From Eukaryota sp. TZLM1-RC (taxonomy: Eukaryota > Protista > Metamonada: BaSk clade): 64,000 nucleotides of DNA. Below the pieces are notes generated by a model. The model was not told where the DNA came from and did no database searches. It was given only the letters and a program-made list of their open reading frames with translations. How positions within the stretch are numbered: the first letter of the stretch is position 1; every line of letters begins with the position of its first letter. Below, one piece after another: positions 1 to 64,000 of this stretch. The translations under genes and the position numbers were made by a program. Location: contig JAUPSS010000006.1 of NCBI GenBank assembly GCA_040285825.1, positions 1 through 64,000 on the forward strand, read 5' to 3'.

Positions 1-3000
1 AATTGTTTTATTAGTACAACATTCAATTGTATACTTTTTGATTTTTTTACTTTTTACAATTTAATGTTTAAAAATTAATACACTCAATTAATTCAAATAT
101 ATACAAAATCATTTGAAAATGTAATCATGAGTTTGTACTGATCAAGTAACACATAGCCAACATTACTACACACAATTTCACACAAAGTTTGATCACAAGT
201 TGATCACATCTAGTACATAAAGACTACATGCAACTCATCTAATCATACCAATGACCATTCAACCAATCATACCAATGACTACTCAAATGACCATAGCACG
301 GACTTTAACACCACAATTGTTATATTAATTGTCCCAAAATGGACTTTAAAGATTTGACCAATGATTGTAATAAACAACCATTGGTCAATATACGAAAACT
401 AGGAACTTCATATGAGCCTCAGTAAATCGTATCAAAAACGATACTCTTACACTTACAGCAATTGTTTTTATTAGTTTACAACATTCAATTGTATACTTTT
501 TGATTTTACTTTTTACAATTTAATGTTTTAAAAATTAATACACTCAATTAATTCAAATATATACAAAAATCATTTGAAAATGTAATCATGAGTTTGTACT
601 GATCAAGTAACACATAGCCAACATTACTAACACACAATTTCACACAAAGTTTGATCACAAGTTGATCACATCTAGTACATAAAGACTACATGCAACTCAT
701 CTAATCATACCAATGACCATTCAACCAATCATACCAATGACTAATCAAATGACCATAGCACGGACTTTAACACCACAATTGTTATATTAATTGTCCCAAA
801 ATGGACTTTAAAGATTTGACCAATGATTGTAATAAACAACCATTGGTCAATATACGAAAACTAGGAACTTCATATGAGCCTCAGTAAATCGTATCAAAAA
901 CGATACTCTTACACTTACAGCAATTGTTTTATTAGTTTACAACATTCAATTGTATACTTTTGATTTTTACTTTTTTACAATTTAATGTTTAAAAAAATTA
1001 ATACACTCAATTAATTCAAATATATACAAAATCATTTGAAAATGTAATCATGAGTTTGTACTGATCAAGTAACACATAGCCAACATTACTAACACACAAT
1101 TTCACACAAAGTTTGATCACAAGTTGATCACATCTAGTACATAAAGACTACATGCAACTCATCTAATCATACCAATGACCATTCAACCAATCATACCAAT
1201 GACTAATCAAATGACCATAGCACGGACTTTAACACCACAATTGTTATATTAATTGTCCCAAAATGGACTTTAAAGATTTGACCAATGATTGTAATAAACA
1301 ACCATTGGTCAATATACGAAAACTAGGAACTTCATATGAGCCTCAGTAAATCGTATCAAAAAAACGATACTCTTACACTTACAGCAATTGTTTTATTAGT
1401 TTACAACATTCAATTGTATACTTTTGATTTTTTACTTTTTTTACAATTTAATGTTTAAAAATTAATACACTCAATTAATTCAAATATATACAAAATCATT
1501 TGAAAATGTAATCATGAGTTTGTACTGATCAAGTAACACATAGCCAACATTACTAACACACAATTTCACACAAAGTTTGATCACAAGTTGATCACATCTA
1601 GTACATAAAGACTACATGCAACTCATCTAATCATACCAATGACCATTCAACCAATCATACCAATGACTAATCAAATGACCATAGCACGGACTTTAACACC
1701 ACAATTGTTATATTAATTGTCCCAAAATGGACTTTAAAGATTTGACCAATGATTGTAATAAACAACCATTGGTCAATATACGAAACTAGGAACTTCATAT
1801 GAGCCTCAGTAAATCGTATCAAAAAAACGATACTCTTACACTTACAGCAATTGTTTTATTAGTTTACAACATTCAATTGTATACTTTTGATTTTTTACTT
1901 TTTTACAATTTAATGTTTAAAAATTAATACACTCAATTAATTCAAATATATACAAAATCATTTGAAAATGTAATCATGAGTTTGTACTGATCAAGTAACA
2001 CATAGCCAACATTACTAACACACAATTTCACACAAAGTTTGATCACAAGTTGATCACATCTAGTACATAAAGACTACATGCAACTCATCTAATCATACCA
2101 ATGACCATTCAACCAATCATACCAATGACTAATCAAATGACCATAGCACGGACTTTAACACCACAATTGTTATATTAATTGTCCCAAAATGGACTTTAAA
2201 GATTTGACCAATGATTGTAATAAACAACCATTGGTCAATATACGAAACTAGGAACTTCATATGAGCCTCAGTAAATCGTATCAAAAACGATACTCTTACA
2301 CTTACAGCAATTGTTTTATTAGTTTACAACATTCAATTGTATACTTTTTGATTTTTTACTTTTTTTACAATTTAATGTTTAAAATTAATACACTCAATTA
2401 ATTCAAATATATACAAAATCATTTGAAAATGTAATCATGAGTTTGTACTGATCAAGTAACACATAGCCAACATTACTAACACACAATTTCACACAAAGTT
2501 TGATCACAAGTTGATCACATCTAGTACATAAAGACTACATGCAACTCATCTAATCATACCAATGACCATTCAACCAATCATACCAATGACTAATCAAATG
2601 ACCATAGCACGGACTTTAACACCACAATTGTTATATTAATTGTCCCAAAATGGACTTTAAAGATTTGACCAATGATTGTAATAAACAACCATTGGTCAAT
2701 ATACGAAACTAGGAACTTCATATGAGCCTCAGTAAATCGTATCAAAAACGATACTCTTACACTTACAGCAATTGTTTTTATTAGTTTACAACATTCAATT
2801 GTATACTTTTTGATTTTTTACTTTTTACAATTTAATGTTTAAAATTAATACACTCAATTAATTCAAATATATACAAAATCATTTGAAAATGTAATCATGA
2901 GTTTGTACTGATCAAGTAACACATAGCCAACATTACTAACACACAATTTCACACAAAGTTTGATCACAAGTTGATCACATCTAGTACATAAAGACTACAT

Positions 3001-6000
3001 GCAACTCATCTAATCATACCAATGACCATTCAACCAATCATACCAATGACTAATCAAATGACCATAGCACGGACTTTAACACCACAATTGTTATATTAAT
3101 TGTCCCAAAATGGACTTTAAAGATTTGACCAATGATTGTAATAAACAACCATTGGTCAATATACGAAACTAGGAACTTCATATGAGCCTCAGTAAATCGT
3201 ATCAAAAACGATACTCTTACACTTACAGCAATTGTTTTATTAGTTTACAACATTCAATTGTATACTTTTGATTTTTTACTTTTTTACAATTTAATGTTTA
3301 AAAATTAATACACTCAATTAATTCAAATATATACAAAATCATTTGAAAATGTAATCATGAGTTTGTACTGATCAAGTAACACATAGCCAACATTACTAAC
3401 ACACAATTTCACACAAAGTTTGATCACAAGTTGATCACATCTAGTACATAAAGACTACATGCAACTCATCTAATCATACCAATGACCATTCAACCAATCA
3501 TACCAATGACTAATCAAATGACCATAGCACGGACTTTAACACCACAATTGTTATATTAATTGTCCCAAAATGGACTTTAAAGATTTGACCAATGATTGTA
3601 ATAAACAACCATTGGTCAATATACGAAACTAGGAACTTCATATGAGCCTCAGTAAATCGTATCAAAAACGATACTCTTACACTTACAGCAATTGTTTTAT
3701 TAGTTTACAACATTCAATTGTATACTTTTTGATTTTTACTTTTTTACAATTTAATGTTTAAAAATTAATACACTCAATTAATTCAAATATATACAAAAAT
3801 CATTTGAAAATGTAATCATGAGTTTGTACTGATCAAGTAACACATAGCCAACATTACTAACACACAATTTCACACAAAGTTTGATCACAAGTTGATCACA
3901 TCTAGTACATAAAGACTACATGCAACTCATCTAATCATACCAATGACCATTCAACCAATCATACCAATGACTAATCAAATGACCATAGCACGGACTTTAA
4001 CACCACAATTGTTATATTAATTGTCCCAAAATGGACTTTAAAGATTTGACCAATGATTGTAATAAACAACCATTGGTCAATATACGAAACTAGGAACTTC
4101 ATATGAGCCTCAGTAAATCGTATCAAAAACGATACTCTTACACTTACAGCAATTGTTTTATTAGTTTACAACATTCAATTGTATACTTTTGATTTTTACT
4201 TTTTACAATTTAATGTTTAAAAATTAATACACTCAATTAATTCAAATATATACAAAATCATTTGAAAATGTAATCATGAGTTTGTACTGATCAAGTAACA
4301 CATAGCCAACATTACTAACACACAATTTCACACAAAGTTTGATCACAAGTTGATCACATCTAGTACATAAAGACTACATGCAACTCATCTAATCATACCA
4401 ATGACCATTCAACCAATCATACCAATGACTAATCAAATGACCATAGCACGGACTTTAACACCACAATTGTTATATTAATTGTCCCAAAATGGACTTTAAA
4501 GATTTGACCAATGATTGTAATAAACAACCATTGGTCAATATACGAAACTAGGAACTTCATATGAGCCTCAGTAAATCGTATCAAAAACGATACTCTTACA
4601 CTTACAGCAATTGTTTTATTAGTTTACAACATTCAATTGTATACTTTTGATTTTTTACTTTTTTACAATTTAATGTTTAAAAATTAATACACTCAATTAA
4701 TTCAAATATATACAAAATCATTTGAAAATGTAATCATGAGTTTGTACTGATCAAGTAACACATAGCCAACATTACTAACACACAATTTCACACAAAGTTT
4801 GATCACAAGTTGATCACATCTAGTACATAAAGACTACATGCAACTCATCTAATCATACCAATGACCATTCAACCAATCATACCAATGACTAATCAAATGA
4901 CCATAGCACGGACTTTAACACCACAATTGTTATATTAATTGTCCCAAAATGGACTTTAAAGATTTGACCAATGATTGTAATAAACAACCATTGGTCAATA
5001 TACGAAACTAGGAACTTCATATGAGCCTCAGTAAATCGTATCAAAACGATACTCTTACACTTACAGCAATTGTTTTATTAGTTTACAACATTCAATTGTA
5101 TACTTTTTGATTTTTTACTTTTTTACAATTTAATGTTTAAAAATTAATACACTCAATTAATTCAAATATATACAAAATCATTTGAAAATGTAATCATGAG
5201 TTTGTACTGATCAAGTAACACATAGCCAACATTACTAACACACAATTTCACACAAAGTTTGATCACAAGTTGATCACATCTAGTACATAAAGACTACATG
5301 CAACTCATCTAATCATACCAATGACCATTCAACCAATCATACCAATGACTAATCAAATGACCATAGCACGGACTTTAACACCACAATTGTTATATTAATT
5401 GTCCCAAAATGGACTTTAAAGATTTGACCAATGATTGTAATAAACAACCATTGGTCAATATACGAAACTAGGAACTTCATATGAGCCTCAGTAAATCGTA
5501 TCAAAACGATACTCTTACACTTACAGCAATTGTTTTATTAGTTTACAACATTCAATTGTATACTTTTGATTTTTACTTTTTACAATTTAATGTTTAAAAA
5601 TTAATACACTCAATTAATTCAAATATATACAAAATCATTTGAAAATGTAATCATGAGTTTGTACTGATCAAGTAACACATAGCCAACATTACTAACACAC
5701 AATTTCACACAAAGTTTGATCACAAGTTGATCACATCTAGTACATAAAGACTACATGCAACTCATCTAATCATACCAATGACCATTCAACCAATCATACC
5801 AATGACTAATCAAATGACCATAGCACGGACTTTAACACCACAATTGTTATATTAATTGTCCCAAAATGGACTTTAAAGATTTGACCAATGATTGTAATAA
5901 ACAACCATTGGTCAATATACGAAACTAGGAACTTCATATGAGCCTCAGTAAATCGTATCAAAAACGATACTCTTACACTTACAGCAATTGTTTTATTAGT

Positions 6001-9000
6001 TTACAACATTCAATTGTATACTTTTTGATTTTTTACTTTTTTACAATTTAATGTTTAAAAATTAATACACTCAATTAATTCAAATATATACAAAATCATT
6101 TGAAAATGTAATCATGAGTTTGTACTGATCAAGTAACACATAGCCAACATTACTAACACACAATTTCACACAAAGTTTGATCACAAGTTGATCACATCTA
6201 GTACATAAAGACTACATGCAACTCATCTAATCATACCAATGACCATTCAACCAATCATACCAATGACTAATCAAATGACCATAGCACGGACTTTAACACC
6301 ACAATTGTTATATTAATTGTCCCAAAATGGACTTTAAAGATTTGACCAATGATTGTAATAAACAACCATTGGTCAATATACGAAACTAGGAACTTCATAT
6401 GAGCCTCAGTAAATCGTATCAAAAACGATACTCTTACACTTACAGCAATTGTTTTATTAGTTTACAACATTCAATTGTATACTTTTGATTTTTTACTTTT
6501 TTACAATTTAATGTTTAAAAATTAATACACTCAATTAATTCAAATATATACAAAATCATTTGAAAATGTAATCATGAGTTTGTACTGATCAAGTAACACA
6601 TAGCCAACATTACTAACACACAATTTCACACAAAGTTTGATCACAAGTTGATCACATCTAGTACATAAAGACTACATGCAACTCATCTAATCATACCAAT
6701 GACCATTCAACCAATCATACCAATGACTAATCAAATGACCATAGCACGGACTTTAACACCACAATTGTTATATTAATTGTCCCAAAATGGACTTTAAAGA
6801 TTTGACCAATGATTGTAATAAACAACCATTGGTCAATATACGAAACTAGGAACTTCATATGAGCCTCAGTAAATCGTATCAAAAACGATACTCTTACACT
6901 TACAGCAATTGTTTTATTAGTTTACAACATTCAATTGTATACTTTTTGATTTTTTACTTTGTTTACAATTTAATGTTTAAAAATTAATACACTCAATTAA
7001 TTCAAATATATACAAAATCATTTGAAAATGTAATCATGAGTTTGTACTGATCAAGTAACACATAGCCAACATTACTAACACACAATTTCACACAAAGTTT
7101 GATCACAAGTTGATCACATCTAGTACATAAAGACTACATGCAACTCATCTAATCATACCAATGACCATTCAACCAATCATACCAATGACTAATCAAATGA
7201 CCATAGCACGGACTTTAACACCACAATTGTTATATTAATTGTCCCAAAATGGACTTTAAAGATTTGACCAATGATTGTAATAAACAACCATTGGTCAATA
7301 TACGAAACTAGGAACTTCATATGAGCCTCAGTAAATCGTATCAAAACGATACTCTTACACTTACAGCAATTGTTTTATTAGTTTACAACATTCAATTGTA
7401 TACTTTTTGATTTTTTACTTTTTTACAATTTAATGTTTAAAAATTAATACACTCAATTAATTCAAATATATACAAAATCATTTGAAAATGTAATCATGAG
7501 TTTGTACTGATCAAGTAACACATAGCCAACATTACTAACACACAATTTCACACAAAGTTTGATCACAAGTTGATCACATCTAGTACATAAAGACTACATG
7601 CAACTCATCTAATCATACCAATGACCATTCAACCAATCATACCAATGACTAATCAAATGACCATAGCACGGACTTTAACACCACAATTGTTATATTAATT
7701 GTCCCAAAATGGACTTTAAAGATTTGACCAATGATTGTAATAAACAACCATTGGTCAATATACGAAACTAGGAACTTCATATGAGCCTCAGTAAATCGTA
7801 TCAAAAACGATACTCTTACACTTACAGCAATTGTTTTATTAGTTTACAACATTCAATTGTATACTTTTTGATTTTTACTTTTTTACAATTTAATGTTTAA
7901 AATTAATACACTCAATTAATTCAAATATATACAAAATCATTTGAAAATGTAATCATGAGTTTGTACTGATCAAGTAACACATAGCCAACATTACTAACAC
8001 ACAATTTCACACAAAGTTTGATCACAAGTTGATCACATCTAGTACATAAGGACTACATGCAACTCATCTAATCATACCAATGACCATTCAACCAATCATA
8101 CCAATGACTAATCAAAAAAAAGGACTACCATAGCACGGACTTTAACACCACAATTGTTATATTAATTGTCCCAAAATGGACTTTAAAGATTTGACCAATG
8201 ATTGTAATAAACAACCATTGGTCAATATACGAAACTAGGAACTTCATATGAGCCTCAGTAAATCGTATCAAAACGATACTCTTACACTTACAGCAATTGT
8301 TTTTATTAGTTTACAACATTCAATTGTATACTTTTGATTTTTACTTTTTACAATTTAATGTTTAAAAATTAATACACTCAATTAATTCAAATATATACAA
8401 AATCATTTGAAAATGTAATCATGAGTTTGTACTGATCAAGTAACACATAGCCAACATTACTAACACACAATTTCACACAAAGTTTGATCACAAGTTGATC
8501 ACATCTAGTACATAAAGACTACATGCAACTCATCTAATCATACCAATGACCATTCAACCAATCATACCAATGACTAATCAAATGACCATAGCACGGACTT
8601 TAACACCACAATTGTTATATTAATTGTCCCAAAATGGACTTTAAAGATTTGACCAATGATTGTAATAAACAACCATTGGTCAATATACGAAACTAGGAAC
8701 TTCATATGAGCCTCAGTAAATCGTATCAAAAACGATACTCTTACACTTACAGCAATTGTTTTATTAGTTTACAACATTCAATTGTATACTTTTTGATTTT
8801 TTATTTTTTTTAATGTTTAAAAATTAATACACTCAATTAATTCAAATATATACAAAATCATTTGAAAATGTAATCATGAGTTTGTACTGATCAAGTAACA
8901 CATAGCCAACATTACTAACACACAATTTCACACAAAGTTTGATCACAAGTTGATCACATCTAGTACATAAAGACTACATGCAACTCATCTAATCATACCA

Positions 9001-11924
9001 ATGACCATTCAACCAATCATACCAATGACTAATCAAATGACCATAGCACGGACTTTAACACCACAATTGTTATATTAATTGTCCCAAAATGGACTTTAAA
9101 GATTTGACCAATGATTGTAATAAACAACCATTGGTCAATATACGAAACTAGGAACTTCATATGAGCCTCAGTAAATCGTATCAAAAACGATACTCTTACA
9201 CTTACAGCAATTGTTTTATTAGTTTACAACATTCAATTGTATACTTTTTGATTTTTTATTTTGTTTACAATTTAATGTTTAAAAATTAATACACTCAATT
9301 AATTCAAATATATACAAAATCATTTGAAAATGTAATCATGAGTTTGTACTGATCAAGTAACACATAGCCAACATTACTAACACACAATTTCACACAAAGT
9401 TTGATCACAAGTTGATCACATCTAGTACATAAAGACTACATGCAACTCATCTAATCATACCAATGACCATTCAACCAATCATACCAATGACTAATCAAAT
9501 GACCATAGCACGGACTTTAACACCACAATTGTTATATTAATTGTCCCAAAATGGACTTTAAAGATTTGACCAATGATTGTAATAAACAACCATTGGTCAA
9601 TATACGAAACTAGGAACTTCATATGAGCCTCAGTAAATCGTATCAAAACGATACTCTTACACTTACAGCAATTGTTTTATTAGTTTACAACATTCAATTG
9701 TATACTTTTGATTTTTACTTTTTTACAATTTAATGTTTAAAATTAATACACTCAATTAATTCAAATATATACAAAATCATTTGAAAATGTAATCATGAGT
9801 TTGTACTGATCAAGTAACACATAGCCAACATTACTAACACACAATTTCACACAAAGTTTGATCACAAGTTGATCACATCTAGTACATAAAGACTACATGC
9901 AACTCATCTAATCATACCAATGACCATTCAACCAATCATACCAATGACTAATCAAATGACCATAGCACGGACTTTAACACCACAATTGTTATATTAATTG
10001 TCCCAAAATGGACTTTAAAGATTTGACCAATGATTGTAATAAACAACCATTGGTCAATATACGAAACTAGGAACTTCATATGAGCCTCAGTAAATCGTAT
10101 CAAAAACGATACTCTTACACTTACAGCAATTGTTTTATTAGTTTACAACATTCAATTGTATACTTTTTGATTTTTTATTTTTTTTAATGTTTAAAAATTA
10201 ATACACTCAATTAATTCAAATATATACAAAATCATTTGAAAATGTAATCATGAGTTTGTACTGATCAAGTAACACATAGCCAACATTACTAACACACAAT
10301 TTCACACAAAGTTTGATCACAAGTTGATCACATCTAGTACATAAAGACTACATGCAACTCATCTAATCATACCAATGACCATTCAACCAATCATACCAAT
10401 GACTAATCAAATGACCATAGCACGGACTTTAACACCACAATTGTTATATTAATTGTCCCAAAATGGACTTTAAAGATTTGACCAATGATTGTAATAAACA
10501 ACCATTGGTCAATATACGAAACTAGGAACTTCATATGAGCCTCAGTAAATCGTATCAAAAACGATACTCTTACACTTACAGCAATTGTTTTATTAGTTTA
10601 CAACATTCAATTGTATACTTTTGATTTTTTACTTTTTACAATTTAATGTTTAAAAATTAATACACTCAATTAATTCAAATATATACAAAATCATTTGAAA
10701 ATGTAATCATGAGTTTGTACTGATCAAGTAACACATAGCCAACATTACTAACACACAATTTCACACAAAGTTTGATCACAAGTTGATCACATCTAGTACA
10801 TAAAGACTACATGCAACTCATCTAATCATACCAATGACCATTCAACCAATCATACCAATGACTAATCAAATGACCATAGCACGGACTTTAACACCACAAT
10901 TGTTATATTAATTGTCCCAAAATGGACTTTAAAGATTTGACCAATGATTGTAATAAACAACCATTGGTCAATATACGAAACTAGGAACTTCATATGAGCC
11001 TCAGTAAATCGTATCAAAAACGATACTCTTACACTTACAGCAATTGTTTTATTAGTTTACAACATTCAATTGTATACTTTTTGATTTTTACTATTTTTAC
11101 AATTTAATGTTTAAAAATTAATACACTCAATTAATTCAAATATATACAAAATCATTTGAAAATGTAATCATGAGTTTGTACTGATCAAGTAACACATAGC
11201 CAACATTACTAACACACAATTTCACACAAAGTTTGATCACAAGTTGATCACATCTAGTACATAAAGACTACATGCAACTCATCTAATCATACCAATGACC
11301 ATTCAACCAATCATACCAATGACTACTCAAATGACCATAGCACGGACTTTAACACCACAATTGTTATATTAATTGTCCCAAAATGGACTTTAAAGATTTG
11401 ACCAATGATTGTAATAAACAACCATTGGTCAATATACGAAACTAGGAACTTCATATGAGCCTCAGTAAATCGTATCAAAAACGATACTCTTACACTTACA
11501 GCAATTGTTTTATTAGTTTACAACATTCAATTGTATACTTTTGATTTTTTACTATTTTTACAATTTAATGTTTAAAAATTAATACACTCAATTAATTCAA
11601 ATATATACAAAATCATTTGAAAATGTAATCATGAGTTTGTACTGATCAAGTAACACATAGCCAACATTACTAACACACAATTTCACACAAAGTTTGATCA
11701 CAAGTTGATCACATCTAGTACATAAAGACTACATGCAACTCATCTAATCATACCAATGACCATTCAACCAATCATACCAATGACTAATCAAATGACCATA
11801 GCACGGACTTTAACACCACAATTGTTATATTAATTGTCCCAAAATGGACTTTAAAGATTTGACCAATGATTGTAATAAACAACCATTGGTCAATATACGA
11901 AACTAGGAACTTCATATGAGCCTC

Positions 11925-11936
11925 AGTAAATCGTAT
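11925..11936 (+). repeat. Left target-site duplication (12 bp)
   Basis: AGTAAATCGTAT, identical to 13262-13273. Confidence 0.9.
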
Positions 11937-13261
11937 TAATTTTCAAGCAAATTGGTTTGAAATTGAATTTGACAAAAACCGAAGTGTTTTCAGTTGAAGA
12001 TGATTTCATGTGTTTGGGATCTCCAATAGGTTCTACTGAGTTTGAATCCTCTTTTATAATTCAAAAAGTTCAAAATGAATTGATTCCCAGTTTATTTTTA
12101 TTAAAATCATTACCACTACAAAATCAATTTTTAATATTTAGACATTGTATTAATTCAATTTTGATGTACTGGGCCCGAACAGTTCCCTATGAATCCACCA
12201 GAATGGGTTTTCATCTTTGGGTTTCAGAATTTGTTGCTTATTTCAACTTAATAGGATTGGAAGAATCAAATAATTTTGATTTAATTTATTTGCCTCATTC
12301 TTTGGGTGGATTAGGATTTCTCCATCTGGGCCAAGTTGCACATATTTGCTATTCAGTTTCTGTATACTTGGCTGTACGTGATCTTGATTTAACGAATTTA
12401 ATTCCAAGTGATCAGTATAGGGTTTTACTATCAGCTTTATCACCTTCTTTTGCTGGTTTTGACTCAATCTGGGACAAACGAATTAAAATTTGCCAACGTC
12501 AAATCACTCATTTATTTTATAAGGAGAAATTGAGTCTTTTGAAGGAAAAACTATCAGAATGCGAACGACTACAATTTATTTCAAATTGTGACAGTCAATC
12601 TTCTTGTTTTTTGAAAGTCTTGCCTATTTCTCAAAATTTCACGTTCTCAGATGATTGCTTTAAATACCTAATAAATCTGAGATTGCTTCAAGGAGAACAA
12701 TTTGTGATATGTCCTTTGTGTGGTTATGGAGACCTAGGCTTAGATCACTCTTTTCAATGTAGAAAAGTCTCGAGAATGGTTACACAAAGACATGACGAAG
12801 TAAATAATTTTATTAACGAATTAAATAATTTTGAATCTGAAAAGGAATTTAAATTTGGTTTAAATAAGCAGTTACGTGTTGATGGCTTTCAAACGTCAAC
12901 CAAAATTGCTTTTGATGTTACCATAGTTGGAGGTTATGGTAATAATTGGAGTGATGCTTTTTCGAAAGCTTATTCTGATAAAATTGCAAAGTATTCAATT
13001 TTAAAAGAATTAAATTTAATTAACCAAATTGTTCCTCTCGTTTTTAGTGTTCATGGGGGTTTTTACACTAAAACAAAAGTACTGTTTGACCAATTTGGAT
13101 GGAATGAGTTAGCAAATGAAATTAGTTGTATCATTTTGAAGAATAGCTTTAAATGCCACAGTGCATTTAATTATATACTTCAAAAGAAAAGAGAAGATCG
13201 TCAATGTTGGTAGGTAGTTGTTTTTTAGTATTCAAGTAGTTTCTTCTTAATTTTCAATAAA
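11937..13261 (+). mobile_element. 5'-truncated RLE-class (CRE/R2-like) non-LTR retrotransposon inserted in one repeat unit (family E)
   Basis: Flanked by the direct repeat AGTAAATCGTAT (11925-11936 and 13262-13273), which is single-copy in normal units. Starts mid-RT and has a 48-nt 3' UTR ending in AATAAA. Confidence 0.93.
11957..13213 (+). CDS. C-terminal part of retrotransposon ORF (end of RT, thumb, CCHC zinc knuckle, RLE nuclease); no true start codon
   Basis: GLKLNLTKT (late RT motif), LPHSLGGLG, CPLCG...HSFQC, and RHD...RVDG...FDVTI...KIAKY (PD-(D/E)xK-type RLE). The frame is uninterrupted. Confidence 0.9.
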   Translation: MKLNLTKTEVFSVEDDFMCLGSPIGSTEFESSFIIQKVQNELIPSLFLLKSLPLQNQFLIFRHCINSILMYWARTVPYESTRMGFHLWVSEFVAYFNLIGLEESNNFDLIYLPHSLGGLGFLHLGQVAHICYSVSVYLAVRDLDLTNLIPSDQYRVLLSALSPSFAGFDSIWDKRIKICQRQITHLFYKEKLSLLKEKLSECERLQFISNCDSQSSCFLKVLPISQNFTFSDDCFKYLINLRLLQGEQFVICPLCGYGDLGLDHSFQCRKVSRMVTQRHDEVNNFINELNNFESEKEFKFGLNKQLRVDGFQTSTKIAFDVTIVGGYGNNWSDAFSKAYSDKIAKYSILKELNLINQIVPLVFSVHGGFYTKTKVLFDQFGWNELANEISCIILKNSFKCHSAFNYILQKKREDRQCW

Positions 13262-13273
13262 AGTAAATCGTAT
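13262..13273 (+). repeat. Right target-site duplication (12 bp)
   Basis: AGTAAATCGTAT; the array resumes in register afterwards. Confidence 0.9.
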
Positions 13274-16200
13274 CAAAAACGATACTCTTACACTTACAGC
13301 AATTGTTTTATTAGTTTACAACATTCAATTGTATACTTTTTGATTTTTTACTATTTTTACAATTTAATGTTTAAAAATTAATAAACTCAATTAATTCAAA
13401 TATATACAAAATCAATTGAAAATGTAATCATGAGTTTGTACTTATCAAGTAACACATAGCCAACATTACTCACACACAATTTCACACAAAGTTTGATCAC
13501 AAGTTGATCACATCTAGTACATAAGGACTACATGCAACTCACCTCATCACACCAATGACCATTCAACCAATCATACCAATGACTAATCAAATGACCATAG
13601 CACGGACTTTAACACCACAATTGTTATATTAATTGTCCCAAAATGGACTTTAAAGATTTGACCAATGATTGTAATAAACAACCATTGGTCAATATACGAA
13701 ACTAGGAACTTCATATGAGCCTCAGTAAATCGTATCAAAAACGATACTCTTACACTTACAGCAATTGTTTTATTAGTTTACAACATTCAATTGTATACTT
13801 TTTGATTTTTTACTATTTTTACAATTTAATGTTTAAAAATTAATACACTCAATTAATTCAAATATATACAAAATCAATTGAAAATGTAATCATGAGTTTG
13901 TACTGATCAAGTAACACATAGCCAACATTACTCACACACAATTTCACACAAAGTTTGATCACAAGTTGATCACATCTAGTACATAAGGACTACATGCAAC
14001 TCACCTCATCACACCAATGACCATTCAACCAATCATACCAATGACTACTCAAATGACCATAGCACGGACTTTAACACCACAATTGTTATATTAATTGTCC
14101 CAAAATGGACTTTAAAGATTTGACCAATGATTGTAATAAACAACCATTGGTCAATATACGAAACTAGGAACTTCATATGAGCCTCAGTAAATCGTATCAA
14201 AAACGATACTCTTACACTTACAGCAATGGTTTTATTAGTTTGCAACATTCAATTGTATACTTTTTGATTTTTTACTTTTTTTACAATTTAATGTTTAAAA
14301 ATTAATACACTCAATTAATTCAAATATATACAAAATCATTTGAAAATGTAATCATGAGTTTGTACTGATCAAGTAACACATAGCCAACATTACTAACACA
14401 CAATTTCACACAAAGTTTGATCACAAGTTGATCACATCTAGTACATAAAGACTACATGCAACTCATCTAATCATACCAATGACCATTCAACCAATCATAC
14501 CAATGACTAATGACCATAGCACGGACTTTAACACCACAATTGTTATATTAATTGTCCCAAAATGGACTTTAAAGATTTGACCAATGATTGTAATAAACAA
14601 CCATTGGTCAATATACGAAACTAGGAACTTCATATGAGCCTCAGTAAATCGTATCAAAAACGATACTCTTACACTTACAGCAATTGTTTTATTAGTTTAC
14701 AACATTCAATTGTCTACTTTTTGATTTTTTACTTTTTTTACAATTTAATGTTTAAAAATTAATGAACTCAATTAATTCAAATATATACAAAATCAATTGA
14801 AAATGTAATCATGAGTTTGTTCTGATCAAGTAACACATAGCCAACATTACTCACACACAATTTCACACAAAGTTTGATCACAAGTTGATCACATCTAGTG
14901 CATAAGGACTACATGCAACTCACCTAATCATACCAATGACCATTCAACCAATCATACCAATGACTACTCAAATGACCATAGCACGGACTTTAACACCACA
15001 ATTGTTATAATAATTGTCCCAAAATGGACTTTAAAGATTTGACCAATGATTGTAATAAACAACCATTGGTCAATATACGAAACTAGGAACTTCATATGAG
15101 CCTCAGTAAATCGTATCAAAAACGATACTCTTACACTTACAGCAATTGTTTTATTAGTTTACAACATTCAATTGTATACTTTTTGATTTTTTACTATTTT
15201 TACAATTTAATGTTTAAAAATTAATAAACTCAATTAATTCAAATATATACAAAATCAATTGAAAATGTAATCATGAGTTTGTACTGATCAAGTAACACAT
15301 AGCCAACATTACTCACACACAATTTCACACAAAGTTTGATCACAAGTTGATCACATCTAGTACATAAGGACTACATGCAACTCACCTCATCACACCAATG
15401 ACCATTCAACCAATCATACCAATGACTAATCAAATGACCATAGCACGGACTTTAACACCACAATTGTTATATTAATTGTCCCAAAATGGACTTTAAAGAT
15501 TTGACCAATGATTGTAATAAACAACCATTGGTCAATATACGAAACTAGGAACTTCATATGAGCCTCAGTAAATCGTATCAAAAACGATACTCTTACACTT
15601 ACAGCAATTGTTTTATTAGTTTACAACATTCAATTGTATACTTTTTGATTTTTTACTATTTTTACAATTTAATGTTTAAAAATTAATAAACTCAATTAAT
15701 TCAAATATATACAAAATCAATTGAAAATGTAATCATGAGTTTGTACTTATCAAGTAACACATAGCCAACATTACTCACACACAATTTCACACAAAGTTTG
15801 ATCACAAGTTGATCACATCTAGTACATAAGGACTACATGCAACTCACCTCATCACACCAATGACCATTCAACCAATCATACCAATGACTAATCAAATGAC
15901 CATAGCACGGACTTTAACACCACAATTGTTATATTAATTGTCCCAAAATGGACTTTAAAGATTTGACCAATGATTGTAATAAACAACCATTGGTCAATAT
16001 ACGAAACTAGGAACTTCATATGAGCCTCAGTAAATCGTATCAAAAACGATACTCTTACACTTACAGCAATTGTTTTATTAGTTTACAACATTCAATTGTA
16101 TACTTTTTGATTTTTTACTATTTTTACAATTTAATGTTTAAAAATTAATAAACTCAATTAATTCAAATATATACAAAATCAATTGAAAATGTAATCATGA

Positions 16201-19200
16201 GTTTGTACTGATCAAGTAACACATAGCCAACATTACTCACACACAATTTCACACAAAGTTTGATCACAAGTTGATCACATCTAGTACATAAAGACTACAT
16301 GCAACTCATCTAATCACACCAATGACCATTCAACCAATCATACCAATGACTAATCAAATGACCATAGCACGGACTTTAACACCACAATTGTTATATTAAT
16401 TGTCCCAAAATGGACTTTAAAGATTTGACCAATGATTGTAATAAACAACCATTGGTCAATATACGAAACTAGGAACTTCATATGAGCCTCAGTAAATCGT
16501 ATCAAAAACGATACTCTTACACTTACAGCAATGGTTATATTAGTTTGCAACATTCAATTGTATACTTTTTGATTTTTTACTTTTTTTACAATTTAATGTT
16601 TAAAAATTAATACACTCAATTAATTCAAATATATACAAAATCATTTGAAAATGTAATCATGAGTTTGTACTGATCAAGTAACACATAGCCAACATTACTC
16701 ACACACAATTTCACACAAAGTTTGATCACAAGTTGATCACATCTAGTACATAAGGACTACATGCAACTCACCTCATCACACCAATGACCATTCAACCAAT
16801 CATACCAATGACTAATCAAATGACCATAGCACGGACTTTAACACCACAATTGTTATATTAATTGTCCCAAAATGGACTTTAAAGATTTGACCAATGATTG
16901 TAATAAACAACCATTGGTCAATATACGAAACTAGGAACTTCATATGAGCCTCAGTAAATCGTATCAAAAACGATACTCTTACACTTACAGCAATTGTTTT
17001 ATTAGTTTACAACATTCAATTGTATACTTTTGATTTTTACTATTTTTACAATTTAATGTTTAAAAATTAATACACTCAATTAATTCAAATATATACAAAA
17101 TCATTTGAAAATGTAATCATGAGTTTGTACTGATCAAGTAACACATAGCCAACATTACTAACACACAATTTCACACAAAGTTTGATCACAAGTTGATCAC
17201 ATCTAGTACATAAAGACTACATGCAACTCATCTAATCATACCAATGACCATTCAACCAATCATACCAATGACTAATCAAATGACCATAGCACGGACTTTA
17301 ACACCACAATTGTTATATTAATTGTCCCAAAATGGACTTTAAAGATTTGACCAATGATTGTAATAAACAACCATTGGTCAATATACGAAACTAGGAACTT
17401 CATATGAGCCTCAGTAAATCGTATCAAAAACGATACTCTTACACTTACAGCAATTGTTTTATTAGTTTACAACATTCAATTGTATACTTTTGATTTTTAC
17501 TTTTTTACAATTTAATGTTTAAAAATTAATACACTCAATTAATTCAAATATATACAAAATCATTTGAAAATGTAATCATGAGTTTGTACTGATCAAGTAA
17601 CACATAGCCAACATTACTAACACACAATTTCACACAAAGTTTGATCACAAGTTGATCACATCTAGTACATAAAGACTACATGCAACTCATCTAATCATAC
17701 CAATGACCATTCAACCAATCATACCAATGACTAATCAAATGACCATAGCACGGACTTTAACACCACAATTGTTATATTAATTGTCCCAAAATGGACTTTA
17801 AAGATTTGACCAATGATTGTAATAAACAACCATTGGTCAATATACGAAACTAGGAACTTCATATGAGCCTCAGTAAATCGTATCAAAAACGATACTCTTA
17901 CACTTACAGCAATTGTTTTATTAGTTTACAACATTCAATTGTATACTTTTGATTTTTTACTTTTTTTACAATTTAATGTTTAAAAATTAATACACTCAAT
18001 TAATTCAAATATATACAAAATCAGTTGAAAATGTAATCATGAGTTTGTACTGATCAAGTAACACATAGCCAACATTACTAACACACAATTTCACACAAAG
18101 TTTGATCACAAGTTGATCACATCTAGTACATAAAGACTACATGCAACTCATCTAATCATACCAATGACCATTCAACCAATCATACCAATGACTAATCAAA
18201 TGACCATAGCACGGACTTTAACACCACAATTGTTATATTAATTGTCCCAAAATGGACTTTAAAGATTTGACCAATGATTGTAATAAACAACCATTGGTCA
18301 ATATACGAAACTAGGAACTTCATATGAGCCTCAGTAAATCGTATCAAAAACGATACTCTTACACTTACAGCAATTGTTTTATTAGTTTACAACATTCAAT
18401 TGTATACTTTTTGATTTTTTACTTTTTTTACAATTTAATGTTTAAAAATTAATACACTCAATTAATTCAAATATATACAAAATCAGTTGAAAATGTAATC
18501 ATGAGTTTGTACTGATCAAGTAACACATAGCCAACATTACTCACACACAATTTCACACAAAGTTTGATCACAAGTTGATCACATCTAGTACATAAGGACT
18601 ACATCATGCAACTCACGTAATCACCAATGACCATTCAACCAATCATACCAATGACTACTCAAATGACCATAGCACGGACTTTAACACCACAATTGTTATA
18701 TTAATTGTCCCAAAATGGACTTTAAAGATTTGACCAATGATTGTAATAAACAACCATTGGTCAATATACGTAACCATTGGTCAATATTGAAAATGTAATC
18801 ATGAGTTTGTACTGATCAAGTAACACATAGCCAACATTACTAACACACAATTTCACACAAAGTTTGATCACAAGTTGATCACATCTAGTACATAAAGACT
18901 ACATGCAACTCACCAAATCAAACCAATGACCATTCAACCAATCAAACCAATGACTACTCAAATGACCATAGCACGGACTTTAACACCACAATTGTTATAT
19001 TAATTGTCCCAAAATGGACTTTAAAGATTTGACCAATGATTGTAATAAACAACCATTGGTCAATATACGAAACTAGGAACTTCATATGAGCCTCAGTAAA
19101 TCGTATCAAAACGATACTCTTACACTTACAGCAATTGTTTTATTAGTTTACAACATTCAATTGTATACTTTTGATTTTTACTTTTTTACAATTTAATGTT

Positions 19201-22200
19201 TAAAAATTAATACACTCAATTAATTCAAATATATACAAAATCATTTGAAAATGTAATCATGAGTTTGTACTGATCAAGTAACACATAGCCAACATTACTA
19301 ACACACAATTTCACACAAAGTTTGATCACAAGTTGATCACATCTAGTACATAAAGACTACATGCAACTCATCTAATCATACCAATGACCATTCAACCAAT
19401 CATACCAATGACTAATCAAATGACCATAGCACGGACTTTAACACCACAATTGTTATATTAATTGTCCCAAAATGGACTTTAAAGATTTGACCAATGATTG
19501 TAATAAACAACCATTGGTCAATATACGAAACTAGGAACTTCATATGAGCCTCAGTAAATCGTATCAAAAACGATACTCTTACACTTACAGCAATTGTTTT
19601 ATTAGTTTACAACATTCAATTGTATACTTTTTGATTTTTTACTTTTTACAATTTAATGTTTAAAAATTAATACACTCAATTAATTCAAATATATACAAAA
19701 TCATTTGAAAATGTAATCATGAGTTTGTACTGATCAAGTAACACATAGCCAACATTACTAACACACAATTTCACACAAAGTTTGATCACAAGTTGATCAC
19801 ATCTAGTACATAAAGACTACATGCAACTCATCTAATCATACCAATGACCATTCAACCAATCATACCAAAGACTAATCAAATGACCATAGCACGGACTTTA
19901 ACACCACAATTGTTATATTAATTGTCCCAAAATGGACTTTAAAGATTTGACCAATGATTGTAATAAACAACCATTGGTCAATATACGAAACTAGGAACTT
20001 CATATGAGCCTCAGTAAATCGTATCAAAAACGATACTCTTACACTTACAGCAATTGTTTTATTAGTTTACAACATTCAATTGTATACTTTTTGATTTTTT
20101 ACTTTTTTTTACAATTTAATGTTTAAAAATTAATACACTCAATTAATTCAAATATATACAAAATCATTTGAAAATGTAATCATGAGTATGTATTGACCAA
20201 CTAACACATAGCCAACATTACTCACACTCATTTTCACACAAAGTTTGATCACAAGTTGATCACATCTAGTACATAAAGACTACATGCAACTCATCTAATC
20301 ATACCAATGACCATTCAACCAATCATACCAATGACTAATCAAATGACCATAGCACGGACTTTAACACCACAATTGTTATATTAATTGTCCCAAAATGGAC
20401 TTTAAAGATTTGACCAATGATTGTAATAAACAACCATTGGTCAATATACGAAACTAGGAACTTCATATGAGCCTCAGTAAATCGTATCAAAAACGATACT
20501 CTTACACTTACAGCAATTGTTTTATTAGTTTACAACATTCAATTGTATACTTTTTTGATTTTTTACTTTTTTTACAATTTAATGTTTAAAAATTAATACA
20601 CTCAATTAATTCAAATATATACAAAATCAGTTGAAAATGTAATCATGAGTTTGTACTGATCAAGTAACACATAGGCAACATTACTCACACACAATTTCAC
20701 ACAAAGTTTGATCACAAGTTGATCACATCTAGTACATAAAGACTACATGCAACTCATCTAATCATACCAATGACCATTCAACCAATCATACCAATGACTA
20801 ATCAAATGACCATAGCACGGACTTTAACACCACAATTGTTATATTAATTGTCCCAAAATGGACTTTAAAGATTTGACCAATGATTGTAATAAACAACCAT
20901 TGGTCAATATACGAAACTAGGAACTTCATATGAGCCTCAGTAAATCGTATCAAAAACGACACTCTTACACTTACAGCAATTGTTTTATTAGTTTACAACA
21001 TTCAATTGTATACTTTTTGATTTTTTACTTTTTTTACAATTTAATGTTTAAAAATTAATACACTCAATTAATTCAAATATATACAAAATCATTTGAAAAT
21101 GTAATCATGAGTTTGTACTGATCAAGTAACACATAGCCAACATTACTCACACACAATTTCACACAAAGTTTGATCACAAGTTGATCACATCTAGTACATA
21201 AAGACTACATGCAACTCACCAAATCACACCAATGACCATTCAACCAATCAAACCAATGACTACTCAAATGACCATAGCAAGGACTTTAACACCACAATTG
21301 TTATATTAATTGTCCCAAAATGGACTTTAAAGATTTGACCAATGATTGTAATAAACAACCATTGGTCAATATACGAAACTAGGAACTTCATATGAGCCTC
21401 AGTAAATCGTATCAAAAACGATACTCTTACACTTACAGCAATTGTTTTATTAGTTTACAACATTCAATTGTATACTTTTTGATTTTTTACTTTTTTTACA
21501 ATTTAATGTTTAAAAATTAATACACTCAATTAATTCAAATACATACAAAATCAATTGAAAATGTAATCATGAGTACTGATCAAGTAACACATAGCCAACA
21601 TTACTCACACACAATTTCACACAAAGTTTGATCACAAGTTGATCACATCTAGTACATAAGGACTACATCATGCAACTCACGTAATCACCAATGACCATTC
21701 AACCAATCATACCAATGACTACTCAAATGACCATAGCACGGACTTTAACACCACAATTGTTATATTAATTGTCCCAAAATGGACCTTAAAGATTTGACCA
21801 ATGATTGTAATAAACAACCATTGGTCAATTTACGAAACTAGGAACTTCATATGAGCCTCAGTAAATCGTATCAAAAACGATACTCTTACACTTACAGCAA
21901 TTGTTTTATTAGTTTACAACATTCAATTGTATACTTTTTGATTTTTTACTATTTTTACAATTTAATGTTTAAAAATTAAAACAATTTTGAATTTTGCTTC
22001 ATAAATTTTGCTTTTTTTATATATTTTTCATTGGTTGATCGACTATGATTCTGTGAATTTTGCTTTATTTAAACCTGAAGAGTAAAACAAAAAGGTTGTT
22101 ACGGGTATAATTTAAATTTTCAACCTGCGTCTGAAACCGATTCTTCTAGGAATTACGATTTCATACCATGTGTTTGTTTTCCAACTACCAAATAATGAAT

Positions 22201-22511
22201 ACACTTTCATTTTGACACTATTTACCTCTGGTCTTCCATAATGACTTGGATGATGAATTTGGCTTTCTTCTCTTGCAACTTCATCACAGGGAATTGAAAT
22301 TGGGAGGTACTGTTGTACATTGTGATACTCCAAATTTAGGTTCAACTTTTCGGTCTTGGAAATCTACCGGATAGATGTTATTCAATCGCTAAACTTCATA
22401 ATTAACAATTTCGAAAAGGTTAATTAAACTCAGTTGTAAAAAGAAACTTTATTTTCATATTGTTTATTTCATTTTCATATCAAACTGGTTTGTTGTACAA
22501 CAACATGATTA

Positions 22512-22640
22512 AACTTTTATTACACTTACACACTTAACATAATTAACTCATAAATAATGAGACGAAAATAATTTAACCAAGATTTCTTCCACAAAATCTT
22601 GATCTGCTTGCTCTCTAGCTAATGCTTCTCTAATGAGATT
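22512..22640 (-). mobile_element. 3' stub of a family-B-like CRE retrotransposon
   Basis: Encodes ...EALAREQADQDFVEEILV-like terminus plus a 3' UTR similar to 34020-34145. Confidence 0.75.
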
Positions 22641-22654
22641 TTTTTTCAAATTAT

Positions 22655-24069
22655 TTATTTTTAAAACTGGAATAAGTATTGAGATAAAAAAACCCATCTA
22701 GAATTCAATATCCTCCAAACAAGCGTCACTATTACTGAACCCACTCACAGCATTACGTTTATACTCTACACCAATAGCTAAAAGCGCCTTTGATATCATT
22801 GCTGGAATTAGACTTGAAAATGCAGAAAACAATTCTATTTAACCAGAAAGTTGAGTTCATTGTTTTACCAGACTTATTCAGTAACACTCTTTTGAAGTTC
22901 TCAAAAAAGTGCAACCCTGAAGGTCCAATATTGCCAAAAAGAGAAATTGCAAACGGCACAAACTGATATTTCACATGTTCCACTCTACCTAACTGTGCCA
23001 AAGATTCTTCATATTTTTTATCTTCTTTTTTTCGGCGTTAGATAACGGCGAGTTAGCGGAATACACTAAACGAGCAGCAGAATTTTTGCAAACATCCACT
23101 GAGACAACGTCTACAACATTGAGAACACCATCAATCCCTGGAGCTACTAAATCTGCCCTTCTTTTACCAAAGGAATCATCAGTTTGATTTGAAGACAGCT
23201 TACGTACTAGTGGCTCAATAAATGCCTCTATATTGAAACTTTTGCACATGGCATATAATTGATCACGAACTGAGTCATGAACAAGTGAGCGATAAGATAT
23301 AAAATACTTACAGTTTAAAATATGGGAAAGCGTAACAACACTCTTGCAGTGACAAATTAAATCATTTGGTAATGAACAAGGCCATAAAAAACATCTCATT
23401 CTCATTGCATTGGTCCATTGGTGATCATTAAGTAGAAGGCCATAAATGTTCGGAATTTGGGAGATTAGAAAACTTGAACAACTGTCTTTAAGATCAATCA
23501 AAAAGTTTGCAAAAACGGGATTTTTTTCCTTAGCCAAGCTAAGACGTACAATATAATCCAAGTTTTCTAAAACTTTCAAGGTTTTGTTCTGCAATTTTGC
23601 ATAAGTCAGTGGTAAGGAGAGCAAGCTTCTTGAAGGAAGTTCCACAATATCAGAGGGGAAACATTTAGCCCAAATATTGGGTGAAAGAGTTTCAATTTCC
23701 TGTTGCAATGAAACAAGATAAGAGCTGCCACAATTTTCAATGAGATGAATTTTTTCAGGAAAACGATTCACAAATTCATAAATAAAATTCTTTCCACCTC
23801 CAATAAAAGCAGCTTTACAAAGGTAGCTTGATTTATGAAAATCAACACCACCAAAATTTGTACTAAAAAAATGTGGCTTCGTAACTGAGATGCATCAATT
23901 TCCAATAATTTGCTAAAAAATTGGTTCTCTGTTCATTAAAAATGCGACAAAACTCCAAAGAAATTGATGGTGATGTTGATCTCAAAATATGAGTGAATTT
24001 TTCAGAATAACAGATTTTTAGAAAAAAGAATTTCAAATGTTTCTCAATATTTAAATTTTCTATTGATTC
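22655..24069 (-). mobile_element. 5'-truncated, frameshifted CRE-like RLE retrotransposon (family A, copy 1)
   Basis: CHC...HILNC knuckle, HD...RRADLV...VVDV...KKKIK RLE motifs. Highly similar to 38581-39995. Confidence 0.88.
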
Positions 24070-24118
24070 ACTAGAATAAGAAATAGACCTCAAGACATTC
24101 ATTATTCATTCGCCAATC

Positions 24119-24688
24119 ATGTGGATACTTTTCCTCCTTCTTGTCATCATTGCTTTGGTTACTGCATGTGAATACAGTTGTGGTGGTTCTTCTTGTTCCG
24201 TATCCAGTGACTTTAGTGGTCGATGTTCTTGTAAACAACTCAAACATCCCAAGTCCAGTGTAACACGTCATTATGCCCTCTGCGACGCCATGTCTGCCAC
24301 ATCATGCAGTAGAACAGATGGATGGGGCTTTGGTTGTTCTGTGGAAGGTCGTTCAGCAAAGTGCTCATTAATAACTGCTTCTCAAGGTAATGTTCACTAT
24401 TTCATTCCAACTTGCGGATCCATGTCTTCTAAGAGATGTTCTATGAACTTAGGGACCTTGGGTAGGTGTGAGATCATCGGTTCAAGCTCCAGGTGTGATC
24501 ATCGCTTCTTCTCTGCTGATTCTAAGAACTTTCTCATTCCTCAATGTCAGTCCAACCATGGTATCCAATGCTCAATGGATTGTGCAGGGAAGTCTTGTAG
24601 TGTAGACTGCTCGAGTCAAAGGGGTAATGCTAGGTGTGATTGCCACTATGCATTAGGAGTGCTCCAGCCTAGGTGTAGGTGTGTGTGA
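24119..24688 (+). CDS. Secreted cysteine-rich protein (189 aa) with internal repeats
   Basis: Hydrophobic signal peptide MWILFLLLVIIALVTA, many regularly spaced Cys, a repeated (F/L)IPxC...CSM motif, and higher GC than the flanks. Confidence 0.8.
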   Translation: MWILFLLLVIIALVTACEYSCGGSSCSVSSDFSGRCSCKQLKHPKSSVTRHYALCDAMSATSCSRTDGWGFGCSVEGRSAKCSLITASQGNVHYFIPTCGSMSSKRCSMNLGTLGRCEIIGSSSRCDHRFFSADSKNFLIPQCQSNHGIQCSMDCAGKSCSVDCSSQRGNARCDCHYALGVLQPRCRCV

Positions 24689-27600
24689 TATTTCCAGTTA
24701 AAGTTCTTGTAAATATTTCGATTCATCAAATTTGATTGCATTCTATGCTGTATTTTTACAACGACATGGTAGAGTAATAGAAATCAGTTCTTGAGATCGG
24801 ATTTCCATTACTTTTAAAAAAAGTTGAGGAATTCATTTTGTTACATAATAATTGAGCAACAGATTTTCATTGACATTTTCATTGAAACAAAAGATTACGA
24901 TGATTGGGTACAGATAAGCCATATACACAGGTTTTAACTCTAAAAACAAACACAGGACTCATTAACTGTGAATTTTTGTTCAAAATGAACAAATTCTTCG
25001 TATATTTGCTGAATTTGATTTTGTTCTTCCTTTGAAAGTGGGTTTTCAATATGGGGAAATAGAAAATTTTTGAATTGAATTATTACAAACATCTACATTT
25101 AAAGCAATAGTTGTATTCCCACCAATGACAGGAAACCTAATGTCACCTCCCCTATAACTGATTTTTTCAATTTCTTATGTTTCTCTTTATCGATGTATTG
25201 TTCTTAACAAAACTAAAAATCAATGTCTCTACTATTACCGAAAGAATTTTCTTCATTTTCCACAACAAGTTTCGAGAATACTGATCCTAAATAGGACACA
25301 ATTATGTAAGTTTTGCACATGACTTGTAACTGATCTCCAACTGCTTCATGTTCTTTTTTGAACCTGAAATACATCCATTAAATATATATAAAAAACGAAT
25401 TAAACAATACAGAGATTAAAAATACCACTATCCAACATTTATGTTACTATTGAAGAATACGTAGGTGCCAGAGCAACGAATATGAGTACATGTTGGGTCT
25501 CAATTAACGAGCTATTCTGTTGACTGATAATTTTTTGCACATCCACATTACTGACGACCAAACCCAAATTATGAGTCATCTCCATTCTTATCTTTTAGTT
25601 GATTTGTTATACACCACGTGAGTTAGTTGTCAGCGTGCCAACTTGACTTTAGATGACACGCACCAAATTTGGCAAAATTTGAATTATTCGTCATTATCTG
25701 AACCCAAATTTTTAAAACTTACTTCTGTCGACATTGAGTGGTTCAATCTATCATTTTTGAACAATCAAATTCAGAACAGATCACTTAATTATTGATCAAT
25801 CTTTTCCAAAATTTCAAAATTATTAACTTTTTTCAAAATCCAAATTTTTGTGAGCTAGTACTCCACTTTTATTACCATCTCAATTAGACATCGAAGGGGT
25901 CAATTACATTGCTGAAAAATTTGGAAGGTGTCTGCTTAATTCTGACGTTTGCCTACAGACCTCAGGGAAAATGTATTTTTCAAATGGGTTGTCACCAAAA
26001 AAAATGTTGAACATTATGAAAACTTTACCTCCACAAAAGTTTGAAGTATTTACCACACCTAGCTGATTTTGCGTGTTTCTCCATTGGTCTATTAAATAAG
26101 AACTTGTTATTGAGCTCTTTGGACAAGCTCTGACAATGAACAAATACTATTTCTTTCGACTGCTTTTGTAGTTTGTTTTGGTTTTCCATTCAATTCCAAA
26201 TTATTGCATGATCCCGACTCTTTTGATTCAAATTAATCAATAAATCAATCAACCAGACTCTTTTTGACCAATATATCAAGCTACTCACATCAGAATGTCA
26301 CTCATTAATCGACACTTTGAAATTGGCTTTACTATTAAAATGATCTTTTGCTTCAATGGTTCCTTTTGATAGCTGTTGTCCATCACAGTTAATGAATAGC
26401 TCACAAAAATTTTGACAAAATAAGGGAGACAATAATTATGATCCCGTCCTAATTTCAAATTTTGATTTCGATTCCCTACTGGTCATTTCTGAGCAGTCGT
26501 CGTTTGAATTCACTTAATTTTAGTGATCTTTCTGCAGCGGATATTCAAAATTTGGCCTCGTGTTTACCTAAATTTTGGATGTTCTCGATTCCATGTTTTT
26601 CTACCTCCATTAGCTGACATGTTTATAAGTAAAGCTCACCAATTTTTTGCATCAACGGGTTTACTGGAATTTTCGAATATGTTGAATATTGAACAACCAC
26701 TATCAGGTCTTTTTTCGTTTACTTGTTTACCAATTAAAACATTAGAGAATCGAAAAAAAAAGAATTAAAAAGTCTTTATTAAAGGAATCTCTCAATGCAA
26801 TTTTTGAACTTTCCGTTCTTTTCCTCCCCCCAGTCGAGTTGAGTCTCGTTGACTTTCTTATCAATTTTGACAGACCTTTTGATTTTTTCGTCAAACCAAT
26901 TTATATTCCAATTGCTTGTTTACTAACAGCAATTTCGAATTATTCCATTGAATTTAGGGATTTTGTCTCCAACAGAGATTCCAAATTTCTTAAATGTATC
27001 AGTACGGTGATCTCTTCTTTCAAATTTTGGAATTTTTTGTTAACTGCTGAGTATTTAGACATAAATGATCTTCCAATAATTTAATTTTACGAATTTCCAA
27101 ATGTTATTTTAAAACTTCACTTTGAAATTCTTCTACAGTTGAAATTTCTATTAACAGAGAAGAGAGCATTTCTGGTTCATGCACTTTATGCTTTCCTAAA
27201 GAATTTCCTCAAATCCTGTTTTCTCAACTTCTGTACAATCGCACCAAAGAACAGATCTCCGAACAAATGCTGTTCCTGGTTTTTCCAGTTTTGGACATTC
27301 GTCTCCCCACATCTTTTGAAACGTCATCATCAGCTACTTCCTACTTTGTGTCTGTTCTAAAATCACTATGTCAGGTGTTACATTTACTATTCTGTTTGCT
27401 TGTCCACCGATGGAAGCATCCCTAACAAAAATTGCCAGAATTGTAAACACAGCTATCATCGGACTCGTTTGAATACGTGGTTTGCTTCGTCTGATTCACA
27501 GAGATGTCCTCTTTGTCAGCATATTATCTACTAATTTATTTTCAAATATTGAAAATTTTTGTCATCACCTACTGCTTTTCATATGTTTTATTCCATTCAT

Positions 27601-28879
27601 TTTTAAGAAAAACTAATAGATTGTTCAAAAAATAACTTTTTAATCAATAGTTTTAGTGTGTGTACTGATTCTCAATTGACTGGTGTATTCTTGACTTCGA
27701 TTTTATGGAAATTTAGCATACACAAACTTTAAAAAAATAGTAGCTGGACAAAAGCACCGATACTTTTGAAATGTTTTCACATATTTGCTCCTCGTCCAAT
27801 TGTTTTCAAGTAGGAGAAGCTTTTCTGTGAAAACTAGTCTTTGGTAACTTCTTGGGTAAAATAGAATTTTGAAACTTCTGAGACCAGCTTTACATAAAAT
27901 GAAAACAGATTCCATATTAGATATGTTCTTTGTCCATTTGCATTTTCTCATCATGGATCTCGTAAACCTGCAGCTATTTTATTTTTGGAACAATTCATAA
28001 AAATTGGTCACACTGAAAGGATTTCTGATCATATGCATTGACAGAATCGAATAGTTGATTCTATTATTAAAGGAATGGTACCCTTGATATCCAAAAGCAT
28101 TGCTGTCATTGGACAAGTACTTTGAACAAAGAATATCGTAGGCTTTTAGTTTGGATACAGTTGGGTTGAAGTGGTGGAGTTTTAGTTTTCGTTTGTTTGG
28201 TGATAGATCTACTTATTCGGAAAAACAACCGTAGCACCAAGAACAAACAAATGTCGACAATACTACACGCTGCATCATAGATATATTTATAACAAATTTG
28301 GAAATTTTCGGGATTTCCCTCATTGTTTCAGTCCGCAATACCTTGTGGTCCATGTGTGGTAGTTCTAATTTAATATCTGATATTGAAGTAATGTTGAAAT
28401 CAATATGCCCACTAAATATATTATTGTCAAACACTATTATTGTCACTAATGATGTCATGGATGTTGTTGCCTTGTTTTATGATAATTTTGATTTAGTGAT
28501 TGATGTCAGTTGACCTCAATGATAATTCATTCTGTAGACATCAAGATGTACAAAAAACATAAGCTCGAAATGATAACGAAATGAAAATATCTAGCATAAT
28601 TATTATGATCTTTTAGCAGAAACGATGAAAAAGTATTTTAAAACTAAACGGAAAAGTCTGTGAAATTTAAGGAATTTGCTGTTTCCTTAACTGGATATGA
28701 AGGTCATGACGCAGCTTTGGTTTTGAATGATCTTCTGGATTATTCGAATAGTTTTCAGCTTCTGTAAAGGTCTTGGATAGTTGGTAGTGATATTGGAAAT
28801 TGCTCCTGCTCAAAGAGTGTTTCACACTGTAGGTGGTTATTCCTCTCCATTGAGGAAGTAATTTTTCAGGAAGGTTCTT

Positions 28880-29490
28880 TTATTGATTCTAATTTAATTA
28901 AAAACCGATAAATCAACATCGAAATAATCCATCTTTCCCAAAACAAAACAACAAGATGCAGCTTTCCCATAGTGAGATTCAAGAGAAAGCAAAGCATCAG
29001 AAACCATCTTCAACATCCCCTTAAAAATAGCAAACACAATTCTATTTTGCCAAAACAATCTGTTGTAATTTCTGTTAGTTCTTCTCTTGACAATCATTTC
29101 AAAATGTTCCAAAAGACTTAAAGCCGTTGGTGCAAGTGAACCAAAAAGAGAAGATACAACTGGATACAAATTGTAATTTGCATGTTGTAGACTGGCCAAT
29201 TTGGACAAAGGTTTATTTTATTTTTTCAATTTGAAATTTTCAGCTTTTGAAAGAGAAATATGAATTTCAGAATAAACAAGTCTTTCATTTGAGACATTAC
29301 AAAGGTCAATAAAGATTACATCCAATAAAATGAAGCTTCCATCTATTCCAGGTAATATAACATCAGCCCGATTATTCTTATGAGAATTATCATCACTATC
29401 AAAAAGACTTGACAACAGAGGTTCTAAGAAGGATTAAATCATATGGGACTTATACATACAATATAACTGGTTTCTCACAACATCATGCAC
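28880..29490 (-). mobile_element. Degenerate 3' part of a CRE-like element (family C), RLE region
   Basis: VHDVV...RADVILPGIDG..LLDV and FWQNRIVFAIFKG, homologous to families A and D; contains stops and frameshifts. Confidence 0.8.
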
Positions 29491-29720
29491 CTGGATGAAA
29501 TCATCTGACGTTGAAGGATGGTTATGTGTAGAGTCGGCAATGTGTACTGGATTTCCAAATTTTTGTGCTCTGTTTAAATGTTAATGAAAATACAGGAAAT
29601 TGTTTTCAAAAGATGAAGAGGAAATAACAATGGATTCAACCTTGCCGAAACAGTTCTGCAGCATTCAATAATGAATAGCAAAAATCACCACACATTTGAC
29701 ATCAATCATTATCTTTTACA

Positions 29721-31325
29721 ATGGACATCCCTGAACATCTTTCATCAGCTGCCAGGAGGAAGCTCAATGAGATGTTTGTAGTTTGGGTTTGCCTACCTAG
29801 TACACAGAAACTTCTTACAGACATTGTCTCTGCAGTCAAACAAGGAAAGCCTCTTCCCGCTAGACTTCCAGCATCCCCACTCACTCGATCTCCCAAAACC
29901 CCAGCCTCTCCTCCCCGATCTCCTCTTTCCCCCACATATGCCAAGGGCGACTCCACAGCTCTATCTCCTCTAGGATCTCCCACTCGTAAAGCTGAACCCC
30001 TCACTTCCTTCTCCACTTCACCGATCTCCCTGGGGCCTACACCAGAACCCTCTCCAGAAGCCGAAGAACCCCCTATTGACACGTCAAACATTGTCATTCC
30101 TCTTCCTGGTGTTTCTATTTATACAAACACTGAATCCGAACTTTCTCTTTTGCGATCTGTGTTTCATTCCTCTACAATCTCTTCCACGTCACCATCATGG
30201 CTGGAAGTCGTGCGATTTCTTGATTTACCTTCCTTTTCTGCCCAATATTTAGCCTATAGAATTCATAATCCAACTACAGAAGCTCCTTCATTGCTTTCTG
30301 ATTTCAATTACCAACCTGAATCCTACACAATCAGTTGGAACTCACTTGAGTCGTTCTACACGTCACGCCTTGCTGGCAGAGAGTCATCAGATAGACTTTT
30401 CAATATACTAAGTCCGCAAGTTGATGATGGTACAATCAACATGACTCAACTACTACCATTACTTCAGCATTATGTACATAACCATTCTGGCCTTGCTTTT
30501 CTCAAGGACACACCCGAATTCCAAGCTTCCTATGCTGAAACCATCGCACTCAGAGTATTGTACATTGCCGACACATTAGCATTAGGTCGGGTGAACAGAT
30601 TGGCTTTTAGGAGGAGTAAGTTTTTTAATAGTTGTATGGAGGTAGACGCTATGACTGATGTGAATCTTGAATTGAATTATTTTTCTTATGAACACTTTTA
30701 CGTTTTGTACTGCAAATTTTGGGAATTGGATACGGATCAGAACAAAATTTTGGACCGTGAAGACTTGCTAAGATATGGCAACTATGCTCTTGGTACTAGG
30801 GCAATTGATAGAATTTTGGCCGGAGCTCCTAGAAAACTAACATCTACTGTACCTAATACAATGAACTTTCAAGATTTTGTTGCCTTTTGTATTTCAGAAG
30901 AAGATAAAACAACCGAAACCTCACTTATTTATTGGTTGAGGGTCTGTGATTTAGATGGTGATGGTATTCTTTCGCTTTTTGAAATGGAGTTTTTCTATGA
31001 AGAACAAATTCAAAGGATTATAAATACTGGGCAGGAAAGCGTAACATATGAAGATTTGATTTGTCAGATCTTTGACATTATGAAACCAAAAAATTATTCA
31101 CAATTGACTTTGGCAGATTTAAAAAGGGCATCGTGCAAAGGTGCCATTTTCAATTACTTATTGAATATTCAGAAATTCTTTCTGTATGAGCAACGAGATC
31201 CTTTTGAAGTAAATGATCCAGAAGCATTAGAATCAACTGATTGGGCCAGGTTTGCCAAGTTAGAATATGATAAGTTGGCCAGTGACACGGAAGGGGTTTC
31301 TGATTGGGGAAATGTGTCTTTTTGA
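29721..31325 (+). CDS. PPP2R3: Protein phosphatase 2A regulatory subunit B'' (PR72/PPP2R3 family, EF-hands)
   Basis: Signature FSYEHFYVLYCKFWELDTD, HSGLAFLKDTPEFQ, and EF-hand DLDGDGILS. Confidence 0.93.
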   Translation: MDIPEHLSSAARRKLNEMFVVWVCLPSTQKLLTDIVSAVKQGKPLPARLPASPLTRSPKTPASPPRSPLSPTYAKGDSTALSPLGSPTRKAEPLTSFSTSPISLGPTPEPSPEAEEPPIDTSNIVIPLPGVSIYTNTESELSLLRSVFHSSTISSTSPSWLEVVRFLDLPSFSAQYLAYRIHNPTTEAPSLLSDFNYQPESYTISWNSLESFYTSRLAGRESSDRLFNILSPQVDDGTINMTQLLPLLQHYVHNHSGLAFLKDTPEFQASYAETIALRVLYIADTLALGRVNRLAFRRSKFFNSCMEVDAMTDVNLELNYFSYEHFYVLYCKFWELDTDQNKILDREDLLRYGNYALGTRAIDRILAGAPRKLTSTVPNTMNFQDFVAFCISEEDKTTETSLIYWLRVCDLDGDGILSLFEMEFFYEEQIQRIINTGQESVTYEDLICQIFDIMKPKNYSQLTLADLKRASCKGAIFNYLLNIQKFFLYEQRDPFEVNDPEALESTDWARFAKLEYDKLASDTEGVSDWGNVSF

Positions 31326-31549
31326 TTAGTTGATTGATTGTCGATAGTGTTTTGAGCGGTTTTTAGTGTATTTTAACAGAATAAAATTATTATTCTAGAT
31401 TTTTTCCTTTGTCTTGAGGAATTTTTTGGAGTATTGAGCCGAAAAATGCAATTTTAAAACAAATCAACATGACATTCGTGGCATAGACATGGTCTACCAG
31501 TCTTCAGGACAACCTAATTTAAGACATAATCGTTGTTTGAATAATATGT

Positions 31550-31820
31550 TATTTATTAATTAAAAACTTACACATCAACATCGAAATAATCAATCTCTCC
31601 CAAAACAAAACAATTAGATGTAACTCTCTTATAGTGAGATCCAAGAGAAAGCAAAGCAACAGAAACCAACTTGAACATCCTCTTAAAAATAGAAAACACA
31701 ATTCTCTTTTACCAAAACAATCTGTTGAAAATCCTACTGGTTCTTCTTCTTTTCTCTTTCTTCTCTTTGCCATTTCATAATTTTCCCAAAAACGTATAGC
31801 CGTCAGAGAAAGTGAACCAA
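31550..31820 (-). mobile_element. Degenerate family C 3' fragment
   Basis: Nucleotide similarity to 28895-29145. Confidence 0.7.
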
Positions 31821-32419
31821 ATTGAATACTTATTTTGTTAAAAATAATTAGTGTTACGGACAACATTTCTTAGACCACAGAAAAAGGTCATTGAGAGCTT
31901 TCTATTTGACACAGTAATAGATTCATGCAACTTATTAACTGTCTTTTCAATGGAAGCTGAATATGAAGTGTTATCTTCACTGTAGGACCTTTATTCATAT
32001 TAATTAATATTAATATTTATTTATTAATTATACATTGTACACTAATTTTTCAATACAGTACACCTTCACTAAACACAATTATTGCAACCCTGGTCCAAAA
32101 ATAAATACTATTTAAATTCTGAGGATGGGTGACGAAATTTTCTCGTTGTTAAATTATCCTTTGTCAAAATGTGTAGGGTGTCAATTAAGGCAAATGGTGT
32201 TGTTAAGAAGAAAACACTTAAGAAGAACAATAATTTATTAAATACTCTAAATAAATTAAAAAAAATCGTGACAAATGATTATTATTCTTATTTTTTTATT
32301 TTTTTATTTTTTTATTTTTTGGCGAAAATCTATATTAAGATGGCCCTATTTCACCATATATTCAAACAGTATTAAACATGTTGTTCAACTCAAAATGATT
32401 TAATGATGCCACACATTTT

Positions 32420-32730
32420 CCAATTTTTTCCAATTACACCAGTTGTAGAGTTAAATGGTTAATTCTAATTGTTAATCTAATTTTTTTGAAAATTCATTAA
32501 TATCCACAGCACATTTCATTTACATCTCTGCCCAAAATCCAAAAGATTTCTGGTCGGAACACTGAGTCAAAAGCTTTGGATAAGGAAAAGGTTTTTTTAT
32601 AAATAACCTTTTAATTGCGTTTGATAATAAATGGAGCATAAATTTAACGGAAAAAAATTCAACATCTAAATGAAATAGATGATGGGATTTTATGGATTTT
32701 GCTGTGTTCTTCCACAAAGAAATTTTTTGT
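32420..32730. repeat. Unclassified dispersed non-coding repeat; the second copy (~38480-40435) is split by a retrotransposon
   Basis: Shared blocks CAATTACA..TTGTAGAGTT, CACATTTCATTTACAT and TGTGTTCTTCCACAAAGAAA in the same order at both loci. Confidence 0.6.
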
Positions 32731-33650
32731 TAATTTGAAAATAAAGCACTATTTAGTAAGTTAAGTCGGAGGCCAATTCTGTTGAATAATTCTTTAAAAC
32801 ATAAAGTTGTTTGTTTCACAATCTTTAAGTCACCTACGGGAACAATGTCATCTATATAGGCAATCATTTTTAGCGAAGGAAACATCTCATGAATTTGCAA
32901 CAAAATAAAATGAATGGCCAAACAAAACAAAAGAGGATCACCGTGCTTTACACCATTTGATAATTTCAAAATAGAATCACCAAAATGCAAATCAGAATTT
33001 GTACTATGTGTTTTTTGAGAAATAAGGCATCAATTCTGGCAAATAGTTCAACATAGCACCATGAATACTGCAACGATTAATTGAATTGAATGTATTGCTA
33101 AAATCCAACAACTGACAAACGTTGGCTTCATTTTGATGAAATAGAACATCTGCAGCAAATACTGCTGAAGTAATAAGCGACTCCATCAGTGGTATTGATT
33201 CCATATTGAAACGGTAACAAATTTTTTTCGTTTTTCATTAAATCTATTTCAGCGGCAAGCTTTAAACTTGACATCCATTTCTGAGTTCTTTAGAAGTGCA
33301 GTCAACGTGAACTTCTTCATTCTTCTGGATACTTAAGTTGACCGGTCAAGACTCTATTCAAATATTTGGTTAATAAAATACGACAATCTTCTGAAGAAAT
33401 AACCATGGCTTCGATATAATTGATCGCCCAGAAAGACCTGTAGACTTACCGCTTGGTCGCTTTTTGATCACTGAAAATACTTCTGATGTCATCAATGGAT
33501 GGCTTTCCCAATCTCCTTAATAATCTTGACCCATTATTGGATTTTCTGATGGATGAAAGATCTTGAGTTTATTTAGAGTTTCTTGGTTATTGGGAGCTTT
33601 GACTATTGGATTTAAAGTAGACAAAGCACTAGAGCACTTGTTATCAAATT
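32730..33650 (-). pseudogene. Degenerate RT of a family-B-related CRE element
   Basis: LDFSNTFNS, GVKHGDP, YIDD and GLRLN motifs; parallels 35600-36510 with stops and indels. Confidence 0.85.
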
Positions 33651-33968
33651 ATTTATCTTTAAAAATTTTGCTCAATTTTTTAGATGACAGTGTTTTTGGT
33701 GCATTAGAATTTCAATCGTCAGAATTTTCAACACATTTTTGTTCAAAACGAGGACAAAAAGAACCAAAAAATTCCCATAGCATACTGATAGCTTACTTTC
33801 CCTTACATAATTGATCCAAAAATCTTTAAAAAACGAAGGAAAATTCATTACATTTCGACGGATGAATTTCTTGAGGTATTTTTATGGAAGGATAGTAATT
33901 GTCGACTATTCTACATTTCAAGCATCAATCAGCAGTTTGACCTTATTTATTCGGAAATAATTGCTGCA

Positions 33969-34010
33969 TTTTTTTTAAAACTGGAATATTTATTGAGATA
34001 AAAATAAACA
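33969..34010 (-). mobile_element. Extreme 3' stub of family A (poly-A plus UTR), continued at 36518-36548
   Basis: Matches 38579-38645 once the intervening element is removed. Confidence 0.75.
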
Positions 34011-36517
34011 ACTTAAATTCAATTTATTGAATTTGCACACTTGATTAAATTAAATCATAACTAATGGGACGACTATCATTAAACCAAGATTTCCTCTACA
34101 AAATCTTGATTTGCTTGCTGTCTAGCTAAAGCTTCTCTAATTCGATTGAAAAACCGCGGTAATCTATTAATAATGGCAAATTGAATCCGTGAACGCCATA
34201 AAAAAATATCAAATCTTTTCATTGTTTTTTCTTTCACCATTTTTTGGAAGTCATCCAAAAAAGTTTCTGCTTCAACTGATAATCTTCCATTTATCGAAAA
34301 TGGGAAAGCAATAAAAACCAGCTGTGTATTTCTATCGACATTTGCATCTTCAATTTCTTTATCATATTTTCTATGTTTTTCTTTTGCTTTAAAATCCAGA
34401 GCAGCCACAGGATTAAGTTTTCTTCTGTGAACCAAAGTATCGTTTGCAACATTACATGAGACAAAGTCAACAATAGCTTCAGAATTATCAATCCAATCAC
34501 AGTATACATCACCTCTATCATCAGAACCAAAATTATTCAGAGAAAGTGTTTCCTTCAGCAGGGGCTCTTTGATACACGATATCCTTGCAGTTTGTGCCAT
34601 ATTGAAAACAGTGTCTCTAACAGCATCATGTAATGAAGAACGATAAGTTATCAATTTAGAGCAATTTAGAGCATGGCGCAAAGTGAGTTGAGGTGAATTC
34701 GAACAAATACATTTTTCTTTTGATAATAATTGGTTAATGGGGATGTTCAAATATAATCTCATTTTTGTTACAAATGTTTCATTAGTGGCACACAATCCAA
34801 ATCTTCGTGGTACAATGGTTACAAAAAGTGAAGAATCTGACGCCTTGTTTTCACAAACACCCTTTTCCAATAACAATGAGTGAAGATCTTGATTTAAAAC
34901 AGCCGAGCTGCAAATATTATTATAAAGATCTTTTTCATACATTCCAGTCAATCTTTTCTGTAATGTTCGAAGAGTGTACTTCAAATTTAAAACATTTTTT
35001 TCTGGAATATTGCCATTGAATGATTGGGGAAAACATCGACCCCATTTTTCTACATCAATTCTTGAAATTTCTTCATTTAATGCAAAAACAGTGGAACTTT
35101 GCGTTGTCATCAATAAATCTTCCCAATCTGCAAATCTTTCGGAAAACTCAAAGATTGCATTTCTGCATCCACCAACAAAAAGCACACGAGGTAAGAATAG
35201 AAGCCTTCGTCCACCCTAAACCACCATAATGTGGACTAAGGTAAGCATGATCTGGAATTTGAAACATTTTACATCCCAGTAATTGAGACAGAACTTTTTG
35301 CACGTAACTCATTAAACTTTTTGAGCCAAAGGTCTAGTGACGAGAGGATTTGTAGATCGAAATATATGATTAAAATTGGAACTAAAACACAGTCTTATAA
35401 TGGTAAATTTGATGTGTTTTTTTATATCTAAATTCATCATTCGGTCAATTTTGTCAGAAATTGAGTTCAACTTTTCAAACAATTTTTTGGTAATTTCATC
35501 ATTATTTCCTAAAAACGAACCCAAATGACGAATAGCATCAATTGAATATAATTTGGCTTGAATTTCAATATCATCAATTATTGTGGAAACTGGAGAATTC
35601 GATAACAAAACACATTTAAGTAAATTAAGTCGGAGACCAATTTTGGTAAATAATTCTTTAAAACATACAGTTGCTTTTTTCACAATATTTAAATCACCAA
35701 TAAGCACAACATCATCCATATGCAATCATTTTTAGTGAAGGAAACATCTCTTGAATTTGCAGTAGAATAGGATGGATGGCCAAACAAAACAAAAGAGGTC
35801 CTAACGGATCTCCTTGCTTTACGCCACTTGATGAACTCAAAATGTTGTTACCAAAATGTAAATTAGAATATGTGCAATAAGTTGATTGAAAATATGGTAT
35901 TAATTCCGGCATATGTTGCAATAGAGCACCATGGATACTGCGACGACTTAGTGAATTGAAAGCATTACTAAAATCCAATGACATGCAAACATTGAATTCA
36001 TTTTGACGAAATAAGACATCAGTAGCAAAAATCGCTGAAGAGACTCCATCTGTAGTATTTATACCATATTGAAAGGGTAATAAAATCTTTTTAGCTTTTT
36101 CATTGAACCTGCTTAAGCAACACGCAGAAAAAATATTGTGTAAGCTCTCAGAGACTGCAATAGGACGAACATCCATTTTTGAATTTTTGACAAGTGCAGT
36201 CAAACGAGAACTTCTTAATTCTTCTGGGTATTTGCGTTGACCAGATAATATTTGGTTGAAATTTAGTCAATAAACCAAGGCAATCTTCTGAAGAAATAAT
36301 CGCGGCTTTTACATGATCAATAGTAATGCCAGAAAGTCCGGCAGACTTACCACGAGGTCTCTTTTTGATAACCGAAAAAACTTCTGATGGCATCAATGGA
36401 TAATTTTCCCAGTATGTGCCGTAAAAATTTTGATCCATTATAGGATCTTCATAAGGATGAAGAATTTTCAGTTTTTCTATTGTATTTTCATTGTTTGGTG
36501 CTTTAACTCCGGGACTT
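34011..36517 (-). mobile_element. 5'-truncated CRE-like non-LTR retrotransposon (family B) with RT, zinc knuckle and RLE, split by frameshifts
   Basis: RPIAVSE, LDFSNAFNS, GVKQGDPLGPLLF, YMDD, CIC...HALNC, RGDV...VDF...KHRKY. Flanked by AATAAACA at 34003-34010 and 36518-36525. Confidence 0.92.
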
Positions 36518-36699
36518 AATAAACATCTAGAATTCAATATCCTCCAAATTTTCCTCTGCTGCAAATTTTGTACTTATTTCGATTATTGACTGGTTTTGCA
36601 ACAACTTGTGGAGGACCATTTATTGTTTTTCTTCAAATCCTGTTCTTCTAGTAAATATACTTTTGCATTTCTTTCAGAATTTGCCACATCATTTTTTCC

Positions 36700-36765
36700 A
36701 ACAATGGGACACGTTCGAGCAATATGTCCCTGTTTTCGTCACTTGCAACATTTGTGAAAGCGTTT
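36700..36765 (-). pseudogene. Relic CCHC zinc knuckle, probably transposon-derived
   Basis: KRFHKCCK*RKQGHIARTCP fits Cx2Cx4Hx4C with the second Cys mutated to TGA. Confidence 0.5.
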
Positions 36766-37323
36766 CTTCATTTTTGAACACACTTTTCACCAAAATTTGC
36801 AGAAACTTCTTTATCAAACATGTTTTTGTCCAAAATTGAAGAGGGAAGAGGGTGGGGAGAGAAGTGGAAAGGACGTCATCAGCAACTGGTGTTCGATCAT
36901 TCCTTCTTTTGACTGTTTTGGATTCAGAAACAGATTCTGGCATCTATTGTCAAAAATAGGACTGGAAGAATATTCGGCCGAACCTTTTTGGCAAAAGAGA
37001 ATTGTTCTTTTTATTTTTGAGGGATTGTATAGCCTTGTTTCTAGCTCGTTGTCATCACTAGGCTATAACAAGGCTATGCATTCTTTTAAAAAAAATAAAA
37101 TTACATTGTTAATTTGTAAAGGATCATTTCTTTTAGTCTTCAACTCTCTGTTGTTGCTTCGATATATTATAAAATCAATATATATAGTTGTGGAAGGAAG
37201 TTTTTTTGTAGCGTAATTTGCAATAAGAAACTATTCAATTTTTGTTGATTTCTAGTGAGAAAAAAATTCTTTGTGAATATACCAATTTAATAGAAAAGAA
37301 TTCCAAAAGTTGACAAAATAAGC

Positions 37324-38017
37324 TCAAGACTGACATTGATCCACGCTGTTATTCACATTAACAGAAACTTCTTTACCTTCACTCATTACAAAGGGTTGAC
37401 GGGGAGTTGCAACATATTGTCTAGCAAAGTTGATGTACTTGTTGATGTAAGATAAGCTTGGTTGCAGAGCTGCTGGGTCATTGGTTTCACTAAGTCTTAC
37501 TGGAATCTCTACCCCGGTTGTGAACACAATTGCAGCCATTGTTTGATAGTGAAATCTTGTCTGGCCAGATGATCTGTGGTCTCCATGTTGAAATGTATGG
37601 GATGCCCCAATTTGGTTCGTCCTGGCCTGTAGTCCGTACACGTCCTCAAGAGCAAAGCATTGGGAAGTACTGAAACGATCGTCCTTGGCTGTAAGTCTGT
37701 AATACAGCATTTTCTCAGAGGGATCAACGGTGATACAGGACTCGCAGAATTCATTTGCAGGGTCTGACCAAATCCATAACCAGAACAACAGGGCAACAAA
37801 GGAGACAGGAATGTACAACAGGACGAGTGGCTCCTCGACTACTGCAAGAATCACAGCTGGTATGCAACTAAAGACCCATACAGCCCAAGAAAGCCAATCG
37901 GTGCGCTCTGTCTGACCTTCGAAGAAGATTTGGGCTGGCTGTTGAGGTGTGGAAGTATGATGGTGTAACTGATTCTGTGTTGATTAAAAACTACACATGA
38001 CATACTGGAACGAACAT
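37324..38017 (-). CDS. Hypothetical membrane protein with two hydrophobic segments; exon 1 38017-38006, intron 38005-37975, exon 2 37974-37324
   Basis: The frame of the 176-aa ORF is open up to ~37982 without an ATG. Removing a GTATGT...CACAG intron joins it in phase 0 to ATG TTC GTT CCA. Confidence 0.7.
37975..38005 (-). other. Predicted 31-nt spliceosomal intron
   Basis: GTATGTCATGTGTAGTTTTTAATCAACACAG; its removal restores the reading frame and a start codon. Confidence 0.7.
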
Positions 38018-38580
38018 CGAAAGTCTAGTGTTAGAATATTTCTGATCGAAGAATCAAAATGATTGGAAGTCCAAAGAACGAGATCCTTCATTAATAACTT
38101 ATTAAAAATGCATGACAGGCGTAATAATGTCCAATACAACTGATGATGTCGTGAAAAAGGCTTTTTGGTAAAACAAACTCGATATTCTTTTCATCAACAC
38201 CATTGGGGAAAACACCATTAGTTTTGTTGAATAAGGATGAACAAAAATCTAGTAGAGCAAACTATGAATCAGATCACGTGCAGTAGAAAGCAAGAGCCGA
38301 GTCATGCACAAACATGTATTTAATTAACATTTTCAATAGTTTTTACAAGTGTCTTGACTCAAAGTTTCGACGACCTATCTCAAGGGTTCTACCATTGTGA
38401 TCACTTGTGTGATTGGTTTAGTTGCATTAAATCTAATATGTATAAGATGTGTCACTATTGATTTAACTTTGAATGAAATTGTGTGTGTGCAATTACAACA
38501 ATTGTAGAGTTGGTGGTTAATTTAAATCGAAATTTGGTTATTACTCACATCACATTTCATTTACATTTCCACTTAAACTT

Positions 38581-40312
38581 TTTTTTAAAAAACTGGAATA
38601 TTTATTGAGATAAAAATAACCATCTAGAATTCAATATCCTTCAAACAAGCGTCACTATTACTGAACCTACTCACAGCATTACGTTCATATTCTACACCAA
38701 TAGCTAAAAGTGCCTTTGAAATCATTGTAGGAATAGACTTAAAATGCAAAAAACAATTCTATTTAACCAGAAAGTGGAGTTCATTGTTTTACCAGACCTA
38801 TTCAGTAACACTCTTTTGAAATTTTCCAAAAAGTGCAACCCTGAAGGTCCAATATTGCCAAAAAGAGAAATTGCAAACGGCACAAACTGATATTTCACAT
38901 GTTCCACTCTACCTAACTGTGCCAAAGGTTCTTCATATTTTTTTATCTTCTTTTTTTCGGCGTTAGATAACGGCGAATCAGCGGAATACACTAAACGAGG
39001 AGCAGAATTTTTGCAAACATCAACTGAGACAACATCTACAACATTGAGAACACCATCGATCCCTGGAGACCACTAAATCTGCCCTTCTTTGACCAAAGGA
39101 ATCATCCGTTTGATCTGAAGACAGCTTACGTACTAGTGGCTCAATAAATGCCTCTATATTGAAACTTTTGCACATGGCATATAATTGATCACGAACTGAG
39201 TCATGAACAATTGAGCGATAAGTTATAAAATACTTACAGTTTAAAATATGGGAAAGCGTAACAACACTCTTGCAGCGACAAATTAAATCATTTGGTGATG
39301 AACAAGGCCATAGAAAACATCTCATTCTCATTGCAGTGGTCCATTGGTGATCATTAAGTAGAAGGCCATAAATGTTGGGAACTTGGGAGATTAGGCAACT
39401 TGAGCAACTGTCTTCAAGATCAATCAAAAAGTTTGCAAAAACGGGATTTTTTTCCTTAGCCAAGCTAAGACGTACAATATAATCCAAGTTTTCTAAACCT
39501 TTTAAGATCTTTTTCTGCAATTTTGCAAAAGTCAGTGGTAAGGAGAGCAAGCTTCTTGAAGGAAGTTCCACAATATCAGAGGGGAAACATTTAGCCCAAA
39601 TATTGGGTGAAAGAGTTTCAATTTCCTGTTGCCAAGAAATAAGATAAGAGCTCCCGCAATTTTCAATGAGATGAATTTTTTCAGGAAAACGATTCACAAA
39701 TTCATAAATAAAATTCTTTCCACCTCCAATAAAGGCAGCTTTACAAAGGTAGCTTGATTTATGAAAATCAACACCACCAAAATTTGTACCACAAAAAATG
39801 TGGCTTCGTAAGTGAGATGCATCAATTTCCAATAATTTTGCTAAAAAAATTGGTTCTTTGTTCATTAAAAATTCGACAAAACTCCAAAGAAATTGATGGT
39901 GATGTTGATCTCAAAATATGAGTAAATTTTCCAGAATAACAGATTTTTAGGAAAAAGAATTTCAAATGTTTCTCAATATTTAAATTTTCTATTGATTCTA
40001 ATTCATTTCCAAATTGAGTCAACAGAGTCGAAAGTTGGCCTTTGACTTCATCAATATTTTCGAGATAACAACCCATAAATCGAAAACCAGACTGATCACA
40101 ATTGATAAAGGGGACATTGACATCATTAATGAAAAAATCAATTGGTTCATGGCCAATAATCAAACATTTGGAGATATTCAATGAGAGACCAATATCTTCA
40201 TAACGCTGTTGAATAAAAGTTGCTATTTGTTTCAGAATTGTAATAGGAGCAATTACAGGAATGTCATCCCTATATGCTACAATATCTATTTCTGGGAATT
40301 TTTCTTTTAATT
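38581..40312 (-). mobile_element. 5'-truncated CRE-like element (family A, copy 2) with poly-A tail and 11-bp TSD
   Basis: TSD CACTTAAACTT at 38570-38580 and 40313-40323. Begins just before a YRDD motif and contains GLSLNISKC, knuckle and RLE motifs. Confidence 0.92.
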
Positions 40313-40619
40313 CACTTAAACTTGAACAGATAAATCAAAAGCTTTGAACAACAACCAACCAATCAATCAATCAATCAATCAAATGATGAGAATTTATTGT
40401 TATTGATGTGTTCTTCCACAAAGAAACTTTTTGTTAGAGTGAGCATACGATGTTGTGGGAGTAAGGGTCAGTCCTAATAATACACAATAAACTGCTTTTC
40501 CCTCGTGTGAAATCTTTACACTACATACCTTTGATTAATGTACAATTAATAATAGATAATAATAATAATTATTAACAAAATAACAATAAGACGAGTGATT
40601 GACAACATTAAAAACACAA

Positions 40620-41770
40620 TTACTTTATAATACACAATTTATGATTTAACGAACTCAAAACAAAATAAGGATAATAAAAATCACCATCTAATCTAGGTAA
40701 TTCACCATTTAAATCAACATAACCTGAACCAACCTCCTTCAAATTAATGGTGTAATTAACTAAATCAACAGTGATTTCAATTACATCAGCTTTTTTCCAT
40801 TGTGTATGGCTTCCTGAGGTGTTGAGGGGTAGACCACCTCCATTCCAACAACCATAGACATCAAAGTCATTAAAACTAGTAAAGTTGAACTTCTTCCCAG
40901 CAATTACACCAATAAATATACCACCATCATCACCTTCATAACTAACCCTCCATTTATGAATATGACCATGCTTCAAGGGTTTATCTCCTCTAATTGGTTG
41001 GTCGACATAATTATCACCACTTTTAGCCACCAAACCATCATGAGAAACTGAAACCTTATAATTCTTATATTCTTTGGAAAAAACCACACCACCAAAAGAT
41101 TGAGCAACATTACTGTGGTTTTGGGTTCACCAAACTTAGTGGAATCAACAACATTCATGATTTTTTTAGCAATTTCGAGGAATTTACCCTCAATTCTAGA
41201 AATATTATGATTTACATCAGAGAAACAGCTTTTGATCTCATTCTTTAAACAAGGAGCAGTTTGGTTGAGGGTAACAGGATTTCCAGAAAAAAAGACGTCA
41301 GTGGAGCTTGGAACCTTGCAAGAGTCAATGCAAGATTTGAGGGATGCTAGGCAATCGCCGATCGATCGGGAGAGTTGAGATGTGGCTTCACTGGCTACTT
41401 CTTTGGCTTGGAAAAGGCATTGTTCAAGGTTATTGTTTATGGTGGTAATGGTGGTGGTGTAGGAATCAAGAGCTTCATGAAGTGGGAGCATATTGCCATG
41501 AGAAGAATGACCGTCCACAAGACAGCAGTTGACGCAGACAGGAATTGAGCATTGTTGACAAAAGTACTGTAGGGGCTTTGTTTTGTGCTTCGTACACTTC
41601 TTAGGGAGAAGGGTATTTTCATTGAGGGGAACCGCCGTGTGAGACCGGAACATACTAATTGCGTGTACACTGTCAGAGCAACTGTAGCATAAGGAAGAAG
41701 AACAATCGTGGCAAACCAGGGAAGCAGGAGCTTCCTGACAGTTTTCACAAACAGGAGGAGTGAGGGACAT
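40620..41770 (-). CDS. B-box/B-box/coiled-coil/SPRY-like protein (TRIM-like, no RING), frameshift near 41115
   Basis: CENC...CHDC...CYSC...H...H and CTKH...CQQC...CVNC...H B-boxes; SPRY-like WRVSY..IFIGV..DVIEITVD..YPYF. Paralog of 47907-49055. Confidence 0.82.
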
Positions 41771-41819
41771 GTAATCAACTAATTGGTGTTTGAATACACT
41801 TTTGGTAAAGATGATTTAA

Positions 41820-41935
41820 GAGAACCTTTAGCTAGACAGCAAGCGGATCAAGATTTTGTAGAGGAAATCTTGGTTCAATGATATTCGTCTCATTAGATAT
41901 GAATTAATTTTATTAAGTGTGCATGTTCAATAAAT
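41820..41935 (+). mobile_element. 3' stub of a family-B-like element
   Basis: Encodes LARQQADQDFVEEILV followed by a UTR ending in AATAAA. Confidence 0.75.
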
Positions 41936-42295
41936 TGATGACAAATAGTTTTCAAGGATTTAGTGTGCTTAATGCCACGTCACTCAGTTACAGATTTCAG
42001 TCAATTCCCTTGGAGTGATCACTATCTTGCAAATATGCCAGGGTTTCTGAGTACCTATTTGAATTGGTTAATTATTTAATTTATTTAAGTATATTTGAAA
42101 AGGTTTCATTGAGTGAATGAGCCAGAGAAAATCTGTGAAAAAACAAAATACAAACTAACTAAATTGATAAAGTAACATTCCAATAAAGTAAAAAACGTAT
42201 TAAATCTATAGAAGAATTTGAGTCTCAAAGACAAAAAACAGATTCTTGGTTTAATAATACTTTAATTTACTTTGAATTTAATAATTAATATACAT

Positions 42296-44479
42296 TTATT
42301 TAAAATCAACCACATCAGAGGTCCAACCTTTTTTATTAAAGATAACCGACCTCAAATGGCCAAAATTGTGATGACTTTCATTTATCTTTGATTGGCTATC
42401 TGATTGCTTAGTTGATTGATTAGTTGATTGGCTATCTGTACCTCTAGGCTTGTTGCAAACAGAAGGGATTGGTGTAACTTGATCCTTATTCAAAATATTG
42501 GGACATGACTCCCAAAAATTAGGTGTAAAATTGTACCAAAAGCTTGATCGAGAAGTAAAAGTGACAGATTCTGCCAAATATTTGGAATAAAGCTCACTTT
42601 GCTCCACAAAATTTCGAGGAAGTTCAATTGTGCTCAATCCAGATTTGCTGGTCAAAACCAGGTCAAATCCAACTTGATCCATTCTTAGACAAGGTAATAC
42701 AGGCTTTGATAGAAAAATACGATTTTGAATAAAGTCGAAAATATACAAAAATGAATCTATTATTAAAAACAAAAAGAACCCACATTGTGAAAAATTACTT
42801 AAAACTGAAATTTTGGTGAAAGCATTGGAAATTTTCAGCCCGTGGTTAATTTTGAAACACTTAAAATTTGTAATATTAACAAGAAAAAAGCAAGAGTTAG
42901 TGAGAAAAAATACAAAGGCTCCCGTATCGTGGAGGCAATATGACAAGATCAAATTTTCGGGAGAAGAGATCACAAATGAAATCAGTGAGCTCTTGTCAAG
43001 ATGAACAAAAATTTGGTTTGCATTATTGGGAACAACAAATACCGAATATTTACAATCATTTAAGGTCAAATAAGCCTTGAAAATTCTACAAGAATTTTGA
43101 ACCACACCGGAATCAGCAAGTTCAAAATTTTGAATCATTTTGACTGTATGCAGCTCATAATTCAATTCAAAAAGATTGAATTTTTGGTCCAGCAAATAAA
43201 ACAACTGTTCCGATCGATCGGAGGTGAGTAGATCCAATATTTTGGGAAAATTTCGTTGTGCAACAATAGAATTTGTAACAACATTAAATGTAAATACTTC
43301 ATCAAAATTTTCACTACTAGAACGACAAATAAGGATCACAGATGGTGAAAGGGGTAATGAAAAAAATGAATTCTGTTCAGCGTGGAAAATATTTGAAATT
43401 TTGGGCAAGGGGAACAATTTTTGATCACAAAAAACAAAACATGTGCAGTGACTATCATTCAGAGCAATAAAACCTAAATTTTCAAAATTTTGCGACAAAT
43501 TAGAAGAAGTTGATCTACAAGAAGAGCTCATAAATGAATTTTTGAGCGGAACTTTGGGAAAAGGTCCAATTGAATGATTCAAAGAGAAGACTATAGAAGT
43601 TCCAATATTATTTATTCCAATTAAATTAATTTTTAAATCATGAATTGACCAAAATAAACTTGAATTGATGAAAATGCAACAATCAGAAATTGATGGAAGA
43701 GACAACTTGGTTGACACTTGGAATAGATCAACTGTAGATAGAAACGAAATTTTAGTGTTGTCATGAAAGATGACAATCTGTTCATTGTCGATAATCGAAA
43801 TATTTTGAACCAATTGTATTTCCAGAGCTGATAGAAATTCGCCTGAGGAGATTTTAAAAAAATATAAAAAATTAGAATAGTAAAAAACAAAAAAATCATG
43901 ATTGGAAGTGTAAATTAATTCTGCCCGGTTCTTTATTTGCAAATTCTTTGGGGTGATATTGTTAAAAATACTATTTAAATCATATTGATATAACGCCATA
44001 TTTGTAACAATTATTTGAGAATTATTAAAAACATTAGAACAAATTAAAATAGTCTCACTCAAAATTTCGGGCGGTGAAATTTTCACCTTAAATGGAGAAA
44101 AAGAGGAGACGTCCAAGTTAAACAAATAGTTTGCAGAATAGATCGAGAGAAAACCTTCAGAAAAGACGCATCCATCAATTCCAGAATCCATTGTCAACTT
44201 GGCAACTACCGTCAGCTCCGGGAGATGCAGAACAAAGCAGAAATTGCCACAAGTAAGGGCGACGAAAGAGGAGAACGAACTGACAGATGTAATTGGGTGA
44301 GGCAGGACACGTGATGTGAGAGTAGAGGGTAGATGAAAGGAAGAAAGAACATGGCCAGTAGCGTAAACTAGACAGGAATGGTTAAGTGCTGATTTAGCAA
44401 GAGTTGAGTGGTGAGATGAAGGAAGAGCATAGTGATTTATAGGAGGAAGTGGAGCAGTGGGGAGTGACTGCAGAAGCAT
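42296..44479 (-). CDS. Hypothetical protein (~727 aa), possibly a divergent beta-propeller
   Basis: Long uninterrupted ORF with first ATG at 44479 and beta-strand-like periodicity; no firm motif recognised. Confidence 0.65.
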   Translation of the reverse strand: MLLQSLPTAPLPPINHYALPSSHHSTLAKSALNHSCLVYATGHVLSSFHLPSTLTSRVLPHPITSVSSFSSFVALTCGNFCFVLHLPELTVVAKLTMDSGIDGCVFSEGFLSIYSANYLFNLDVSSFSPFKVKISPPEILSETILICSNVFNNSQIIVTNMALYQYDLNSIFNNITPKNLQIKNRAELIYTSNHDFFVFYYSNFLYFFKISSGEFLSALEIQLVQNISIIDNEQIVIFHDNTKISFLSTVDLFQVSTKLSLPSISDCCIFINSSLFWSIHDLKINLIGINNIGTSIVFSLNHSIGPFPKVPLKNSFMSSSCRSTSSNLSQNFENLGFIALNDSHCTCFVFCDQKLFPLPKISNIFHAEQNSFFSLPLSPSVILICRSSSENFDEVFTFNVVTNSIVAQRNFPKILDLLTSDRSEQLFYLLDQKFNLFELNYELHTVKMIQNFELADSGVVQNSCRIFKAYLTLNDCKYSVFVVPNNANQIFVHLDKSSLISFVISSPENLILSYCLHDTGAFVFFLTNSCFFLVNITNFKCFKINHGLKISNAFTKISVLSNFSQCGFFLFLIIDSFLYIFDFIQNRIFLSKPVLPCLRMDQVGFDLVLTSKSGLSTIELPRNFVEQSELYSKYLAESVTFTSRSSFWYNFTPNFWESCPNILNKDQVTPIPSVCNKPRGTDSQSTNQSTKQSDSQSKINESHHNFGHLRSVIFNKKGWTSDVVDFK

Positions 44480-44927
44480 GTATTCATTGGAATTGGTGAG
44501 GTCGACAAACTTCTCAAAGAAAATGGTCCTACCACACGTTGTTTTGTTTTGGAACAAACAAAAAAAAGCGCTTCCTCGTTAACCAACTCCATTTTGAATA
44601 ACTTGAAGCAGTTTGATAATAAGCAAGTTGATGTTCATGTGAATGAAAATCTACTGTGATTCAATGCATGCGGTTTCAGTAGGCAAAAGGTCAAGATATG
44701 CTTTTTCGTTTGATTTTTAAAACGTGATTGTTCCAGGAATAAAAAAATTAATTAATTCGTTCTGAAACCAACAAAATTAATAATTTAATGTATAACTATT
44801 ATATATAAGTTTTTATTTGCATATTTATATATTTTCTACGAAGAATCAAATAAAAACAAATACTGAATATAATGTTATTATTTATTAGTTTAATTATTTA
44901 TGCTTCAGTTGAACCGAGAAACCAAAA

Positions 44928-44999
44928 TTCGCATACCGGGAATCGAACCCGGGTCTAGTATGTGAAAGACACTAATGCTAGCCACTACACCATATGCGA
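44928..44999 (-). tRNA. trnE-UUC: tRNA-Glu (TTC)
   Basis: Acceptor stem TCGCATA/TATGCGA, anticodon arm AGTGT-CTTTCAC-ATACT, T arm CCGGG-TTCGATT-CCCGG, followed by TTTT. Confidence 0.96.
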
Positions 45000-45502
45000 T
45001 TACATTTGATGATATCTGCTGTGAGGTGGGGTACTTAAATCAAAAATCATCCAAAGAGCGATATATTGTATTTCATACACTAAAATTGACAAAAAAGTTG
45101 TGTGTTTTCTTGGTATTGCAGTTAAAACATCGTCAACTGAATTAAACAATCGAATACTGAATTTAATACTCCAATTTGTTGTTAATTAATTTGTTAAGCT
45201 TTGGTGTGTCCGAACCAGATAAAAAAACACGAAAATATCTCACTAATATACAACTGAGTAACGGACATTAATAAGGGATTTTAAAAAAAATTAAGGCAGC
45301 TAATAATAAAAATTCATCATGTACTGGAGCTTGAATTAAAAAAAGCTTGTTTTGATATAAATCAGAAAAAATTAAATTAAAAGCGAAAACAATGCTGACG
45401 AATCTGCTGTAAATAACATACATTTTGACCCAAAAATCCCACACAAAACTAGTCAAAGACAGATAGTGCTTGAGGTTAACAGTAGACAAACAAAACAAAA
45501 CA

Positions 45503-46090
45503 CTATACTGTTAATGACCTATTGTCCTCGCCATCATAAACATCTACAACAGGTGAAATGGTAGGATCGTCTCTATTCACAATAAGATCAATCCCTCTGT
45601 TCTTACCTGATAAGGAAAGTACAGACCCTTCATTCCCAGCCTGAACGTAGAGTGGAACACCCTCTGCACCATCATATGCAGCGATATGGAGAGAGTCATC
45701 CTCTGCAAGAGAGACAATGGCTCGTACATCCCCTTCATTATTCATCAAAGAGACTGAAGGACAGTTATCGTCATCAAGTTCCACTGCCATTCCAACAGTT
45801 TTATCGTTTTTCATGAGAACTATACGGGGTTTGTCATCTTTGGTGTATAACCCAATGCGAGGGTTTGCATCTGTAAGTTTAGCTCCAGGGCTTCCTGTGC
45901 ATATGAATAATTTTCTGCAAGATACCTCATCAGCAATGATCCGCTTTGGAGTTGAGAAAAGTTGTTTTAATAGCACAATAACGCAAATCGTGACAGATAG
46001 AAATCCTAGGGTAACAGACATGTTGATAGGATCGAGCTTGGAGTAATGTGATTTAAGATAAGACGTCGGTTGATCATGTAAATGGGGCAT
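45503..46090 (-). CDS. Hypothetical single-pass membrane protein with a repetitive beta-rich C-terminus (start at 46090 or 46021)
   Basis: TM segment VTLGFLSVTICVIVLL followed by repeats such as PRIGLYTKDDKPRIVL and PSVSLMNNEGDVRAIV. Confidence 0.7.
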   Translation of the reverse strand: MPHLHDQPTSYLKSHYSKLDPINMSVTLGFLSVTICVIVLLKQLFSTPKRIIADEVSCRKLFICTGSPGAKLTDANPRIGLYTKDDKPRIVLMKNDKTVGMAVELDDDNCPSVSLMNNEGDVRAIVSLAEDDSLHIAAYDGAEGVPLYVQAGNEGSVLSLSGKNRGIDLIVNRDDPTISPVVDVYDGEDNRSLTV

Positions 46091-46217
46091 TTGAGATGGT
46101 GGTTGAGAGGCAGTTGACAAGGTAAGGATTTGGTATCTTAGATTGTTGTGGATAGCTGTGGATTGTTCAAACAACTTTCATTTGACCACATTTTCCAAGC
46201 TCCAATAACAACACCGC

Positions 46218-47117
46218 ATGTCTGATCGTAAACCAATCAATAAGTACATCCCATCTGATTTTGATCCCTCCAAAATTACTAAGGGTAGAAAGGGTAGTCA
46301 TATGAATGCTGTACGTATGATGTTGCCAATGTCTGTACGATGTAAAAAGTGTGGTGACTTCACTTATGTGGGAACCAAGTTTAATGCAAAGAAAGAAGTA
46401 GTCTGGGACGAGACCTACTTGGGTATCAAAGTGTTCAGATTCTACATGCGATGTCGTTTATGTTCTTCTGAATTTACTGTCAAAACTGATCCCAAAAACC
46501 AAGACTATATCGTAGAACATGGCGCAGAACGAGCTTATGAACCCTGGAGGGAACGTGAGCGCCAGGAAAAGCTTGAAACAGAACTACAAAAGAAGAAGGA
46601 AGAGCTTGATAATACAGCTGCAATACAGCTTAAATCTGAGCAAACTAGAAAACAATTCGAGGACTTGGACCAATTAGATTACCTCAAGCGATTAGCTAGC
46701 AAGCAGAATAGAATCCCCGCAGATAAACTGAGGTCAGTTATTGAAAGAGAACCTGAAAGTCACACCATTGATTCATCTATCAGTTCGATACAGTGCCCCT
46801 CAGAAGTTGTTATATCTCGAGCTGGTGAAGAAATAAAGGTTGGAGGAGACCTGGAACCCAAGCAGGGTTTCAAGAATGAGGAAGGTAGTCCTCTTCAGGA
46901 GGTACGATCTGTTTCACCCCCATACGAGATCACTAGTACCAACACTTCGTCATTAATTCTGGATCATCTCGTTGAGTCGGAGGATGAAACTATTGTAGAA
47001 GGGGAACAAGTGCCTCAAGAAGAAACCTCACGAGCCAGATTGCAACACAGTGAGGATGTAGTTGAAATGCCAAAGAAGAAGCCCTCATTGGTGTGTTATT
47101 CAGATGAAGACGAATAA
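46218..47117 (+). CDS. YJU2: Splicing factor YJU2/CWC16 (CCDC94 family)
   Basis: MSDRKPINKYIPSDFDP, VRMMLPM, CxxC...KFNAKKE, YLGIKVFRFY..CxxC..KTDPKN. Confidence 0.93.
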   Translation: MSDRKPINKYIPSDFDPSKITKGRKGSHMNAVRMMLPMSVRCKKCGDFTYVGTKFNAKKEVVWDETYLGIKVFRFYMRCRLCSSEFTVKTDPKNQDYIVEHGAERAYEPWRERERQEKLETELQKKKEELDNTAAIQLKSEQTRKQFEDLDQLDYLKRLASKQNRIPADKLRSVIEREPESHTIDSSISSIQCPSEVVISRAGEEIKVGGDLEPKQGFKNEEGSPLQEVRSVSPPYEITSTNTSSLILDHLVESEDETIVEGEQVPQEETSRARLQHSEDVVEMPKKKPSLVCYSDEDE

Positions 47118-47159
47118 TGAAACATCTTTATTATAGGCTACATTGATACATTTGTACAT

Positions 47160-47486
47160 TTACAACTCTGAACACGTAGAGTTGAGTTGCAGAAACTTGT
47201 TGCGGAATGAGATGAATTGTGTTGAACTTAGTTCGATGGTTCTGCTAGAGTCATCAGAGAATAGGATGTTTAAAATAAATACTGGTTCAACATTAGAAGA
47301 TATGGATGTAGAACAAGTAAACTGAAGCTTGACATCTATGTCCTTGATTGATAGCATTGTGGCAGTTGAAACTTTTGTTTCTGGACTTGTTTTTGGGGTT
47401 GAAATTATTCTGGGCAACACATCGTTCAACAACTCAAGCTCTGTATCTTTGAAACCCGCCTCTACAGCATCCAAACAGTTCATCAC
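47160..47486 (-). CDS. Possible COMM-domain protein (5' exon structure uncertain)
   Basis: IKDIDVKLQF..STS..VEPVFILNILFSD..RTIELS..QF..FR resembles the COMM domain pattern. Confidence 0.5.
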   Translation of the reverse strand: MMNCLDAVEAGFKDTELELLNDVLPRIISTPKTSPETKVSTATMLSIKDIDVKLQFTCSTSISSNVEPVFILNILFSDDSSRTIELSSTQFISFRNKFLQLNSTCSEL

Positions 47487-47906
47487 TTATGATTCTGGAA
47501 ATTCACCATATGGTGAAAATGAATCAGGTATTGCGCCGATCCCTTGAAAATAATCAAATCACATCTGTTTTACCAATCAAAACCATTGAGATTTCTTTTA
47601 ATTTTCTTCCTTAACAACTACGCTAAAATATGGCTTCAGGATTCAATAACACCCTATGTGTGTATACGTTTGCGGTTTCGAAACGGATTTCTCATGTTGA
47701 CTTCCAATTAATCTGTTCCAATTCTGTTTCTCACATCTGTTATGCGTCTCCAAAGAGAAAAAATTGGCAATCAATGATTTGACCAATAGATGATAACCAC
47801 TTGGTAAATTGCCTCATATCAAACAAATCAGATATAATATGAATTATGTAATTATAAATATATGGATATTTAATATCTTACAGTGTGGACCTTAGTTATT
47901 GAATAC

Positions 47907-49055
47907 ATGACCCTCTCTCCTCCTCAATGTGAAAACTGTCAGGAAGCTCCTGCTTCCCTGGTTTGCCACGATTGTTCTTCTTCCTTATGTCACAGTTGCT
48001 CTGACAGTGTACACGCAATTAGTATGTTCCGGTCTCACACGGCCGTTCCCCTCAATGAAAATACCCTTCTCCCTAAGAAGTGTACGAAGCACAAAACAAA
48101 GCCCTTAGAATATTTTTGTGAACTGTGCTCAATTCCTGTCTGCGTCAACTGCTGTCTTGTGGACGGTCACTCTTCTCATGGCGATATGCTCGCTGTTGAT
48201 GAAGTCTTTGATTCCTACACCACCACCATTACCACCATAAACAATAACCTTGAACAATGCCTTTGCCAAGCCAAAGAAGTAGCCAGTGAAGCCACATCTC
48301 AACTCTCCCGATCGATCGGCGATTGCCTAGCATCCCTCAAATCTTGCATTGACTCTTGCAAGGTTCCAAGCTCCACTGACGTCTTTTTTTCTGGAAATCC
48401 TGTTACCCTCAACCAAACTGCTCCTTGTTTAAAGAATGAGATTAAAAGCTGTTTTTCTGATGCAAAAGATAATATTTCTAGAATTGAGGGTAAATTCATC
48501 GAAATTGCTGAAAAAATCAAGAATGTTGTTGATTCCACTAAGTTTGGTGAACCCAAAATCACCAGTAATGTTGCTCAATCTTTTGGTGGTGTGGTTTTTT
48601 CCAAGGAATACAAGCATGATATGGTTTCAGTTTCTCATGATGGTTTAGTAGCTAAAAGTGATGGTGATCTTGTTAACCAACCAATTAGAGGAGATAAACC
48701 CTTGAAGCATGGTCATATTCATAAATGGAGGGTTAGTTATGAAGGTCATGATGGTGGTATATTTATTGGTGTAATTGCCGGGAAGAAGTTTGACTCTCTT
48801 CAGTGGAATAACTCTGATGTCTTTGGTTGCTCAAACGGTGGTACGCTTATTAACACGTCGGGAATTGTTGAACAAATGACTGCTGGTGATGTAGTTGAAA
48901 TCACTGTTGATTTAGTTAATTACACCATTAATTTGAAGGCGGTTGATTCAGGTTTTGTTGATTTAAATGGTGACTTACCTAGATTAGATGGTGATTTTTA
49001 TTATCCTGTTTTCAACATGTACTGGGCAAATCACAGATTGTTTATTGTAGAGTAA
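47907..49055 (+). CDS. B-box/B-box/coiled-coil/SPRY-like protein, intact copy
   Basis: Same domain motifs as 40620-41770; ATG at 47907. Confidence 0.85.
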   Translation: MTLSPPQCENCQEAPASLVCHDCSSSLCHSCSDSVHAISMFRSHTAVPLNENTLLPKKCTKHKTKPLEYFCELCSIPVCVNCCLVDGHSSHGDMLAVDEVFDSYTTTITTINNNLEQCLCQAKEVASEATSQLSRSIGDCLASLKSCIDSCKVPSSTDVFFSGNPVTLNQTAPCLKNEIKSCFSDAKDNISRIEGKFIEIAEKIKNVVDSTKFGEPKITSNVAQSFGGVVFSKEYKHDMVSVSHDGLVAKSDGDLVNQPIRGDKPLKHGHIHKWRVSYEGHDGGIFIGVIAGKKFDSLQWNNSDVFGCSNGGTLINTSGIVEQMTAGDVVEITVDLVNYTINLKAVDSGFVDLNGDLPRLDGDFYYPVFNMYWANHRLFIVE

Positions 49056-50044
49056 TTGTGTTTGGATTGTTTTATAAATCATTTTGACGGAATCATTGGT
49101 GTTTATTTTCTCTTTTTTAATTATATAATATTGAGCAAAAATGGTCATTTTCTGCCGATTCTCAAATAGATAAGGATTGATTAGTAAAAGATATAAAATA
49201 ACAATTTAGATCTACTTCATTTAAACTTTCGTAAGTTCATCAAGAAGTTTATTTAACATTGATTTTAAGGAAAAATGACAAAGAAATGTACACAACAGAA
49301 CAAATTCAAATTACTGAACTAAATCAACCATCAAACAGGTCGTTTTTTCACGGAACTTTTGATGATTATTCACATTATTATTTGTTACTTTGACCTTTGA
49401 TTAACAGTGTGCAGGTGGTCATTTCTTATATCAACTTGCATATCAAACCACTCACTCTTCGGTCAATGTGGTTCAAAATTCTACAATGATGAAGCATTAA
49501 GGATCTGCAAATTCATTATTTATGTTTAATTTTGTGGTGGGAAATGATTTTGTATTTGTTTATTCGACTTCTGATTTGAATGGTCGTTGATATATCTGTG
49601 GATACTATTTACTGGTGACCTAACCCATATATCATAAATTGAATATTAAATTGAATATTCACAAATTAAAATGCACTGTGTCATTTTTCGACTGAAATGG
49701 TGTACTTTAATTTATGCTTTTTTCCATTTTCTTTGTTTACTTCAATAACTAGCATCTTGAACCTGACATCTACAGCTCGGCATATTGAGTCTAATATGCT
49801 CGACCTAATATTCGTAATGAATCAGAACAAATACATGCTTTATTAGATGGGAATCAATAGGAGTATTCAAATAATATCTTGTTTTTGTTACAAAAGCTTA
49901 TAATTTAGATCTTCGTAATCCTTTATTGAATTGAGTTGGCTGAAAAATGAATGTGTTTTTAACAAAATGTCAGTGGAAAACTTTATAAGAAAGTCAAAAC
50001 CGCCAAAAAAATCACCATCAAGATTCGAATAGTCCGAATCTTTT

Positions 50045-50168
50045 AAATCTTTCTTCGTGGTACAATATTCACAAACAGTAAAGAATATTATTACTGATTT
50101 TCACAAACTCCTCTTTCCAACAACAACAATGGATGAACATCTTGATTTAAAACAGCCGAGCTGCAAAT
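50045..50168 (-). mobile_element. Internal fragment of a family-B-like element
   Basis: Similar to 34800-34915 (shares GATTTAAAACAGCCGAGCTGCAAAT). Confidence 0.6.
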
Positions 50169-50404
50169 TTTTAAAATTTCTGGTTTTACTTCAACTTTTC
50201 TACACACAGAAACTTGATGGAAATATTTGACATTTCTTTTAAAATCTCAGTAAATTTTTCCATGTCTACAGACAAACCATACAATAATTTGATATAATAA
50301 CATAATACATGGAATCATTTCGATTCTCGGTTCAGGATTTGGTGAATTACACATGGCCAGTTTTGTTGTAATTCATTTAAGCACTAAACTATTAATTACT
50401 TTCA

Positions 50405-50745
50405 AAATTACTTTTTAGAGTGCGTATTTTGGTTTCAGGGTTGACAAGCATGTAATTCTCCAAACACGTCGCCAATAGAGCAAGAAGAAGAATTTTGTTG
50501 GGTATTTATTGTGTGTGAAATGGAAATAACTTTGAAGAAATCCGTGAGGTTTGGAAATTACTTGAGTGTTCTATAAATTATTCAAATTGTGCATATAAAT
50601 CCAAACATTTTTTTCAGGAGTTGTTCCCATGATGAACTGTACAAATTATTCAAACAATTCTCAAACCAACTTCGCTCATCCAATGCTCAACGCAGCTTTT
50701 TCACCTTCACAGATTCTAACAGATTTTCACAACAGCCCTCTCCTT
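50405..50745 (+). pseudogene. Truncated paralog of the BTB gene: upstream region plus the first ~20 codons
   Basis: 50410-50597 matches 60245-60432, and 50681-50744 matches 60534-60600. Confidence 0.75.
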
Positions 50746-50819
50746 GCATCTAGTTGTTTTGTTGTGGAAGAGATGGATTATTAGATGTTGATTTATAAAT
50801 TCCGCAGATTTATGGTGTA

Positions 50820-51078
50820 TTTTAAAATGACGACCAATGGACCACCGCTATGAGAATGCGTTGTTCTTTGTGGCCCTGTAATGTGCCCAATGATTTGTTT
50901 TGCAAATGTGGAGCTGGTTTGACTTGATCACATCTATTCAATTACAACAGTTTTATTTCCTATCGTTCCACTTTGCATGATGCTATCAGAGATCAAATCA
51001 ATGCAATGTGCACGTCCTATCATATTGAATTATTTGCAGAACCGTTGTTGAGGTCTCTTGATATAGATGAAAAAGTAA
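50820..51078 (+). mobile_element. Family D CRE-like fragment, left half (interrupted by the LTR element)
   Basis: Encodes MRMRC.LWPCN..NDL.CKC...LHDAIRDQ...EPLLRSLD; continues at 58500. Confidence 0.8.
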
Positions 51079-51234
51079 TGATGATCTGTGGGGGTTAGAC
51101 ATTGAGTATACCTTAAATGTAATTTATTACAGGGAAATAAGGATTTCCCTAAACTTAAGCGCATAGGCGCAATAAATACAAATACTATTAATAAACTATA
51201 AATAAACTATTATAAATATTATCCAAGGCTAACA
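51079..51234 (-). repeat. 3' LTR
   Basis: Identical to 58340-58495. Confidence 0.97.
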
Positions 51235-53837
51235 CAGCCCTTTCTTCTTTTCGAGCGTCGAGGCCTGATAGGAGTTGGATTAACATTATTGTTAATATTA
51301 ACAGAACGACGTTTACGGCGTGAAGGACGAGAGCGAGTATTAGAAACAGACTTGGAGAATTCTTTATAGGCAGAGGTGTTTTGAACAGTCGAAACCAGCT
51401 CAGTGGTAATATGATTGCCAGGCCATTGGACTTGACAGTAATCACCATCCTGACTGAGGACTTTCTGGATCACGTGCTCTTCTGCATCGCCAGCAGCAAC
51501 CCAGGAGTGAAATTCATCATCTACTGGTAAACTGGAATGCCAAGGTTGGAGGTGCTTCACACTGGCTTTAACAACCATACCAGTACACAGGTTCTTGATG
51601 TCAGCTGTGGAGGTAGAGGGTGTGTCGATAACTAAGAATGGTCCTTTGTAGTTACCATGTAACTTAGCAGTGGAAGACGAAGCTCGTTTGACCAATTGGC
51701 CAGGAGAGAAAGGGTTGGCTTCGATTTGGGAATCACGAGGAGGAGCCTTGGAAGCTTGACGGAGCTCTGCTTCCTCCTGTTTCTTCTTCAATCTGGCAAA
51801 TTTGGATTGAATGTTGTTGATGTAGGTTGACTCAGACGTTGAGCTTTCGAGGGTCTCTATGATTTTGCCGGGGTCAGCTCTTGGGCTAAAATCTGAACCA
51901 AACATGAGCTCGTATGGTGAGTAACCTGTAATCGAACTCTTGGATGAGTTGATTAACAATTGTACATAGGGTATGTACTCTGACCATGCGTCGTAGGCGT
52001 TAAAATCTACGAGCAGCTTCCTCAAGTTCTGGAAAATGTCGCGGTGACGGCGTTCGACTAAACCGTTGGACTGAGAGAAGTGAGGGACGGACTTTGAGAC
52101 CTCTATGCCCAAAAACTCACATAGAGCGTCGAAGACAGCTTTAGAGAACTCAGGACCGTTGTCACTATGAACTATGAACGGGATCCCGAATATCGCGCAT
52201 ACCTTCCATATGAGAGCGTCAGCGGTAAGGTTGGCGTTGAGTTCTTTGAGGGGGACTATGATAGTGAACCTCGTGAAGCTATCCACAAATACAAGAATGT
52301 ATCTGTGGCCGTCTTGATCTTCAGGAAGAGGACCAATGACGTCGACGTTAACTCTTGCGAATGGTCTGTCAGCCCACAAGGAACCAGTTGTAGGGACATG
52401 CAGTTTGGGGACTGCTGCTGTCTTCTGACAGGAGGGGCATTCTTGGACGTGCTTGGTCATGTCTGAAAGCATGTTAGGCCACCAGTAGTCGCTGTTCTTG
52501 AGTCTGAGGAGACTTTCTGCCTTACTGGGGTGGCCACCTTGCGGGAGTCCATGTAGAAGGTTAAGCGTATCCTTAACCAGTGATTGAGGAATCACGATCT
52601 TGTGCTCTGGAGTCAGATAAAGATCTAGACGATTATCCAAAGTACAGTTGTTAAATGAGGTGTCCTGGTTAGCGAGGGCTCGCTTTTGTTCGGACCTGAT
52701 CTTGCAGAGCCATGGCTCGAAGAGTGGAAGGTCATTGGAGCATCTGTCTTGAAGGATGAGCACCTTCTCAAATGTATGGAGATCTTCAACGAAGCATCTC
52801 TCTGACTCAGTTTCGTCAATCCTATTTGTGTAGTAGATAGGGTGAAACTCTTGGTCATTAGAATGTACCAGATGGTTGATGGTATGATTGTCTTGGGGCG
52901 GTACTATCCTAGATAGCATGTCTGCCCAATGGTTCTCTTCCCCTTTTGTATGAACTATGTCGAATAGGAACTCAGAAAAGATGGGAAGCCACCTTCTGAC
53001 TATTCTGTTTTTGTTCGGAGCGGTGAGCATGTAAGTAAGGTTTTGGTGATCTGTGAAAATGATCAGGCGCCTTCCTTTGAGGTAGTTCTCGAAGCCACTT
53101 TCGGTAAGCATGAGAAGGATAGCGTAAAGCTCTTTCTGTACCGTGGGCCAGTTCTGCTGGGAGTTAGTCAACAATCTGCTGAAGAAGCTGATTGGTCTAC
53201 ATTTCCTATTGAGTAAGGAAGTACCAGGGTCCTTAGTGGGTTCTAATTGTTCCCAAATCACGCCGCCAACTGCTATATCAGAGGCATCGCAACTAATTAG
53301 TACTTGGTTATCCACCGGAGGTAAGTTTAGAGGCATATGCTCCGCGATCAGGCGTTTGATTTCGGCTAAATGGTGGTCGTGAGTGTCTTTCCACTGCAGG
53401 CGACGTGGTTTGCCGTGTGTTAGTTTGATGATCGGGGCAACATGCTTGGTTACCTGGGGAAGCCATTCCCTAATGAAGTTGACTGAGCCGATAAGGCTAC
53501 GGGCGTCTTTCACAGTCTTAGGTCTGGGAAGATTCAGTAAAGACTCTGTGCGTGTAGGATCAATGGTCCTGGTTTTGTGTTGGAATCTGCTACCAAGGAT
53601 CTTTATTGGGTGTCTAGAGGACACAAAATGGCACTTGGGCAGTCCAAGGCTAACTCTACGGGTTCGAGCCTTCTCGAGGACACGTCTTAGACGTCCGAGG
53701 AACTCGTTGAAAGTTCTACCTACTATAATGATGTCATCTATATAGATGAATACACCGTCTCCGGAGAAGATGTCTGCCATAACGTTCTGGAAAACTGCAG
53801 GAACGTTCTTGAGGCCGAAAGCAGCACGTTTAAACAT
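51219..53837 (-). CDS. pol: pol C-terminal part: RT, RNase H, integrase (HHCC, DDE, GPF) and a chromodomain-like tail
   Basis: FGLKNVP..YIDD, CDASD..TDH..ADMLSR, GH...CPSC, VDVIGP/HSDNG/ER, KGPF, HVIQKVL..CQVQW. Confidence 0.95.
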   Translation of the reverse strand: MFKRAAFGLKNVPAVFQNVMADIFSGDGVFIYIDDIIIVGRTFNEFLGRLRRVLEKARTRRVSLGLPKCHFVSSRHPIKILGSRFQHKTRTIDPTRTESLLNLPRPKTVKDARSLIGSVNFIREWLPQVTKHVAPIIKLTHGKPRRLQWKDTHDHHLAEIKRLIAEHMPLNLPPVDNQVLISCDASDIAVGGVIWEQLEPTKDPGTSLLNRKCRPISFFSRLLTNSQQNWPTVQKELYAILLMLTESGFENYLKGRRLIIFTDHQNLTYMLTAPNKNRIVRRWLPIFSEFLFDIVHTKGEENHWADMLSRIVPPQDNHTINHLVHSNDQEFHPIYYTNRIDETESERCFVEDLHTFEKVLILQDRCSNDLPLFEPWLCKIRSEQKRALANQDTSFNNCTLDNRLDLYLTPEHKIVIPQSLVKDTLNLLHGLPQGGHPSKAESLLRLKNSDYWWPNMLSDMTKHVQECPSCQKTAAVPKLHVPTTGSLWADRPFARVNVDVIGPLPEDQDGHRYILVFVDSFTRFTIIVPLKELNANLTADALIWKVCAIFGIPFIVHSDNGPEFSKAVFDALCEFLGIEVSKSVPHFSQSNGLVERRHRDIFQNLRKLLVDFNAYDAWSEYIPYVQLLINSSKSSITGYSPYELMFGSDFSPRADPGKIIETLESSTSESTYINNIQSKFARLKKKQEEAELRQASKAPPRDSQIEANPFSPGQLVKRASSSTAKLHGNYKGPFLVIDTPSTSTADIKNLCTGMVVKASVKHLQPWHSSLPVDDEFHSWVAAGDAEEHVIQKVLSQDGDYCQVQWPGNHITTELVSTVQNTSAYKEFSKSVSNTRSRPSRRKRRSVNINNNVNPTPIRPRRSKRRKGCVSLG
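51238..51251 (-). promoter_or_regulatory. Polypurine tract
   Basis: AAAAGAAGAAAGGG, 3 nt upstream of the 3' LTR. Confidence 0.85.
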
Positions 53838-53955
53838 GATGCTTTTGCCAGGGATGCTTAAGGCAGTCTTCTCCCAGTCCTTTTCTGCAATTTTTAGTTG
53901 CCAAAAGGCTTTGGGAGGTCAAGGGTACCGATGAAATTGGCTTCTGAAAGGAAGA

Positions 53956-56892
53956 CTAGCACATCGGATATTCTGGGAGATTAGGTTCAACGGGAATAGT
54001 GTTGGCGTTGACTCCGTCCTTGCCGCTGTAATCACCAGTAAGACGAGGCTTACGATGATCAGGGTATACCACAAGACATACTGGAGAGCTGAACTCATGG
54101 TTCGATGGTACAGCAAATCCAGACTCGACGAGTTCATCGAAGATCTGTTCGGCGACTTTCTGTTTCTCGGGGTTTAACCTACGAGGGGGTCGTCTGACTC
54201 GAATACTTTCATCGTGAAAGTTGATCTCCATTGGAGGACAGTCAATCCCATCAGCATGCGGCTTAAGGGTGAATGTCTCTTCGAACTCTTTCAAGGTTAG
54301 AAGTAAGGTCTTCTTGTCGTTGTCACAGTCGAGGTTAATAGTACAACCAGAAGACTGTATGTGCTCCAACCAACGTCTGGGGACGTTGACGACATCTGAG
54401 ACTTGGGAGATTCGATGGTCGAATTCAGCCTCAGGCAGAAGTAATGTACGATGTTCCTCATCCATCTTGATGAAGAGGCCTTCATCGTTCAATAAGCCTA
54501 GGTGATGCAGCAGGTCTCTGCCAATTAGTAACATATTGTTGCCAGGAATGATGGCCAAGCTATGTTTCACATGAACTAATTGGGTTACACTACCGAGTCT
54601 GAAGCTCAGTATGCCTTCTGCTGATCCTAAAGACTTCGACATGATGTTGTTTGCAGACTTAAAGTTTATGCAATGGTTAGTCTTTACCATGTTGCATCTC
54701 TCTGCTAAATCAACAGTGATGACTGATATCGAAGCTCCAGAGTCGATGATCCCTTCTATTTCGCAGTTATTTATTGAAAATTTCAATTTTAAATTTTTGC
54801 GTGCGACATCTGAGGTGCGAACCATGAAGATATCACTGTGGGACTCTGAGTCTGGGTTCGAGTCGAACTCATGAATGAAACAGGGTTTATTTGGTGTTTC
54901 TATCGTTGTAGCTGTTTTAAAATTCTGGGTAGTCAAAGGATTAGTTAAGCACTTAATCCACTGGTTGGAGACTGAGGTTTGTTTTATGTTTGGTGTTTTA
55001 CGTGCTGGAGAGCTGTCTTGCTCTATAGTAAACAAGGAACATTTGTTTGAACGTTGCTTTGATGTATTACCTGTTGGAGAGCTATCTTGCTCTATAGTAA
55101 ACATAGAATATTTATGGGAACGTTTATTACTACTAGAAGGGCCCTTGCCTCTTCCTCTACGTCTACCTCTGCCTCTACTACTACTATTACTACTACCCCT
55201 AGCCAAATATGCTCGAACGGCATCTGGGTTGGCTTCTCGCCATTGCTTGGATCGCTGGCAATCAGGGTCGGGACATTCGTTAATGGAGTGGCCTGGAAGA
55301 CCACAGAATCTACAGAGACCAGCTTTATCTCTTTCTTTCTTAATTTGCGACTTGCTCCTTTTGGTAAGTTGAGCAGGGGCGACGCTGGAACCCGCAGGCT
55401 TAAATTTGCCTATTCTTTTCTTGTCCTTTGGGTTTGCTCTAACATAGTGACCCATATGTTGTTGATAGCTGTCACTGATGTTGGCCCTTTGCTCGTCATA
55501 GGATCTTGCTGAACACCAACTCATGTATTCAGCAGCAAGGATGTCGACAAATTGTTGTAAAGTATGGTGTTGCCAAACATTGGGTGTGGACCATACTGTT
55601 CTCAGGTTGTCACTGATGGCCTGAATACCAACAGAATCGATCATATGGGTTGCAATTTCCCAGTTTTGAATACGCTGTAGAAAGTGTTGACCATACAAGG
55701 CACGGTCGCTTGCCCTGACGTCAGAAATGGCAGTACTTCGTGAAACCGTTCTCATTAGCCTCACTGTGAAGTCGCCCCAGCGATTCCTAAAGTCCTGAAT
55801 ATTCCAATTCATCTGGACTCTATATAACTGATTCCTCGCCGTTTCTAATGTACTATACTGGCTGAGGTGTAAAATCGATTCCCATATTTGCTCCTCATTG
55901 ATGTTGTCGATAGCTGAGATACTATCAGACATGGACGAAAACCTGCCTTGAGCTCTCAGAGCGGCCAAGCATTCTGGAGTAACACAGGAGGCGATCCTGC
56001 GAGGGTCGACTTGAGCAGCAGCTCTGAATCGGTCCCACTCGTGGAGGGGGTTACCATATCTCTGATCGAGAGGGAGGTTCCGGTTTTCTCTGCTTATGGA
56101 TTGAGGAGTGGCAGGAGGACGAGAACGTTCCTCAAGTTGCCTTCTTAATTCAGACACTTCTCTTGCTAGTCTGACTTGAGTAGGATCAGATTCATTGATG
56201 TCTCTCTCTTCAATGGTCCTCTCAGTCCTGGCATACAGAATAAATCTGTCGATGAATTTCAAGATCCTTACTGGGTCAGAGATATCGTTGGCTTCCAGGG
56301 TGGGTTTTCTAGGACGACCACCTCTTTGTCTATCTCTATCTCTATCTTGTGAACTCGCCATAGCTTCCATCAGTAGGGTGTTGGAATACTGGGGAGCTAT
56401 GGGAGTGTTAGAAGGAGTTACTCCTAGGAGCCTAGGGTCCTGAGGAACCTGGGAAGGAGTTGATGGATCCTGAGATTGGACAACTACAGGTTGTTGCACT
56501 GACTCAACAGTGTCAGTAGTCGCCATTGGCTCATCTTGTTGTTGGTCATCTTGAGGCTCAATGCTCAAAGATGAGAAAACTGTGTCTGTCTCAACTGGGT
56601 CAGGCTCAGAAGTTCTCAATTCTACTGGGTCATGATCGCTCGGATAGTAACTTTGCACATTACCATCAACATTGACCCACAGAAGAGAACTAGAATTGGT
56701 GACACCAATGTTCTCCTGTACATTCATCAGGGCGTCCCTTAGTGGCCTATTCCTTCTATGTTCTGGACCAAAAATATGACGCGCAATGGTCTGGTCTGCG
56801 GTCTTGAAGGTACAATCTTTGGTAGTTCGTAGTGTAAGTGTACCACCATCCAGTCCTGAAGTCTCTATTGATATAAATATCAAGAGAGGCAT
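53956..56892 (-). CDS. gag: gag, protease and start of RT
   Basis: CRFCGLPGHSINEC knuckle, IIDSGA protease motif, FSSPVCLV..KPRLTGDY RT start. Confidence 0.9.
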   Translation of the reverse strand: MPLLIFISIETSGLDGGTLTLRTTKDCTFKTADQTIARHIFGPEHRRNRPLRDALMNVQENIGVTNSSSLLWVNVDGNVQSYYPSDHDPVELRTSEPDPVETDTVFSSLSIEPQDDQQQDEPMATTDTVESVQQPVVVQSQDPSTPSQVPQDPRLLGVTPSNTPIAPQYSNTLLMEAMASSQDRDRDRQRGGRPRKPTLEANDISDPVRILKFIDRFILYARTERTIEERDINESDPTQVRLAREVSELRRQLEERSRPPATPQSISRENRNLPLDQRYGNPLHEWDRFRAAAQVDPRRIASCVTPECLAALRAQGRFSSMSDSISAIDNINEEQIWESILHLSQYSTLETARNQLYRVQMNWNIQDFRNRWGDFTVRLMRTVSRSTAISDVRASDRALYGQHFLQRIQNWEIATHMIDSVGIQAISDNLRTVWSTPNVWQHHTLQQFVDILAAEYMSWCSARSYDEQRANISDSYQQHMGHYVRANPKDKKRIGKFKPAGSSVAPAQLTKRSKSQIKKERDKAGLCRFCGLPGHSINECPDPDCQRSKQWREANPDAVRAYLARGSSNSSSRGRGRRRGRGKGPSSSNKRSHKYSMFTIEQDSSPTGNTSKQRSNKCSLFTIEQDSSPARKTPNIKQTSVSNQWIKCLTNPLTTQNFKTATTIETPNKPCFIHEFDSNPDSESHSDIFMVRTSDVARKNLKLKFSINNCEIEGIIDSGASISVITVDLAERCNMVKTNHCINFKSANNIMSKSLGSAEGILSFRLGSVTQLVHVKHSLAIIPGNNMLLIGRDLLHHLGLLNDEGLFIKMDEEHRTLLLPEAEFDHRISQVSDVVNVPRRWLEHIQSSGCTINLDCDNDKKTLLLTLKEFEETFTLKPHADGIDCPPMEINFHDESIRVRRPPRRLNPEKQKVAEQIFDELVESGFAVPSNHEFSSPVCLVVYPDHRKPRLTGDYSGKDGVNANTIPVEPNLPEYPMC

Positions 56893-58363
56893 TGTATCCA
56901 GGGCTAAACCTGGGGAAAGGACATGGGTTACATCGGTTGAGGAAGAGATTCAGCTCATCACCAGCGAAGATCCTCTGTACACCTTCACGAGGAGTTCTGA
57001 ACCCTCCAACAGTATCCCGTTGAGGATAAATTGGAGGAGGGTCACAACGAACCGTAAGATTGTCTACTTCTTCCGTTGGGAAGTAGGGACCTATTCTTCT
57101 GCGGATCCTAAAGCCGTGATCATTAACCACTTCTGGACCCCAAAATGGGGGTAAAGCAGCAATGAGTTCATTGGGAGGAATCGATGCAGGATCTCCTAGC
57201 ATTAACTCAATACCAGCATTGAGAACTAAGTTTTGAGCTTCAGTTCTCTGTTGGGTAGAGATGAAAGGAGAATCTGATTCCTGGGGCTGGCTTGGGGCTT
57301 GATAAGTGTTAGGCTGAGCAGCACTAAGCACCTGCCAAGCAGCAGGAATAGAAGAAACAACGTGACCTTGCTGAGGAGTCTGGCCAGAGGTTGGAGGGAC
57401 ATGAATTACTCCTCTAGTAGGAACTCCCGAAGGAGGAACAGATGGAGTTGAATGGACTTCTGTAGGAGCTACCGTAGTAGGAGCAGAAGTATCAGGAAGG
57501 CCTGCTACAGGAACTTCTTGAGAAGGAGTAGTAGGATTTGGGCTACCAGCAGGGACTGCAGGAGGAGCTGGTTGTTGTGGAGGGCTGCTTTCCATAGGTA
57601 CTTCTCTAGAAGGAATGGAAGGAGCTTGTTGTCCTTCCCCAGGAGCTTCCGTAGAAGAAGTAGAAGGAACTTGTTGTCCTTCCCCAGGAGCTTCCGTAGA
57701 AGAAGTGGAAGGAACTTGTTGTCCTTCCCCAGGAGCTTCCGTAGAAGAAGTGGAAGGGGCAACAGGAGCGCAAACAATAGGTGAAGAGGGAGGCTCTACT
57801 CTCTTGAGCTTCAACAGCTCAGATATCTTGTTGCTGGCTGAGTCAGGGTCAGTCTGGTTGATGATATACTTCAGATATTCATCTAAAGTACTGAACTGTT
57901 CAGGACCTAAAAGGGAATCTTCAACCTCTCCTTCAGAACCAGGGGGAGGAGAAAGAGGTATAAAGTTTTCCACATTAGCGGGAGGAACAGGAAGACTGAT
58001 AGGAACCACAGGAACGTCATCCGTAGATGGAGTGGAACCTTGACCCGAGGGTTGAGAGGAAGTGTCACTTCTCTCGCCACCAGAGGGTTGTTCTGTTCCC
58101 AACTGAGGAGTTTGGGAGGAAGAACTTGAAACATTGGGTTGTGTAACAGAATCTCCGGAAGGAGGAGTTAACACAGGAGGAGGAGAAGCATTGCTTCCCT
58201 CGGACCCAGTTGTCAAGGGTTGTTCTGGTCCCGACTGAGGAGTTCGGGAGGAAGAACTCGAAGAGTGAGACGTAGGAGGATCAGTCCTAACAGTCTCGGA
58301 GTTGTCATTGGAACCACCCAAAGGTGATCCAATACGTATTGATGATCTGTGGGGGTTAGACAT
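56756..58363 (-). CDS. Extra Pro/Ser-rich ORF upstream of gag (535 aa), function unknown
   Basis: Long ORF starting inside the 5' LTR, containing three 45-nt repeats at 57617-57757. Confidence 0.75.
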   Translation of the reverse strand: MSNPHRSSIRIGSPLGGSNDNSETVRTDPPTSHSSSSSSRTPQSGPEQPLTTGSEGSNASPPPVLTPPSGDSVTQPNVSSSSSQTPQLGTEQPSGGERSDTSSQPSGQGSTPSTDDVPVVPISLPVPPANVENFIPLSPPPGSEGEVEDSLLGPEQFSTLDEYLKYIINQTDPDSASNKISELLKLKRVEPPSSPIVCAPVAPSTSSTEAPGEGQQVPSTSSTEAPGEGQQVPSTSSTEAPGEGQQAPSIPSREVPMESSPPQQPAPPAVPAGSPNPTTPSQEVPVAGLPDTSAPTTVAPTEVHSTPSVPPSGVPTRGVIHVPPTSGQTPQQGHVVSSIPAAWQVLSAAQPNTYQAPSQPQESDSPFISTQQRTEAQNLVLNAGIELMLGDPASIPPNELIAALPPFWGPEVVNDHGFRIRRRIGPYFPTEEVDNLTVRCDPPPIYPQRDTVGGFRTPREGVQRIFAGDELNLFLNRCNPCPFPRFSPGYNASLDIYINRDFRTGWWYTYTTNYQRLYLQDRRPDHCASYFWSRT

Positions 58364-58495
58364 TGAGTATACCTTAAATGTAATTTATTACAGGGAAATA
58401 AGGATTTCCCTAAACTTAAGCGCATAGGCGCAATAAATACAAATACTATTAATAAACTATAAATAAACTATTATAAATATTATCCAAGGCTAACA
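58340..58495 (-). repeat. 5' LTR
   Basis: Identical to 51079-51234. Confidence 0.97.
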
Positions 58496-58499
58496 GTAA

Positions 58500-58550
58500 A
58501 AGATTCTAAATATGGAATACGACGTGCAGATGTTGCTCTTCTCATTTGAG
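58500..58550 (+). mobile_element. Family D fragment, right half
   Basis: DSKYGIRRADV continues the sequence broken at 51078. Confidence 0.75.
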
Positions 58551-58959
58551 GACGTCTTGCACATAAACTGGAAAGAAAGATTCTGGCTTTGTTGACCTAA
58601 AAACTTCCAATCCGTTTCAATTAGACAATTACACCTTGGATTGCACCAAGTGCTCTTTCTTACATACGCTTTGTGAACTACATAATACCCTTGTTCGCTA
58701 CCGTTCGTTTACATAAACCCGCAAAGCTTGTGTAGAAAGGATAAGATCAAACCTTTGTACTTAAACTAATGAGCCAATGATACTGAATAAGTTACAGTTT
58801 CAGTAAAATCCATTAAGCAGAAACTAGTTGAAATACATTCAATTAATGGTACTTCCAGGGAATTGATTATCAATTTGAACATCATATTGGAAATACTTTT
58901 TTAAATAACATTTATATGTTTTTTAGAAAACTTATCATATTTTTCTTTAAATTAATTTT

Positions 58960-60010
58960 TTTATTAATTTAATTTAAAAACTACAAACTAGAAATCAATA
59001 ACTGCAAAACAAGCTTCCACACCATCAAACCTTACAGCAGCAATGTCTTCGTAATGTGCACTGACAGACATCAGAGCTTGCGAAATCATTTTAGGAAGTT
59101 TTACCGATAGTAAAAACAATACCATTCAACCAAAAACGACGATCAAAACGGTTATTCGTTCTTCTTTTTACAAGATTTTCAAAATCATCAATAAAATTCA
59201 TAGCAGTTTTTCCAAGACGACCATACAACGATATAGCAAATGGGCAAATTTGGTTATCTACATGGCGAACATGTTTCAATTCTTTCAAAGGATTTGCATA
59301 TTTTTTTCGTTTGTACAATTCTGAATCATCAAGGGAAGGTACTTCAGATTGTGCATTTCTCAAGGCATTTTTCTTGCAAACATCCACTGTTACGACATCA
59401 ACAACATTCAATTCATCATCAAATGAGGGCAAAACAACATCTGCACGTTGTTTTCCTTATTTTGAATCTCTTACGTTTTCATTTATATCAAGAGACCTCA
59501 ACAATAATTCTACAAAAGATTCAATATGATAGGAATTACAGATTTTGGATTATATCACTTACAGCATTATGCAAAGTGGAACGATAAGAAATGAATCTGT
59601 TACATTTCAATAAATGTGATAATGTCAAACCAGCTCCACATTAGCAAAACAAATCATTGGGCAAATTACAAGGCCATAGATAACAAAGCATGCTTTTGGT
59701 AGTAGTGGATTGGTCGTCATTTAAAAACAACCCATTAATTTGGGGAATTTTTTTAAACAAAACTGCAGATGAACTTTCCTTCAAATCAATGAAAAATTTG
59801 CAAAAACAGGATTTTCGTGCTTAGCCGGGCTAAGTCGAACAATAGATTTTTGCTTTTAAATTTTTTCAAAAGATGCCTTTGGAGATTTTTCAACGAAAAT
59901 TTCCAAGAAAACCAAATTCTTTCTGGATTGTCTTGAATAGCTCTAGGCAAAAATGTTTGCCATAACTCATAAATTATCCTCATTCGAAGAGAGTCGAGAA
60001 TCAATTTGAG
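58960..60010 (-). mobile_element. Degenerate CRE-like element (family D), thumb to RLE region
   Basis: RADVVLP..LNVVDVVTVDVC..KRKKY..FAISLYG..FWLNGIVF; contains stops and frameshifts. Confidence 0.82.
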
Positions 60011-60535
60011 TAAGTGCAAGGAAATATTATATATTATTTGAAATAGCGGTACTCAAATTGCAATCTTAATTGAGTGTTCAACTCACCTGATTAGTTGTGA
60101 TTAGACTCAGGCAAACATTGAGTCCAATCGACTTCTACTTAACCCATTACACTGTTTGCTCTTAATAATAAAACATTTTTTATAATAAAGCACTATTAGT
60201 TATGGGTTAATTCACGTATTAAACTATGAATTGCGCTCAAAATCACTTTTCAGAGTACGTATGTTGGTTTCAGAATTGAAATGCATGTAATTCTCCAAAC
60301 ACGTCGCCACTAGACCAAGAAGAAGGATTTTGTTGGGTATTTATAGTGTGTGAAATGGAATTTACTGTGCAGAAAACTGTGAGGTTTGGAAATTACTAAA
60401 GTGTTCTTAAAATTATTCAAATTGTGCATATAGTTTGAAAAAGATCATTGTTATACATTTTAGTTGGTCGTTTTTGTAATGTTCAAAGCGTGTATTTTGA
60501 ATTTAAATAATTCTGAAACCAACTTCACTCATACA

Positions 60536-62434
60536 ATGCTCAACGTATCTCTCCCACCTTCACAGATCCTCACAGACCTCCGTAACAGCCCTCATCTCCG
60601 TGACTACACCCTTCGATTCAACGGTGAAGAGTTTCCTATTCATCGTGCTCTTTTGGCACTCTACTCCAAGTACTATCACAAGCTCTTCACTCTCAACTGG
60701 GTAGACTCTAACGACCCTACAAGCGATTACGACCATCTTCCCGTCTCTTCTTACTCTCTCAAGATCTTCCTCGATTACTTTTATGGAGGAAGCATCGAAT
60801 TCACTCCTGAAACGTTCTATCATTTCAGGTACCTCTCTTCCTTTTTCGAGGTAGATTCAATCAATGAGGCTTGTGATCAGGTTATATCTGATCACTTTCA
60901 ATCCCCTGAATGGCTCCTTCCCGCTGTGGTCAATGCTGATGCTAATGAAGACCAAAAACTCTTAATGAAGATTGGTTCCTACATTAACTCAACAATTTTG
61001 GAACCACTCTCTCTTTCTTTTACCTCTCTTTCTTGCTTGGTAGAAGAGCAGCAAGCTGAATCTTTGTGGTTGGTGAGGTCTGTGGTTTGGTCTTGGAAGA
61101 AGAACAATTTGTCTGATTGTCAAGTGGAAAAGTTGCTTGGTATGATTGACTCTGAGGAATTGAAGATTGAAGAACTTTATGAAGATGTTTTTCTTTCTTT
61201 TTATCAGCAAAGTCAATTTAATGAATTTTTGTTTGAATTTTCAATTAAATATTTCAAAAATAATTCACAAATTCCACCTAAATGGTTCTTTTGGGTTTTG
61301 AAAATGGCTAATGAAAAACAAATTCATTTAGCATTTTTATCATCTTTTTAATTAATCAAAACCTTGAAGAAAATGTTTTAGAATTAAGTTTTGAATCTTT
61401 TAAAGTATTTCAAGAATTAAAAAACAAAAAAATAAGCATTTGGTTATTAAATTGTTTGAAATTAAATTGTTTTGATTGGAATATTGATCAATTTAGTGAA
61501 ATTTTGAATGGTTTTGATTTAAAAATTATTTAATCCACAAGAAATTCAAGAATTATTTATTAAACCATTTAATTCAATTGAAAAGTTTGTTTTGGTAATT
61601 AGTAAAATTAATAATGAAATTGTTGTTCCTTTATTAACTGAACAATTTGAAAATGTTATTAGTGAAAAAGATCAAAAAAATGAAGAATTAACCAGAAATA
61701 ATTCCAATTTAAATCAGCATTTAGGTCAACAAAATGAATTAATTAGCCAATTAACCACTCAAAATCAAGAATTAAGAAGTGAATTGCAATTTAAAAACCA
61801 AATAATTCAATCAAGTTCACCATTAATTAGGGTTTGTTTGTGGGCTGCTTCAATGTTTCATAATGACATCACCCAAAAAATTCAAAAAGGATTTAGGCAA
61901 AATTGGCCTAATCTTGAGGTACAAATTACTTCTACTAATGAACCAAATTTAAACAATATTGATAATTTTGATGTTGTTCTGTACAATACTATTGGTTTAA
62001 CCATTCAAGCCACACTACTAGAACAAATAGTAGAAGCTGGCAAGGGTTTGGTATTGTTTAGTTGTAGTGGACATCACATCAAGGGTGACTTTAAATATGG
62101 AGCATTCAAGGGTTTGAGTGGTCGTAAACCATTTGACTCTTTCATTGAACTTGGTAACTCTAACCAGAGTGATTTAATTATGAAATCAGTAAACTCTTTT
62201 TCTTGTAAGTTTGGTGCAAAATACACTTCCATCAACCCTGAATTTCAAACAGTTTTTACCTTGAAAAATGGAGATCCTTTGGTGTTGAAGAGTGAATATA
62301 GCAAAAGTAGAGTGGTAGATTTTGCTTCAGATGGTATTAGTACTGATCGTCATAGTAATGGATGGAAAAGCTCCACAGACGGTCATTTATTGCTAGCAAA
62401 TTCAATAGTTTGGGTTTCTGGAAGGGATGACTAA
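60536..62434 (+). CDS. BTB/POZ, helical, coiled-coil, class I GATase/ThuA-like protein (frameshifts at ~61345 and ~61525 in homopolymers)
   Basis: DYTLRFNGEEFPIHRALLALYSKYY..FLDYFYG (BTB); FDVVLY..IVEAGKGLVLF..LLANSIVW (ThuA-like pattern). Confidence 0.75.
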
Positions 62435-62577
62435 TAAACTTGACTTTTTTCTTTAGGTTCTATTTGAATTATTTCGTCTTTTTTAATATTGTTTTATTCG
62501 ATTAATAAATTTGTTTTTTCAATTTCTTCATATTTTAACAATTAAACCATCAATTACTTACCAAATATTGTAATCGT

Positions 62578-62634
62578 ATTTATTGAATTTGCACACTTGA
62601 TTAAATTAAATCATAACTAATGGGACGACTATCA
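62578..62634 (-). mobile_element. Isolated family B 3' UTR
   Basis: 57 bp identical to 34022-34078. Confidence 0.8.
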
Positions 62635-62823
62635 AATATTTCAAGTCTATCACTTGTCAATTCAACCCTAATGATCAGAGTCACCAAATTTTCTTCAATG
62701 ATTAAGGGTGATTTATGTGGTGATTTTTATAAATCATTTGATGATTCCAATCAAACTATTATGGATTTCACAACTGATTTACCCTTGTGTTGGCAGAAGT
62801 ACTTTGAAAATTTCTCAAAATGA

Positions 62824-63979
62824 TTGTACCTCGAAAACCTTGAAGAAAATGTTTTGGAATTAAGTTTTGAATCTTTTAAAGTATTTCAAGAATTAAAAAA
62901 CAAAAAAATAAGCATTTGGTTATTAAATTGTTTGAAAGTAAATTGTTTTGATTGGAATATTGATCAATTTAGTGAAATTTTAAATGGCTTTGATTTAAAA
63001 TTATTTAATCCACAAGAAATTCAAGAATTATTTATTAAACCATTGAATTCAATTGAAAAGTTCATTTTGGTAATTAGTAAGTTTAATAATGAAATTGTTG
63101 TGCCTTTATTAACTGAACAATTTGAAAATGTTATTAGTGAAAAGGATCAAAAAAATTGAAGAATTAACTAGAAATAATTCCAATTTAAATCAACAATTAG
63201 GTGAAAAAGATGAATTAAATAGCCAATTAACCACTCAAATTCAAGAATTAAAAAGTGAATTGCAATTTAAAAATCAAATAATTCAATCAAATTTACCATT
63301 AATTAGGGTTTGTTTGTGGGCTCATTCAAATCTTCATAATGACATTACCCAAAAAATTCAAAAAGGATTTAGGCAAAATTGGCCTAATCTTGAGGTACAA
63401 ATTACTTTTACTAATCAACCAAATTTAAACAACATTGATAATTTTGATGTTGTTTTGTACAATACTACTGGTTTAACCATTCAAGCCACACTACTAGAAC
63501 AAATAGTAGAAGCTGGCAAGGGTTTGGTATTGTTTAGTAGTAGTGGAGATTACATCAAGGGTAACTTTAAATATGGAGCATTCAAGGGTTTGGTATTGTT
63601 TAGTAGTAGTGGAGATTACATCAAGGGTAACTTTAAATATGGAGCATTCAAGGGTTTGAGTGGTACTAAACCATTTGGCTCTGTCATTGAACTTGGTAAC
63701 TCTAACCAGGATGATTTAATTATGAAATCAGTAAACTGTTTTTCTTGTAAGTATGGTGCAAAATACACTTCCATCAACCCTGATTTTCAAACAGTTGTTA
63801 CCTTGAAAAATGGTATTCCTTTGGTGTTGAAGAGTGAATATAACAAAAGTAGAGTGGTGGATTTTGCTTCAGATGGTCATAGTACTGATGGTGGTCCTTT
63901 TGGTGGATGGAAAAGCTCCACAGATGGTCATTTATTGCTAGCAAATTCAGTAGTTTGGGTTTGTGGAAGGGATGACTAG
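62824..63979 (+). pseudogene. Tandem paralog of the BTB gene 3' half, lacking the BTB domain and carrying an internal 66-bp duplication
   Basis: High identity to 61358-62434; frameshift near 63155. Confidence 0.7.
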
Positions 63980-64000
63980 TAAACTTGACTTTTTTCTTTA

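Follow-up and report, generated by a model that had tools for sequence, protein, structure and literature searches.

Site-specific non-LTR retrotransposons with a restriction-like endonuclease (RLE) are the model for target-primed reverse transcription and the basis of R2-derived gene-insertion tools. In Giardia, a metamonad related to the host considered here, the RLE-type elements GilM and GilT (Genie) occupy subtelomeric arrays adjoining the rDNA. The rDNA targets described for RLE elements lie in the middle of the 28S gene (R2), near its start (R9) and in the 18S gene (R8) (PMC4838377), and, as of PMC5035012, R2 was known from animals only. Elements of the CRE/SLACS type share the pattern C-X1-3-C-X7-8-H-X3-4-C-X9-10-RHD...E...R/KPD...D/E (PMC12857005), while an RNase H domain upstream of the reverse transcriptase (RT) was called unique to the oomycete Utopia elements by Kojima and Jurka (PMC4640811). 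The genome paper for the protists studied here does not mention retrotransposons.

The locus described here lies in a window of 64,000 nucleotides (contig JAUPSS010000006.1, positions 1 to 64,000 of the forward strand; all coordinates without a locus name are those of the window) from the metamonad Eukaryota sp. TZLM1-RC (GCA_040285825.1). Our main reading, to which we give a probability of roughly 85%, is that an insert in a tandem array of this window is a dead-on-arrival copy of an autonomous RLE non-LTR element with a site preference for the 28S tail.

A truncated element copy splits one unit of a 460-bp array

TRF identifies an array with a period of 460–462 bp that covers positions 1–11936 (period 460, 25.9 copies, 98% matches) and 13262–21983, the window starting inside the array, and each unit combines, as the Rfam LSU alignment of a unit shows, some 70 nt from the 3' end of the 28S rRNA (minus strand) with about 390 nt of spacer. 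One unit is broken by a 1,325-bp insert at 11937–13261, which is flanked on the plus strand by two copies of the target-site duplication AGTAAATCGTAT (11925–11936 and 13262–13273, the left copy also supported by Logan contigs), and the period of the array is exactly regained once 1,337 bp are taken out. The uninterrupted unit is itself present in Logan contigs of the source sample, where 11924 is joined to 13262 with 12 letters fitting on each side; the duplication is given as 10–12 bp because its final AT could equally be the element's. This arrangement of a split unit, a 1,325-bp insert and a 12-bp duplication had been described in the initial annotation, and it is borne out by TRF, by the sequence and by the Logan contigs. 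No second copy is found in the window, nor any relative by tblastn at E<0.01. The contigs of a second organism from the same study (organism B) contain the unit and the empty site at 98–100% identity and at a depth of 300–1,200, depth being a poor gauge of copy number; the element interior was not found in these contigs.

The insert (11937–13261, plus strand) corresponds to positions 2642–3965 of the longest copy of the element (locus L001:9900–13864) at 99.1% identity (blastn), i.e., to the 3' third of an element of at least 3,965 bp. The comparison places its 5' break just past the YLDD motif, in agreement with the truncation within the RT that had been proposed. An open frame of 424 codons plus stop (11939–13213, plus strand; TAG at 13211–13213) encodes the end of the RT palm, the thumb, a linker, a CCHC knuckle and the RLE, as read from the translation, an AF2 model and Foldseek, and is followed by a 48-nt 3' UTR (13214–13261) which ends in ...TTTTCAATAAA without poly(A). 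The intact knuckle and RLE frame and the 48-nt UTR had been noted from the outset, and the CPLC knuckle, the RVDG motif and the short C-terminus listed with them are all present.

An exhaustive HMMER search yields only 88 matches at E<1e-3 among 1.84 billion representatives, and 22 relatives from this search were aligned with the C-terminal 424 aa of the window copy (alignment A1). The consensus of these sequences (23 including that of the window) reads CPxC...H...C, RHD, RxD, DxTxV and KxxKY. The knuckle of the window copy follows C-X2-C-X8-H-X3-C (residues 258–274; 12710–12760, plus strand), with C258, H270 and C274 nearly invariant in the alignment. The core of the endonuclease (12788–13063, plus strand) contains RHD (residues 284–286), RVD (313–315), FDVT (325–328) and KIAKY (348–352), as delimited by the consensus, by the secondary structure of the model over residues 275–370 and by the CRE/SLACS motif pattern (PMC12857005).

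Pfam gives no match on the 424 aa of the window copy, nor does phmmer against the PDB; the classification is drawn from motifs and fold together with the long copy. Modelled with AF2, the 424 aa reach a pLDDT of 91.3, and the seven best Foldseek matches of this model in the PDB are R2 retrotransposon proteins (E 1e-8 to 5e-6, TM 0.57–0.62 over about 450 columns, probability 1.00 for the best R2 match), followed by PD-(D/E)XK cap-snatching nucleases.

The longest copy carries an RNase H domain upstream of the reverse transcriptase

A database search finds annotated fragments of the element family in the same assembly (GCA_040285825.1), grouped in a 29-member cluster and in a second cluster that includes the 1,048-aa protein P0017. 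The longest copy, in L001, measures at least 3.97 kb and has an ORF of about 1,250 aa with the domain order RNase H, two C2H2 fingers, RT, CCHC knuckle and RLE; a 518-bp unrelated dispersed repeat lies upstream of L001:9897, and the length is thus a lower bound. The compact family that had been expected is not borne out by this size and by an ORF that starts with an RNase H and two C2H2 fingers. P0017 displays the corresponding order, with a Ser-rich N-terminus, an RNase_H domain (residues 140–280, E 8.7e-14, the customary acidic and His residues being read by eye), two C2H2 fingers and RVT_1 (residues 672–876, E 1.5e-18), and its nearest solved proteins by sequence are those of R2 (E 5e-8).

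Pfam finds neither an APE nor a Myb domain in P0017. The AF2 model of the N-terminal half (RNase H, fingers and pre-RT region) has a pLDDT of 53, too low for a Myb fold to be recognised, and Rfam finds no ribozyme family in L001 at gathering score. The search for a fuller copy, with its N-terminal domains and a 5' ribozyme, has thus produced at least 3.97 kb with two C2H2 fingers, but a broken frame and no Myb domain or ribozyme by Pfam and Rfam. Compared with the window copy, L001 lacks a single nucleotide at two places in T runs, and its frame is thereby interrupted; these deletions could be real mutations or long-read errors. A word-based protein search with the RT region returns four distant matches and no more, and a feature search of the ESM Atlas returns generic RVT clusters only. 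Motifs, fold and sequence together establish the element as an RLE-type non-LTR retrotransposon.

The array unit contains the tail of the 28S rRNA

The target, which had not been recognised in the initial annotation, can be identified from an Rfam LSU alignment, the gene order of one locus and a short-read contig. Positions 3327–3401 of the Rfam eukaryotic LSU model (the last ~75) can be aligned with the unit in minus orientation, the posterior being high across the terminal helix (E 0.012 for 1.4 kb and 2.8e-4 for 200 nt; aligned unit sequence ...AUUGCUGUAAGUGUAAGAGUAUCGUUUUUGAUACGAUUUACUGAGGCUCAUAUG...UUUCGU). For the unit starting at 14186, model position 3401 falls at window position 14158, 28 nt to the left of the target 12-mer. 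With coordinates transferred by unit register, the left half of the 28S-like segment split by the insert (11897–11936, minus strand) comprises the last 28 nt of the 28S and the 12-nt duplicated target, and the right half (13262–13303, minus strand) extends to the point past which array unit and true 28S diverge, as seen from a contig of run X1 and the Rfam consensus. This contig tracks the unit to 13303 and then continues (reverse complement) with ACCTTGGCAGACGACCAAGATACGGAACTC, which fits the Rfam consensus ..GuAGACGAC..; on the window plus strand, the true 28S reads ...CAGCAAT then GAGTTCCGTATC, and the array reads ...CAGCAATTGTTTTATT. Because the contig leaves the unit after 13303, the true 28S gene and the unit share positions 1–42, an identity that rests on one Logan contig and the Rfam alignment. 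Both junctions lie inside the 28S terminal helix, at 28 nt (bottom strand) and 40 nt (top strand) from the 28S 3' end.

A consistent picture is provided by L005, which shows in order the SSU gene (minus strand, 1–933), the array with four copies of the family (3387–13644) and the LSU gene (minus strand, from 18382). Every on-site copy (defined below) is antisense to the rRNA, the SSU and LSU genes of L005 being on the strand opposite to the elements. Judged by sequence and gene order, the target is the 3'-terminal helix of the 28S rRNA, a copy of which is present in each spacer unit.

An intact 28S 3' end was not found in L001–L008 with Rfam or with sarcin-ricin and R2-site patterns; the sole LSU gene of these loci (L005/L008) is interrupted at GAGACAGGTT by an element of another family, and L007 has just a fragment of the 28S. 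With Rfam, neither the window nor L001–L008 show a match to U2, and the flanks of the element are the 28S-like unit. Weak Rfam matches on the plus strand (snoMe28S-Am2634 and microRNAs) were dismissed, the snoRNA-like match being far under threshold and overlapping the 28S-like stretch on the opposite strand, of which it is read as a by-product.

Insertions recur at one nucleotide of the unit

Copies of the element were mapped at ≥80% identity in 11 distinct fetched loci (L008 overlaps L005) and in the window. The junction is the same in 17 of the 22 copies, at one nucleotide and on one strand of the unit (...CAATAAA|AGTAAATCGTATCAAAA), i.e., a site CTC|AGTAAATCG that becomes ...CAATAAA|AGTAAATCG on insertion; this ratio describes a sample, since the loci were reached through annotated ORF fragments, namely the listed members of the 29-member cluster (all but 14). 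These on-site copies are found in the window (1), L001 (1), L002 (8), L003 (1), L005 (4) and L010 (2), the latter five loci belonging to contigs 4, 7, 11 and 13 of the assembly, four besides that of the window. Their 5' ends lie at element positions 2554, 2623, 2642, 2706, 2901, 2904, 3152 and 3412, to which one long copy is added. Some length classes recur, the 3412 class six times at a spacing of about 1,025 bp in L002 and the 2706, 2904 and 3152 classes twice each, and evenly spaced copies of the same class are composite units amplified by recombination of the array. When each length class is scored once, the on-site copies reduce to nine or more independent events, all of them at a single nucleotide and on a single strand of the 460-bp unit, and the chance that eight further events would coincide with a first is about (1/920)^8.

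The remaining 5 of the 22 copies are inserted in gene-rich, single-copy DNA (L004, 89% identical; L006; L009, rearranged; L011; L012), and the enzyme must therefore tolerate other sites. Duplications are seen in L006 (AGCATCTGAACA, 12 bp), L011 (AGTAAACACTCTCC, 14 bp) and L012 (AGCAAAGTG(TAA), 9–12 bp), and all three begin C|AG(T/C)A, with the preceding C as in the canonical CTC|AGTAAATCGTAT. The copy in L004 has no recognisable duplication, its junction showing AGTAAATC followed by unrelated sequence; these eight bases may be the short motif again, or else donor flank that came along in the transcript. From these sites, the core of the cut site can be written as about C|AG(T/C)A(A), with a constant stagger of 12–14 nt.

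Tabulating the flanks of the 3' end, as had been suggested, therefore gives a mixed answer for a family specific for the repeat: 17 of the 22 copies in the 11 loci and the window, which stand for nine or more independent insertions at a single nucleotide and strand, argue for it, but 5 of the 22 sit at unrelated single-copy places. Overall, the distribution is that of an RLE element with a new target, for which its preference is strong but not absolute.

Three other explanations of this pattern can be weighed. According to the first, which we regard as improbable, the element would have a short nick-site preference only (about C|AGYAAA), and its apparent attachment to the array would reflect at least 1,000 identical copies of that motif together with selection removing insertions elsewhere. 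The off-site insertions indeed have C|AG(T/C)A and little else in common, one third of the independent events are off-site, and the k-mer depth of the unit in Logan is in the thousands versus about 10 for the element. However, 125 kb of non-array DNA contain CAGYAAA at a density of about 600 per Mb; with the summed lengths of the contigs encountered (at least 22 Mb) taken as the genome, this amounts to well over 10,000 sites, and the motif alone would lead to a few percent of events in the array against the 9 of 14 independent events observed. The estimate is rough, and selection against genic insertions raises the on-site share. Moreover, no insertion is seen at the second AGTAAA, which the unit carries on its opposite strand.

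It is much less likely still that a single ancestral insertion was spread by unequal crossing-over and acquired its various lengths by later deletions. Composite units have plainly been amplified, as the repeated 3412, 2706, 2904 and 3152 classes attest, but all eight length classes retain the upstream unit exactly to the duplicated 9–12 nt (whole up to AGTAAATC(GTAT) in every on-site class), some with an untemplated AA or with a microhomology of one or two bases at the 5' junction, whereas random deletions would not all begin at the junction; in addition, the classes are spread over four different contigs. Finally, a long-read assembly chimera in a repetitive region is scarcely credible, since the assembly shows the identical junction 17 times, the 3' junction of the insert lies within a short-read contig of run X2 (12842–13300) and Logan contigs of runs X1 and X2 cover the element interior, even though, among the contigs listed, none spans the whole stretch and the 5' junction of the window is absent, so that the proposed check of the junctions against reads holds for the 3' side.

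A model for integration into the 28S tail

Junctions, duplications and independent truncations, as well as the domains encoded and the derivation of the target from the 28S, are direct observations, and they fit what would be expected under the R2 paradigm with the strands reversed. By analogy with R2, the protein would recognise the DNA encoding the 28S 3'-terminal helix, possibly through its C2H2 fingers, and would first nick the rRNA-sense strand (the minus strand of the window) opposite ...CCTC|AGTAAAT...; the freed 3'-OH would then prime reverse transcription of the element RNA, bound by its 3' end, beginning at ...CAAUAAA. A second cut in the other strand, 12 nt on (...CGTAT|CAAAA), would give rise to the 12-bp duplication. 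The order of the nicks, the assignment of the fingers as the domain that reads the helix and the binding of the RNA 3' end are all borrowed from R2. Reverse transcription would frequently halt early, leaving 5'-truncated copies.

In this organism, the rDNA spacer contains long arrays in which the last ~70 nt of the 28S and the adjoining spacer are amplified as 460-bp units, and this would explain why nearly all insertions are found in array copies and not in a 28S gene. Since it runs antisense to Pol I transcription and L001 yields no Rfam ribozyme, the element would have to possess its own promoter, as opposed to the R2-like strategy of co-transcription and self-cleavage, and would thus be transcribed independently of the rRNA.

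Related families in the same genome occupy other rDNA sites

The nearest proteins (49–57% identity) belong to other families of TZLM1-RC, and TZLM3-RCL has a relative at 35%. In every family examined, the element terminates in (A/T)ATAAA, immediately adjoining its own target. One sister family is inserted at ATCTAATCATACC, in the spacer part of the 460-bp unit (L003, L002), another at AGCCGCTTCGG, in the 28S near Rfam model position 954 (L007, L008), and a 30% relative at AACCTGTCTCACGAC in the 28S (L005). The upstream RNase H is common to P0028 and P0176 (TZLM1-RC) and to the metagenomic proteins P0019 and P0186, and may represent an independent or an older acquisition. Beyond these, the profile search gives few named relatives, from the fungi Kwoniella, Aureobasidium and Fusarium and from Symbiodinium, and two more cluster look-ups give hypothetical or unnamed proteins only.

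One may speculate, tentatively and at less than even odds, that the element and its sister families form an undescribed protist RLE lineage with RNase H upstream of the RT, in which close relatives (30–57% identical over the C-terminal 424 aa) were each retargeted to a different exact rDNA site (the 28S tail, two internal 28S sites and one in the spacer), and that the amplified 28S tail acts as a sink which shields the real genes and was possibly selected for that. The sister families, about 50% identical and inserted at other rDNA sites, would in any case offer a natural series on how such proteins change target, and the amplified 28S tails of the spacer suggest that a genome can bear many insertions of an element seeking rRNA genes at low cost.

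Comparison with known RLE elements

The CRE clade (CRE1/2, SLACS, CZAR and the fungal Cnl1, MoTeR and FoTeR) resembles the present element in its N-terminal C2H2 fingers and in its specificity for multicopy targets. The element reads C-X2-C-X8-H-X3-C-X9-RHD-X14/16-E-X9-RVD-X10-D, which fits the published motif pattern of the clade, with RVD in place of R/KPD and two spacers under the published ranges. In contrast, CRE elements target spliced-leader genes or telomeres as opposed to the 28S terminal helix, and the RNase H sets the present element apart. The oomycete Utopia elements (NeSL clade) can be likened to it by domain order and type of target, being RLE elements with RNase H upstream of the RT that enter a multicopy RNA gene, although theirs is the U2 snRNA gene and not a 28S-like unit.

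The nearest solved structures, both by sequence and by fold, are those of R2. Together with R8 and R9, R2 shares with the present element a single ORF, an RLE, insertion at one nucleotide of an rRNA gene, the succession of N-terminal zinc fingers, RT, CCHC knuckle and PD-(D/E)XK nuclease, an exact 3' junction that lacks poly(A), and 5' ends that are often truncated. Unlike these animal elements, the element described here is inserted 28 nt from the 28S 3' end; it further differs from R2 in being antisense to the rRNA, which precludes co-transcription, in carrying RNase H upstream of the RT and, as far as Pfam shows, no Myb domain, and in its regular 12-bp duplication. What it adds to the known systems is therefore an exactly defined target in the 3'-terminal helix of the 28S rRNA, an orientation opposite to that of R2, a stagger fixed at 12 nt, an RNase H domain that precedes the RT and a host, a metamonad protist, far outside the animals.

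Related families in the rDNA

Insertions related to the main family, an RLE non-LTR retrotransposon, were also found at other positions of the rDNA; identities refer to its C-terminal 424 aa. One sister family (~53%) lies in two loci fetched from the assembly (L003:8687-12775; L002:~13400-14270 and ~1840-2080), likewise carries an RNase H upstream of the RT, and has a 3' end, ...TTCAATAAA, abutting (G)ATCTAATCATACCAATGACC, which belongs to the spacer part of the 460-bp unit and is distinct from the main family's site.

Dispersed repeat and off-site copy

A dispersed repeat of ~518 bp with constant ends and 97% identity between copies (L001:9379-9896, window 34022-34539 and L004:20084-20602; weaker copies at window 41817-41935, 22516-22640 and 62577-62634) directly adjoins the 5' end of the long main-family copy in L001, and the true 5' junction of that copy is therefore hidden. 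The copy in L004, 89% identical, is the oldest off-site copy of the main family. In its 3' flank (L004:11087-11110), the 8 nt with which the canonical target begins, AGTAAATC, come first and unrelated DNA follows, and no duplication is present upstream; AGTAAATC could be donor flank brought along in a read-through transcript.

The window also contains, on the minus strand, an LTR-type retrotransposon pol in two neighbouring ORFs (51219-56892; aspartyl protease, RT, RNase H and integrase domains), which has no relation to the main-family insertion. A tRNA gene (44928-44999, minus strand, 59.7 bits) and genes for a B-box zinc-finger protein (47883-49055, plus strand) and an EF-hand protein (29721-31325, plus strand) all lie within the non-array half of the window.

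Target array in a second organism

Contigs of organism B from the same study (run X4) were compared with window 11700-13500. They match both the 460-bp unit and the unoccupied target site, with 98-100% identity and depths of 300-1,200, and none covers the element interior. The target array seems to be present there without the main family, an absence that contigs cannot prove.

Insertions within 28S

Sister families of ~57% identity (L007:3595-4260 and 4490-4910; L008:11657-12160) end in ...C(A/T)ATAAA against AGCCGCTTCGG, which in L007 runs on into 28S sequence near position 954 of the Rfam LSU model. A more distant family (30%; pattern hits at L005:13896, 17056 and 18382, minus strand) ends in ...AAATAAA against AACCTGTCTCACGAC and interrupts the sole LSU gene among the fetched loci at GAGACAGGTT, a break past which the single Rfam LSU match in L005 (18357-20672) extends. 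The orientation in L007 is antisense to the rRNA, as in the main family.
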